Below, piece after piece: positions 1 to 64,000 of a stretch of 64,000 bases of DNA. Within the stretch, counting starts at the first letter, position 1. The number at the start of each line of letters is the position of its first letter. This DNA is from Blastocladiella emersonii ATCC 22665 (taxonomy: Eukaryota > Fungi > Blastocladiomycota): NCBI GenBank assembly GCA_025594325.1, contig JANHCV010000011.1, positions 1 through 64,000 on the forward strand, written 5' to 3'. A program made the translations under genes and the position numbers. The notes below the pieces were generated by a model, which saw only the letters and a program-made list of their open reading frames with translations, did not search any database and was not told the DNA's origin.

Positions 1-3000
1 CGGGTCGCGGCCGTGGATCACGGCGACCTCCTCGTGGCCGTAATCAACCTTGAACACGCGCGGGAACTCGGGCCACGGGTTGTCGTTGGCGCGCGTCGGC
101 GGGGGCGGCGGGAGCAGTTCAAAGTTGGTGACGGACGCCGCGCCCTGGCGCACGGCCGTGCCGCAGCAGTCGGTGCCCGTGTCGCCGCCGCCGATGATAA
201 TGACGTGCTTGCCCTTGACGTTGACGCCGGGCAGCGAGTTGGCGTCGGCGGCCGTGGACCCCGCGCGCGCGAGCTGCTTGGTCGAGGCTGTCAGGTAGTC
301 GACCGCGAAATGAACGCCGTTGAGCTGGCGGTTCGGGATGGCGAGGTCGCGCGGCCATGTCGCGCCCGTGGCGAGCAGGACCGCGTCGTACTCGGCCGTG
401 AGCGACGCCGCGGGGATATCCTTGCCCACGTCGACGCCGCAGCGGAACTCGACGCCCTCGGCAATCAGCAGGTCGATGCGGCGCTTGACCATGCGCTTGT
501 CGAGCTTCATGTTCGGGATGCCGTACTGGAGGAGGCCGCCGGGAAGGTCCTGGCGCTCGTACACGGTGACGGCGTGGCCGGCGCGGTTGAGCATGTCGGC
601 GGCCGCCAGACCCGCGGGACCCGAGCCCACGATCGCGACGCGCTTGCCCGAGCGCACCGCGGGCGGCGTCGGCACGACCCAGCCCTGCTTGAAGGCGTAG
701 TCGATGATCGACGCCTCGATCGACTTGATGGAGACGGGATCCTCGTTGATCCCGAGCACACACGCGCCCTCGCACGGCGCGGGACACACGGCGCCCGTAA
801 ACTCGGCGAACGGGTTGGTGAGCGTGAGGCGGTCGTAGGCGGCGCGCCAGTCGTCCTTGTGCACGAGCTCGTTCCACGACGGGATCAGGTTGGCGATCGG
901 GCACCCGAACGCCGAGTTGCACGTTGGCACGCCGCAGTCCATGCACCGCGTCGCCTGGACGCGGAGGTCGCGCGTCTTCATGCGGTGCGACACCTCCTCG
1001 TAGTCCTTGACGCGGCGACGCACGCTGCGCTGCGGCTCCTTGACGCGCTTGTACTTGAGGAACCCGCGCGTCTTGTCGAGCTTGGACACGCCGTCGTCGC
1101 CGTTGACCGACGACGCGCCAGCGGCGCGCTTGGCGTTGGGCCCGCCACCCATGACCTCCTCGATGTCGGCGACCGCGGCCGCGTGCGTGAGCGCCTTGGT
1201 CTCGGCGACGAGCGCGGGCGAGATACCCGCGGGCTCGGCGGCGGGCGCGACGAGCGTGGGCAGCTTGCGCTCCGAGACGCGCTGCGCCGCGAGCACGGCC
1301 TTGTAGTCGCGCGGGAACACCTTGGTGAACCGCGGCAGGTACGTGTTCCACGACTCGAGGATCTCGCGGGCGCGTGGCGAGCCCGTGGCGTCGAGGTGCC
1401 GCTGCACGAACCCGCGCAGCTCGGCCGCGTCGTCGAGCGAGAGCGGGTCGAGGTCGACCATCTCGGGGTTGATGGCGCGCTTGGCGTCGAGGTCGAGCAC
1501 GTACGCGATGCCGCCCGACATGCCCGCGGCAAAGTTGCGGCCCGTGGGGCCGAGCACGACGCACCGGCCGCCCGTCATGTACTCGCACCCGTGGTCGCCG
1601 ACGCCCTCGACGACGGCGAGCGCGCCCGAGTTGCGCACGCAGAACCGCTCGGCGGCCATGCCGTTGACGAACAGCGCACCCGAAGTCGCGCCGTACATGC
1701 ACGTGTTGCCGACGATCACGTTGTCGCGCGGGACGAAGGCGGCGTGGCGCGCGCGCGGCGGGTAGATGGCGACGGTGCCGCCTGACAGGCCCTTACCGAC
1801 GTAATCGTTGGCGTCGCCCTCGAGCTCGAGCGTGATGCCGTGTGCGAGCCACACGCCGAACGACTGGCCGGCGCTGCCGAACAGGCGGATGCGGAGCGTG
1901 TTGGCGGGCAGGCCCTGCTCGCCGTACCGGCGCGCGACGTGGTGCGACAGGAGGGCGCCGATCGAGCGGTCCGTGTTGCACACCGAGAGCGTGAGCGTCA
2001 TGGGGATGCCCTGCTCGATGGCGACCTGGGCCTGCGGGAGCAGGACGTGGTCCTTGTGGTGCAGATCGTCGTGAGTCGGCTGCTTCCACTCGGCGGGGTG
2101 CATGGTGACGGGGACGCCCTGGCGCAGCGAGAATGCCGGGAGCAGCAGCGACTGAAGGTCGAGGAGCCGCGCCTTGGGGTTGACCTTGAGCACGTCCGGG
2201 TTGACGCGCAGGAAGTCGGTGCGGCCGACGAGCTCGGCGACGGTGCGGACGCCGAGCGAGGCCATGATGGCGCGCAGCTCCTCGGCGAGGTAGTGGAAGA
2301 AGTTGATGACGTGCTCGGGCTGGCCGGCGAACTTGGCGCGCAGCACCGGGTCCTGCGTCGCGATGCCGACGGGGCACGTGTTCTTGTGGCACGCGCGCAT
2401 CATGACGCAGCCCATGGCGATGAGCGGCGCCGTCGCGAAGCCAAACTCCTCGGCGCCGAGCATGCATGCGATGGCCACGTCGCGGCCCGTGCGCAGCTGG
2501 CCGTCCGTCTGCAGGATGACGCGGCCGCGCAGGTTGTTGAGCACGAGCGTCTGGTGCGCCTCGGCGAGCCCGAGCTCCCACGGGAGGCCGGCCGCTTTGA
2601 TCGACGTCCAGCGCGCGGCGCCGGTGCCGCCGTCGTGGCCCGAGATGAGGATGTGGTGGGCGCCGGCCTTGGCGACGCCCGACGCGATGACGCCGACGCC
2701 AACCTCGGACACGAGCTTGACCGAGACGCGGGCGGCGGGCTGCACGCTCTTCAGGTCGAAGATGAGCTGCTTGAGGTCCTCGATCGAGTAGATGTCGTGG
2801 TGCGGCGGCGGCGAGATGAGGCCGACGCCGGGCGTGGACTTGCGGGTGCGGGCAATGTCGTTGGAGACCTTGTAGCCGGGCAGCTCGCCGCCCTCGCCGG
2901 GCTTGGCGCCCTGCGCCATCTTGATCTGGAGCTCCTCGGCGTCGACGAGGTACGCGACCGTGACGCCGAACCGGCCCGACGCGATCTGCTTGATGGCGGA

Positions 3001-5928
3001 GCGGAGCGTCGGGTCCTTGGAGCGGGCCTCCTCCTCGCCGCCCTCGCCCGTGTTGGACTTGCCGCCGAGCTCGTTCATGGCGCGCGCGAGCGACGTGTGG
3101 GCCTCGAGCGAGATGGACCCGTACGACATGGCGCCGGTGCAGAAGCGGCGCACAATGTCGGTCCACGGCTCGACCTCGTCGATCGAGATGGGCATGATGC
3201 CCGCGGCGGCCGACGGCACAAAGTCGAGGCACCCGCGCAGCGTGCAGCCCTCGACCTGGGCGCGCGTCGCCGCCACGTACTTGTCGTAGGCGCCCTGGTT
3301 GGCGGAGCGGACCGCGTCCTGGAGCGAGGCGATGGCGACGGGGTCGTTGATGTGGGCCTCGGACCCGGTGCGGTGGTGGTAGTCGCCCATCTCGGGCAGC
3401 GGGCGCGACGGCGCGACGACGGCGGTGGCTGGCCACGCGCGCGCGTGGAGGCACAGCATGTCGGTGGCGAGGTGCTCGAAGCCGACGCCCTGGATGCGGG
3501 AGGCGGTGCCCATGAAGCAGCGCGCGACGACCGACTCGTGGAGCCCGAGGGCCTCGAAGATCTGCGCGCCGCGGTACGACTGCAGCGTCGAGATGCCCAT
3601 CTTGGACATGACCTTGAGGATGCCGTCGACGCACGCGTACACGTACTTGCCGACGTCGGCGCCGAGCGCGAGCGCGGCCTCGACGACGAGGTAGGGGACG
3701 ATGGCGTCGGCGCCGTAACCGAGCAGCACGCAGTGGTGGTGCACCTCGCGGGCGTCGCCGGCGTGGACGACGAGGCTGACCTGGCCGCGCTTCTTGGTCT
3801 TGACGAGGTAGTGGTGCAGGGCGCCCGTGGCGAGGGCCGACGGGATGGCGACGGCGTCGGGCCCGATGCCCGCGTCGTCGAGCACGAGCAGCGTCACGTT
3901 CTCGTTGATGGCCTGCATGGCCTCACTGCACAGGCGGTCGAGGGCCTCGGCGAGGCCGGCGGGCCCGCGCGCGACCGGGTACACGAGCGAGAGGGTGCGC
4001 GACGGGATGCGGCGCGAGATGGCGACGAGCTCCCAGGGGAGCAGGATCGGGTGGTCGAGCGCGACGAGGCGGCGGTCGCCCGGGTGCTCGATGGCGAGCA
4101 GGTTGCCGGCGGGGCCGAGGATGGTGCGCGTGGACATGACAATCTTTTCGCGGATCGGGTCGATGGGCGGGTTGGTGACCTGGGCAAACAGCTGGCGCAT
4201 GTACTCAAAGACGAAGCGCGGCTGGCCCGAGAGGCAGGCGAGCGGGGCGTCGTTGCCCATGGATCCGAGGGCCTCCTTGCCCGTCTCGAGCATGGGCATG
4301 AGCAGGACCTTGACCTGCTCCATGGTGTAGCCGAAGGCGACGAGGCGCGGGTCCTCGTGCAGCGGCGGGAGCGGGCCGCGGGCGGCGAGCCAGGCGGCGC
4401 GGTCGGCGTCGGCGGCCGAGGCGGGGAGACCGGGGACGGCGAGCTGGTCGGGCCGCTGGAGGCCGAGTGCGTGGAGGATCTTGCGCCCAGCCGAGCGCTT
4501 GAGCTCCTGGTCGTCGACTACGCGGCCGGCGAGGGTGTCCACGAGCAGCATGCGGCCGGGCATGAGGCGGCCCTTGTGCAGGACGCGGCGCGGGTCGATG
4601 GTGACGGTGCCGACCTCGGAGGCGCACAGCATGGTGTCGTCGTCCATGAGGTAGTAGCGGCACGGGCGCAGGCCGTTGCGGTCGAGCTGGGCGCCGACGA
4701 AGCGGCCGTCGGCGAAGGTGACGAGGGCGGGCCCGTCCCACGGCTCCATGAGGGTGCTGGCCCAGGTGTAGAAGGCGCGGCGGTCGTCGTCGGCGGGGTC
4801 GGCCTCGGGGACCAGCATCATGACGGCCTCGGGCAGGGTGAGGACGCCGTTGACGACGAGCAGCTCGAGCACGTTGTCGAGGGCGGCCGAGTCGGAGCCG
4901 AACTCCTCGATGATCGGGTAGAGGTGGTCCATGTCGCGGCCGAAGGTGGGCGAGGCCATGAGCCCCTCGCGGGCGCGCATCCAGTTCTTGTTGCCGCGCA
5001 GGGTGTTGATCTCGCCGTTGTGGCCGATCATGCGCAGCGGCTGGGCGCGGTCCCAGGACGGGAACGTGTTGGTGGAGAAGCGCGAGTGGACGAGGGCGAA
5101 GTGGGCCGTGTAGCGCACGTCCTTGAGGTCGTAGAAGTACTCGTAGACCTGGTTCGGGTTGAGTAGGCCCTTGTAGACGAGGTGCGACGGGTGCAGCGAG
5201 CAGGCGTAGAACCACTTGCGCAGCGAGATGGCGTGGGCGGCCTGCTTGCGCAGGAAGTAGAGCTGGGTGGCGAAGCGCTGCTCGTCGAAGGCAGCCGAGT
5301 CGGCAGTGGACGCGGCGAGCGTGACGAAGGGCTGCTCGATGGCGGGCTCCTTGGCGAGCGAGAAGGGCCCGAGGATGGACGAGTTGCGCGGGACGCGGCG
5401 CCAGCACAGGACGCGCAGGCCGAGCGAGAGGGCGAGCTCCTCGAAGGCGCGCTTGGACTCGGAGTAGACGGGCTCGGCGGGGTTGAGGTACACGTTGCCG
5501 ACGGCGTAGTGGCTGAGGGGCGGCAGGGCGATGCCGTGTTGGCTGAGGACCATGGCGGCGAAGAAGTCGTGCGGGATCGAGGTCATGACGCCTGTTGTTG
5601 GGGCATCGAGCGTTAGCGGCTCGTCCCGTCTCGAGAGAAGCAGAGAGAGCGTACCGGCGCCGTCGCCGTCGCGCACATCGGCTCCCGACGCGCCGCGGTG
5701 GGTCATGTTGCAGAGGAGGTACTTGCTGGAGGGTGCGAGCGAGATGTCGGGTCAGCACTTGTCCGTGCGGGCATGGCGGACAGCGAGAGATACGCACGCA
5801 TCGGACACGATCTTGTGCGAGGCGGCGCCCTTGACGCTGACGAGGAATCCGACGCCGCACGCGTCCTTTTCGCCGTCGGGGCCCATGTACAGGCCCTGCG
5901 CGGGCGGGATGGCGTCGGCCCACGACAT
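1..5928 (-). CDS. GLT1: NADH-dependent glutamate synthase (GOGAT), 3' end runs off the window; introns 5797-5726 and 5654-5592
   Basis: Spliced N-terminus MSWADAIPPAQGLY..EKDACGVGF..HKIVSDAKYLLCNMTHRGA..DGDGAGVMTSIPHDFF. Downstream GATase (GHNGEINTLRGN), FMN barrel (EIKMAQGAKPGEGGELPG), GXGXG (NDYVGKGLSGG) and GltD-like (GSGPAGLAAA) motifs read in frame. Both introns GT..AG with GCTGAC/GCTAAC branch points. Confidence 0.97.
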
Positions 5929-6695
5929 GGTTGCGGTCGGAGGTGGTGGGTGCTGGTGGTGGTGGGTGCTGGAGCCGTCAACGGCTGGAGGTCGCGCTCG
6001 CGGAGAGGGTGGTCGGTGCGAGCGGGCGAGCGAGGGAGGTGTCGGCCGGCCGAGCAGCAAGACAGAACGAGTGGGGTAGTGGATGAGGCACACGAGCAGC
6101 GCGTGTGCAGACTAGATACAGAGCAGAGGGGGCGGGGGAGCGAGCAAGAGCGGGGGCAGGAGGGCGAGGGCGGCGGGCGGCTTTATGGATGCGAGCGGGC
6201 GAGTCGGGTCCGGGTCCACGGCAGCCGATGGTCGCGGGCGAAGAGCGGGAGCGAGAGCGAGGCCGAGAGCCGAGCGATGGATGAGGGCAGGCTGTGTCCC
6301 GGCAATCTCCGACTAGGTCCAAGGAGGGGGCGAGCGCACAGAACGCGACGCAGTCATTTGGATCGCGTGCCGCGCCGCGCCGCGCCGCGGGCATGTGAGC
6401 CGCCGCGCCCTCCGAGTTATCTGCGATAGCTCTCCCGGTCGCCAATCTCGGCAGGCGGGAGACGCGCGGGGCGAGATAGCCGGCCGCACTTTCACGCCGG
6501 CGCTGAAAATTCGCGCGACGCGTCGGCCCCGCGTGACGCGTGCAGGTGGCTGACGCGCGTGGCGCCGCGCGTCGCGTGAACCGCGGAATCGCCTCCGCCC
6601 ATCTCGCGACCGACGTCACCGCTCGCGGACAGCCCGGATCCGTATCGCTGTGGAAGAAATCTGTATTGCTATAAATCGCTAAATGGAACACTGGT

Positions 6696-9600
6696 TCACT
6701 CGCTGTCCTCGTCCTCGCTCATGGCCTCGTCCGAGTCGGAGCCCGAGTCGCTGTCGTCGCCGCCGATCAGGACCTCGGCCGGGCGCTGGATCACGACGCG
6801 GTCGACGAGCCCCTCGCCCATGCGCGCCACGTCGCTGGTCACCGCCTCGACGTTGGGCACCATGCGCACCGCGTCGCCGCCCGCCGCCGCCGCGTCGTCG
6901 TCAGAGTCCGAGTCGTCGGCCGCCGCACGCGAGCGCCGCGCCACCAGGAACTTGGCGTTGCTGACCTCGCCGCCCACGAGCGCCGCGTGGTCCCACCGCC
7001 GCGGCACCAGGCGACGCGGGTCGACCACCACGCCAACCACGCCGCCGTCCACGTCGTTGTGGAACGTGCGCACCAGCGACCCGTACGTGCGCGCCACGTC
7101 CGCCAGCCACTGCTCGACCGGGTTGAACCCCGGGTGCTCGGCCGCCAGCCGCGCGCAACCCGACACCACGTACGCGCCCACGATCTCGGACCGCAGGTGC
7201 ACCGTCACGTCGAACGCCGTCAGGTCCGCCGCCGCCGGCGTGTACACGGCAGCGAGCGCCTTGGCCTTGACCGGCGTGAGGTTGGCGCCAGCGGGGGAGA
7301 GCACCGCGAGAGCCGCCTTGGCCACGGCGCGCAGCCGCTTCATCGCCAGCAGCTCCACCGTGTACCGCTTGTGGTGCGAGGAGACCACCACCGTGCCCTC
7401 GGCGGGGGGCGCCACGAGTGCGCCCGTCGGGGGCCGCTTGGACGCCGCCTCGCGCTGCGCCTTGGCCGCAGCCTCCGCAGGCGTCTGCGCCGTCGCGCTC
7501 TCGTCCTCGTCGTCAGCGAGACTGCCGCCGTTGAGCGCCATGGCCGACTTGGACCGCGACGGCGTCGCCACCCGCGTCACCACCCCGAGCGCCTCGGCCG
7601 TCCACGGGTGCCGCACCACCAGCGCGAGCGTGCGCACCACCCCCGCCAGTGCGTCCACAGGCGCCGCAACGTGCTCCGACGCCGGGCTCGTGAACACGTG
7701 CGCCACTAGCAGCTCCGCAACGTGGTCGTGGATCTGGTACCCGAGCATGTGCCGCGCCACCAGGTACTTGAACCCGCGCACCGTCGCCGCGAACCCCGGG
7801 TACACGAGCGTCAGGTTGCTCATGTCGCCCGCGTGCCGCAGCTCGTCGCGCAGCGCCACGCTCGACTTGGGCTTGACCACCATCTTGAACGCGTACCCCG
7901 AGAAATCCACGTCCAGCGACAGCGGCGACGTCACCACCGTCGCCTTGAGCCCGTGCTTGGTCTCGAGCTGCGTCGCGTACTGCGCCAGGAACAGCAGCGT
8001 CATGTGGTACAGCGCCTCGGGCTCCGTCGGCCACTTGCCGCTCGCCTCGAGCTCGACCGCGAACGTGGCACGGTGACGGTGCGCCGCCACCGCCGTGCGC
8101 GTCAGCTCGGGCGACAGCGGGAGCACCGCCGCCACGGGCAGCGGCATCTCGTCGAGACCCGTGATCAGCGCCGCGAGCTCGCGGAACGCCTCGTCCACAG
8201 ACACGGTCGTCGCCGTGCCCGCCGCCGACGCGCGCTCAACGCCGCGCAGCAGCTTGTGCAGCGGGTGCTGGCCGTGGTGCGCCACACCGGACGTTACGCC
8301 CATGTGCCGCGCGACGACGTGGTCAATAGCCGCCGCCACGATCTTGGTCGGCGCCGTCTTGGCACCCCACGCCACCGACTCGAGGATCGAGCCGTCGGGG
8401 AACCGGCGCAGCTCGGCCTTGGCGCCCCACAGCCGGCGGAACGCGAGCGCCGCCGCCTCGTCCTGCGGGCTGGGCCCAATGTCGACGGCGCGCGCGTACT
8501 CGGTCGGGTGGAACACGAGCCCGAACGTGAGCGCGTCGCCGGGGGTGGCGGTCGCCGACCCGGGTGCCTCGGCATCAACTGACCACGTGGCCGTCGGGAA
8601 CGCGGACGGGTCGCCGACGTGCGCAATCAGCTTGACGCGCGTCGTCAGGGCGCGCGCGAGGAGACGCGGCACCGCAAGCGACAAAAAGTGCGCCAGCGAC
8701 GGGTCATCGAGGCGCACGCGCGGGTTGTAGAAGGCGGGCGCCGTCGCCGGGAGCGGGATGCGGACCAGGTGGTCGAAGGTCGACTGGGGCGCGATCTTGG
8801 GCGTGAGGAACAGCGCGCCGGCCTCGCCCGCGGTCGCGAGCGTCGCAGCCTTGGTCGCCTCGAGCTGGAGCCGCGTCGCATCCGAGCGACCGGCCCACGT
8901 CGTGAGGTTGACGCCGTCCTGGTCGACCATGGCCACCTCGGACACGGAGAAGGCGTCGGGATCGGCGTGGTCGCCGAGCATCATGAGCGGCGCGGCAAAG
9001 TCGTGGTTGGCGAGGTAGAACATGACGAGGCGGAACACCTGGATCGCCTTGAGGTCGCGACCGACCTGGTTCTTGAGCGCGAGCGCCGCCGCAAGGTACG
9101 ACAGCGGGAACGCCCACGCGTTGAGCGCGCGCTGCTCACACCACACCTTGATGAGCTTGAGCGCCTCGGGCAGCGAGCCGACGACGCCTGCGGCCTTGTG
9201 CAGCGTGTGCAGGTGGCTGAGCTGGTGCATGTCCGACAGGAGCGCGGCGTTATACGCGGGCGTCGCCGGGAGCGGGTCCATGGCGGGCGCGTCGGCCGCG
9301 GGGCGCACGTTGTTGCGGCCGGGCGCGAGCTTGTCGGCGTTGAACACGGTCGCCGCCACGGTCGGGCGCACGTGTACGACGGCGGGACCGCCGAGCTTCT
9401 TGGCGAGCGGCACGGTCACGGCGAGCATCGGGCGGCGCGTGTCGTTACGGTCGTAGGCAAACTCGACGCGCAGGCCGGCGGCCTTGAGGATGGACGCGGC
9501 GTGGGCGAGATAGAAGGCCCGCTTGTGGAAGTAGCGGTAGTTGAGGTGGTCCTTGGGCTGGAACAGGTCCGAGGGCATCTGGACCGCCACGTCCACGTTG

Positions 9601-10213
9601 AACCCGCCGCGGCGCTTCACGAGGGCGCCCTTGTTGGTCCCGCCGATCAGGAAGCTGCCGACCACGTCGACGCGCTCGGGCGCGGCGTAGCCAAACTTGT
9701 ACTGGATGGCCTCGCGGCCGAGGTCAATGGCCCACGGCCACGCGACGCCGCGCTTAGCGAGGTGCTTGAGCGCGGCGTCGTGCGCCAGGGAGCCCGTCGC
9801 GGGAGCGCCCTCGAGCGCCGACTTGATGGCCATGAGCGTCTCGCGGACGCGCGCGGGGACCTTGACCGACACCTCCTCGAGGAGCGACTCGGTCTGCAGG
9901 TCCATGGCCGTGTCGAGCTGCATCAGATCTAAACCCACGCCACGCTTCTTGTCAGCGAGCTTGACCCGCAAAGGTGTTCCGCTCGGGGAGCCAGCGTACC
10001 GTGTGCGTTGATGTTGAGGTCACGGATCGCGTCCGACGAGCCGGCGGCTGCGTTCTCGCCGAGGACACCGTCCATGGGGTCGTCGTCGACCTCGGGGCCC
10101 TCGGCCTCACTGCCGGACTCGATGGCGGCATCCTCCATCTCCACGTCCGAGGCGTCGCTCGCGCTGCTGCCCTCGTCGTCGTCGTACTGGTCCACGTAGT
10201 CGCCAGGCTGCAT
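6696..10213 (-). CDS. UTP22: U3 snoRNP/Nrap protein (UTP22/NOL6); intron 9999-9929
   Basis: 1091-aa ORF with Nrap motifs (VVGSF, DVAVQMPSDLFQPKDHLNYRYFHKRAFYLA, GPSP..FRRLWGAKAELRRFPDGSILESVAW, SGKWP). Acidic exon 1 joins in frame through a GTACGC..TAG intron. Confidence 0.92.
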
Positions 10214-10542
10214 GGTGTTTTGTGTGTAGTGTCTAGCAGTTCCTGTCCAGCATAACGGCTCAGACGGGTCGGAGGCGCGGCGGAGAGCGGACCGGATCAT
10301 GTTGATTCGACGTCACGTGGGTCCAACGCGTGCCGTCGCGAGGCGCCCCACCGCGTCGATCTTTGCGTGCAGAACCAACTTCAGCTCTGATGCGTTAGTG
10401 ATGCACGTCGGCCAAGAAATCTATCACGTCGATTAGGGTGACTCGAGACGGCGCGATGAGCTCGCTCGCGGCAAGGGTCCTGGTCGACTTTCCGTGGCCG
10501 CACCGCTCCTCTCCCCCACCCTTACGATCAGCCCGCACTACC

Positions 10543-11318
10543 ATGGATCTTAACTTCGACAACCACATGCAAACTGCTTCACCGATCACGTGGCGCCCGT
10601 CCTGGCGCCCACCACGGCGTGCTGCGTCGGCCACGCCGGCCATGATCCGCAACCGCCGCCTGGCGTACTTGCGGCGCACGCTGCGCGGGACCGACTACTT
10701 TTCGCGGGAGGCTGTCCAGCTGCGCAACCCACTGCTGTACCGGTCCTTCTTTCCGGATGCCGAGGTCCCACAGACCTCGAGCAACCGCTCTGACTACAGT
10801 TCCAATGGTGTGGTGGCGAGCTTGTTTGACTGCATGGACCACGAGGCGGGCCAGCGTGCGCTCGAGGAAGCCATTACGGCCGAGGAGGAGTGTGATAGTG
10901 AGAGTGACGAGGAGGAGGCTGACGAGGAAGTGGAGCAGATGGACACGGACGGCAACGCTCCACCAAACGGCCACGTCGAGCAGGACGAGGATCGCGGAGC
11001 GTGGTTCGGGCGGCCCGAAGTCTTTGATCCGCACGTCCCCGAGAAGGAGCGAATGCGAGAGCTGCAGCGGCTCATGGAGGAGCGGTGGCTCGATGGACTG
11101 GTGCGTTTTTTGCAGCTTCCATGGGACATGAGCGAGACTGACGCCGGTCATACCTTCAGGACGCCGACTTTGACTACGCCTCGGTCGACCAGGACCCCGC
11201 CAACAACGACGAGAACCAGGTCCTCCGCGACGCCGAGGACGCGTGGTTTTCCGCCGAATCAGACGAAGCGGGAGCCGACGAGCAGCCATGTACAGACACG
11301 GGGATTCTGGACTACTGA
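10543..11318 (+). CDS. CCDC97-like (DUF2052) protein; intron 11101-11159
   Basis: RNRRLAYL..DYFSREAVQLRNPLLY, ELQRLMEERWLDGL|DADFDYASVDQD..DAEDAWF resembles the CCDC97 C-terminus. GTGCGT..CAG intron restores the frame. Start codon uncertain (10543 or 10456). Confidence 0.8.
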
Positions 11319-11347
11319 TTTATCTGTATCACACATCACCACCTCGT

Positions 11348-12138
11348 TTACCCAAGGTAGCGCTCCGACGGCTTTGTCTCTACGGTGGTGGCTGCCGCCG
11401 TCGCTTCTGCGCGGATGAACGAGACGAACGGGACATGGGTCTCGATGGCCGAGAAGAGAGCCTCGGGCAGGCCCACGGTCGCGCCGACGAGCAAAGTGCG
11501 GGGGCCGAGCATGGCGAGCATCGATAGGATGCGGTGGACCGCGTCCGGCTGGTACACGCCAGGTGCGCTACGGGTTGCTCCGAAGTCAGAGTCTCGCAGG
11601 GTCGCTCAGTGAAGTCGTGTGTACCTATCGCGCATGGCATAGATCGCAATGTCGTGAATGGCAACGGCCGCGAGGTCGTCCATGGGCTCCGACGCGATGA
11701 GAGCGGCGAGGTGCTCGAGCGACGGTACGTAGCTGCGCTCCTTGGGATCGTAAGTTAGGCGGCTCGGCCGAGGCAGCAGCGCAACTCGTACCGGATCTCA
11801 ATCTGGCTCAGGGTCGGGTCGTCGGCGAGCTCAACTTCGGGCCACAGCTGCACGGCGCAGTTGACGATGGATCGCTCGCGGCAGATGAGCATCGCGCGGC
11901 GGTCCGGCGCGACGCGGGCGAGGCAGGCGTCGAGCATCTCGCGACAACGTGTGCCCGACCTAGGAGAACGACTCGGGCGACGTCACTGAAGGTCCTCACG
12001 ACAGTGTACGGACGCAGTGGGTACGGACCCTGCATCAGTTGTCAGGACGAGGTGCGACCCGGGGTACGCTTGCAGCGACGCATCGAGTCCACGCGGCGAC
12101 ACGGGCGGCGCGCTGGATCCTCTCAGAGGATCGGTCAT
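11348..12138 (-). CDS. Four-exon ~201-aa protein, possible divergent RAD51-paralog/SWSAP1-like; introns 12028-11960, 11791-11733, 11624-11568
   Basis: Three canonical short introns (GTCCGT/GTACGA/GTACAC..AG, branch-like CCTAAC and TCTGAC) give one 606-nt stop-free frame: ..HLVLTTDAGSGTRCREML..IEIRYVPSLEHLAALIA..VAIHDIAIY. Gene model is well supported; family call is inference. Confidence 0.65.
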
Positions 12139-12203
12139 GCTGCGTTGCATCAAGTCGGAGGAAGAAAGGTGATGTACATTGGATGCAGCAGAGACCCGCG
12201 ACC

Positions 12204-12776
12204 TCACCGTGCACTCTGAGCGTCGCGGAGGAGCGCAGCGAGCTCGTCTGCCGCGGCACGCACGGCATAGTCGAGCGGCGTGAGCCCATCCTCGTCGCAC
12301 ACATCCAAGCGGATCCCGCGGGTAGCAAGCAGCACGCGGACCGTCGGCGCGCTCCTGGCGAGCACAGCGCGGTGCAGCGGCGTCGTCCGGCTCCCGCCCG
12401 CGGTGACCGCGTTCACATCGGCGCCCGCATCGAGCAGGGTACGCACGATGCCAACGTGGCCCTGGCGTGCGGCGTAGTGCTACATGCAGCAGTCGCGTCA
12501 GGTCCTCCTTCAACTTGGCCCGCGGCGACCCAGAGCACGCACCAGCGGCTGGTTCCCGTAGGCGTCGGCACGGTGGACGGCGAGCAGGTCGCGCAGCAGC
12601 GCCTTGGCGACCCGGTCGGCGTCGCCGGCGGCACACGCGCCGTGCAGCGACCGCGCAAACTCGACCTCGTCGAGCGACTCGCCCGTTGCCTGGGCCGCGC
12701 CGCCTAGCGTGCACGAGCAGGCGGCACCCGGTGCGTGCTGATGCGGGTGCTGATGTGATGCATGTGAGGTCATCAT
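12204..12776 (-). CDS. Ankyrin-repeat protein, ANKRD39-like; intron 12542-12480
   Basis: ESLDEVEFARSLHGAC..DAYGNQPL|HYAARQGH..GADVNA..TPLHRA..DEDGLTPLDYA. The N-terminal 'sLdEmdFeR' signature matches my recollection of ANKRD39. Confidence 0.82.
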
Positions 12777-12990
12777 GGTCGCTGACGTTGAGGGAAGCGA
12801 TCCGGCGGAGCGCTCGCGTCGACGTGGCCGCCCTCTGTCGTCCCCGCCGTTCCCGCCGGCCCTCCCTTCCCTCCTCCCTCCCTCTCGCAACGCGATCCGT
12901 CATAAACCACGCCCGCCCCGCACCGCGAGCCGCCCTACCACGTAGCACATGCATCTGAGCTGATCCAGCGCGCCAACCACCATCACCACC

Positions 12991-14541
12991 ATGACCTCGC
13001 CCGGCCCGTTCCAGTCGCGGGTCCCTGCATCCGTCCGCTCGTGGATCCCCGGCCTCGGCGGCCAGAGCGACGCATCTGCCGACGTGCCCGATGCGGCAAC
13101 GGCGCCGCTCGCCCCGCCGCCCCCGCCCGTCGACGCCACGACCACCGAGCCGCCCTTCACGCACCTCGAGCACCCGGCCTCCGGGCACGCCTCCACGCTG
13201 CGCACCGCCCTCAACACGCTGAGCGGGTGGTACTGGCCCGCCGACGCCAAGGCCGCCCACGACGCCGAGCAGCGCCTGCTCGCCCGCATCCCGCGCGACG
13301 ACCCGGCGTGGCGCCTGCGCCTCGGCTTCATCGACGTGGCCGAGGACCCGACCGCGACGGGGCACCACCTCATCAACACCCTCATCATCGAGTCGACGGC
13401 GGCTGCCCCGCGCGACACGAGCAACGACGACGAGAATGCCGCCCCCGTCGTCCTGCTGCACGGCTACGGCGCCGGCCTTGCCATGTGGTACCGCAACCTC
13501 CCGGCGCTCGCCTCCGCGCTCGTCCCGCGCGGATACACGCTGTACGCGCTCGACTGGCTCGGTATGGCGCGCTCGGGCCGCGTGCCGCTCCCCAAGGCCG
13601 TAGCGGGCGAGCCCGCCGCCTCGCCCAACGCGCTGGCGCCACCACCGAGTGTCGCCGCCGCCGAGGACTACTTTGTCAACTCGCTCGAGCGGTGGCGCGC
13701 CCACGTCGGCATTGAGAAGATGGTCCTCGTCGGTCACTCCATGGGCGGCTACCTGTCGTCCGCCTACGCCCTGCGCTACCCGCACCGCGTCGCCAAGCTC
13801 GTCCTCGTCAGTCCCGTCGGCGTTCCCGAGCGGCCTGCGTCCGAGGGCGGACCCTCGGCGCCCCCGCCCGCCACCACGGGCAGCGAGCCGCTCCCTGACT
13901 CGGACACCAGCGCCGAGGGAACCAAGTCGGCTGCCGAGTCGGGCAACCCGCGCAAGTTCCCGCTGCCCTACATGGCGCTCCGGTCGTCGCTCGCCAAGCT
14001 GTGGGAGTCCGGGTACACGCCCTTCTCGCTGATGCGCGCCGCCGGCCCGTTCGGCCTACGCATGACCGAGTGGTACACGACGCGCCGCTTCACGCTGCCC
14101 GACGACGAGAAGGCCGACCTGCGCGACTACCTGTTCCACGCCAACAACGCCGGCACCCCCGCCGGCGAGTATGCGCTGTCGGCGCTGCTGCGCTTTGGCG
14201 CCTGGGCGCGCTCCCCACTCGAGCACCGCCTGCCCGCGCTGTGGTCCTCGCCCGACGCCGCCCGCCGCGTGCCCGTCCGCTTCATGTACGGCAACCAGGA
14301 CTGGATGGACCCGCGCGCCGCCGCGCGGATGCTGCGCCAGAACGGCGGCATCGACGCGCTGCGCGCCTCGGTGCACATTGTCCCCAATGCCGGCCACCAG
14401 CTGTTCCTCGACAACTCCGAGGACTTCAACCGCTGCCTCATCGACATTCTGCGCACCAACGACCGCGTCGCGCACCCGACGGTCGGCCGGCTCGACGAGG
14501 AGGCCATGGCGGCGTACCTCGTCGCCAAGAACCTCAACTAG
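12991..14541 (+). CDS. Alpha/beta hydrolase, ABHD4/5 (CGI-58)/ICT1/CLD1 family lipase-acyltransferase
   Basis: VLLHGYGAG, ALDWLGMARSGR, GHSMGG nucleophile elbow, LVLVSPVGVP, YGNQDWMD, AGHQLFLD (HxxxxD). Confidence 0.9.
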   Translation: MTSPGPFQSRVPASVRSWIPGLGGQSDASADVPDAATAPLAPPPPPVDATTTEPPFTHLEHPASGHASTLRTALNTLSGWYWPADAKAAHDAEQRLLARIPRDDPAWRLRLGFIDVAEDPTATGHHLINTLIIESTAAAPRDTSNDDENAAPVVLLHGYGAGLAMWYRNLPALASALVPRGYTLYALDWLGMARSGRVPLPKAVAGEPAASPNALAPPPSVAAAEDYFVNSLERWRAHVGIEKMVLVGHSMGGYLSSAYALRYPHRVAKLVLVSPVGVPERPASEGGPSAPPPATTGSEPLPDSDTSAEGTKSAAESGNPRKFPLPYMALRSSLAKLWESGYTPFSLMRAAGPFGLRMTEWYTTRRFTLPDDEKADLRDYLFHANNAGTPAGEYALSALLRFGAWARSPLEHRLPALWSSPDAARRVPVRFMYGNQDWMDPRAAARMLRQNGGIDALRASVHIVPNAGHQLFLDNSEDFNRCLIDILRTNDRVAHPTVGRLDEEAMAAYLVAKNLN

Positions 14542-14789
14542 GTGGCCCAGGTGATGTTGCCGAGTATTCTGACGAGCAAACACGTTCATTCTGATATCCG
14601 CCATGATCGCTCGTGAGGAGACGAGGCGATCGCAGGCTGCGCCGGCTCCCGTCCCGCCTTGCTGACACAAGCGCCCTCTCCCTCCGCGTCCCTCGCCCGT
14701 GTTGAGCCCTCGCTCTCCAACTGCAATGTATCTGCCATAGATTTGGCCCTTTTAACCTCTTCCAAACCTATCCCTACTCGCCGAACACC

Positions 14790-15629
14790 ATGGGCTCCGC
14801 CGACGAGGTTACGGCGAGCGCGACGCTTAAGAACGTCCTGACGACGTTCGCCGCCTACACCGTGTCGCACGTCATCGTGGACGGCGTGTGGCGGCGCGCC
14901 ATGCCCGCGCACTACAAGTCGCTGTCGCGGCGCGACCGCATCTACCTCGCCGAGAAGATTGCGTCGTCGGTCAACGCGCTCGTTGTGTCGGGGCTCGCGT
15001 ACAAGTCCATCTTCGTCGACGGCGACTACGACGCCGACACCATGCACCCGTACCCGCTCACGGCGCACCGCGCCTTCGTGCACCTGTGCGGCTACACCAT
15101 GTACGACCTCGGCACCATGTGGCTGCAGGGCGGCGACCACTGGAGCATGTGGGCGCACCACACCATGAGCCTGTACGGCACGGCACTCATCACGTACCTG
15201 CGCAACCCGTCCTTCTACCCGCTGCTGTTCGGCGTGTCCGAGATCACGGCGCTCGCCAACAACGTCGTGTGGTACCTGCAGACGCTGCGCCCCGCGTCGC
15301 GCGCCATGCCGTACGTGCTCACGGCGCGCGCCGCCGCCTTCACCTTCTGCCGCGTGTGGATCGGGCCGTACGCGCTGTACCGCGCCTACACGAACGCGGC
15401 GCGCGACGTCGCCCTCGGGTCGGCGCCCACCGTGTGGCAGGCGCTCTGGGCGCAGTGGTCCGGCAAGACGGCCGACGTGATCCCGCTCGCGGCCGTCGCG
15501 ACCGCGTTCAACGTCCTCCTGCTCACGTACATGAACGCCGGATGGACGGTCGCCGTGTGGAAGCTTGCGATCCGCGGCTGGGCGCGCCGCCGCGTCGGCA
15601 GCCCCGCGGGCGCCAAGAAGGCCAACTAA
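14790..15629 (+). CDS. TLC (TRAM/LAG1/CLN8)-domain membrane protein, TMEM56-like
   Basis: 279-aa multi-TM ORF with SSVNA, GYTMYDL, MWAHH, EITALANN and F.FCRVW motifs typical of TLC proteins. Confidence 0.8.
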   Translation: MGSADEVTASATLKNVLTTFAAYTVSHVIVDGVWRRAMPAHYKSLSRRDRIYLAEKIASSVNALVVSGLAYKSIFVDGDYDADTMHPYPLTAHRAFVHLCGYTMYDLGTMWLQGGDHWSMWAHHTMSLYGTALITYLRNPSFYPLLFGVSEITALANNVVWYLQTLRPASRAMPYVLTARAAAFTFCRVWIGPYALYRAYTNAARDVALGSAPTVWQALWAQWSGKTADVIPLAAVATAFNVLLLTYMNAGWTVAVWKLAIRGWARRRVGSPAGAKKAN

Positions 15630-15857
15630 CGATGAAGCTATGACGATGATGATGACGTCGACCCAATGCACATATGATTACTCTCTGCACCAGATCCCGA
15701 TTCCCCTCAGGGAATCATGCACCGCGGCGTTCGGTTTTCAACCCTGTCCTTCCCGTCCGAGCGGGCGCACCTGCACGTCCGCGGCCGCTGCCGGCAGCGT
15801 GGCCGGCAGTGCTTGGCACGCGACCTATTTCTCCATTGTTCGCGCGCATGATGGGTC

Positions 15858-16317
15858 TTACGGCGGAGCTGCACCAGACTCGACGCGTGCTGTGAGGGCA
15901 GCCGAAGTCGCTCGCACCGAGTCACACTTGCCCGCACGCTCGCGCTCCGCTGGCGACGCAGCCTTCCTCCGTGAGCTTCCCGCCTCGGCCGACGTTGGCA
16001 GATGCCGCGGGCGGCGGGGCGGTGCGCGGAAGACCACCAGCACTTTCTCACTCGCGTCCCCGACCAGGATCGCGATCGTCAGCGGGCCAGCGGCAGTGGC
16101 CAAGGTGTCGATGGTGGCACCATCTCCTTGGTCGATGAGCAGCGGGACCACGACCACGGCTCGAGGGAGCGAGCCGATGGGCGGCTCAGGCGCAGGGACG
16201 ATGGCGAGCGGCCGGCCTGCATCTGTCCAAGCGACGACGGCTGGCGCCACGATAGAACGTGCGTCACGGCGCGTCATAAAGCGGATCTCGGCAAAGGACA
16301 AGGCCCAGCACCGCCAC
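15858..16317 (-). CDS. Possible terminal exon of a hypothetical protein
   Basis: Stop-free frame after a CTGCAG acceptor with coding-like codons; no upstream exon or recognisable motif found. Confidence 0.25.
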
Positions 16318-18448
16318 CTGCAGCGTTGAAGCGAGGCGGGACGCGTCTCGATTTATGCGAACAATGGAGGATGGCCGCGGTGATCCAGGGCGTGGTCGCG
16401 CCAATCACCCGCGTGGATTCTCGCTCGCTGCGAACGCTCCCGCAAGAACAAGGAGGGCCGGGACACGTCATCGTGCATGCGATGCAATCGTGACTCAAGG
16501 CCACCTCACGGGCCCGCGCCGTGTGTCCCGCGGCTCCTCGATCGCGAGGCGGGAATCGGGCACCCTCGCTTGTCCCGCAGGGCGGCGGGCGGTTCCCGTA
16601 GAGAGCGTGTCTTCGGCCGCACGATGTGGCGACGGCGCTGGCGGGGGCGCATGAAGAGCGCGGTGGTGCGAGGGCTTGGCCGGCGACTGCGGCGCTCGCG
16701 ACGCGTCAAGGTGCGTCACCGTGCATGCAGGGGACTATCTCGGATATTTTCGGCGTTGGGCCGCGAGCCGAGATATCCGCTGCACAAGCGACAGAAGAAG
16801 CACGCAGGGAAGCGCGGTCGTGGAGACCAGGATCACCGTCGCATCACACACGGCCGCCGTCTCACGACGCGGGCCACGTCCACGCTGGCCACAGCCAAGG
16901 GTCAGCTAAGGTCGGACGACCGGCCCATCGCACAGCAGAGGACGGAAACGCGTCGCGACGCGTCCGGGCACGTCCGGGCGCGTCCAGCGAGGCGAGCGGG
17001 GACGGCCAGGAGGGGGAGTGGCTTGGATGCGACCACGGTCGCGTCAAACATGGGCGAGACGGACGAGGAGGCGGTGGCGGTCCGCGACGCGACGCGGCGC
17101 AAGCAGCCTCATTCGAACAATGGGCGAGTTGCAACGTAGGGATCGCGTAGATCTGGGGGTGAACTGTGAGAAGCGGGGAAGAAAACGGGTCAGGCGAGAG
17201 CGACTGCGGGCGCGGGCGGGCCCATGGCCACGGTCGGCAGCGCGCACGCGAGAGGGTTCTTGGGGGAGCGAGCAGGGCCGCAGCGTCGGTGGGCCGAGAC
17301 GCGCACGTCCCGATCCGCATGAGGAAGGACCAAGCACAAGGGCGAATGTGGGCGAGGACAAGGGAGGATCGAGTCGGTGCCGCGCCCGCTGCAACGCAAC
17401 GCCCCTGACGGCCACGGCCCACACGCAGCCGGGTCATACTTATGGCGGCGGCCGCCCTCTCTCTCCCCGAGCCTGCTCTTCTCCCTCGCGTCGCGCCATC
17501 GATCTTCACCTCGCTGTCCACCCGGGGCACCGGCCGACGTGCTCGCTCATACCCACCCACCCCCGCCCACGGCCGCCGACTTGGCCACTCGCCCGCACCG
17601 AGATACCCTACCGCCACCACCGCCACCACCGCGGCTGGCCCTTCCCCGTGCGTGTCTAGACTGTACTGGTACGCGCCTACGATCGTGTCTACTCCCCGAT
17701 CATCCCTCGCGGCCACGTCCGCCCTCGCCGTGAGCGGTGGCCCGCTTTGGCGCCGAGGCGGCGGGTTCACGCGCGCAGGTGGCGGTGGCCCACGGCGGGA
17801 TGCGTGCAGGACGCGATCGAGCCAGCGAGGCGGCCGGGCAGTGCTAGTCGAGAACGTGCACGGCAGCGGCGATAGGCAGAGCGCGGTTCACGAGTCTGGG
17901 CCCGCAAATCGGCTCCCCCGTTCGCCGCGCCCAACCCTCGCCTCGCTGCCTTTCCTCCCTCGCCCCGCCGCCCCGCCGCCCCGCCGCCCCGCCCTTCGCG
18001 CCCCGCTCGCGCGTGCAACGTCCTCGCCCTTCCGGCCGTGTCCCTCGTCCTGCGCGCGCGTGCGGGACGCGTCACGGTGACGGCGGCCATGGGCGGGACG
18101 CTGACACGCCGCGCGCAACGGGTGTCCGCGCGCACGTCGCTGTCGCGCGCGCTGCCCTCGATCCCGTCGCCGCCGCCCTCGTTGTTCGCGGGCACCGCCC
18201 TCCACCGCTGGTTTACGATGCACGAGATGGAGCGCTAAAACTGACATCACGCCCTCGACCGCAACTTGCGCGGGCAGAGAAATCTCGGCCGCGTCACGGT
18301 GAATCATCCGCGCGTCACCCATTGTTCTTTCCTTCGCGGCCTCCTCCTCAGCCCTCCGCGCTCCGCCCCCGCCCCGACCGCCCCGCCCTGCCTGCCCGAC
18401 CCGCCCCGGCCGTCCCCGCTCCTTCCCCCCCTCCTCCTCCTTTCCATC

Positions 18449-21400
18449 ATGTTGCACCCGCACATCGCCCACCTCGCCGCGAGTGCTCCCTCCTCCGCCT
18501 CCTCCTTGCCGACTGCCCGGCATCCCGTGCAACAACTGCCAGAGTCGCAGCAGCAATACCACCACTACCAGCAGCCGCAGCAGGACCAGCCCTTCTTCTT
18601 CCACGACTCGCACCACCACCACCACCACTTTGCCAACCACCACACCATGTCCTACGACACGCCCCTCGAGGTCGCGCCGCAGCACCACCCGCACCACCAC
18701 CACCAGCAACACCCACGATCCGTCTCCATGGCCATCCCCGCCCCCGCCGGCGCGCCGCCCTCGCCCGCCCTGACGCTCGCCGGCAGCAGCTCGCCACCGG
18801 CCAACGGCTTCGAGTCCTCGGCCGCGGTCTCGGCCTGCGTGGGCCCCGCGCCGCTCGCGACCTCGCCACCCGCCGCCGCCGCTGCCGCCGCTGCCGTCGC
18901 CATCCCCGCCATGCCCACCACGTCGCCCGGCCCGCTCGTGCCCCCGACCTACGTCGGGTACGTGCAGGAGCTGCAGGACGCGCTCTACGTCTTCGAGGGC
19001 ACCCAGACCGGCCAGCTGCCGCGCACCGTGCGCCGCCTGACCGCCCCCGAGAAGACGCGCGCCGTCTTCCACGGCGCCGTCTACGTGTTTCTCGAGAAGG
19101 AGGTGCGTGCATCTTGCGCGTCTGCTGCGTGGGAACGCGTCCTCGACGCGTCGCGATCCTGACGACCACGGCGCTCACCAACGTGTTCTCGCGGCGCGCC
19201 CCACCCCTGTAGAGCGGGATCAAGCGCTGGACCGACAAGCTGGTACGCCTTTCTCGCCGCCTCGGCCGCTCCGCCCTCCGCGCTTGCACCTGTGGCTGAC
19301 ACAAAGCCCCCTCCCCGTCTCCTCCAGCACTGGTCGGCCTCGCGCATCTCGGGCCAGTTCCTCGTCTACCGCGAGATCGAGAAGATCGCCGACGACCCGG
19401 CCGCGCTGCTCACCCCGCCGCAGTCGCCGCCCTCGGCCCGCGCCGCCGACCTGCCCGCCAACGCCGTCGTCTCCGCGCAGGCCCCGACGTGCGCCATCGC
19501 GCGCAAGCAGGGCTTCACGCTCAAGGGCCACGGCATGGTCAAGCGCACCCTCTCGCTCGTTTACCGCGGCGTCACCCACCACCTCGTCTCCTACTACGAC
19601 GAGCAGCGCCTCGACGAGCTGAGCCGCCCCTCGGCCGACCCCGCCCTCACCGCCCTCCAGCTGTGCTCCGAGATCCAGCCGCTCCTCAAAAAGTCGCAGC
19701 CCGTCGCTGTCCAGGCCGCCGCCGCGGCTGCCGCCGCCGCTGCCGCGTGTCGCAACGCGGGTGGCGCGGGTGCTGCGCCACCATCCGCTCCCGTCGCCGC
19801 TGCCCCCGTTCAGCGCGACCACACGGGCATGCTGCTCGACGTTGGCACCCTCGAAATGTCGCCCGACGAGGAGGTGTCCCTCGCCGGCGACGAGTGCATC
19901 TCGGCCCCCGTCTCGCGCGCCCCGTCGCCCCGCCCACAGAACCCGCCGCAGCCGCGCAAGCGCCCGCCGCGCGGATCGCGCAACGCCAACCAGCACCCCC
20001 ACCACGGCCACCACGGCCACCATCCGTACCACCACCACTCGCACTCGCACTCGACCGGGCGCCGTCCCCTCGTGCACGGCCTTCCAACCCCGCCGTCCAG
20101 CTCGCTCGGCTCCATACCCTCGGATCCCCCCGTCTCCGCTGCTGCTGCTGCACCACCCCCGCCGCCGCACACGTCGCTTTTTGCCCCGTCTCCCGTGGCC
20201 GCCCCCGGATGCGGCCTGACGGGCCCCACGCCCGACCTCCCCGCCCCCGTTCCGCTCGCCCGCCAGCATCACCCGCTCCCGCATCCGCACCAGCGCCAGT
20301 CGTCCATCCGGTCGTGGACCGCCTTCGGCCACTCGGCCGCCGACGCTGCTGCTCGCCACGCGGCGGCTGCCGCTGCCGCCGCGTCCATGGGCGAGTGGTC
20401 GGCACCGTCCGCCACGGGCCACACCAACGCGGGCCCCGCGCCCGACTCGCCCGACTATTTCTTCTCGGCCTCGACGGCGCAGGACTGGGAGCAGGCCATG
20501 GCCGCGTCCGCGGGCATGGCGTCGCCCGTCATGTCGTCGCGCGCCGGGTCGCCGTCCACGACGGGCGTTCCCGGCAGCGAGTGGTGGTCGCCCGCCGCGT
20601 CGCCCGCCGCGTCGATCGCCTCGTGGGACGAGGCCGGGTACTCGGGCCACATGGGCAACGTGCCCGCCGAGGCCGCCAACGACGTCAACAACTCGTGGTG
20701 GTGGGGCGGCAACGCCGCCGACAAGGCGCGCCTCGAGGACGCGCTCGGCCCGTCCTCGCTGTGGTCGGGCGTCCCCGCCACCGAGACGCTCATGCCGCCC
20801 ACGGGGCTCGGCCAGATGCCCGTCTCCGAGCCCATGATCCTCGACTCGGGCGCAGGTACCGTGTACGCGCCGCAGCCCGTGGTCTCGAGCCCGATGAGTC
20901 CCGTGCCCGTCGGACTCGACATGGTCGCCGTCAACCCGCACAACCCCGTGTTCCCGATTATCCCGCACGCCGTCCACGCTCCTCATGGCGTCCAGCAGCA
21001 GTCCCCGCACCACCCGCACCACCATCACCACCGTCTCGAGTGCAGCACCTCGCCCGTCGGCCCGCCGCCGTTCGAGTGGACCGCGGCTCATCCAGCGCCT
21101 CCAACGTCGATGCCGCCTACCTCGTCCTCGGCAACATCGCCCGTGGCCGCCCTCCCGCCGCACGCCAACCAGTGGGCCGAGTCGTTCCCGCTCCACCCGG
21201 CCTCGCCCGACATTTCGTCGCCCATCGACGACCCGCTGTTCGTGGCCGACGAGGACGGCATGATGCTCATGGGCATGGGTATCGGCATGGCCGCGAGCCC
21301 GCCGCTCATGTCGATCGAGGACATTGAGGTCGAGAGCCCGCTGATGCGCGACCTCGCTACGGGGCCCGAGCCCTTTGACGTGGCCGTGTTCGGCGCGGCG

Positions 21401-21649
21401 CCACCCGTGAACCGCCACGCGCACGACGGACCCGGCGGGCCGGTGTTCGAGGCGGGCGGCGGCGGCGACTTTTGCGTCGCGGGCGACCTGTTCAGCTGGG
21501 ACCAGCTCGTCGCGCAGGCGCCTGCCGCTGGCAGCGCGGGCGATGGCGCGGCGGCGACAGCCGGCCGGTTCGACGTGGACGCGTGGCTCGTTGACGTGCC
21601 CGTGCCCGCGGCCACGGCGACCGCAGCGGCGGCCAAGGCCCAGCCATGA
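18449..21649 (+). CDS. Gti1/Pac2 (WOPR) family transcription factor, ~1001 aa; introns 19103-19212 and 19243-19327 around a 30-nt microexon
   Basis: PTYVGYVQELQDALYVFE..RRLTAPEK..GAVYVFLEKE|SGIKRWTDKL|HWSASRISGQFLVYRE (WOPRa) and GMVKRTLSLVYRGVTHHLVSYY (WOPRb), with long low-complexity tails. Confidence 0.93.
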
Positions 21650-21855
21650 TGCCCGCCCCGCCTTGGCGAGGATGAAATCGTTTTGTGTCCAAGTGCTTTC
21701 GTGTGTACCTGTATCATTTCATCGCATTTTTGCATACTCTTGTCTGTTCTGTGCTCAGGCCTGTGAGGATCAGTCGGTAAGCGAGGCGAGGTCGCTCAGC
21801 AGGTGAGCTCGCCTTCGCGACCGCGACAGTCTCGACCACGGCGACGATCATCACG

Positions 21856-22321
21856 ATGCAAATCTACCTCCCACTCCACCAGGACCGGCCGCACGACCTC
21901 GTCCTCATCGAGCTGCAGGGGGTCCTCGAGTGCGACGGCGACGCGTTTGCGGGGCAGACGCTCGGCCGGATCGGGTTCGCCGACGACAGCGTACGCTCGG
22001 ATCGCCCCGTTCTCTTCGCCGCGGAGCGCTCACACCCGCGAGGTACAGGAAACCGAGTCGCCGACGCTCATCATCGGCAACCACCGGCTTGAGGGCAAGG
22101 TGGTCAAGCTCAAGAAGCCGCTCGCCGTCATCAAGCGCGCCGGTGCGAACTCGTCGCTGTTCCCCGCGGCGGCCGGCGGCGGCGACGTGGTCATGAGCGA
22201 GAGCCACGGCGACGAGGGCGAGGGCGATAACCTCAACCCGACGGCCGCGGGCGAGTGGCACATTGTCGGCCTGATCAAGGCCAAGTTCGAGTTCCGCCGG
22301 CGGCCGCAGAACCTGGTCTAA
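21856..22321 (+). CDS. CTF8: Chromosome transmission fidelity protein 8; intron 21991-22048
   Basis: LVLIELQG..LIIGNHRLEGKVVKLKKPLAVI..IKAKFEFRRRP. Confidence 0.92.
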
Positions 22322-22563
22322 GCACGTCAATACAACCCATCTTCCATCGCAACGAGCTGACGGGGTAGAGAAGACGCCAAGCCGTTTCCTGGCCAAGAAA
22401 CGCGTCGCGGGTCAGGGTAGCAACGGGTCACTCGGCGTCAGGTGACGAGAGGCGCAGCGCGGAAGCGCGTGGAGCCCGCGCTGCTCCCCCCGCCCTCGCG
22501 GCCGCCATCGTCGACGCCTAACCGGCACCATCAGCACACGGTAACCAACAGAAACGTAGCACC

Positions 22564-24007
22564 ATGGAGATTCCCGAGGCCCCCGATAACGCGCGCGTCG
22601 ACGAGAACGTGTCCTTTGCGCAGCTCGTACGTCCATCGCGGACTGGACCCACAACTCTACCCTCGCCCTTCGCTGACCCGAGCGACCCTCCCAACATAGG
22701 GTCTGTCCCCCGAGCTCTGCGATGCGTGTGAGCGCCTCGGCTTCAAGCACCCGACCGAGATCCAGAGCAAGGCGATCCCACCCGCGCTCGAGGGCCAGGA
22801 CATCATCGGTCTCGCGCAGACGGGTTCGGGCAAGACGGCCGCCTTCTCCCTGCCCATCCTGCAGGCCCTGTGGGACGCGCCACAGCCCTTCTTCGCCTGC
22901 ATCATGGCGCCGACGCGAGAGCTCGTGTTCCAGATCAGCGAGCAGATCGAGGCGCTCGGCGCCGGCATCGGCGTGCGCACCGCCGTCATCATCGGTGGTG
23001 TCGACCTCATGTCGCAGGCCATTGCCCTGTCCAAGAAGCCGCACATCATCGTGTGCACGCCCGGCCGTCTGCAGGACCACCTTGAGAACACCAAGGGGTT
23101 CAACCTGCGCAACCTCAAGTACCTGGTCATGGACGAGGCCGACCGCCTGCTCGACATGGATTTCGGGCCCAAGATCGAGCAGATCCTGTCGGTGCTCCCG
23201 ACCGAGCGCAACACCTTCCTCTTCTCGGCCACCATGACCGACAAGGTCGCCAAGCTGCAGCGCGCGTCGATCCGCGGCAGCCCCGTCAAGGTGCAGATTG
23301 CGACCAAGTACTCGACGGTCCAGACGCTGCTGCAGTACTACCAGTTCTTCCCGCTCAAGTACAAGGAGACGTACCTGGCCTACATCCTCAACGAGCTCGC
23401 CGGCCACTCGACCATCATCTTCACCACCACGGTCGCCGCCACCAACAAGGTCGCCCTCATGCTGCGCAACCTCGGGTTCCCCGCCGTCCCGATCCACGGC
23501 CAGATGACCCAGGCCAAGCGCCTCGGCGCCCTCAACAAGTTCAAGGCCGGCGAGCGCACCATCCTCGTCGCCACCGACGTGGTTGCCCGCGGTCTCGATA
23601 TCCCGTCCGTCGACCTCGTCGTCAACTACGACCTGCCCACCAACTCCAAGGTGTACGTGCATCGCGTCGGCCGTACCGCGCGTGCCGGCCGTGCCGGCAA
23701 GGCCATCACGTTCGTGACGCAGTACGACGTGGAGCTGTACCAGAAGATCGAGGCGCTGATCGGCAAGAAGCTCGAGGCGTTCCCCATCGACAAGGAGGCG
23801 GTGCTGCTCCTCACGGAGCGCGTCGACGAGGCGTGCCGCCTCGCGGCACAGCAGATGCGCGAGGAGGCCAAGGCCGCGCAGCAGGGCGCCAAGCACGGCA
23901 AGAAGCGCAAGCAGGACGCCGACGACACCGAGGAGGCCTCGGAGCGGATCCGCGGCACCAAGGACAAGTACAGCCACCTCCGCCACAAGAAGAAGCAGAA
24001 GAACTGA
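22564..24007 (+). CDS. RRP3: DEAD-box rRNA helicase RRP3/DDX47; intron 22627-22699
   Basis: Q motif SFAQL|[48 protein letters not shown], with RRP3-type [24 protein letters not shown]. Confidence 0.95.
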
Positions 24008-24137
24008 AGCCATACATGTACCATACGATTAATTTATCCCAAGTAGTGTTCACCCATTCACTTGGTCTTTCGCTCGCTTGTGCATCACGAAAGGACTGCT
24101 ACGGCTAGGTTATATAATGAGAAATGTACAAGGGTCT

Positions 24138-24899
24138 CTAGTCATCGAGCGTCATGCCGGTCGCCTCGGCCATCTTGCGCTTGAAGAGCTCCTCGGGCGT
24201 CAGGTCCTTGTTCGCCTTCTGCGCGGGAGCGGCGGCATTGGCACCCTCGGTCGAGGCCGCAGCCGAGCCCTTCTTTGGTGGGCGGACGAGAATCGTCTTG
24301 ATCAGGTCCAGCTGGTTGGTGTCGCCGCCCCACTCGCGGAGCACCTTGACAACCTTGGTCGACTGCAGGTTCGGGATCGCTACAAGCGCGAACGCGTGGT
24401 GAGGTCAGCCGGGGGTATCCAAGCGCAAAAGTGACCCAGGCGGAACGTACTGATGCCGTGCACCTCGTACTCGCTGCGCTCCTGCGCGACCATGGCCTCG
24501 ATGAGGTCCTCGCGCGGCGACTTCTTGCCGTGGACGGCGGCGTTGCGCTCCTTGACGAGGGTGGCGAGCTCCTCGTCGTGGCGCCCGAGCCACTTGTTGA
24601 TGACCTCGTACACCTGCTCCTGCGACAGCGACGTGACGCCCTCGGGCAGGCACGACTTGAGGAACATGTACTGGTCAACGATCAGGTTCACCTTGAACGC
24701 GCCGCGCGCGTCCTTGGTCTTGGCCAGGCGGTCCTCGCGGTGCATCGCGCGGCGCGCCTGCTTGGCCTTGCGCGAGTACGGGTGCACGTTCTCGACCTTC
24801 CCGAGCTTCTTGAGCGACTTGACCTTGTTGTTGGGCTAGACAACCGCGGGAGGGTTGGCGGCGGCATTCATTGCAGTTACATGGGGTGTGCGTTACCAT
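24138..24899 (-). CDS. TMA16: Translation machinery-associated protein 16; ATG-only first exon; introns 24896-24836 and 24450-24380
   Basis: M|PNNKVKSLKK..VHPYSRKAKQARRAMHREDRL..WLGRHDEEL..SPREDL..EYE..GIT|IPNL..LREWGGD. Confidence 0.85.
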
Positions 24900-25123
24900 T
24901 GCGATGTCTCACGTCGTCGTGCTGATCGGTTCACTCGCCAATCACGTCGGTCAGGCCGGTCGGCTGCGCCGCGCGCTGCTCGCGTCGTGGCGCCTCTGTG
25001 TTCGCAGTCAGTCGGTTTCACCTGACACGTCGCGGGGAGGGACAGATGTGGCGCAATGCACTGCGTTTGTATTCCACCAGTGACAACTCGACACGAGTTG
25101 CAAAATCGACTCTCTCATCTTAC

Positions 25124-26651
25124 TTACAGCGATGCCTTGAGGTGGGCCGGCAGCGTCGGCTTGGCGCGGACCGTGGCAACCTGGTGGTCCGAGATGGGGC
25201 GGGCCTCGACGGCGGGGTTGTACCCGAACCGCACGCGCGGGTCCTCCCACTTGGCGTTGCCCTGGGCGGCAGGCTTGGGCTTGCCGAGGTCGGGGGTGCG
25301 GCGGTACACGGCGACGACGGCGGCGCCGCCGAGGCCGAGGTTGTGCTGCAGCGCGACGTCGAGCTGGCCGGGGACCTGGCGGTCGCCACACCACCCGCGC
25401 AGCTGCCACGTCAGCTCGGCGCACTGCGCGAGGCCCGTGGCGCCGAGAGGGTGGCCCTTGGAGATGAGCCCGCCCGACGGGTTCACGGTCACGTCCTGGC
25501 CGGCGCCCGCGGTGCCGATGACGCCGTGCGGCTGCTGCGTCAGCGACGCGACAAAGTCGAGGCTGTTGGGCGTCAGGCCGAGCGCGTCGTACGTGATGAG
25601 CTCGTTGGCCGAGAAGCAGTCGTGCAGCTCGACCACGCGCACGGCCGAGATTGGGACCTGCGCCTGCGCCAGCGCTTTGCGCGTCGCGGTGCGCGTCATC
25701 TCGGACCCGGCAATGGCCGTGAACTTGACGGCGCGCTCGTCGATGGACCCCTCGCCGCCGAGACCGTCGGAGCCGGTGAAAAAGGTGCTGAACGACGCGT
25801 CCGTGTCAGTCGCCATGGCCATGCCGGCCACCTCGACGGCCTGCGCCTCGAGGTTGTGGCGGCGGACAAAGTCCTCGGAGGCCAGGATGGCGCTACACGC
25901 AGCATCGAGCAGACGGGTCAGCGTGGGATTCGGACGGCGAATAAGAGTCGCAAGGCGCGTACCAGGCGCTCCCATCCGAGGTCGGGCAGCACTGGAGCAT
26001 GGTGAGCGGGCCGAACACCTTGCGCGACTTCTCGATCTGCTCGAGCGTGTACTCATCGCGGAACTGCGAGTAGGGGTTCTTGGTCGAGTGCAGGTGGTTC
26101 TTCCACGCGATCTTGGACATGAGCTTGCGCTGGGCGGCCTCGTCCGTGACGCCGCGCTCCTCGCAGTACTCGATGCCGGCGAGGCCAAAGATGGTCGGGG
26201 CCATGGGCTTGCGCGGGTCGAGCTCGTGCTTGGCGCCGATGACCGAGAGGTGCGGGGCGAGCGGCGGGGCGCGGTCGGTCCAGACGGACGCCAGCGAGCC
26301 GGGCGCCATCTTCTCGAAGCCGAGGGCGAGTGCGCACTCGGCCTGGCCGGCCGCGACGGCGTTGCGGGCCAGGTACAGCGCCGAGCTACCCGTGCTGCAG
26401 TTGTTGTTCACATTGACGACGGGGATCGAGGTCCGGCCGAGCTCGTAGAGCGCGCGCTGCCCGGCCGTGGAATCGCCGTAGCAGTAGCCGACGTAGGCCT
26501 GCTCGACGGCGTCGTAGGTGATGTTGGCGTCGAGCAGCGCCTTGGCCAGCGCCTCCCGCGCGAGGACCGGGTAGTCAGGGCCGTCGGCGCGGCCCGGCTT
26601 GATGAACTTGGTCATGCCGACGCCGATGACGTAGACTTTGGTCGGTGCCAT
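25124..26651 (-). CDS. SCP2/SCPx-type thiolase (non-specific lipid-transfer protein) without the C-terminal SCP2 domain; intron 25962-25893
   Basis: VYVIGVGMTKF, NVNNNCSTGSSAL, CCPTSDGSA, VVELHDCFSANEL, NPSGGLISKGHPLGATG, LQHNLGLGGA. Confidence 0.93.
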
Positions 26652-26866
26652 GGTGTCCGATGCTACGTGGGAGTGCGTGTGGGCGGGGGAGAGGGAGCGG
26701 GAGCGCGAGGGGCGGCGCGCGCTTTATACGCTGCCGGGGGAACGCGTCACGCGGTGCAGGGCGCACGCGTTCATGACCCGGATCCGCCGACTCGGACACC
26801 GCGTGAAATCAGAGAGGGAGACTACGGAAGCTATGTATGTATATGATATCCCGCGGGGTCGGGCGT

Positions 26867-27917
26867 CTAGCCGAGGGCGCGCATGAGCTCGACGGCGCGC
26901 AGGGCCTTCCACTTGGCCACGGCCTTGCGGTTGGCCTTGCGGTTCTTCTTCTTCTCGGCCTTGGCTGCCGCGCGGGCTGCCGCCTTGACCGGGTCCGCCG
27001 TGGACGCGGGGGCAGGCGCAGCCGACTTGGCCGCCGCCGCCTTCTTGGGCGCGACCTCCTCGGCGTCGCTGTCGCTCGAGTCGGAATCCGAGTCAGACGA
27101 CGAGGAAGACGGGCTGGAGGAGGAAGAGTCCGAGTCGGACGAGGAGCTCGAGTCGCTGCTGCTACTGCTGCTCGAGCTGCTGCTCCCGCTGTCGCTGCTG
27201 TCGGCAGTGGCCTCGCTGATCTTCTTGGCCTCCTGGTAGATGCGGTCGCGGGCGGCGCCCTTGAGGCCCTCGAGGTACTCGACGAGCAGCGCAAACGAGT
27301 CGTCCGAGATCTACACGCGTCGAGAAACCCGTCAGCCTGGTACGGATCGAGTCGAGGGAGAGGGAGGGGATGCGGACCTTGCCAGGCGTGTAAATGTACT
27401 TGAGCAGCCACGACTGGGTGTTCTTGTTGAACTTCCAGCCGGCGCCGCGGGCCGACTTCCACAGCGTCAGGTACTCGATGGCGGTCGACTTTTCCGCGTC
27501 TGTGCAAGCGACGCGCGTAGGATCAGCACGCGTCTTCGCGGCCAATCAAGAGGCAGCGTGGCGTACCAGGCTTGGCGGCCTTGTCAGCAGCCGCGGCGGC
27601 AGCGAGCTTGCGTGCCTTCTTGGAGCGCTTCTTGCGTGACTTCTTCGTGTTGCGCGGGTTGGTCGCGGGCTGCTCAATGGCCTCGGCGGCCGTCTCGACC
27701 AGCGTCTCGTCGGGGATGGAGGTCGGGACGGCGGCACCGGCACGAGCAGCGTTCTTCTGCGACTTGGCCATGCGGTCCTTGACCGAGGCTAGCTTCTCCT
27801 CGGCTAGACGACGCAGAACACGGCGGATCAGGGCCCGTGGTCCGAGCAAGTCGGTCGGTGGGCGGCGGGATGCGCACCGCGCTTGGCCAGGTTGATGCGT
27901 TTTCCATTAGGCTTCAT
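26867..27917 (-). CDS. WKF-domain (C7orf50/DUF2373-like) protein; introns 27877-27804, 27566-27500, 27377-27311
   Basis: AIEYLTLWK..GWKFNKNTQSWLLKYIY..K|ISDDSFALLVEYLEGLKGAARDRI. Three canonical introns keep the frame; Ser/Asp-rich tail. Confidence 0.85.
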
Positions 27918-28147
27918 GTTGCTGCGTGTGGAAGGGTCCGTGTAGCGTTCCTGGTCGCTAGAACGAGGAGCGGGGGCGGCGGAGAGGCCGAGGGGGAGCG
28001 GCGACGCGCGTGGCGAGTGCGCGCCAGTCACGCGGCCCGTTGCAGCCGCTCCAGCAAGGCCAAGCGCGCGGCCCTCCCTCGCTCTCTCGCAGCAACACCC
28101 CACTTGTATGAAGTACTGCTGAGAGACGAATCAAACACCACGAAACC

Positions 28148-29200
28148 ATGCCGCAGTGCCAGCGGTGTACCACGGCGCGCGCGGCGCTCAGGCGGCCCAA
28201 GACGGGCGAGCACATCTGCAAGGAGTGCTTCTACCTCGCCTTCGAGACGGAGATCCACGAGACGATTGTGGGCAACGCGCTGTTCCGCGCCGGCGAGCGG
28301 GTGGCGATCGGGGCGAGCGGCGGCAAGGACTCGACGGTGCTGGCACACGTGCTCAAGACGCTCAACGACCGGCACGGGTACGGGCTCGACCTGGTGCTGC
28401 TGTCCGTGGACGAGGGCATCACCGGGTACCGCGACGACTCGCTGGCGACGGTCAAGCGCAACAAGGAGCAGTACGGGCTGCCGCTGCTGGTGGTGAGCTA
28501 CGCGGAGCTGTACGGGTGGTCCATGGACGAGATCGTGGCGCAGGTCGGGCTCAAGAACAACTGCACCTTCTGCGGCGTGTTCCGGCGGCAGGCCTTGGAC
28601 CGCGGGGCGGTGGTGCTGGGCGTCGACCACATTGTGACGGGCCACAACGCGGACGACATTGCCGAGACGGTGCTGATGAACGTGCTGCGGGGCGACTTCG
28701 CGCGGCTGCAGCGGTGCACGGCGATCCTGAACCAGAGCGGCGACGAGGCCATCAAGCGCAGCAAGCCGTTCAAGTACACGTACGAGAAGGAGATAGTCAT
28801 GTACGCCTACTTCAAGAAGCTCGACTACTTTTCGACCGAGTGCACGTACGCGACGCAGGCGTACCGCGGGTACGCGCGCACGTACCTCAAGGACCTCGAG
28901 GCGCTGCGGCCGTCGGCGATCCTCGACATTATCTCGTCGGGCGAGGCGTTTGCGGCGCCGGTCGAGGAGGCGGCGGCGCCAAGGGGTGTGAGCGGCGGCG
29001 GCGGCGGCGAGGGCAAGCGCAAGCAGGGCAAGGCGGCACGGGCGCCGCAGAACGATGCGGGCGAGTGCGAGCGGTGCGGGTACATGTCGTCGCAGCGGGT
29101 GTGCAAGGCGTGCGTGCTGCTCGAGGGGCTCAACCGCGGGCTGCCGCAGCTCGGGATCGGCAAGACGGACGCGCTGGTACGTGCCCACGTCGTGTGCTAG
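28148..29200 (+). CDS. NCS6: Cytoplasmic tRNA 2-thiolation protein 1
   Basis: CxxC..CxxC, SGGKDS PP-loop, [36 protein letters not shown]-terminal [16 protein letters not shown]. Confidence 0.97.
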
Positions 29201-30605
29201 GTGGTCGACCCGCGGACTGACTCGTGTGTGGACGCGGATGCGTGTAGCGGCGCAAGCACCACCTGGCCGAGGACGCGGGCGCACTCGGGCGGCGGATCCA
29301 GCACATGGACGCGGTGCGGTCCGAGGCGGCGGCGGTGGCAGCCTCGGCGCCGACGCTGGACGCGGCCGTGGACCGGCTGCACCTGCGCGGCGCGCTCAGC
29401 GAGCAGTAGCCGGCGGCGACGACGATCGCGACCACGGCAGCGGCAGGGCTCGAGGCGGCGGCGCGGCAGGGCGAGATGAGGCGATCGGCGCCCCTCGTCG
29501 CGAGGACGACTCGTTCGCGTCCGCTCGCGCCCCGATCCAGCGGTGCGTGTGGTGGGGGACGGGGTCGGGGCCGCGTCGAGTCGCGTCGCGTCGCGCCGCG
29601 TCGTGCATCCCGGCGAGAACGCTGGCGAGAACAACCCACCAGCGGGAGACGCGGGAGACATATCGCGGCTCTACCCGACAATACATAGTAAAACTATTTC
29701 CCGCCCCCACGGTTTCGGCCGCGAGTGATGAAACGAGGCTTGAGGTGCAGCAGGCAGCGCCGCAGGCTGGAGGGCCGACCCGAGTCCTTGCTCGCGCCCC
29801 GCGCTCCCTCCCGACCGGGCCTGGACTGCATGTAAATAAATCATCCCGCTCGCTGCAACCACGGCGGCGACGACGACGACCACGACGACGGCGATCACCC
29901 GCAACCGGACAGTCACGCGCCGCGACCGAGGCCGGTTCCCACGACGACCGCGCCCCACCAACGGCGGCCCGAGGTCCGCTGGCTCCCATCGACGGCCCGC
30001 CCGGCCACCACCACCACCACCACCACCACCTGCCGCATTGGGCTGCTGGTCGCGGACAGGGCAGCCAACGCTGCAGCCAACGCGCGCTGCCGCCGACGTG
30101 ACCGTGACCGTGACGGCGGCCGGCCCGCCGACAAGCTTCCTCTCCTCCCCCGTCGCCCTCGACTCCGCCCCGCCGTAGAGCCCGCCCGCACCGCGCGTGC
30201 CATGGAGCAGCAGCATTGCATCGTTGCACACGCCCTCTGTTCCGCCCCGCCCCTCGAGTCCACGACTGCGGCTCCGCCGGCAGCTCTGGCCTCACCGACT
30301 TCCTCCCCGGCGGCGACTTGTGTGGGACCCGCGCCCGCCGCGACCGCGCCTCGGACTGCCGCGACTAGTGGCCCCCACCCTCCCCCATCGGGTACGCACG
30401 CCTCGCTCCGGCGCCGCGATCGGCCGCGGCTGGCTCCACCGGCGGCTTGCGCGCGGCCGCTGCGCGCGCGCTCAGCACACGGGCGCGGCCGAGTGACTAA
30501 TCGCAGAGTAATCGCGCGCGGCTGCGTGCGCGGCCCCGCTCCCGCGTAGACGCTGCTCCTCCTCCCCTCCCCATCCCCGCCCTGTCCCGCACCGTCACGC
30601 CCGAG

Positions 30606-33600
30606 ATGCACGCCTTTGCCCTCGGCCCGCCGCGCTCGCCCATGCTCCCGACGAGCCTGCGCCACCAGCAACAGCCGCCGCACCCGCACCCGCACCCGCA
30701 CCCGCAGCCCAAACTCAGCCCCGCTCCCGCCGCGCTGTCGCTGTCGCTGCCGCCGTCGCCCGCCCCGCCCGCCCCGCCCGCGCTCGCCCACCCGCTGCCG
30801 CGCACCCCGCGCGACGCCCTCTACGCCGCCAACGACCCGTTCGCCTTCCCGTGGCTCAACGCGCCCGTCTCGCCCTCCCCCGCCTCGTCGGCCGCCTCCA
30901 CCCCGCCGCCGCATGCGCACGCGCCCGACATGGCCGCCGTCCCGCTCGACGCGTCCCGCGCCGCCTCGCCGCTCGCCTCGACCCGCCCGAGCACGACCGA
31001 CCGCCGGCCACGGCCCTCGGCCGCCGGCCTGACCATCGTGACTGCCCCGCCGCCCTCGCGCTCGGGCTCGGGCACGCACGCCGGCTCGCCGCACCGCGGC
31101 ACCGACCCCTTCGCCTACGGGAACCCGAGCGCGCCCAACACCCCCTCCGTCTTCCAGCGCGCCCTCGTCGACCGCCTCGCCTCCTCTACCCCGCCCGACC
31201 TCGTCGCCTCGTCCTCACCAACCGCCTGGCACGCGCCGCCCCTCCCGCCCTCTACCCCACCCGCACCGCCCGCACCGCCCGCACCGCTCAACCCGATGCA
31301 CTACTCGCCGACGCGCTTCACCGGCGCCAGCGGCGGCGGGAACGGCGGCACCGCCCGCGCCATCGTCACCACGGGACTCGACCGCATCGTGCGCATGTCC
31401 GACGACCGCTTTGCCCAGCTCTTCGGCCCCGCCGCGTCCTCTGCGTCCGCCGCGCCCACGCCAGCCCCTCAACCGGCCTCGGCACCCGCTGCGCCGCCTT
31501 CCTCGCTGGCCGCAAGCCCCGCGTCCGAACCTCGCCAGCTGGCTCCCGCCGCCGTCGAGTCGGGCTCCGCATCGCCCGCTCCCTCCTCGCTCATCGGCTC
31601 GGGCCTCGTCACCCCTATCGCCTCACCGCTCGGAGGTCTACTCTCCGTTGGCGGTGGGTCCGTCTCGCCCGCGCCGCGCAAGGTCGTCCGCAAGCGCTTT
31701 GTCGTCTTCAACCCCGCCGCCGACGCGGCCGCGGCCGCCGCCGAGGGCCCCGCTTCGACGGCTCCGACCGCCTCGTCGTCGCCCTCCTCGTCTCCCGCCA
31801 CGACGACCACCTCGCTCTTCGCCAGCCCGCCTCCGCCGGCCACCCTGTCGCTGCCCTCCCCACCCCCTGCGGTACCGCCGCCTCCACCGCCACCACCGGT
31901 GCCTCTCGCTGCGCCCTCGTCCATTGTCGGCATCGACTTCCTCAAGCTGCTCGCCCCGAGCTACCGCGACAAGGTCGCCCTCAAGATCGCCACCCGGCTC
32001 CCGCGCTTCGCCACCTCGGGCGGCCTGTTCAAGGACGTGGTCCTCGTCGCCGGCCGAATCGTACGTCGCCGCTTCCCCACACGCATCTCCCCCAACACCG
32101 AACGCGCATCCTTCGATTCCGCTCCCTCGACCGGCGGTTCATGCGGGTCACTGACATCACGCCGCTTGCCATTCTTACCAGGTCCGCCTGCAATGGGCCG
32201 ACGGCGCGTCCTCGATCCCCGTCAGCCTGTGGGTCAAGGCCAAGGCGCCCGCGTCGCCCTCGGCCGAGCCCGTCCTGCTCTGGGTCCTCGAGGAGATCAA
32301 TGAGATCTCGCTCCACTGTGTCATCGACCCCGACGGCTCCGTCGCGTCCATGGACGGTCCCTGGGCCGACATCTTCCCCAACCGCTTCGCTACGCGCGCC
32401 TCGCCGACCCTCGCGCTCGCCGATGTCGTGCCCGCGCTGCGTGCCGCGACACGGCCGGCCGCGCCGCTCATGGCCCTGATCAACGAGACCCGTTTCTTCT
32501 CGGCCTCTGATGTCGCGCCCGTTGGCGACGACGCAGCCGGCACAGTCGCGCGCGCGTTCCCCGTCCTCGTGCAGGCGTCGCCTGCGAGCTCGGCGCTGAG
32601 CAACCTGCAGCAGGCGCAGCACCGAGACCCGCGCCCGCCCACGCCGCAGTCGCCGACCGCCTCCCCGGTCCCGTCCTCACTACCGGGTGATGATGACGGC
32701 GCTATTGCCGTCACGGTGCTCGTCTTGCCGCATCTCGCCGGCATGTTGACCGTCGACGAGAAGGGCACCATCCTATCGGTGCACCCGGGCCTCGCCAAAC
32801 AGCTGCTCGGCCGACCTGCCCGCACCCTCCTCCACCATTCCCTCGGCACCGTGTTCCCGCAGCTTCCGCCCGTCCTTCAGACCCTCGCCCGCACGCGCTC
32901 CACCTCGCCGCCGCCCACGCCACCCGCACACCACCAGCACCACCACCACGCCACCTCGCCCGATTCTGCTCCCATTACGGCCGATCCCATGGCCGTCGAT
33001 ACCCCACCTGCAGCTGCTCCCGCGACCGCGACCGCGCCCGCCACCTCGATGCGCACTGGCGCCATGGCCGACGGGCCCGTCATTTCGGCCGCGACCATCC
33101 GCCGCCTCGTCGGCGCCCACTCGTGCGCGGGCGGCCCGTCAACCTCGGGCATCTACTGCGTGCACCGTGACGGCGGCCGGATCCCGTGCCACGTCCAGGT
33201 CCGCCCGCTCGCCACTCTCGACGGGCGCCAGGTCTTCTCGCTCTGGATCTCGTTTGACCACTGGGTCCAGCACCGCGTCGCACCGGCGGCTACCTCCTCA
33301 TCGGCCCTCGTTCCCGCGGCGCTCCCGCCCACTCCGCTCGCCGAGTCGGCGCCCGCGGCCGCGTCGTTCTCGGCGCCGACCGCTCAGTCGGCTCCGGCCG
33401 TCAAACCACGCTGGCGCGTGCATGAGCTTCTCGCCGACGGATCCCCGAGCGTCACCACCTCGCCCTCGTCCTGTACCGCGTCGCCCGCCGCGACGAGTGC
33501 CACGGGCGGCCCCAGGAAGCTCAAGTCGCGCGCCGACTACGATCTGCTGCGGCCCGTGGGCAAGGGCGCGTACGGCGAGGTGCACCTCGTGCGCGACCGC

Positions 33601-34422
33601 GCGTCGGGCACCGTGCTCGTCCTCAAGCTGATTGATAAGGACAAGATCGCGCCCGACGCGTGGACCAAGCTCAAGCCGTACGGCGTCGTCCCGCGCGAAA
33701 TTGCTATTCTAGCAGATCTCGCGTCCGCCTCGGCTGCATCCGGCGCGCCGTACCCGCCCTACATCACGCGCATGGTCGGGTTCTGGGAGGGCGCGGCCGA
33801 GTTCGGACTCGAGATGGCCGTGCACGGCGGCGGCAGCAGCGGTACCGATCTGGGATCCGCCAGCGTCGACCTGTTCGAGTACACGGAGCACACGGCGCGC
33901 GGCGTCCTCGACGAGCCCGCCGTCCGCTGCATCTTCCGCCAGGTGTGCCTCGCCGTCGCGCACCTCCACGCCCGCGACATTGTGCACCGCGACATCAAGG
34001 ACGAGAACGTGATCGTCGCCAAGGGCGATAGCCGCACCGCCGGTGAGGACGTCCCGCAGGTGCAGCTCATCGATTTTGGGTCCGCGACGTACGCGCGGTC
34101 CGCGCGCCCTGTGCTCAACTCGTTTGCTGGGACGCTCGACTACTGCCCGCCCGAGATTCTGCTCGGCAAGCCGTACCAGGGCAAACCGCAGGACGTGTGG
34201 GCGCTCGGTGTGCTGCTCTACATTCTCCTGTTCCGCGAGTGCCCGTTCTTCAACGAGAACGAGGTCCTCCGCCGCCCGGTCCAGATCCCCGCCGCGTACC
34301 GCGGTGCCGCGTCGCCCGAGGTCGTACAGCTCCTGCAGCGGATGCTCAACAAGGACGAGGCAGCGCGGCCAACTATGGCGGAGGTCGTCGCTCATCCATG
34401 GGTGCGTCTGGCGACGGGGTGA
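30606..34422 (+). CDS. PAS-domain Ser/Thr kinase (PASK/Ppk6-like), ~1231 aa; intron 32061-32181
   Basis: IPVSLWVK..LWVLEEI and GMLTVDEKGTILSV..LLG PAS-like segments. Kinase motifs GKGAYGEV, LKLI, HRDIKDENVI, DFG, FAGTLDYCPPE, DVWALG. Confidence 0.88.
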
Positions 34423-34903
34423 TAACTTTGCCGGGCTGCGCGTGCCTCGATTGAGCATTCCGATTCCGCCTTTGCTATCATTTAATCAATTTGGTGTGTT
34501 TCTCTTGCTTGACTTGGAGTGTGAGATCTGCCCGCGCGCCAGAAGAATGGGCCATGTCCTGGCCATTCCAGTACAACTCTGACCAAGTTCTCAGCACCAA
34601 AGTAAATAACGCAGAGTTGAATGCTGTTGAGGGAATGCGGAGGGAAAACGTGCTCGAGGCGGCTATCCTGCTCGGTCGTGTTGCGCCACTCACGACACGT
34701 TTCACAACAATCCGTTGCTGACGCGCCGCAGCGAGGAAAGTAAACCTCGGCTGTCTAACGAGTTGTACTCAAGCCGCCAAAGGACACCGCCAGCGGGGTG
34801 CCTCGCTGGCGGATGAGTGATACATTGCAGTAAGTGGGCGGGCGGGGGCAGGGAGCGGGGATCGACTACGACGCGACGAAGCGTCACTCGTCGCCCAAAG
34901 CGT

Positions 34904-35231
34904 ACTCGCGGCCATGCTCACGCCAGGCGGTGTCACGTGTGGGTGGGCACGCGACGCGTCGCCGCCGCTGACTTGCTGCAACGGCGGCGGCCTGCCACGC
35001 CCATCACACCCCGCTCATTTCAGCCGCGACCGCAACACGAGGCCTGGATCGCGCGAGCAGCGAGAGGGGTGGCAGGCCGCGGGCAAGCCCTCAAGCTGGC
35101 GGCGGCGACGCGTCGCGTGTTCACGCCAGCTAGCGACACGTGCCGCGAAATCCAGGCCACGGCCGAATTCCGCAACGGCTCCACTCGCGGCCATGCTCAC
35201 GCCAGGCTGTGTCACGTGTGGGTGAGCACGC
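34904..35231 (+). repeat. 49-bp direct repeat pair (34904-34952, 35183-35231)
   Basis: ACTCGCGGCCATGCTCACGCCAGGC(G/T)GTGTCACGTGTGGGTG(G/A)GCACGC, 47/49 identical. Confidence 0.9.
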
Positions 35232-35352
35232 ACGTGTTTTCGCGACGCGTCTCGCACCCCGTCTCGCAGCCCGCCAAGCTGCGTCCCCCGGTCGGAGACC
35301 CTGGCCTTGCTATGCATAGCGTGGCAACGGGACAAAGTACATTTGAATTTAA

Positions 35353-35418
35353 TTATACTTGAGGCACCTAAACGCTTCGCGTTCGGTTTTCAATTGAGGG
35401 CTTAAGCCCCCGCCACGT
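35353..35418 (+). repeat. Module B, copy 1 (dispersed hairpin-containing repeat)
   Basis: TTATACTTGAGGCACCTAAACGCTTCGCGTTCGGTTTTCAATTGAGGGCTTAAGCCC. Recurs at 51796 (split by Copia, resuming 56373), 59712-59786 (reverse) and 60066-60120. Confidence 0.88.
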
Positions 35419-35536
35419 ATGGTGCACGAGTGGTGGAGGTGCTGTCGCGTGCGTCCCGCATGGGAGGTTTAGGTGATCGAGCTATGGAAATCGTGCTATT
35501 GATGGATTAGATGATGGAATACACTACGTTAATACT

Positions 35537-38250
35537 CTACTGTGTTTTCTGTTTCTTGGCGTTCTGTGAGCCATCCTTGTCTCCAGCACGTTTGTTGCCC
35601 AATCGCCAAAACCTTGCGTTGAGAGCATCTGACGCGCGCTTGGCGACTAGCTTCTCAGCCGCGTGCTGGCGCGAGAAGAGAACCGCGTCGTCGAAGAGCT
35701 TGGCGATGCGCGGGTCGCCTGGCGCGATGGCTGTACTTTGATCAAAAGCGGTCTTGGTCAGCTCGTCGAGCATCTGGAGCCGCTTGTCCTCGGCCACTGC
35801 GAGTGGATCCGGCTTCATGGACTTGAGCACGGCTCTTGGGATCGGCTGAAGCACCCACAGGTACTTTGGGCGACGAAGCCGCAATAACGCCACGTACAGG
35901 GAAGCGCCGCTGATTAGACGCTCCATGCCCGCGGGACGCGGATCTGCCAGGGCGATGGCGTTCTTGGTCACGCCTTGAACCCTGTGGATCGTCATGGCGA
36001 AGGCTGGCACCATCGGGTACTGCTCGATGTGCGCGACAACATGATTACGATACTTGCTCCTGTTGGTCTTGGTGTTGTTGACACAGAGCGGGAGCGAATC
36101 CCCCGTTGTGCTGACAACCCGCTCTCGCGACGTGGAACCGCCCGCCATGTACAGCAAGTCCTTCTTCTCCACGGCAAGCGGGATGACCGTGTCAGGCCAC
36201 GCGGCCGGCATGCCCGGGAAGCGAGGGCCACAAGGAGCGTCGGGCAGGTCGATCCACACGTTGAGTGGAGCGCAGGATGGCCGGTACATGTTGGACGCGG
36301 TTCGCGTGAACGTGGTCTCGGGCTTCCAGTCGATGTGGTGCACAACGCCAACCGCACCGTTCGCGCACCCCTTTGCTACGCACTGGTTGGTCTTGACGCG
36401 CATCTCCATTCCAACGAAGAGCTTGAGGATGGCCGGCAGTTCAGTTGTGGTTTCTGGCGCTCCTCCGAGGCGGAACACGTCCTTGTCGCAGATGGCGAGG
36501 CGTTCACGCGTGCGGCGCCTATCACGCGGGCGCGTGATGTTGCCCTTGGTCTGGAACACGATGCGGTTCGGGTTTGCTGCTGCGAGCCGCGTGTAGAGCA
36601 GGTTGAAGGCGCGGCGCGTGTGGTTGTCAGGCGCGATAACCCTGAGTCCGGGCTTCGTGAGGATCTCCTTGAGGACGTTGTTGCCGTTTTCGTCGACCTG
36701 CTGCTGAAGCTGAGCGGTCGTACGCGAGTTGATCAGGTCGCACAGCGTGTCCGACGCCTCGACGAGGCGGAGCGCGTCCCTTTCGTTGCCCCATGGTGGA
36801 TCGTCGACAAATCGGTTGCTCTTCACGAGACGAACAGCGCGTGTAGTGCGCCAGTACGCGACCTGGCCTCGATCCACGCGCTCGGGGACCGTCAATTGAT
36901 TTGACGTCATGCGCAGGTAGAACGAGTCCGGCGCGTCGTTGAGCACGGCGGGCACCTTGTTCGGGGCAGTTCCGTTGACGGGAGGCAGCTGTAAATGATC
37001 GCCAGTGAGCATGACGATGCACCCGCCGAATGTTTCGTCGCACCCGGCGCAGGAGGCGCAGGTTTGCGTCGATACGGCCAAGTAAAATCGCGTTGCACAT
37101 GGAGAACTTGTCAATGACAACGCCGAGACGCCCTTTCCACGCGATGGCAACCGCAGGATTGGTACGCAAACGGGCCACGTCTGGGCTGTTTCCTTTTGGC
37201 CTTAGCGAGAAAGAGAACGCGGCGTGGATGGTTGTACCGCCAATGTTGGCGGCCGCGATCCCGGTCATGGCCATGACCATGAGGCACTTTTCCCGGTTCC
37301 AGGACGCGAGGAAGTATCGGATTGCATCGATGACGCGCGACTTGCCCGTGCCGCCCAAGCCGGTGAGGATGATTGGCGTCCGGTCCTTGCTCATGGGCGG
37401 GAGGGCCGCGGTGCCAACGACATGTTGGACGTCGTCGCGTCCCAACAGGATCACGTTCTGCCCGGCCGAGGCCGCAGCGTCTGCGATACCCGCGTTGCCG
37501 CCGATGAACGTGGCGATGAGCGGCATGAGGAAGAGCACGAACGCGCGGTGCTGCTCTTCGTTGAGGCTGAACTTGAGCGAGACTTCCGCGAGGCTCGCGT
37601 ACGCGGGCGTGTGCACAGTGCGCTGCTTCTTGTCGCTCCACTCGTCGCCGCGTGTGTCTTAGGCAAAGTTGCTGATTGAGTCCGCGGCCTTGGTGACGAG
37701 GAACCGCGCGCGCGCGTCAGGATCCGTTGGCGTGGTCGTGAAGGCGCTGCGCCAAACGCCAATGGCTGGTCCGAGTTATGGTTCGGGCACGTCGACGGCC
37801 ATTTCCGGGTCGATACCATGCTGGGATGTGTTTGTTGAGGCTTCAGATGGCACTGCGGGAACAATACCAATCATGGGTGGCTGCCCGGGCCCGGGAACGA
37901 CAGGTACGGCGCCAATATCCGCGGTCGGATGACCTTGAGCCGCGGCAGCGCATAGTTGAGCCATGATTTTCTTGACCTCAGTCGGCGAGATGGGCGTCTC
38001 AAGGTACGGCGGCGGCGGCGCGGCGTTGACATCAAACGGCTGCACGTTGGGGGAGAGCAGGGTGCCCATCATGCCGTGGCCCATTCCAGGGATCAGCGTA
38101 AAGGTCACGCTCTCTATGCGCTCGAGGTTCGCCTCGGTTTCGCCGTCGTCGGCCAGGATGCTTACCACGTCCAAGTTGACGATAGTCGGGTCGAGAACAA
38201 TGTCGTTCTCTGACTGACCAACGACGCCAAGCACGGGTCCAGCTCGCGCG
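35537..38250 (-). pseudogene. Degenerate PIF1-family helicase, probably a Helitron-like remnant
   Basis: LTGLGGTGKS, MAMTGIAAANIGGTTIH, IDKFSM (for DE.SM), FGG..TGDHLQLPPV, KGCANG, PAFAMTIHRVQG, YVALLR. One frameshift near 37050 and in-frame TAA at ~37776 and ~37660. No Rep domain seen. Confidence 0.85.
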
Positions 38251-38687
38251 ACGCTGACGGCACCGCCACGGCCGCGGTTCCTCTGCGACGTGAACGCGTC
38301 AGACTCGTCAGAATCCGACAACGACCCGGGCTTCCCCGGCGACAAGGCCTTCACCTCAGCAGGCGTGCCGCGCACAATGAAGGGCATGCGGGCCGAGCTC
38401 AACGAGGCCACGGAGGTGTACCACAAGTGCATGCGCGACGGCCGCAAGAACTTTTTCAACAACCTCGCCGCGCACCAGGCCGCCCGCGCCACGGCAAACG
38501 GCGTCGCATCGGGCGCCGCTGGTCATGGTGTGCAGCAGGTCGCCGCCTCGATAGCCGCGGAACCCGCGGCGCAGCAGCTCACAATCCAGCAGCCCGTCAA
38601 CATCTCGGCCGCCATCGTCTCGCCCGCCGCGGCGCCCGTGACGCAGGAGCACGCGATCCAGCCGCCCGTTGTTGTGTCGCCCGCCAT

Positions 38688-38861
38688 TGTCACGGTTCAG
38701 TGATCCGACGGCTCGGGCTGGTGGCGCGGGCTGGTGGCGCAGTCCCTCATAAGCCGAGCGTTGCCCTCGCTCTCCCTCTCTCTTGTCATTCGTGATACAA
38801 TCCTTCATTATCCGGCTAGTCATTCCTCGTGGCACAAGACCCTCCCCCTCGGCACCTTACA
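38688..38861 (+). repeat. Gypsy 5' LTR
   Basis: TGTCACGG..CCTTACA, identical to 43805-43978. Confidence 0.97.
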
Positions 38862-38915
38862 CTTTGTATCACCGTAAAACCCCCTCCGAGCGGTGATTTC
38901 TTCCACGACGGCAAA

Positions 38916-39992
38916 ATGATAACGCCGGCACAGTTCCTCGAAAAGCTGGCGACGTTTGACGTTGCGGCCATTGTCCCCGAGTACCAGCTCGCGCCGTGGC
39001 GCGACCTGGTCATGCCGTACGAGGACAAAGCCAAGCTCGTCTTCCTCGCGCTCAACGTCGCCAGCGACTACTGGCAACTGGGCGTGTCGACCGAGGCCCG
39101 CGCGGTCGCGGCCAAGCGGCGCGCCGAGACGGCGGAGCGCCGCGCGTATGCGCTCGAGGTCGAGCTGCGGCAGACGCAGCAGAGCCAGCCGCTCAACGGT
39201 ATCCTGCAGGGCGAGCTCGACAGCATCCAGGTCAGCAGCGCGCGCGGGCCGGGCGTGGGCGTTGATGGCTTCACGCCGGCCGCGATGCACGCGCTGATGC
39301 GCATGAATTCGGTTGACGGCGTCAACTTCAAGGTCAAGAGCGCCATCACGCAGTACGAGAGCATCCTCCAGCTCACGTTCAACGTCCCGGAGAAGTTCAA
39401 GATTGCGCACTTCCACGGCAAGCTGACGGGCAAGGTGCTCGAGGCCGTGGAGCTGGCGATGGCCGGGTCCAAGTTTGAGGACTACGGCTCGTTCAACGCC
39501 TACATCTCCCTCGTCAAGTCAACGCAGCCGGCCGAGAAGTCGGAGACCGAGTACGCGCACGAGCTCAAGAACCTCAAGTACGTGCGCGGCGCCATGCCGG
39601 CGCGCGATTTCGTCTCCAAGTTCCGCCAGACCGCGTCCGGTGCAGGCTACCGCGCGCTCAGCGAGCTGGCGATGCAGTTCTACCTGGTGGTCACGGCCGG
39701 CAACTCGCCGCTGGCCGCGGACGTGGCCTTCGCCTCGCTGCGCAAGGGCTACCGTTTCGACAAGATGGTCGAGCACTTCCTGGTGCACGAGGGCGGGGCG
39801 ACGGGCGTCGCGGCCGAGCTCGTCCCGGACCCGGACGCCATGGACGTTGGCGCGATTCGGCAGCGGGCGGCGGCGCACCAGGGCCGCGCCCTCACCGACA
39901 TCAAGTGCTACAACTGCAAGGGCTACGGCCACAAGGCGGCTGATTGCCCGTCGCCCCCGCGCTCGTCGTCGGGAAACGCCAGTCGGGCGTAG
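38916..39992 (+). CDS. gag: Gypsy Gag with CCHC zinc knuckle
   Basis: DPDAMDVG..CYNCKGYGHKAADC; first ATG after the LTR at 38916. Confidence 0.92.
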   Translation: MITPAQFLEKLATFDVAAIVPEYQLAPWRDLVMPYEDKAKLVFLALNVASDYWQLGVSTEARAVAAKRRAETAERRAYALEVELRQTQQSQPLNGILQGELDSIQVSSARGPGVGVDGFTPAAMHALMRMNSVDGVNFKVKSAITQYESILQLTFNVPEKFKIAHFHGKLTGKVLEAVELAMAGSKFEDYGSFNAYISLVKSTQPAEKSETEYAHELKNLKYVRGAMPARDFVSKFRQTASGAGYRALSELAMQFYLVVTAGNSPLAADVAFASLRKGYRFDKMVEHFLVHEGGATGVAAELVPDPDAMDVGAIRQRAAAHQGRALTDIKCYNCKGYGHKAADCPSPPRSSSGNASRA

Positions 39993-42900
39993 CGGAGCAG
40001 GCCGCGACGTCCTCGAAGCCAAAACCTGCGGATTTGGGTGGTACAACGGCGATGGCCACGGCGGCCGCCGCCGCGGATAAGATGTCGGTGCCCGCCGACA
40101 AGAAGAAAAAAATGAACAAAAAGAAGAAACAAAACATGAATTATAAGAAGACTAATGGAAAATCTGTTGCTGCGTACTTTGGTGCACTTGTGCGTCTAGA
40201 GATGGCGCAGGACCACCTGCACCTCGGCGGGCTCCTCGCGCATCCAGGGCTCCGCACGGCGCCGATCCCGACGTTCATGATGCTCGACACGGGCGCGCCG
40301 GTTAACCTGATCAGCCGCAGGGTGGCCGAGCAGGCCGGGCTCGTGCCGAAGCGCCTAGCGCGTCGCATCGACCTCCGCGGTGTCGTCGGTTCCGCGCCGG
40401 GCCAGCGCCAGTACATCTCGCATTACGTGCACGCGGCCGTGTCCGTCACGTCGCCCGAGTTCCTGCACGCGGCGGTCGCGGGATCCCAAACCGTGTTCGC
40501 GGACGGCGTCGTGCCTCCCGGCGACGCGTCCAAGCAGAAGCGCGTGGTGGGAGACGCGGGTCGCGCCATCGACATTCCGTGCCTTCATTGCTCGGTCGCG
40601 CGCTTCCTCGTCGTCGACTCTCCCGCGTTTCCGGTGATCATGGGACTCGAATGGATGGTCGCGAACGGCGCGAAGCCGGATCCGCGCTCGGCCACGGTCG
40701 CGATTGACGGCGCGTGCACTGGTCGCTGCGGGTGCCCGCCCGCCCAGCGCGTCACGGTGGCCACGGTCGCACCGCGCGTCGACCTCGACCCGCTCGCGTG
40801 GGACGAGGCACACGGCCCGCCCGAGGCGCCAGATGACGCGGCGCCGAAGCGCGTGCTGCCCGCCAAGTACCTCAAGTGGGCGCACGTCTTCGATGCCGCC
40901 GCGGCGTCCGCGCTCCCGCCGCACCGACCGTACGACTGCGAGATCGAGCTCGTCGAGGGCGCCAAGGTGCCGTTCCTGCCCGTCTACGCCCTGTCGCAGC
41001 CCGAACTCGAGGAGCTGCGCAAGACCATCGACGAGAACCTCGCGCGCGGCTTCATCCGCCCATCGCGGTCGCCAGCCGGCGCGCCGATCATGTTCGTGCC
41101 CAAGAAAGACGGGTCGCGCCGCATGTGTGTGGACTACCGCCGCCTCAACGCGCTGACGGTCAAGAACCGCTACGCGCTGCCGCTCATCGCGGAGCTCATG
41201 AACCAAGTGCAGGGCGCGCGCATCTTCACCAAGTTCGACCTGCGCGGCGCGTACAACCTGGTCCGCATCCGCGAGGGCGACGAGTGGAAGACGGCGTTCC
41301 GCACGCGCTACGGACATTATGAATGGAAGGTGATGCCGTTCGGGCTGACCAACGCGCCGGCCGCGTTCCAGGCGTTTGTCAACGACGTGTTCCGCGACCT
41401 GCTCGACCGCCGCGGCGTTCTCGTGTACCTGGACGACATCCTCATCTTCAGCGAGGACCCCGAAGAGCACACGGCGCTCGTCAAGGAGGTGCTGCAGCGG
41501 CTCGCCGACAACAAGCTGTACGTCAAGCTCGAGAAGTGCGAATTCGACGTGACGCGCGTCAAGTACCTCGGCCACATCCTGACCACCGAGGGCGTCGAGA
41601 TGGACCCGGCCAAGGTCCGCGCCGTGACCGAGTGGCCCGCGCCACGGACGGTCAAGGAGGTGCAGGCGTTCCTGGGCCTCGCCAACTACTACCGCCGCTT
41701 CATCCCCGAGTTCTCGGAACTGACCATCCCGCTCACCCGTCTTACGCAGAAGGACACGCCGTGGCGGTGGGGCGACACCGAGGCGGCGGCCTTTGCGGCC
41801 ATCAAGACGCGGTTCGCGTCCGACCAGTTCCTCGCGCACCCCGACCCCTCAAAACAGTTCATTGTCGAGGCCGACGCGTCCAACTTCGCCATTGGGTGCG
41901 TCCTGTCGCAGGTCGACAACGAGGGCACGCTGCGGCCGGTCGCGTTCCACTCGCGCGCGCTCAAGGCGGCGGAGCTGAATTATCCCATCTTGGATAAGGA
42001 GCTGCTCGCCATCAAGGTCGCGTTCGAGATCTGGCGCCACCACCTCGAGGGCGCGCAGCACCCGGTCGAGGTGTACACGGACCACAAGAACCTCGAGCAC
42101 TTTCGCACCATGACGGTCGAGTCGCAGCGGCACGCGCGGTGGGCACTGTTCCTTGAGCGGTTTTCGTTCCGGTTCACGTACCGGCCCGGCGCAATCAACG
42201 GGCGCGCCGACGCGCTGTCGCGCCGCGCCGACTACGAGCTGTTTGACAACCCGATGCTCGGCCGCGCTGTCGTTCCCGCGTCGGCGCTCACGGTGGCCGC
42301 CACGGCCGCGGCCAGCGCGCCGCTCGTCGCGGGCACGCAGGGCGACGACGTGCTCGCCGCGATTCGGGACGGCCTGGCGGAGGACGAGCTCGCGCAGTCG
42401 ATGCAGCGGAACCCGGGCAAGCACCCGTCGCTCACCATGGACCTCGACGGCTTCGTTTGGCGAGACGACCGGCTGTACGTACCGTCGGGCGTCGCGCGCA
42501 CCCGGGTGATCGAGGAGGCGCACGCGACGCGTGTAGCCGGTCATTTCGGCGTCCAGCGCACCATCGAGAAGGTGTCGCGCTCGTACTGGTGGCCCGGGAT
42601 GCGCAAGGTGATCGAGCGGTTCGTCAAGTCGTGCCTCACCTGCGCGCGGGCCAAGGTGCCGCGCCACCGGCCTGACGGCGAGCTGCAGCCGCTGCCCACG
42701 CCGCCGCGGCCATGGTCGTCGATCTCCATGGACTTCATCACGGACCTGCCGCGCAGCAAGGGTCACACCTGCATCATGGTCGTCGTCGATCGGTTCTCCA
42801 AGATGACGCACTTCATCCCGCTCGCCGCGCTCCCGACGGCCGCCACGACCGCCGACGCCTTCATCGAGCACGTGGTGCGGCCGCACGGGCTGCCCGACGA

Positions 42901-43804
42901 CATCGTCTCGGACCGCGGGTCGCAGTTCACGTCGCGGTTCTGGTCGGCCATGTGCGAGTCGCTTGAGATCAAGGCCAAGCTCTCAACGGCGTACCACCCG
43001 CAGACCGACGGGCAGACCGAGCGCATGAACCAGACCCTCGAGGTGTACCTGCGCATGTTCGCCAACGAGGACCAGTCGAACTGGGCCGAGCTGCTGCGGT
43101 ACGCCGAGATGGCCATCAACAACACGGTCAACGAGTCAACGGGCATGTCGCCGTTCAAGGCCAACTACGCGTTTGACCCGCGGCTCTCGGCCGCGCCAGT
43201 TCGGTCGGATCGGGTCCCGTCAGCCGCCGCGCTGGCCGAGCGCATTGCCGACGTCCAGGGCAAGCTGCGCGAGAAGGTCGAGCGCGCCAAGGAGCTGTAC
43301 AAGAAGCACGCTGACCGCCGCCGCCGCGAGGGCCCCGACTACAAGGTCGGCGACATGGTGCTGCTGAGCACCAAGAACCTGCGCGTCAACGTGCCCAAGG
43401 CCAAGCTCGGGCCCAAGTACACGGAGCCGCTCAAGATCGTGCGCCTCATCCGGAAATCGGCCGTCGAGCTCGAGCTGCCGCCGACCATGGCGCGCGTCCA
43501 TCCCGTGTTCCACGTCTCGCTCATCAAGCCGATCGACGAGCACGACGAGGAGGCGTTCCCGGGCCGCGCGCTGCCGCCGCCAACGCCGTACGCCGTCAAC
43601 GGGCACGAGGAGTGGACGGTCGAGGCGATCCGCGACGCGCGCAAGGTCAGCCGCAGCGTCGAGTACCTGCTCAAGTGGCACGGCTGCCCCGAGGACGACA
43701 ACACCTGGGAGCCGTACGCGAACCTCAAGCACCTCGAGCTGCTCGCCGAGTTCCACGCGCAGAACCCGTCAAAACCCGACCCGCGGAGGGGGAAGGGGAG
43801 ATAG
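39944..43804 (+). CDS. pol: Gypsy Pol (PR-RT-RNaseH-IN-chromodomain) in the -1 frame relative to gag
   Basis: LDTGA, YLDD, EADASNFAIGCVLSQ, HHCC, ISMDF/SDRG/YHPQTDGQTER, EEWTVEAI..YLLKW..NTWEP. Confidence 0.97.
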   Translation: MPVAPALVVGKRQSGVAEQAATSSKPKPADLGGTTAMATAAAAADKMSVPADKKKKMNKKKKQNMNYKKTNGKSVAAYFGALVRLEMAQDHLHLGGLLAHPGLRTAPIPTFMMLDTGAPVNLISRRVAEQAGLVPKRLARRIDLRGVVGSAPGQRQYISHYVHAAVSVTSPEFLHAAVAGSQTVFADGVVPPGDASKQKRVVGDAGRAIDIPCLHCSVARFLVVDSPAFPVIMGLEWMVANGAKPDPRSATVAIDGACTGRCGCPPAQRVTVATVAPRVDLDPLAWDEAHGPPEAPDDAAPKRVLPAKYLKWAHVFDAAAASALPPHRPYDCEIELVEGAKVPFLPVYALSQPELEELRKTIDENLARGFIRPSRSPAGAPIMFVPKKDGSRRMCVDYRRLNALTVKNRYALPLIAELMNQVQGARIFTKFDLRGAYNLVRIREGDEWKTAFRTRYGHYEWKVMPFGLTNAPAAFQAFVNDVFRDLLDRRGVLVYLDDILIFSEDPEEHTALVKEVLQRLADNKLYVKLEKCEFDVTRVKYLGHILTTEGVEMDPAKVRAVTEWPAPRTVKEVQAFLGLANYYRRFIPEFSELTIPLTRLTQKDTPWRWGDTEAAAFAAIKTRFASDQFLAHPDPSKQFIVEADASNFAIGCVLSQVDNEGTLRPVAFHSRALKAAELNYPILDKELLAIKVAFEIWRHHLEGAQHPVEVYTDHKNLEHFRTMTVESQRHARWALFLERFSFRFTYRPGAINGRADALSRRADYELFDNPMLGRAVVPASALTVAATAAASAPLVAGTQGDDVLAAIRDGLAEDELAQSMQRNPGKHPSLTMDLDGFVWRDDRLYVPSGVARTRVIEEAHATRVAGHFGVQRTIEKVSRSYWWPGMRKVIERFVKSCLTCARAKVPRHRPDGELQPLPTPPRPWSSISMDFITDLPRSKGHTCIMVVVDRFSKMTHFIPLAALPTAATTADAFIEHVVRPHGLPDDIVSDRGSQFTSRFWSAMCESLEIKAKLSTAYHPQTDGQTERMNQTLEVYLRMFANEDQSNWAELLRYAEMAINNTVNESTGMSPFKANYAFDPRLSAAPVRSDRVPSAAALAERIADVQGKLREKVERAKELYKKHADRRRREGPDYKVGDMVLLSTKNLRVNVPKAKLGPKYTEPLKIVRLIRKSAVELELPPTMARVHPVFHVSLIKPIDEHDEEAFPGRALPPPTPYAVNGHEEWTVEAIRDARKVSRSVEYLLKWHGCPEDDNTWEPYANLKHLELLAEFHAQNPSKPDPRRGKGR

Positions 43805-43978
43805 TGTCACGGTTCAGTGATCCGACGGCTCGGGCTGGTGGCGCGGGCTGGTGGCGCAGTCCCTCATAAGCCGAGCGTTGCCCTCGCTCTCCCTCTCTCT
43901 TGTCATTCGTGATACAATCCTTCATTATCCGGCTAGTCATTCCTCGTGGCACAAGACCCTCCCCCTCGGCACCTTACA
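43805..43978 (+). repeat. Gypsy 3' LTR
   Basis: Identical to the 5' LTR; preceded by the polypurine tract GAGGGGGAAGGGGAGATAG. Confidence 0.97.
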
Positions 43979-44821
43979 GCCATCAACTCTTCTGCCAACA
44001 CCAAGATCGCCGGCGGCAAGAACACTGGCACATACGGCGGCTTCCCGAGCTGCGCGGACCCCATTTGGGCGCACTTGTTCATCGCGATTGGCAGCATTGA
44101 CAAGATTGTCATGGGGGTGCCGGACTTGAACTCCGTGTTGGTTGGGTGCGACATGGACGACGCGGCCACAGCTGCGGCTCCGACAACCATCGCGCTCGCG
44201 GCGTGCACGCCCACCGCCATTGGTGACAACCAAGCCGGTGTCCCGACGTCTACCGCCAACGCGACGAAGCGCACGGCGGCGACTGCTGCCGCAGCCGCCG
44301 AGGAGGAGCACAAGGAGGGCGTCGTCAATGACGAGCCCAAGGCGCAGCCCAAGTGGCGCCGCAGCGGCCGCCTGTCCTTGTCGACCTGATGCACTCGCTC
44401 CCGCCCCAACTCTGTTCATTCCCCTCGCGCAGACTCGCGCAGACTCTTGTTTCCTCCCGCACAAAGATATACTTTTCGTTCTCCTACGTTCACATCGCTC
44501 CGATCCTCTTGAACTCAGAAGCTTGCAAAGCACGCGAGTCGGTGCAACGCGCTCCGCTTGCCCTTGAGTGGTTGGCGCCGCGCGGTAGTCTCGGTTCCAG
44601 ACTCCAGGGCAACGTGACCTTCGAGGCGTTGTCAAGTCAATCGCCGCCGCGTGACCCGCGGGCGCTCGTTCGGATCGACGGTGCTGGAGTCTGGTTGCAG
44701 TTTGCGTGGCGCCACGCCTCGCCTGTGCTTTCGCGCGCCCGAAACCCCCCCCCCCGCGCGCTCTGATCGCGCTCTAGCTCCCCAACCGCCTGACCTATCG
44801 CCCTCGGCGTACACTAATAAA

Positions 44822-47771
44822 ATGGAGTACTCGATGCAACCTATCGATCCATGTCAGTTGCAAGGGGTCAAGTCCCGCGCGGGACTCGCGGGAGTCGCGA
44901 GAGATAATTCGGCTAGGGTCGGGCCCGCTGCGTCGATGCTCGCCCGACTGCCCCGCCCACTTCGCCCGTCTCCTCCCGCTCTCCTACTGCATCATGAAAG
45001 TCGAAACGCACTCTATCGCACTGCCATGTCAGCTAATGCAATGGAATCCGCGGCGCAGGCCCGACCGGAGGGCCTGCTCCCGCACCATGACCAGATGGTC
45101 GAGACCGTCCTCTCGCTGGGTATCGACGAACCTCGACTCGAGCAGGAGCAGGTTCTCTCGCACCTGCTCGAGGGCCGCAGCGTGGTCCTCACTGCGCGGA
45201 CCGGGTTCGGCAAGTCGCTCATCTTCCACGCGATGGCGCAGCTGCTTGATGGAGAGATCGTCGTGGTCTTGTCCCCTCACCGCTCGCTTTTTCGAGATCA
45301 GCTGAGTCAGACGCGCGCGAAGGGCATCGAGGCTGCATCGTTTCACTCGGACGTTGCACCGAGCGACCGTGCGACGTCCCTGGCTCGACTGTTTAATGGT
45401 GAGGTCCGGATTGCCTTCATGACGCCCGAGTACTACGTGAACAGTTTCCACGCCGCTTGGATCTCGGAGCGACCCGCCACTCGCGTGGGCCTCATCGTCC
45501 TTGATGAGGCGCACCTCTTCGCGATCTGGTACGCAGTCTGAGCCTGCGTTCTCGTCGTTCGGAACGCATCGGCACGATGAACACGATGCTGAACGTTCTT
45601 CTCGCTCACTAGGGGCGATTCTACCTCGCAGTTCCGGCCCGAGTGCAAGCAACTGTTCAAGGCCCGCTCGCTGTTCCCCAATGCGCCTGTACTCATCATG
45701 TCGGCCACTCTTGGGAAAAAGCTGGAGCACAACATCACTCGAACTCAGCTTCAGTTTGGCAGTGACGATTACGTGCTTGTTCGCGGTCCGCTTGACCGCC
45801 CCGAGATTTACATTCGTCTCGTCCGCTCCAAGCATGCGACGACCATTCGGGATCCGGGCTCTTACGTATGCGTCTGCGCGACATCGCAACGCATCGCTCA
45901 TTCACTGACCACTAAGTCGCGCGTAGCATTACGAGTGGCTGCGCGACTACGTCATGTCTCTCAACCCTGCGAACGCGGCCAGCAAACCGCGCATTCTCGT
46001 GTACTTGTACGAACCGTTACTTGTCGTTGCCTTCTACGGCTACATGTGTGCGCTGAACCCGACCGCGGCCCCGCTTTTCGCGCATTACCACGGCGATCTC
46101 AATTCCGCGCACCACGAATCGGTGTACAACGACATGACAAGCAACGTTGAGCATGTTCAACCGCGAATTCTTTTCTCAACGCACGCGTTTGGCACCGGTG
46201 TCCATGTTCCCAACGTCCGCTGTGTCGTTTCGATCGGTAATACGCCATCCGGGGAGGAGGCGATGCAGATCATGGGCCGCGCAGGCCGCGATGGAAACCC
46301 GGCCGAGTTCATCATATACTATGCTGCTCGCAGCGCGGCTAGTGCAGCCCCGCCAGCGGTCAGCTCCTCTACTTCAACCAGCAACAAACCGATGGACTTT
46401 GTTGTTGACGCCTTCTTCCAGGGCCATGGCATCGGCGCTCCAAACGAGGACGCCCCGCCACCAAAGAAGCGTCCAAACCTCGAGTCTGAGCCCGCGCATC
46501 TTGTCTCTGAGCCCGCGGATGCAGTTGCCTCTGATCTTGCGGTTTCTGCTCCCGCTCTGCCTCTGGATCTTGAGCAACCTTCTAACTCCAGCGAGAGCTC
46601 CCCTGTTTGCGCACGTTCCGTCTTGCTTGAAATGATCAATGGAGTTCCGTCCAGCGATCATCTTGACCCGAACATTTGCTGCTCGACCCATGGCCATCCG
46701 CGCATATCTCCGATTTACAACTTCCATGTTGCAAGCGAAGATGCTCTGCATCGCTCGTTCGATTCGCTTCCTCCACCTCCATCATCCCCCCCTGCACCAA
46801 AACCAAAGGCTCCTCGTTCTCGAGTGGCTGGGCGAAAGCTCAAGGGGTTGGAATCGCTCCGCCATTTCTTTTCGAGCATCGTTGACCTGACAAACGAGCT
46901 TGGCATTGAGTTGTCCGACTGCAACGGTCTCAACATGTTTAATGTCGCCGACTTTTTGTCGGACAAGGAACTGGAACGGATAACCGCCAATGCGCATGTC
47001 CTGGCCGTCGTGAATCCCGCGTTTGATGCAGATATCCTGACCCGCGACTATTTGACTCCAGATTCTTCGCTTTTCGGACCTGACCATGTGGGACGCCTTC
47101 TCGAGCGCATTCGGCTGGCTTACACCGGGGCGTTGCCCAAGGTCGTGCCTAAGAAGGCCACCAAAAAGGCTGCTACATCGCAGCCAACCGAGGTTGCAAC
47201 AACGCAGCCGACCACGCGAACGGGCAAGGGCAAGCGGGGAGGCAAAGCCCAGCCTAAAGCGACCCAGGTCGTCGACCGCATGGATGTTGACGATCCGATT
47301 GCTCCTGAGCCGCAACTATCGGTGCCAGTTCCACTCTCCACGCCGCCGTCACTGTCGCCCGCAGTCTCAAACCCCGCTCCAGCTCCAGGATACGCGCCCC
47401 ACTTTGCTCCCACGAACATCCCGCTTCCTCAAGCTGCACCCCCTGCGACCTGGATTCCTTCTCATGCAGGCACGCTTCCCGCCCATCCGTATCCTCAACA
47501 ATTCGCAGCTCCCCATCCTGCCTCAGCTCCAGCTCCGTATATTTCGGCTAGTTCTGGCTATCCGATGTCTCCCCCGCCAACTCCTCGCTTCCCCGCCATC
47601 GACTTTTCGCCCGCAATGGCTCGGTACTTGTCCGTCGTGCACGGGATCAACGTTGCTACTCCTCAGCAAACTCCGATCGGCAATACTCAAGCTCAAGCGC
47701 CGCCGTTTACGCACGGCGCTGCCGCGGACCAAGCAACCCAGCACCACCATCCCGCGCCACCTGGCGCATGA
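44822..47771 (+). CDS. Element-encoded RecQ-like SF2 helicase, ~934 aa; introns 45529-45612 and 45866-45926
   Basis: ARTGFGKS, TPE, DEAH..W|GD..FRPE, SAT, LDRPEI, FSTHAFGTGVHVPNVRCVV, QIMGRAGRDG, C..R..LL..CC zinc remnant, Pro-rich tail. No stops after splicing. Confidence 0.9.
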
Positions 47772-47976
47772 GCCATGCATCTAGCCCAAATAAAAGGCTT
47801 CTATCATCATTTATTCTTGATTCGTCGATTTTGAGTTAATTTTTGCGACCGAGTGTCTCGGTTCGTGCGCGTGCGAGACGCGTCGATCAAACACGTGACT
47901 GCTGCGAGACACTTCTCACTTCACTCGCCGAGGCGCGCGCGTCCGCGGAACGATGGAAAATTCATATGTATTGCTC

Positions 47977-50926
47977 TTAAAATTCGTCGCTATCCTTGTC
48001 GAGCCCGGACAACTCGATTTCAATGATTTCCTCCTCGGGGTGAGGGAAAGCGAGGAGCTCGTCCGAGTTGGTGCTACTCTGCTCGCCTTGCCCCGCAGCA
48101 ACAGATGCAAGACTCGACCCCGGCATGGGATGCTTCTTCGTCACGTCCGAGTAGTCCCAGAGATCTACCATGAGGCTGGCGTCTCCCATTCGCTGCCGCC
48201 CAATGATGCTGAACGCATTGACGGTACCATCGTGCATGGGTTTCGGGTCGATAAGGCGCGAATAGATCAGGTCGACAGCCGGAGCACGGGCCTTGTCGCG
48301 AGCACGCTTATGGTAAGCGGACGGTGGAGAAATCGCGCACACGTTGTTGAACGTCGACTCGATGGCCTTAAGCTTGGGCATGGCGTGGACCAAATTGGCC
48401 GCGCTGTCAAAGGTAACGTTCGCGCCTGCGCTCTTGACCCCGATCTTGACAACACGGACGTGTTCCTCGACGTGGTGATCAATCGGGCGACAGGTGCCCG
48501 ATTCCGATTTGGCGGGATGCACAGAGCGGAGGTGAGTGGAGAGCAGGCGGTCGTACTCGGAATAGGCGCCAGCCTGACCACGGAGCTCGCTCATGATGGC
48601 GCGCTGGTAAATCTTGTGGTCCGAGCCAAGAAACGCAGCGAGAAGCGGTCGCTGGAGCCGAACCAGGGCGGGACCGTCGCCAGCGCGCACCATTTTGCTG
48701 AAATCGCGGAGGAGGAGCGCGGCCTGCAAGAACTCGCCAAGAAAAATGTGTTGCTGGGCACTCGCGGGCATGGGAATGGTTTCCTTGCTCGAGGAGCCGG
48801 AACCACGCTTCGACGCGAGGGGATTATTGCTGTAGAAATGGAGATCGGCGCTAAATGAAAGACGGGACGTTGATTAGTGGGTTCCACGAAAGCTGAAATG
48901 CGCGAGCAAGACGTACGGTGTTTTATAGTACACCCAGTTGGTCATGATCTTGTCGATCACAACAGCAATATCGTTGACAGAGAGCTTGTACGGGTCCGAG
49001 TCAGTCAGACCTCGAGCACGCTTGAGCTCGGCAAGCTCAAGCTTGAAGAGCGCACGCAAATGACACTCAAGCTTTCGGGGACGTACAAGCACATGTCAAG
49101 ATCCAACCTGTTCCTAGTTTCAGCAGCTCAGGGAGGCGTACCAGCTCGTCGATGATCCGCATGCCGGCGTGATACGTAATCTTGGCACGTTTGAGTTCCT
49201 TGCGCTGAGTAAGCTGTTTGTACCACGAGATGGACAGCTGGTCGGTGGGCTCACCCCAGAAGCGGTTCACAATCGCAGCAACGAAGTTGAACATCGTGTG
49301 CCAGTCCGAGGTGATGGGCACAATGGTGCTCAAATCCCCTCCAAAGCCGCAGTACTGTCGAGCGGCCTTTGCGGCCCATTGCATGAGAAAGGTTCCGCCA
49401 TCACCAAAGATGGGCTGCGTCGGGTGGCGACCAACGAGTCGCAGCACCTCGTCCAACACGTTGATCATGCCAGACCGCTCGCCTTCGTTCAGGTTAAGAA
49501 TCTCGACCACGCGGATCACAACCGGAAGTGTGACTGCGGGAGCTGTATTGGCGGGAAGCGCAAAGGCAGCGTGGCCAAGAACCCGAGCGTGGCCAAGGTC
49601 GGCCGCTGGCCCATCATTGCTCGAAATGTAATGCGCAATTTCGCGCCGAGCGCGCTGAAGGCGGGCCGAGCGGTCTGCCGGAGGCTCCAGAATGGCCTTG
49701 AGAGAGTAAGTAGGGGAGCCAGGCGTTCGCATAGCCGGCGTATCGTGTGCGCGAAGCAGGGCATTTCGAAGCGAGAGCTGCTCGGGCGTGAACGCGAAGT
49801 CGCACGGCTTTGGGACCTCAAAGGACAGGACAAGAGTCCAATTGTGCATGACCGAACCGTGAATCGAGGTCGATTCAGATGGAGACTGGTAAACATTGAC
49901 ATTGTCCATGGCAATCACGACAAGCGCTTTCGGATCAGCGAGGAGCTTCTTCACCGCGCCCCTGGCGCTCGTGGCCGCAAGGTTGAGGCTCCGATGGTTA
50001 GACCAGTCGGACGCTGTAACCTTCAGCTTGTTGAGGATTTTAATGACTGCGCGTGAAGCCCCACTGAGGTAATCGAGCATCATTCCGAGCGCCAGGTGCA
50101 GCGCAGAGGAGTGGCCATGCAGGAGGAAGTTGAGCGTCGTGATAATGAACATGTACGAAAGCATGGCGGGCGTTACGATTGTGGATGTCCCAGCGCGCTT
50201 GGATTGCGCGGGCGGCGAGTCGGACTCGTCCGAATCGAAGGAACTAGCCGATTCGTCAGAAGCTGGCGTCAAAGGGCGAGCCGCTGATTGTTTACGCGGA
50301 GGGGTGCTGATAGCTTTGAGTATTCTATAAAGCTGAGGGCAGATGTTCGCGCAGCGCTGGGCGATATCGCCCACGTTGAGCGCCTCAAAGTCGAGCTTTG
50401 TGCCAAGCTTCAGGTCGTTGGCGGACGCTTTGTTGAATCGTTCGAGCTCGGCATGAAGAAGCGGGATGGCCTTGGCGACTGGATCGCGGTCAATGGATGT
50501 ATCGATCAACTCAAGCAGCTCACCCCACTCGCGAGTAACCGACTCCTTGGTCGCATTTGGAAGGACGGCAAGCTTAGTATTCGCACCAGTCGGATCCAGA
50601 TCCGCACACAAGTCGATGTAGCCCTGGCGAAGGTCATCTGGCGTGAGACGCGCCAAGGCGGCCCTCGCGAGCAACTGACGATCAAGAGGTTTCCAGGGCG
50701 GGTCCCGCGGAATCGGTTGGACCATGCGACGCAAGAACCATCGACGAGGCTCCGAGTCGAGTCGCGTCCGGTCGCCCATTGACTGTACAGGGTCAGGGGG
50801 ACGACCACCGCTCGTTCCACTCCCGGCGGACGGTGCCGCGTCAGACGAGCTTGCCAAAGGGGCGGCCACCGTCGAACTGCGAGATTTCTTGGTCATAAAT
50901 GTCGGTTGCGATAGGTTAGGTTGCAT
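47977..50926 (-). CDS. Element-encoded DUF6589-like RNase H-fold (DDE) transposase, ~937 aa; introns 49141-49072 and 48916-48851
   Basis: IAMDNVNVY, LNLNEG, IFGDGGT, SDWH, VRAGDGPAL..FLGSDHKIY, RPIDHHVEEH. Spliced frame is stop-free; the first intron needs an AAG acceptor. Confidence 0.8.
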
Positions 50927-51609
50927 AGCAGCTCACATGGAGGTGCATTCGTGGAGCTTCATTGGAGAGAGCGAACGCGGTGGGCGCCGCGCGACTTGGC
51001 CCGCATCACTTCGTCCAACACCAGTCCCCTTGACCGAGGTCGACGCATTCAATTCTCATGAAGCAGGAGGAGCTCGGATTCTCATTATCCCGCCCAAGGA
51101 TTGGGCCTTGAGAGTGGGGCGCGAGGCCGCGCGGCTCCTCCCCGCTCAATCATCGCTCCGACCACATATTTTTCACATCCATGGGTGTCAGAATAAAGCC
51201 AGAAGCTTGTTGTACTCACGTATTGCCTTAGTTGTGAAGTTCATGTCGCGGGGAGTGAGGGCGGCGCCGCAAGGGCCCGCGCTCGAGCGGCTACCACAGG
51301 GCCGCGGCCTTCGATCAAGCCTAACTCCTCAGCGGCGCGGAATCAAGGTTTGTGATTAATACGAGCGTGTAGCCCTTGCAGAGACGCGTCGATTGATATG
51401 CATATAAAGCCGATCGGGTAAGGGGTGCGGGAGCAGGAGGTTTAGAGCGCAGATCGCTTCTGGGCCGAGCAAACTGCAACCAGACCGTACGAGAGACGCG
51501 CCGTGCAGGGCGCGGTCATGTGACTCCGGAAACGTGACCCCCACGCGACCGCTCTGGCCAGCTGGATCCGCACGGTCTGGCACCGAGACTAGCCGCGCGG
51601 CGCTTCTGC

Positions 51610-51785
51610 AGGTTGGGCCAAGGCCGATCACGTGCAAGGCCAGGACGCGTTGCGCCACAGCAGTCACATGAGAAACGACGCGTCTGTCACGCGTTTTTGG
51701 GTCGCTCACGTGGATCGCGCTCACGTGAGCGTCGGCACCCTATCCGGCAGCGACCCGGTCTAGAAAGAGGGCTTTAGCCCTCAAT
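51610..51785 (+). repeat. Module A, copy 1 (~180-bp dispersed repeat ending in a GAGGGCT-TT-AGCCCTC hairpin)
   Basis: GATCACGTG..ACGCGTTGCGCCACA..AAACGACGCGTCTGTCACGCGTTT..GCTCACGTGAGCG..GAGGGCTTTAGCCCTC. Other copies at 58047-58230 (-), 59878-60060 and 61140-61320. Confidence 0.88.
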
Positions 51786-52221
51786 TTGATTTTAATTATA
51801 CTTGAGACACCTAAACGCTGCTGTAGTGGGGGGGGTGCGTGCGAGACATGCAAGACACGCACGCGTCAAGGTCAGGTGTGGATCACGCCACCCACCGACA
51901 CCGCCTCCCACGCCTCTGCCGCGGCCCAACGCGCGGCGCACTCTTGCGCTTGGTTCCTGTTTGAGGATGGATGAAGCTGTTCCTGTTTGATACACTGGTT
52001 GATTTCCCCTGCAATACCATCCTGTCGCTGTACGTTGCGTGTATCCCGCTTCCCCTGTGCCTGAGTAGAATAGCAGGTTATGAGCCCTGGTGCAGCCTCT
52101 CGCCGCAGCTCAAGAAGACACAGGAGATGTCTTTCACGTAACCAGCAACCTCAAGCTGTCATGAGGACAGCAGGGGTAGAAGGCTCCGCCGGAAGGCGTA
52201 GAGCATGATGGTCGCTTGCCC

Positions 52222-52392
52222 CACAAGGGGGCTTGAGCACCAAAGCTCGCCCTTTGAGGGGGCTAGAGCACCAAGGAGCTTTGCTCGCCCCTCAAGGGAG
52301 CTGGAGCACCAAGGAGATTTGCTCGCCCCTCAAGGGAGCTGGAGGACCAAGGAGATTTGCTCGCCCCTCAAGGGAGCTGGAGCACCAAGGAG
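52222..52392 (+). repeat. 38-bp tandem repeat (~4.5 units) in the Copia leader
   Basis: GCTCGCCCCTCAAGGGAGCTGGAGCACCAAGGAGATTT; units start at 52245, 52283, 52321 and 52359. Confidence 0.9.
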
Positions 52393-52527
52393 ACAACCAT
52401 GGACAAGAAGCTGACCCGACATGGCGTCGCGCGCGCTTCCAGATGACCAACGTCAACATGGACAAGCAGAACAAGGCCAAGGCAGTCATCGCTGACGCCA
52501 TGTTCCAGTACTTCAACACAATCAACT

Positions 52528-55500
52528 GACGTCCTGTACGCGCCCAACCTGGCGCGTCGCCTGATCAGCACAACGCAGCTGCAGCGCGACAGCGTGACGT
52601 CGACGTTCCCCGCCAACAAGACCACCTTCACGCTGGAGCTGGCCTGCGGCTGCAAGATCAAGGGCGCGATCCACGGGCGCCTCCCAACGCTTGTTGGCGT
52701 GCTGCCCGCTCGCGCGCAGGCGCGCGTGCCCAAGGCCAAGAAGGCTCACTTCCACCACCCAACGGAGGAGTTGGCCATGATGGTTGCCAATCTTGGCACG
52801 TACGCGGGGCCGCACCCCAACGTCTGTTTCTAGGCGTGCCCGTTGGACAAGGACATGAAGAAGGCCGTCAACAAGGAGCGCGCCGTGGCCGTCGAGGTCA
52901 TGACCAAGATCAATGAGCAGTCGTTTGCCAACATGATTGGCAAGGAGACCAACGCGCAGCACACGGCGCTGGTGGCGTGCGCGACCGTCCCCGAGGCTGG
53001 CGCGTGCGACGCCACGTTCCACATGTTTGCTGACGCGACGCTCAACTACTCGCCGCAGCACGTTGCGCACGTGTGGCTTGGTCACCCAGGCGCCCACGTC
53101 ATCAAGGCGGTCCTCGCGGACCCGGCGTACAAGCTGGGCGACCTCGCCCGTCAATGCACTGGGAACCGCAGCAACAAGGACGTGGGCGGCATCTGCGTGT
53201 TGTGCGTCACAGCCAACATCCAGCGCGGCCCGTCGGCGGGCCCCGCGGGCGAGAAGACCAAGGCGCGCCTCGAGTGCCTGCTCTTCAACCTCGCCATTGT
53301 CAACGAGGCCGCCGTTGAGGACAAGACGTGCATCCTGCTTGTGCTCAACGACTACACGCGCAAGGCCTGGGCGTTTGCCCTCGAGGCCAAGTCCAACGCG
53401 CCCGAGTTCATCATGAAGCTTGTCAACCGCCTCGAGAACAAGACCAACACCACCGTCAAGCGGTTCCGCTTGGACAACGGCGGCGAGTTCAAGAACAAGA
53501 CGCTCACCGAGTGGGCCGCCGCCAAGGGCATCAAGTGGCATTTCTTGCCGCCAGGTAACCACCACGCCGACAGGCGCATCAAGTGGCTGGTGCAGGACGT
53601 GACTGTCAAGGCCCGCGCGTCGATCGCTGCCGCTGTTGACCTGCCTGAGACGTACTAGCCGTACACGTTCACGGCCGCGTGTTTTGTCTGCAACTGCCTC
53701 CCGAGCACCGCGCTCGAGCAGCCCAAGGGCCGCTACCACATCTCGCCGCACGAGGCGTGGTGGGTGAGGCGCCGGATCTTGGCATCTTCCACGCGTGGTT
53801 GGCGGACGTGGTTGTCCGTTCCCCGCGCAACAAAATCAGCAAGATCCGCCCGCATGGTTCCTCGATGCGCCTGCTCGGCTACACCAGCAGCGGTGCCGCG
53901 TACATGTTGTCAACCTTGAGACCCAGGAGATCCACACCACCAGCTGGGCCGTGTTTGACGAGACCCGCGTCATGGAGCGGTCGTTCCGCCGGCGGTCGGC
54001 GGGAGCTGCTGCGCCCGAGTCGGCGGGAGCTGCCGCGCCCGAGTCGGCGGGAGCTGCCGCGCCCAGGTCGGCGGGAGCTGTTGCGCCGCAGCCGGCGGAA
54101 GCTGCTGCGCCGCAGTTGGCGGGAGCTCCGGTTGCCGTGTCCACCGCTGCGCGGCGGGAGGGTGCGGGCAGCAAAGCCGCCGCAGCACCGCATCGCGATG
54201 TCGCCGGTCCCGATCGCGATTACGGTGCCACGGACCTGGTGCCCATTGGTGATCACGGCGTCGCGGCTCGGAAACGTGCTGCATCTCCCGCGCCTGATCT
54301 GGAGCGCAAGCCAAAGCGCACCAACCCGGCCCGCTCAAACCGCGGCCAGCTGCCGGCCAAGTTCAAGGACTTGGACACCACCATTGATCCAACGGACGAC
54401 GCTGCGCGAAACAGCAGCGCGCGCGACAAGTACACGCTTGACTACGGGTTCATTGCGGCGCTGCTGGACGACAAGGCCGCCGCGTTCCTTGGCGAGTTTG
54501 TCAACATCCTGACGCCTCGGACGTATAAGGAGGCCATGTCCAGCGCGCAGTGGGCCGAGTGGGTCCAGGCCATCAAGGAGGAGCTCCAGTCCCTCATCAA
54601 CAACGACACGTTCGAGATTGTCAAGTGGCCAGTGCGCGGCAATGGCCGCATGGCCCACGTCATCACGTCCATGTTCGTGTTCGCGCTCAAGCGCAACAAC
54701 GAGGGCGAGGTGACCCGCTTCAAGGCGCGTCTCGTTGCGCACGGAAACCAGCAGATCAAGGGCCGCGACTTCAACACGACGTTCGCGCCCGCCGTCGCCC
54801 ACGGATTGGCGCGCACGCTGTTTGCCATCGCCGCCGCGCAGGGCCTGCCCGTTCATTCAATGGACGTGACGAGCGCGTACGTCCACGCTGAAGGAAACGG
54901 TGTACATGCGCGCGCCCAAGGGCATGGACATCAAGGACGGCCACGTCCTGAAGCTCAAGAAGTCGCTGTACGGTCTGCGCCAGGCTGGCCACGAGTGGTC
55001 GAACCACCTCGCCGCCATCCTCATCAAGAACGGGTTCATCGCCAGCGCCGCCGACTGCTGCGTGTACATTCGGCGTACGCGCACGTCCGTCACGTACCTG
55101 ATCGCCTACGTCGACGACATCCTGATCGCGGGCACCGACGAGAAGGAGGTCGCCGCTGTCAAGGCCGCGCTCGCGCGAGAGCTCAAGATCAAGGACCTGG
55201 GCCTGGCCTCGAAATACCTCAACATGCAGGTGATCCAGACCAAGGACGGTATCTGGATCGGCCAGCCGCAGTACACGCGCGACCTGATCAAGGAGTTCGG
55301 CGGCGACTCGCCCAGGACGCGCAGCACGCCCATGGTCGCCACCAGCTCGGCCAAGGAGGCGGTGCCGCTCAACCCGGGCGAGCGCAAGCGGTTCCTGTCG
55401 CTGCTCGGCGGGCTGATGCACCTCGCGACCGTGTCGCGCGTTGACATTGCGTACGCGACCAGCGTCGTGTCGCAGAACGCGGCCAACCCAACGACCATGG

Positions 55501-56087
55501 ACATGGACGCGCTCATCGCGATCGTCGAGTACCTCAAGGGCACTGTCTCGCTCAGCATCATGTACCACCGGTCCGCCAATGGGTCGGTCAATCTGTCCGC
55601 GTACGTGGACGCCGATTTCGCTGGTGACGAGGCGACGCGCAGATCGACCACGGGGTTCGTCACGCTGATCAACGGCAGCGCGACGACCTGGTGCTCGCGC
55701 CGCCAGTTGTGGGTAGCGCTCTCAACGACCAAGGCCGAGCTCAACGCCGCCACCGAGGCGATCCGCGACGTGGCCTGGCTCAACACGCTCACGTCCGACC
55801 TGCTCAACAAGAAGATCGACATGGTGCCGACGTTCATTGACAACGACGCGGCGCGCATCCTCGCCACCACGAGCGACATGCGCCGGTCGGTCAAGCACGT
55901 CTCAGTGCGCGTGTTCTTCCTGCGCGAGCAGGTCAAGGAGAAGGTCGTCGAGCTCAAGTACGTGCCGTCCAAGAAGAACCTCGCCGACTACCTCACCAAG
56001 GTCGTGCCGCGAGACCAGTTCATCGAGACGCTCAAGGCCATGGGCATGGTCAAGCTTGAGGACGTCGTCCCGGTCAAGACCAAGTAG
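52528..56087 (+). pseudogene. Copia pol remnant (PR C-terminus, IN, RT, RNase H)
   Basis: DVLYAPNL, WLGH..CVLC, RLDNGGEF, AIKEELQSL, RFKARLVA, LKKSLYGLRQ, YVDDIL, YVDADFAG. TAG stops at ~52833 and ~53658 and a frameshift near 54895. Confidence 0.93.
53995..54126 (+). repeat. 24-bp coding tandem repeat (SAGAAAPE x ~5.5) in the Copia IN-RT linker
   Basis: GTCGGCGGGAGCTGCCGCGCCCGA units. Confidence 0.85.
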
Positions 56088-56527
56088 TCCGGGTGCCGAG
56101 ATCCATGCGGGAGTGCTGTAGTGGGGGTGCGTGCGAGACATGCGAGACACGCACGCGTCGAGGTCAGGTGTGGATCACGCCACCCACTGACGCCGCCTCC
56201 CACGCCTCTGCTGCGGCCCAACGCGTGGCGCACTCTCGCGCTCGGTTCCTGTTTGAGGATGGATGAAGCTGTTCCTGTTTGATACACTGGTTGATTTCCC
56301 CTGCAATACCATCCTGTCGCTGTACGTCGCGTGTATCCCGCTTCCCCTGTGCCTGAGTAGAATAGCAAACGCTTTGCGTTTGGTTTTCAATCAAGGGCTA
56401 AAGCCCGTGCCACGTTGGGCGCTGGCGCCATGCGGGTGCGCAATCGCTTGAATCGCGGGTAAGCGCCTGTTGAACGAGTCTTGAACATCGTCGCTATGGC
56501 AGTACTTGCCGCTGGGGTCGGAGAGCG

Positions 56528-56817
56528 GCGCGTCGCAGCAAAGCGCGACGCAGCACAGCGCGACGCAGCACAGCGCGACGCAGCACAGCGCGACGCAGCA
56601 CAGCGCGACGCAGCACAGCGCGTCGCAGCACAGCGCGTCGCAGCACAGCGCGTCGCAGCACAGCGCGTCGCAGCACAGCGCGTCGCAGCACAGCGCGTCG
56701 CAGCACAGCGCGTCGCAGCACAGCGCGTCGCAGCACAGCGCGTCGCAGCACAGCGCGTCGCAGCACAGCGCGTCGCAGCACAGCGCGTCGCAGCACAGCG
56801 CGTCGCAGCACAGCGCG
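56528..56817 (+). repeat. 15-bp minisatellite, ~19 units
   Basis: GCGCG(T/A)CGCAGCACA in tandem, no spacers. Confidence 0.97.
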
Positions 56818-57790
56818 CTGGAGGGCGGTGCAGCTGGTCGCTCGCGTCGAGGGGCGTTAGGGCACCGTCATGGGCCACTGGCGCGGCATCAGCGATCGCG
56901 TTGCAGCGCGGCCGCCAAGTACGCCACCGCACGGCGCTCGAGGCGATGGCCGTCGCGGCGGGGAGTACGAGACGCAGGTCAATGAGCTCGCGCAGGCGGT
57001 TGTACATCCGCTTGAACCATGCGGCGACCGGCGCGTCCATGACGGCGGCCGCGGTACATTTGATACGGTTTGAGCTGCTGAGCTGCTCGCCAAGCGAGCC
57101 GGCGACGCTTGCGTGGAGGCCGCCGCCGACCTCGACCTTGGCGAGCACCACGAGGGCGCTGCTGATGCGGGAAGCGTCGTTGTTGAACACCGCCGGGACG
57201 AGTGCGCGCGAAGCGGGGCACGCGAACGCGTGTGTCTGCGTGTAGGCGACCTCGACACCAGTCTTGAGGCACTTGGCGCGGATGGGCGACTTGTAGCGGT
57301 GCGACCGGTACTGGTGTAGACGGGTACGGGTCATCAGCTGGCTCGCGAGCGCACGGAGCTGGAAGCACAGGAGCGCATTTGCAGCAAGAGGTTCGCTTGG
57401 GCGGATGCGCGTGTGCCGCCCAAAAGCGCGCCGCGTTGACAACGCCCTCGTTGTTCAGCGTGTAAGTGAGCTGGGCGCCGCGGCGAGCGGACACGATGGC
57501 GGCGAGGGTGCCCCGCAGCTCGGAACGGAAGCTCGAGTGATTCCTGTCAGTGACACACAGCGAGTTCCAGCGATCCGCTCACGAAGACGCCCGCACGCGG
57601 CGCCACGTCTGGCAAACCTGCGACATGAAGCGACCCGTCCGTGGAAAGTGTTCCACCCGCGATACCCTGCGCGTCCTCGGCGAGGCCAAGCGAGAGAACC
57701 GACCGCGCGAAGTCAGCGGGCTCCGGCACACTTAGTTCATGATGCGCACGAGCTGCGCATCCTAAACCTTTGCCAGAAATGACATCTGAC
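56818..57790 (-). pseudogene. 5'-truncated non-LTR retrotransposon 3' remnant, copy 1 (RNase H plus zf-RVT)
   Basis: STDGS..NHSSFRSELRGTLAAI..LNNEGVV and [32 protein letters not shown], with frameshifts. Confidence 0.7.
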
Positions 57791-57959
57791 GCAAGTTTCT
57801 CCTCAAGCGGATCTCTCGAGCTCGCGGTCCTCACTTTAAACACTCATGGGGCCTTGCAAGTCGCTCAGAGCGCGACCATTGAGCTCGCGCCCGCGTCCGT
57901 CAACAAACCCGTGCTAGCGGCTCGAAGGTGACCTGCGTCGTCCAAGCACGTACGCCGAG

Positions 57960-58406
57960 CACGGGCTCCGTTTCCCAACACGCACACCAAGCCCGGGCTC
58001 CGCTGGCGACTTGACGTGTTTCTGCATCTCTCACGCGTTCATGTCGAGGGCTAAAGCCCTCTTCTTAGACCGCGTTGCGGCCGGGCGGGCTGCCGACGCT
58101 CACGTGAGCATGTCTCCCTCTGGTCATGTGAATGTCCTCAAAACGCGTGACAGACGCGTCGTTTCTCATGTGACTGCTGTGGCGCAACGCGTCCTGGCCT
58201 TGCACGTGATCGGCCTCGGCCCAACCCCCGGAAGCGCGTCGCTTGACGCTGTTCCGCTCGGCCACTGCGGAACGTTTAACGCTTTGCACCGATCCTCGAC
58301 CAGGCCCGCGAGACTCCGAGCACATGAAAGCGTGAGAGATGCAGAAGCGCGTTAAGCCGCTAATGGAGCCCGTGCTTGGCGTGCGTGTTGGAAAACGAAG
58401 CCCGTG
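57960..58406. repeat. 42-bp inverted repeats (57960-58001, 58365-58406) enclosing an inverted module A; MITE-like
   Basis: Arms 38/42 identical; no TSD found. Confidence 0.7.
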
Positions 58407-58559
58407 TTCTGTGCACATCCTTAAACGACGCGGTTCACCTGGGAGCCGCTAGCGCAGGCTCGTTGACGTGGGCGCGAGTTCAACGGTTGCACCGAGAACG
58501 ACTTGCAAGGTCCCATGAACGTGAGTTCGAGTGAGGACTGCGAGGTCGAGAGATCCCCT

Positions 58560-59575
58560 CTTTGAGTTGCGGTCCGTTACACGGACGGGTCGCTCCGTGG
58601 CTTGGGTTTGCCAGACGTTGCAGCGGGCGCAGACGTCTTTGTGAGCGGATCGCTGGAACTCGCTGTTCGCGTGGGTGCGGGTCCGCGCAACGTGCTCGCT
58701 TGAGTGGGCCGTGATCCGCTGGATCATCGCGGCCCGCGAGCTCCAGGTCGAGTGGGTCCGTGGCCACGCCGTGAACTTGGAGCTTCACGGCGCGCAGGCG
58801 CGGCTGCGACTTCAACTCAGTCCCGCGACGCGCTCTCCGCCGCCTGCACGACGCGCGACACGACCCGCTGCTCGCTCTGATCGCGTCCGCTGGCATCACG
58901 TCCTCCCCCATCGATGTCCCATTCCTTGTCACTGCGCTTAGGGGCAGCACGCGCCGCATCCACCCGAGCGAGTCCCTCACCGCGAACTCGTTCCCGTGCT
59001 TCCAGCTCCGCGCGCTTGCAGGCCAGCTGCCGACCCACGGCTGTTTGCACCAGCTCTGGCCGCACCGCTACGAGTCCCCCAACTGCGCCGAATGCCCAAA
59101 AACTGGCGGCAAGGTCGCTGACACTCAAGCGTACGCGTTTGAGCGCACACTCTTCGCGCGCAATCGTCTCCGCGGCACTGGACGACGTCCGCATTGTAAA
59201 CGCCCTCGCGGCGGTTGACAAGGGCTAGATCGGGGGCGGGCTCCGCACCAGCGTAACCGGATCGTTCGCCGAGCGCCTTCTCAACCCAAAACACATGAAG
59301 CACTGTGGCCGCCATCCAGGACGCACCACTCGTCGCGTGGTTCAAACAGGTTTACTGAGACGAACTCATCGATCCACGCCTCGCGCTCCTGCCGCGACGG
59401 CCATTGCCTCGAGCGCCATGCAGGAGCTTGCTTGGCGCCCTCGCTGCAGCGCGATTGCTGATGCCGCGCCGGTGACACATGACGGTGCCCTGCCGCCACT
59501 CAACGCGAGCGACCAACCGCACCATCCTTTGTTGAAGCGCGCGCATCGCGCAGCAGGGGAACGCGCTGTGCTGTG
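58560..59575 (+). pseudogene. Non-LTR remnant, copy 2, inverted relative to copy 1
   Basis: LPDVAAG..VFVSGSLELAV, EWVRGH, CFQLRALAGQLPT..YESPNCAEC..DTQAYAF; 3' DNA homologous to 56830-56960. Confidence 0.7.
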
Positions 59576-59576
59576 G

Positions 59577-59705
59577 CGCGCAAAGCTGTTACGCGCAAAG
59601 CTGTTACGCGCGAAGCTGCCACGCGCGAAGCTGCCACGCGCGAAGCTGCCACGCGCGAAGCTGCCACGCGCGAAGCTGCCACGCGCGAAGCTGCCACGCG
59701 CGAAA
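59577..59705 (+). repeat. 15-bp minisatellite, 8 units
   Basis: 2 x CGCGCAAAGCTGTTA followed by 6 x CGCGCGAAGCTGCCA. Confidence 0.95.
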
Positions 59706-60254
59706 CAGCGCAAGCGCCCAACGTGGCGCGGGCTTTAGCCCTCGATTGAAAACCAGACGCGAAGCGTCTAGGTGCCTCAAGTATAATGCTTGGAGTATCG
59801 CGAGCATGGTCGCGGGTCGGTGTCTCACACCCCGCTTGACCTTCACTGGCCGGCGTCAAGCGCCGAGGTTCCGCGGGTTAGGCCGAAGCGGATCACGTGC
59901 GCGGCGGGAACGCGTTGCGCCACACCGGTCAGATGACAAACGACGCGTCTGTCACGCGTTTCGAGGACATTCACATGACCAGAGGGAGACATGCTCACGT
60001 GAGCGTTGGCAGCCCGCCCGGCCGCAACGCGGTCTAAAAAGAGGGCTTTAGCCCTCAACTTGATCCACCTAGACGCTTCGCGTTTGGTTTTCAATCGAGG
60101 GCTAAAGCCCGCGCTGCGTTGGGCGCTTGCGCCGTGCGGGTGCGCTTCCGCTTGAGTTGTGAGTAGGCGTCCGTTGAACGAGTCCTGAACATCGGCTCAG
60201 TGGCAATACCCGCCAGGGTCGTGGGGTGGCGCGTCGCAGCACAGCGCGTTGCAG

Positions 60255-61090
60255 CACTGTGAAGACCGCGTCCAGATCCCAGCGGACGGCGGCCGTGATA
60301 CCCAGCGTTAGATGCGCGGAGGCGCCCTGGTTGGCGAGCGCGTCGGCCTTCTTGTTGCCCGAGTTCCCGACGTGGCCGCGGACCCACTCAAAGTTGACGT
60401 AGAGCTCGCGGGCCGCAATAGTTCAGCGGAGCACGGCCCACTCGAGCGAGCAGTTTGCGTGGACCGGCACCCAAGGACACTGCGAGAGCAGCTTGACGGC
60501 CGATTCAATGACGCCCCTGTTGTTGAGAGTGAGGATGAGCTTGGCGCCGCGGTGAGCGGACGCGGTGGCGAAGATGCTCCACAGCTCGGAGCGGAAGCTC
60601 GAGTGGTTCCCGTCAAGGGCGCAAAGAGCAAGTTGCAGCAATCCGCTCGCAAACACGCCAGAGCCCGCCGCCACGTCTGGCGAACCAGCGCCGCCGCGCG
60701 GCAGTCTGTGTAAATAGTCCCACCTGGAATACCCTGTGCATCATTGGCGAAGTTGTGCAGGAGAGGCGACTGCGCGGAGCCAACGGGATTCGGCACCGCC
60801 GCCCTGTCCATGAAGCGCGCGAGCTGCGTGAGCCGCGCGGTGGGATCACACACAACCGGGTCGAACGTGTCAGGAGGAGTTAGGTGGCGAGTAACGAGTG
60901 TACGTGGTCCGAGCAGCTTGGACTCGAAGGAAGGGCCACCGTGAGGTATGCCCCCCTTGAATACTCTGGATCGGGGCGAGGTTGGCGCAGCCAGGGCAGT
61001 ACTTGATCTCGTCAGCCAGGCCGTCCATGACGTGGATGAGGTCGTAGATATTGTTGGCCAAGTCCGCGGCGTAAAACGGTAGTAGAGCTC
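60255..61090 (-). pseudogene. Non-LTR remnant, copy 3 (RNase H)
   Basis: GTIYTD..GNHSSFRSEL..LNNRGVI..FEWVRGHVGNSGNKKADALANQG, with frameshifts. Confidence 0.75.
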
Positions 61091-63544
61091 GTCGGCCGAG
61101 TCCGCAGCTGGCGACATGACAACGCGTTTGATAAAGCTGACGCCAACCGAAGCTGATCACGTGCACAGCGGGGACGCGTTGCGCCACAGTGGTCAGATGA
61201 CAAACGACGCGTCTTTCACGCGTTTCGAGGCGATTTACATGAACATAGGGAGGCACGCTCACATGAACGTTGGCACCCTACCCGGCCGCAACGCGTTCTA
61301 AAAAGGGGGCTTTAGCACTCCATGTTAAGATCGCTGGGTGAGTGAGGGGGGGGGGGACGAGAGATGAATCAATTTAGCACAGCGCGTTCCAGCTTTGGAC
61401 GCGGTCGTGCGGTCACATCTGTCAGTCGATTCAAATGCAGTTTAGTCCTTGGTTTCGTCATTAGAAAAGACGCGCCCCTCGTTGTGAAAGCTGCTGGAAG
61501 TCCCCGCTCGTCGCTTGCCGCTTGCTGTCCTTCTCAGTGCTTTCTAGTCCGCAGTGGGCGCTCTCCGCGTGATCTGCGAGCCGAGGCTAATAATTTTGAC
61601 ACTGTGCCACTATCCGGCCAAACGAAACTTGATGCATCATTCTCCCTTGCCCGCGTGGGAGGTGTGACTGTTGCAGACGTGACGGGAGTTGATCACGCAA
61701 GTAAGCAGGCAATGAGTCCAAGCTTGCCAACATCCCCACGAGAACCTTAAACGTTGCTGTAATATCTATCCATTGCGCCTTGCAAGGTAATTTGCACTTG
61801 AGCCAGTTTGCAAGCTAAGCATGAAGGAAGTGGGCTGCGCGACCCGCTGGCGGCGGCAGGCTAGGGAGCTTACACGCCCACCACAGCGCTCACTTCACTT
61901 ACTCCCTCCACCTTCCTTGCATATTTTACGCATGTTTCAGGTGGCACTTGATACGATAGATTCAACAAGTGTACACTCTCCGGATTGCGCTCAATTGATG
62001 TCTTGTTGCGTGAACTGTGATATCCACTTGTGATTTGGCTATTTGCAGCTTCAGTCAGTCAATATGGTCGCTAACCAAGTTGGAGACCTGCCTTTGAGCA
62101 ATGAGCAATACGTTGCGCGCGCTGATTCATGGCTCTATCTATCGTGAAGCTGGCAGCAAACAAGTAGCATGGCGGCTCTAAGAGCGCCGCCATGTGGCAG
62201 ATAGTGGAGCTCAATTACGATGGGCTACATGTGCTCGTAGCAGCAACTCAAGCGCAGCCCCTCTATGACCCCATAGTTGAGCGAAGAAATAACATCCTTC
62301 GCAGCTCTCCAAAGTGGCCCATCACGCGTTCCATTTGCTCAATTGCGCCAACTAAAACAAAACCTATGCACTCGATTCAAGTCCAGAAGGTTTGAAGCGT
62401 ACCAGTTCAGTGCCGTGGGTGTTTTTCGTTGGTTGAGCGACCATCCCATGCGCACTTGCCAAGGAGCTAACATGACAGCACGCCCAGTACGAGGGCTCAA
62501 CAACTTCGCTTACAGCAGGCTCTCATTGTCCTTCAATGTCAGGGCCCGTTTGGTCCAAAAAAGCGTTCTGACGCCACATCACAACAAACCGCCAGAACAA
62601 GCTCGTTCCGCTCCAGCCTGTTCTGATCAGAACCGTAACCCAAACGTCACTGCCCTATTTTATTCTCACACTCACTGAGAACGCTCGCTGCGACCCAACA
62701 GAAGCGCTCAAGCTACAATATGCCTCAGTATGCCTTTTATCACCTTCATATACTCGGTTTTGTTGCTATCAGCACTTGCATCAGCGGATAGAGCGTGTTC
62801 AGCTCAGATACGGACATTGCGCTCAGTCTTGTTCCCATTCTTCACCTCCCCGCCAGAATGGACAAGCGCGCTTCTATCATGATCTTTTATCGCTACTTTG
62901 AGGCCTAAACAGCCGAGGTAGTGAGTGTGTATGCGGTTGTTTTGTGGTCAGGGCTCGCATGAACCACGCAGTTGGCGGTTTGCCTTAACGCTTCTCAGCA
63001 CTGACAGTATTACGCAGGGCGCAAACTGCCTTTCAGCTGTGCTGGACGCAACAACGATATACGTCGTTTATGGACGTCGTAGCGCGCTGTCTTTGCCAGG
63101 GACGCTGACCTCCTTGAGCTTGGAGGACGCATCAGGCGTATCATCAATGGAATGATAAGGGCCGTGGCGCGCGTTCCGCTTTTAAGAGTAAACGTAGCGG
63201 TGCTGTAGGTAGCAACGTTAATCATTGCTTTGGTGTTCGAAAGAGTGCTGCGCGGTCTGACGGACGCGGGGGAGCGGGCAAAGCGCAGGGGAGTGCAAGC
63301 GTGTACACAGCAGCCCTCACATAGGCGTGGGAGTAAGTACTTCCCATTTGCATATCTCTAGTCCGCGTTACCTTTCGCCTGACATCATCTCCATCCATGC
63401 GGACGCGACCCTGTTGTAGTTTAGGACCGTCGCTGCACAGCTGACGCCTGTACAAGCGGACGGCGACCTTTGTTCAAGGTGCCAAGGGAGCGCTGGTCCA
63501 GTTGGGTCAATACATTTTATTGTACTTTGCTGCGTAGAGCTGCG

Positions 63545-63586
63545 TTTATATTTATATTTATATTTATATTTATATTTATATTTATA
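63545..63586 (+). repeat. (TTTATA)7 microsatellite
   Basis: Read directly from the sequence. Confidence 0.97.
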
Positions 63587-63845
63587 TTTTTGTGGCAGCT
63601 GGGCCGAGGAAAGTGAACGGAGAGGTGAACGCAAGGTGCGTGCAAGCAGTGGAGCAGTGGTGCTCAGGCTTTTTTCTGAGCAGGCGGCCAAATAGAGGGA
63701 TTAGCGGTGATTTTAATGTGAGATCCCAGTGAGCCTAGTCAAACAAGGCGCTTTCCACTCGGCGATGATTCATGACTGGAGTCTGGGTTGAGCCGAGTCC
63801 ATGTTCCGGGCAGCTTAGCTTCAGCAGTTCACGCATTTAAACAGA

Positions 63846-63917
63846 GGTCCTATAGTGTAGCGGTCATCACACCAGACTCTGAATCTGGTAACCTGAGTTC
63901 GAATCTCAGTAGGACCT
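63846..63917 (+). tRNA. tRNA-Gln(CTG), intronless, 72 nt
   Basis: Acceptor stem GGTCCTA/TAGGACC, anticodon arm CCAGA-CTCTGAA-TCTGG, T loop GTTCGAATC, downstream TTTT Pol III terminator. Confidence 0.97.
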
Positions 63918-64000
63918 GACATTTTATTCAGTTTATAGCGTGTTGTTTGCATTTGGAACGATTGCTTTTCACACTCTCTGATGTTTAGCCAGCTAAATAT

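Follow-up and report, generated by a model that had tools for sequence, protein, structure and literature searches.

Positions 44586 to 51591 of the DNA analysed here most probably form an AcademH-type DNA transposon that moves by cut and paste, is complete in structure, looks autonomous and belongs to a new, very divergent family. The window, by which we mean the whole 64,000-nucleotide (64-kb) stretch of Blastocladiella emersonii contig JANHCV010000011.1, carries this element as a 7,006-bp unit with inverted ends, a perfect target-site duplication and two convergent genes. AcademH is a rare transposon type that has already been described, and it is the family that is new. The name follows from a comparison of the element's architecture and the length of its duplication with the descriptions in PMC10045372 and PMC10799480.

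Boundaries and insertion site of the element

An earlier note on this DNA had proposed a complete element at these positions, with inverted ends matching at 16 of 17 letters and a perfect 9-bp target-site duplication; direct reading reproduced all of this. The features of the element and its borders are as follows, those of the two genes being predictions.

44577 to 44585, unstranded: left copy of the 9-bp target-site duplication, GCCGCGCGG; direct reading, same letters as 51592 to 51600
44586 to 44602, plus strand: left terminal inverted repeat, TAGTCTCGGTTCCAGAC; direct reading and repeat search
44689 to 44710, plus strand: left arm of a subterminal inverted repeat; repeat search, 22 nt, 91% complementary to 51464 to 51485
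44822 to 47771, plus strand: RecQ-like helicase gene, predicted 934 aa; exons 44822-45528, 45613-45865 and 45927-47771
45529 to 45612, plus strand: predicted helicase intron 1; 84 nt, GTACGC..TAG
45866 to 45926, plus strand: predicted helicase intron 2; 61 nt, GTATGC..TAG
47772 to 47976, unstranded: intergenic region between the convergent genes; AT-rich 3' ends, end-like motif cluster at about 47850-47911
47977 to 50926, minus strand: DDE-type transposase gene (DUF6589), predicted 937 aa; exons 50926-49142, 49071-48917 and 48850-47977
49141 to 49072, minus strand: predicted transposase intron 1; 70 nt
48916 to 48851, minus strand: predicted transposase intron 2; 66 nt, acceptor uncertain
51464 to 51485, minus strand: right arm of the subterminal inverted repeat; repeat search, pairs with 44689 to 44710
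51575 to 51591, minus strand: right terminal inverted repeat, reverse complement TAGTCTCGGTGCCAGAC; direct reading and repeat search
51592 to 51600, unstranded: right copy of the 9-bp target-site duplication, GCCGCGCGG; direct reading

The terminal inverted repeats are 17 bp long and differ at a single position (TAGTCTCGGTTCCAGAC versus TAGTCTCGGTGCCAGAC), and each of the two perfectly matching copies of GCCGCGCGG adjoins one end of the element. The subterminal inverted pair, which was absent from the earlier note, is set some 100 bp in from either terminus. The G+C content of the element (0.54-0.61) is below that of its flanks (0.63-0.70). The motif GTCTCG occurs once at each end and as a group of three in the intergenic region, where GTCTCGGTTC at 47855-47864 has the same letters as the core of the left end and CGAGAC occurs at 47874 and 47905. 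Many contigs of the public runs join or leave at 47864-47914; therefore, about 50 bp there are multi-copy. An extra match to GTCTCGGTGC at 32619 lacks both a preceding TA and element-like surroundings and was put down to chance.

Is there an occupied and an empty version of the insertion site? The target was a copy of an older repeat, in which 9 bp of the palindromic site GCGCCGCGCGGCGC were duplicated. An element-free site with one 9-bp copy had been predicted, and it was found among contigs of public runs: those of runs X1 to X3 track the left flank as far as 44585 and from there continue as CGCTTCCGCGGGTTGGGCCGAGGCCGATCA, which agrees with 51601-51630 in 27 of 30 letters. All three mismatches are CpG transitions, as are most other differences in the flank. 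This contig represents a copy of the flanking repeat with a single GCCGCGCGG and no element, and diverged paralogues of the flank within the window are likewise unbroken across the insertion point. The element sits between two LTR retrotransposons, and the open frames in its immediate flanks have no Pfam match.

These observations bear on the possibility that two host genes merely lie between a chance inverted repeat, with no mobile element present. By our arithmetic, a 16/17 inverted pair by itself is expected about 1 to 2 times per 64-kb window, and G+C-rich DNA yields many long open frames. However, the pair abuts a perfect 9-bp direct repeat, for which the joint chance expectation is about 1e-5 (again by our arithmetic), a second inverted pair lies just inside the first, and Tilletia has a like gene pair with like ends and duplication length (see below). 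The empty site refutes this reading, and we give it practically no weight.

The two predicted genes and their products

The minus-strand gene splices in silico to a stop-free protein by removal of two short GT..AG introns, although many other in-frame intron pairs exist and the second intron has alternatives. Judged from its sequence, the product is a very divergent member of the Pfam family DUF6589 (PF20231). The gathering cut-off of this family is 27 bits; exon 1 exceeds it at 41.8 bits (E = 7.3e-11), and exon 3 reaches 21.3 bits (1.3e-4). A profile built from 15 homologues aligns residues 166-793 as one colinear domain (133 bits, E = 3.4e-37 with Z set to 1e6) that spans all three exons and both splice junctions. 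The model of about 937 aa proposed earlier, DUF6589-like with the motifs MDN, GDG, H and EEH, was reproduced, and the alignment columns that hold D341, D509, H543 and E775 are conserved among relatives.

An exhaustive search of 1.84 billion representative proteins returned only five at E <= 0.001, the best of them 26% identical (E = 5.5e-8), and all five carry DUF6589 (9.6e-27 to 5.8e-65), a domain distributed across fungi, molluscs and arthropods. A word-indexed homologue search with the 619-aa transposase frame found no match, exact-product look-ups of the element's two long open frames returned no record, and the 67 pattern matches obtained when metagenomes were scanned with the transposase included no relative. 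DUF6589 was the sole transposase-related Pfam match, with none to MULE, hAT or other transposase families.

Does this protein have the RNase H fold that the earlier note ascribed to it? Support came by way of a relative (P0005), whose structure model has a mean pLDDT of 72 and a core of about 90. The top Foldseek match of this model was Hermes (3.6e-4, probability 1.0), and VIA-align Z scores were 10.8 for Hermes, 8.9 for the P element, 7.5 for ISCth4, 6.9 for Transib and 6.7 for RAG1; every strong structural match was a DDE transposase. At the Z of 10.8, residues 262-728 of the relative superpose on Hermes residues 143-609. The model of exon 1 of the window transposase itself was poor (pLDDT 43), and therefore the fold argument rests on a relative that is about 20-26% identical. 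In the exon 1 model, D341 lies on the first strand and D509 just past the fourth, and the modelled order of strands and helices fits an RNase H-like fold. As modelled, the DUF6589 family has a DDE core of the RNase H-like kind that is split by an inserted helical domain, as in hAT, P, Transib and RAG1 enzymes.

The plus-strand gene also gives a stop-free spliced model with two short GT..AG introns, and the exon structure noted earlier for a RecQ-like helicase of about 934 aa was recovered, with Pfam matches to DEAD (2.7e-18) and Helicase_C (1e-9). Removal of intron 1 restores the RecQ motif DEAH..IW|GDSTSQFRPEC, and the motifs GFGKS, DEAH, MSATL and QIMGRAGRDG are all intact. The best solved chains were RecQ, WRN, RECQ4/1/5 and BLM, and the best NCBIfam profiles were recQ/recQ_fam, with the two halves of the protein at 68.1 and 39.6-43 bits. 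Both halves fall short of the RecQ family (TIGR00614) cut-off (68.1 and 39.6 versus 219.8 bits). Pfam searches of the helicase for RQC, HRDC and RecQ_Zn_bind found none of the three; a candidate degenerate zinc-binding motif may be present. Residues 471-934 make up a P-, A- and S-rich tail with no Pfam domain, and a word-indexed homologue search with the C-terminal frame gave no match.

From its sequence, we take the plus-strand protein to be RecQ-like and divergent and not a RecQ orthologue. It shares motifs I, II, III, VI and W-G..FRP with cellular RecQ proteins (E. coli RecQ, WRN, BLM and RECQ1/4/5) but differs from them in its proline/alanine-rich tail of 460 residues. Because the gene lies inside a mobile unit that is missing from the empty site and its product scores far below the family cut-off and has no RQC or HRDC, a host RecQ in conserved synteny is ruled out, and with it the SGS1/RecQ orthologue that had been named as the case against a transposon.

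Related elements, copy number and possible mobility

Of the six basidiomycete loci fetched, five combine a DUF6589 gene and a DEAD/Helicase_C gene in convergent orientation: L001 and L002 from Tilletia indica, L004 and L005 from T. maclaganii, and L006 from Gymnopus androsaceus. One of them, the T. indica L002 element (RDSI01000347.1, locus positions 178-7808), resembles the window element in its length (7.6 kb), its convergent DUF6589 and helicase pair and its partly palindromic termini. It is flanked by a perfect 9-bp duplication (CATCGCAAC), and its ends (TTGTCTCGGTACGAGAC) are identical to the window left end (TAGTCTCGGTTCCAGAC) at 14 of 17 positions. Its proteins, in contrast, are only about 21-25% identical to those of the window, and Tilletia ends hold two or three GTCTCG motifs each whereas the window ends hold one each. 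The genes of this element are annotated merely as hypothetical proteins. The L001 contig starts with TTGTCTCG and finishes with CGAGACAA. Clear ends were sought in the L004, L005 and L006 copies and not found, perhaps because these copies are old or end in other sequences. At only about 25% identity, the helicases of the Tilletia elements are no nearer to the window helicase than bacterial RecQ is, and therefore common descent of the helicases is unsupported.

In the public runs, contigs of the element have a word depth 3.6-5x that of contigs from diverged relatives (a rough guide to copy number) and break at the element's end. They differ from the window copy at about 0.36% of positions. The depth hints at several near-identical copies. 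The differences between copies comprise 10 non-synonymous and 5 synonymous changes, with no purifying selection, which is expected for transposon copies and is therefore uninformative on function. CpG sites account for 6 of 18 differences inside the element versus 18 of 22 in the flank. A single joint that skips 687 (47898-48586) was ignored, as it rests on a 22-letter side. Read from the sequence, the window insertion appears recent and both genes apparently unbroken; the element may be active, as the earlier note had put forward.

One potential alternative is that the copy is complete in sequence yet immobile: a young relic, silenced or carrying disabling missense changes, and too recent for its open frames to have decayed. 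We regard this as a serious possibility, at somewhat less than an even chance. The copy lies between the two LTR retrotransposons, in a repeat whose CpG-transition differences are a sign of methylated, silenced DNA, and its differences of about 0.36% from the majority contig are mostly non-synonymous. Against this stand the perfect duplication and 16/17 ends, two long stop-free genes with all catalytic and ATPase motifs present, a depth that suggests several near-identical copies, and differences within the element that, unlike those in the flank, are not dominated by CpG (6/18 versus 18/22).

Movement of the element would probably proceed as follows. The transposase would bind the conserved T(A/T)GTCTCGG ends, excise the element and join it into a target cut with a 9-bp stagger, and gap repair would yield the 9-bp duplication. 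The helicase would serve as an accessory factor, which may act by opening either the target or the element's partly palindromic ends, or by processing intermediates; its presence accompanies duplications of 9-10 bp, whereas nuclease-carrying Academ elements make 3-4 bp. The family has probably been active recently. A bolder proposal, which we consider unlikely, is that the family is still mobile in this culturable zoosporic fungus and that the helicase is mechanistically required, unwinding or extruding the termini for a hAT-like transposase, with the end-like intergenic cluster as a working internal binding site. On this proposal, partly palindromic T(A/T)GTCTCGG termini would be conserved between the window element and basidiomycete elements although their proteins share only about 20-26% identity. 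If the helicase is required, this would explain the 9-10 bp duplications of the helicase lineage versus 3-4 bp in the nuclease lineage.

To our knowledge, AcademH is among the least studied types of DNA transposon, and neither its movement nor the role of its helicase has ever been demonstrated. With its exact boundaries, apparently unbroken genes, matching empty site and growable host, the window element is a candidate for the first AcademH transposition assay. In addition, DUF6589, listed in Pfam as a "family of unknown function," is now tied to a transposase fold and a recurrent transposon architecture. For fungal annotation, these results are a warning that DUF6589 and helicase genes of transposons are filed as hypothetical proteins or helicases.

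Classification and comparison with known transposons

The AcademH lineage was reportedly defined by Kojima in 2020, in Mobile DNA 11:15. Published accounts describe AcademH duplications of 9-10 bp and AcademX duplications of 3-4 bp (PMC10045372) and place AcademH at low copy in Basidio-, Asco- and Mucoromycota (PMC10799480). The window element has the inverted repeats (17-bp termini plus the 22-nt subterminal pair), the duplication (a perfect 9-bp GCCGCGCGG) and the helicase (a separate, convergent DEAD/Helicase_C gene inside the inverted ends) of that lineage. Like AcademH elements, it pairs a DDE-type transposase with a separate helicase and is low-copy and fungal; it differs in its extremely divergent transposase (best match 26%) and in its zoosporic host, which lies outside the three phyla named in PMC10799480. 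The AcademH assignment made in the earlier note is accordingly supported, through the helicase, the 9-bp duplication and the recurrent pairing of DUF6589 with a helicase. What links DUF6589 to Academ is circumstantial, namely a common architecture, the length of the duplication and an occurrence in both fungi and animals; a literature search for DUF6589 or PF20231 found no link to Academ.

Could this be a real transposon of another kind, with DUF6589 as a separate superfamily or a Mutator-like or similar group that acquired its RecQ-like helicase independently? We think this quite improbable. The comparison with Academ was made on published descriptions, Mutator-like elements also make 9-bp duplications, and ISCth4, an IS256-type, Mutator-related transposase, is among the structural matches (Z 7.5). 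KolobokH, another fungal lineage, likewise has a RecQ helicase (PMC9587614), which indicates that helicases have been captured more than once. On the other hand, MULE, hAT and other transposase families gave no Pfam match, a separate helicase with a 9-10 bp duplication is the published AcademH arrangement (PMC10045372), and the range of DUF6589 matches the reported animal and fungal range of AcademH. The parallel with KolobokH is weakened by the separate convergent genes found here and by the Kolobok duplication.

We therefore retain AcademH as the preferred assignment, and the other candidates were set aside individually. AcademX was rejected because no XPG family came up when the five main open frames were searched against Pfam and the duplication is 9 bp, not 3-4. 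A Mutator-like (MuDR) element would fit the 9-bp duplication alone, but no MULE domain (PF10551) was found. Kolobok elements duplicate the 4-bp TTAA. KolobokH resembles the window element as a fungal DNA transposon lineage with a RecQ helicase, yet its transposase domain has the helicase encoded downstream of it (PMC9587614); the separate, convergent genes and 9-bp duplication of the window element rule it out.

Compared with the best-characterized structural matches, the DUF6589 core shares with Hermes (hAT), the P element, Transib and RAG1 an RNase H-like fold into which a helical domain is inserted, although sequence identity to them is 8-11%. No hAT dimerisation domain or further Pfam family was found in the window transposase. 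Duplications are 8 bp long for hAT and 5 bp for Transib, versus 9 bp for the window element. Unlike the window element, none of the Hermes, P, Transib and RAG1 elements is known to carry a helicase.

Element ends and the empty insertion site

The inverted ends and perfect 9-bp target-site duplication that the earlier note had assigned to the element at 44586-51591 were borne out, in that the two terminal repeats are identical at 16/17 positions and GCCGCGCGG abuts both of them. By our own arithmetic, ~1 to 2 inverted pairs of 16/17 within 10 kb are expected by chance per 64-kb window, and requiring a perfect 9-bp direct repeat immediately outside the pair lowers the joint expectation to ~1e-5. 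The G+C content of the element interior (0.54 to 0.61) is lower than that of the flanks (0.63 to 0.70). A subterminal inverted pair, absent from the earlier description, lies ~100 bp inside each end.

Ends of the element and its insertion target
44577-44585 and 51592-51600: 9-bp target-site duplication GCCGCGCGG, perfect
44586-44602, + strand: left terminal inverted repeat TAGTCTCGGTTCCAGAC
51575-51591, - strand: right terminal inverted repeat, reverse complement TAGTCTCGGTGCCAGAC
44689-44710 / 51464-51485: subterminal inverted pair, 22 nt, 91%
44100-44585 and 51601-51818: flanking repeat, the insertion target
58046-58237, - strand: flanking-repeat paralogue
59860-60064 and 61152-61323: flanking-repeat paralogues

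Contigs of four public DNA runs from one sample (X1 to X4) were compared with window positions 44100-50099. In three of the four runs (X1 to X3), a contig matches the left flank as far as the final base of the left duplication (44585) and then continues as CGCTTCCGCGGGTTGGGCCGAGGCCGATCA. This continuation is identical at 27/30 positions to CGCTTCTGCAGGTTGGGCCAAGGCCGATCA, the sequence directly after the right duplication (51601-51630). Thus, another copy or allele of the flank has GCCGCGCGG once and lacks the element, which is the empty site that had been predicted. Before the insertion, the site read GCGCCGCGCGGCGC, a perfect palindrome of 14 bp. The flank is a multi-copy repeat with no Pfam match, and its word depth in the public contigs exceeds that of the element, with ~4% divergence. 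More diverged paralogues in the window (58.1-58.4, 59.7-60.0, and 61.0-61.3 kb) are uninterrupted across the insertion point.

Relative to the copy that predominates in the public contigs, CpG transitions account for 18/22 differences in the left flank, where the window copy is the CpG-less one, and for 3/3 in the right flank, again with the CpG lost in the window copy. Inside the element, CpG-loss transitions make up 6/18 differences. The flank differences are a cytosine-deamination signature that is much weaker within the element, and the element is therefore younger than its target. The DNA around the element looks methylated; these surroundings consist of nested repeats, with one LTR retrotransposon on each side.

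A RecQ-like helicase and a DUF6589 transposase

Predicted introns of the two convergent genes
45529-45612, + strand: helicase intron 1, 84 nt, GTACGC..TAG
45866-45926, + strand: helicase intron 2, 61 nt, GTATGC..TAG
49141-49072, - strand: transposase intron 1, 70 nt, GTACGC..AAG
48916-48851, - strand: transposase intron 2, 66 nt, GTACGT..TAG

Removal of both plus-strand introns yields a stop-free protein of 934 aa from the ATG at 44822, reproducing the model proposed previously. The first of these introns is internally supported, since its junction rebuilds the RecQ-typical motif DEAH..IW/GDSTSQFRPEC (slash, junction). PDB searches with the two halves of the helicase returned the RecQ family at the top (E. 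coli RecQ, 7.5e-14; WRN; RECQ4/1/5; BLM), and the top NCBIfam profiles were recQ and recQ_fam (68 and 40-43 bits). Motifs I (GFGKS), II (DEAH), III (MSATL), and VI (QIMGRAGRDG) are intact, and residues 471-934 form a proline/alanine/serine-rich tail. Could this gene be a host RecQ/SGS1? We rejected this identity because the score is far below the recQ_fam cut-off (219.8 bits), a Pfam search of the protein found no RQC, HRDC, or zinc-binding domain, and the gene lies inside a unit that is absent from the empty site. The plus-strand protein is a RecQ-like accessory protein, in keeping with the RecQ-like helicase of the earlier note.

On the minus strand, the 937-aa protein claimed earlier was obtained with two introns, though many other in-frame combinations are possible. 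A profile built from 15 homologues aligned to the spliced protein as one colinear domain (aa 166-793; 133 bits; E 3.4e-37 with Z = 1e6) that spans both junctions, so all three exons are coding. No homologue has an equivalent of the ~30 residues that follow the second intron (window 48760-48850; ADLHFYSNNPLASKRGSGSSSKETIPMPA). For this reason, the second acceptor may lie further downstream, and the predicted protein would then be ~916 aa rather than 937.

A word-indexed homologue search with the transposase gave no match. Exhaustive phmmer against 1.84 billion representative proteins gave five matches at E <=0.001 (best, 26% identity, E 5.5e-8), all five of them strong DUF6589 members. Pfam DUF6589 itself scored 41.8 bits on exon 1 (cut-off, 27) and another 21.3 bits on exon 3. 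Judged by these sequence searches, the window transposase is an extreme outlier of DUF6589.

Conserved transposase motifs in the alignment with relatives
D341: window MDNVNVY; relatives FDN[VI]NIY
D509: window FGDGG; relatives [TA]GDLL
H543: window SDWH..FN; relatives GPWHLLLNW
E775: window DHHVEEH..K; relatives DHYQEIL..K

AlphaFold modelled window exon 1 poorly (pLDDT 43), with strands and helices in the RNase H order, D341 being on strand 1 and D509 just past strand 4. The model of P0005, a relative from Tilletia indica, is good (mean pLDDT 72, core ~90). Foldseek with the P0005 model placed Hermes chains at the top (E 3.6e-4, probability 1.0), and VIA-align matched it to Hermes (hAT; Z 10.8), P-element transposase (Z 8.9), ISCth4 (Z 7.5), Transib (Z 6.9), and RAG1 (Z 6.7), essentially all matches above Z 4 being DDE transposases. 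Because of these matches, DUF6589 is, on the modelled structure, an RNase H-like transposase family with a helical insertion domain. The Pfam match, the conserved motifs, and the P0005 fold together uphold the earlier reading of an RNase H-fold, DUF6589-like protein.

Relatives in other fungi and copies in the sample

Six DUF6589 proteins were examined in their genomic setting. At five of the six loci, a convergent DEAD/Helicase_C gene lies downstream, tail-to-tail with the DUF6589 gene as in the window element: L001 and L002 (Tilletia indica), L004 and L005 (Tilletia maclaganii), and L006 (Gymnopus androsaceus; fragments). None was called near L003 (GCA_029282285.1). At L002, TTGTCTCGGTACGAGACGCC and an inverted copy of it delimit the pair at a spacing of 7,631 bp, with a perfect 9-bp duplication, CATCGCAAC, on both sides; contig L001 is the element itself, starting TTGTCTCG and ending CGAGACAA. 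The first 17 bases of the window and L002 ends agree at 14/17 positions (chance ~1e-6 anchored at termini, by our own arithmetic), whereas the window and Tilletia element proteins share only 21-25% identity. Conservation is thus far stronger in the tip recognition sequence than in the proteins, and the tips of either lineage are partly palindromic (GTCTCGG..CCGAGAC or CCAGAC).

Those of Tilletia indica read GTCTCG-GTA-CGAGAC and GTCTCGG-C-CCGAGAC (L002:178-260, 7727-7808; L001:1-58, 7669-7717), and an extra GTCTCGTGACAC motif lies ~40 bp inside each end of L001 and L002. These relatives carry GTCTCG two or three times at each end, compared to once in the window element. A perfect 46-nt inverted repeat (L005:15238-15283 / 17256-17301; arms 1,972 nt apart) adjoins the Tilletia maclaganii helicase gene and is probably another small transposon.

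In the public runs, the element's contigs stop at the element end, have 3.6-5x the word depth of diverged relatives' contigs (23.4 versus 4.6, 146 versus 28-29, 512 versus 143), and differ from the window copy at ~13 sites in 3.6 kb. Together with the perfect duplication, near-perfect ends, and open predicted genes, these data suggest a handful of near-identical copies in the sample. Among the diverged relatives, the match of an 8.3-kb contig is confined to the first 66 bases of the left end, and a further contig shows 88% identity across 44683-44928. Of the listed substitutions between copies, 10 are non-synonymous and 5 synonymous, as expected of neutrally evolving transposon copies. The contig data and the state of the duplication, ends, and genes, with all catalytic and ATPase motifs present, speak for activity; the LTR-flanked repeat nest, neutral substitutions, and methylated-looking surroundings speak against it or are neutral. 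On these sequence features, current mobility of the family is conceivable but somewhat doubtful. Contigs of run X4 end at window 45819, 46502, and 48738 in loxP-like sequence (ATAACTTCGTATA..TATACGAAGTTAT), most likely leftover library linker and technical rather than biological.

Putative mechanism and comparison with known transposons

Insertion of the element took place in a palindromic, G+C-rich site and duplicated 9 bp; the element has conserved tips and encodes a hAT/P/Transib-like DDE enzyme and a RecQ-like ATPase. On this basis, the transposase would bind the tips (T(A/T)GTCTCGG), probably along with the subterminal inverted pair, excise the element, and integrate it with a 9-bp stagger. 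The helicase may help in one of two ways: it may open up the target or the partly palindromic ends, or it may process intermediates.

An end-like motif cluster lies between the convergent genes (47850-47914; ACCGAG-TGT-CTCGGTTC), with GTCTCGGTTC, the same sequence as the left-end core, at 47855-47864 and CGAGAC at 47874 and 47905. The cluster looks like two abutted element ends. Its ~50 bp at 47864-47914 are multi-copy, being common to many other contigs of the sample. Possible readings are a transposase-binding site within the element, a nested-end relic, and a small repeat of unrelated origin.

A role of the accessory protein in shaping the transposition reaction is hinted at mainly by a contrast noted in PMC10045372: AcademH elements, with a helicase, make 9-10 bp duplications, and AcademX elements, with an XPG nuclease, 3-4 bp. 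The window element resembles AcademH in every architectural feature tested: its helicase is a gene of its own, its ends are inverted, its duplication is 9 bp long, and no XPG family is among the Pfam matches of its main open frames. These features agree with the earlier AcademH-type reading. Mutator-like elements have a MULE domain, which Pfam did not match in the window element. hAT elements combine an 8-bp duplication with a dimerisation domain; the window element has a 9-bp duplication and no Pfam match to such a domain. We are virtually certain that it is a DDE-plus-helicase cut-and-paste transposon, and its membership in AcademH, placed by architecture and duplication length, is likely.

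AcademH is described as low-copy in Basidio-, Asco-, and Mucoromycota (PMC10799480). In a 2017 survey, the Academ catalytic domain was then without any Pfam family match, and the sole blastocladiomycete, Allomyces, had very few DNA transposons (PMC5751038). Public fungal annotations name DUF6589 proteins hypothetical or DUF6589 domain-containing, and one preprint discusses whether the domain might be a virulence factor or regulate epigenetic state (10.1101/2025.10.24.684071). Our modelling gives this "family of unknown function" (PF20231) a predicted Hermes-like DDE transposase fold, and its genes usually adjoin a convergent helicase gene. Within a rare but already known kind of transposon, the element forms a new family that is very divergent, and this analysis contributes an intact copy, an empty site, the DUF6589 fold assignment, and termini conserved across distant fungi.
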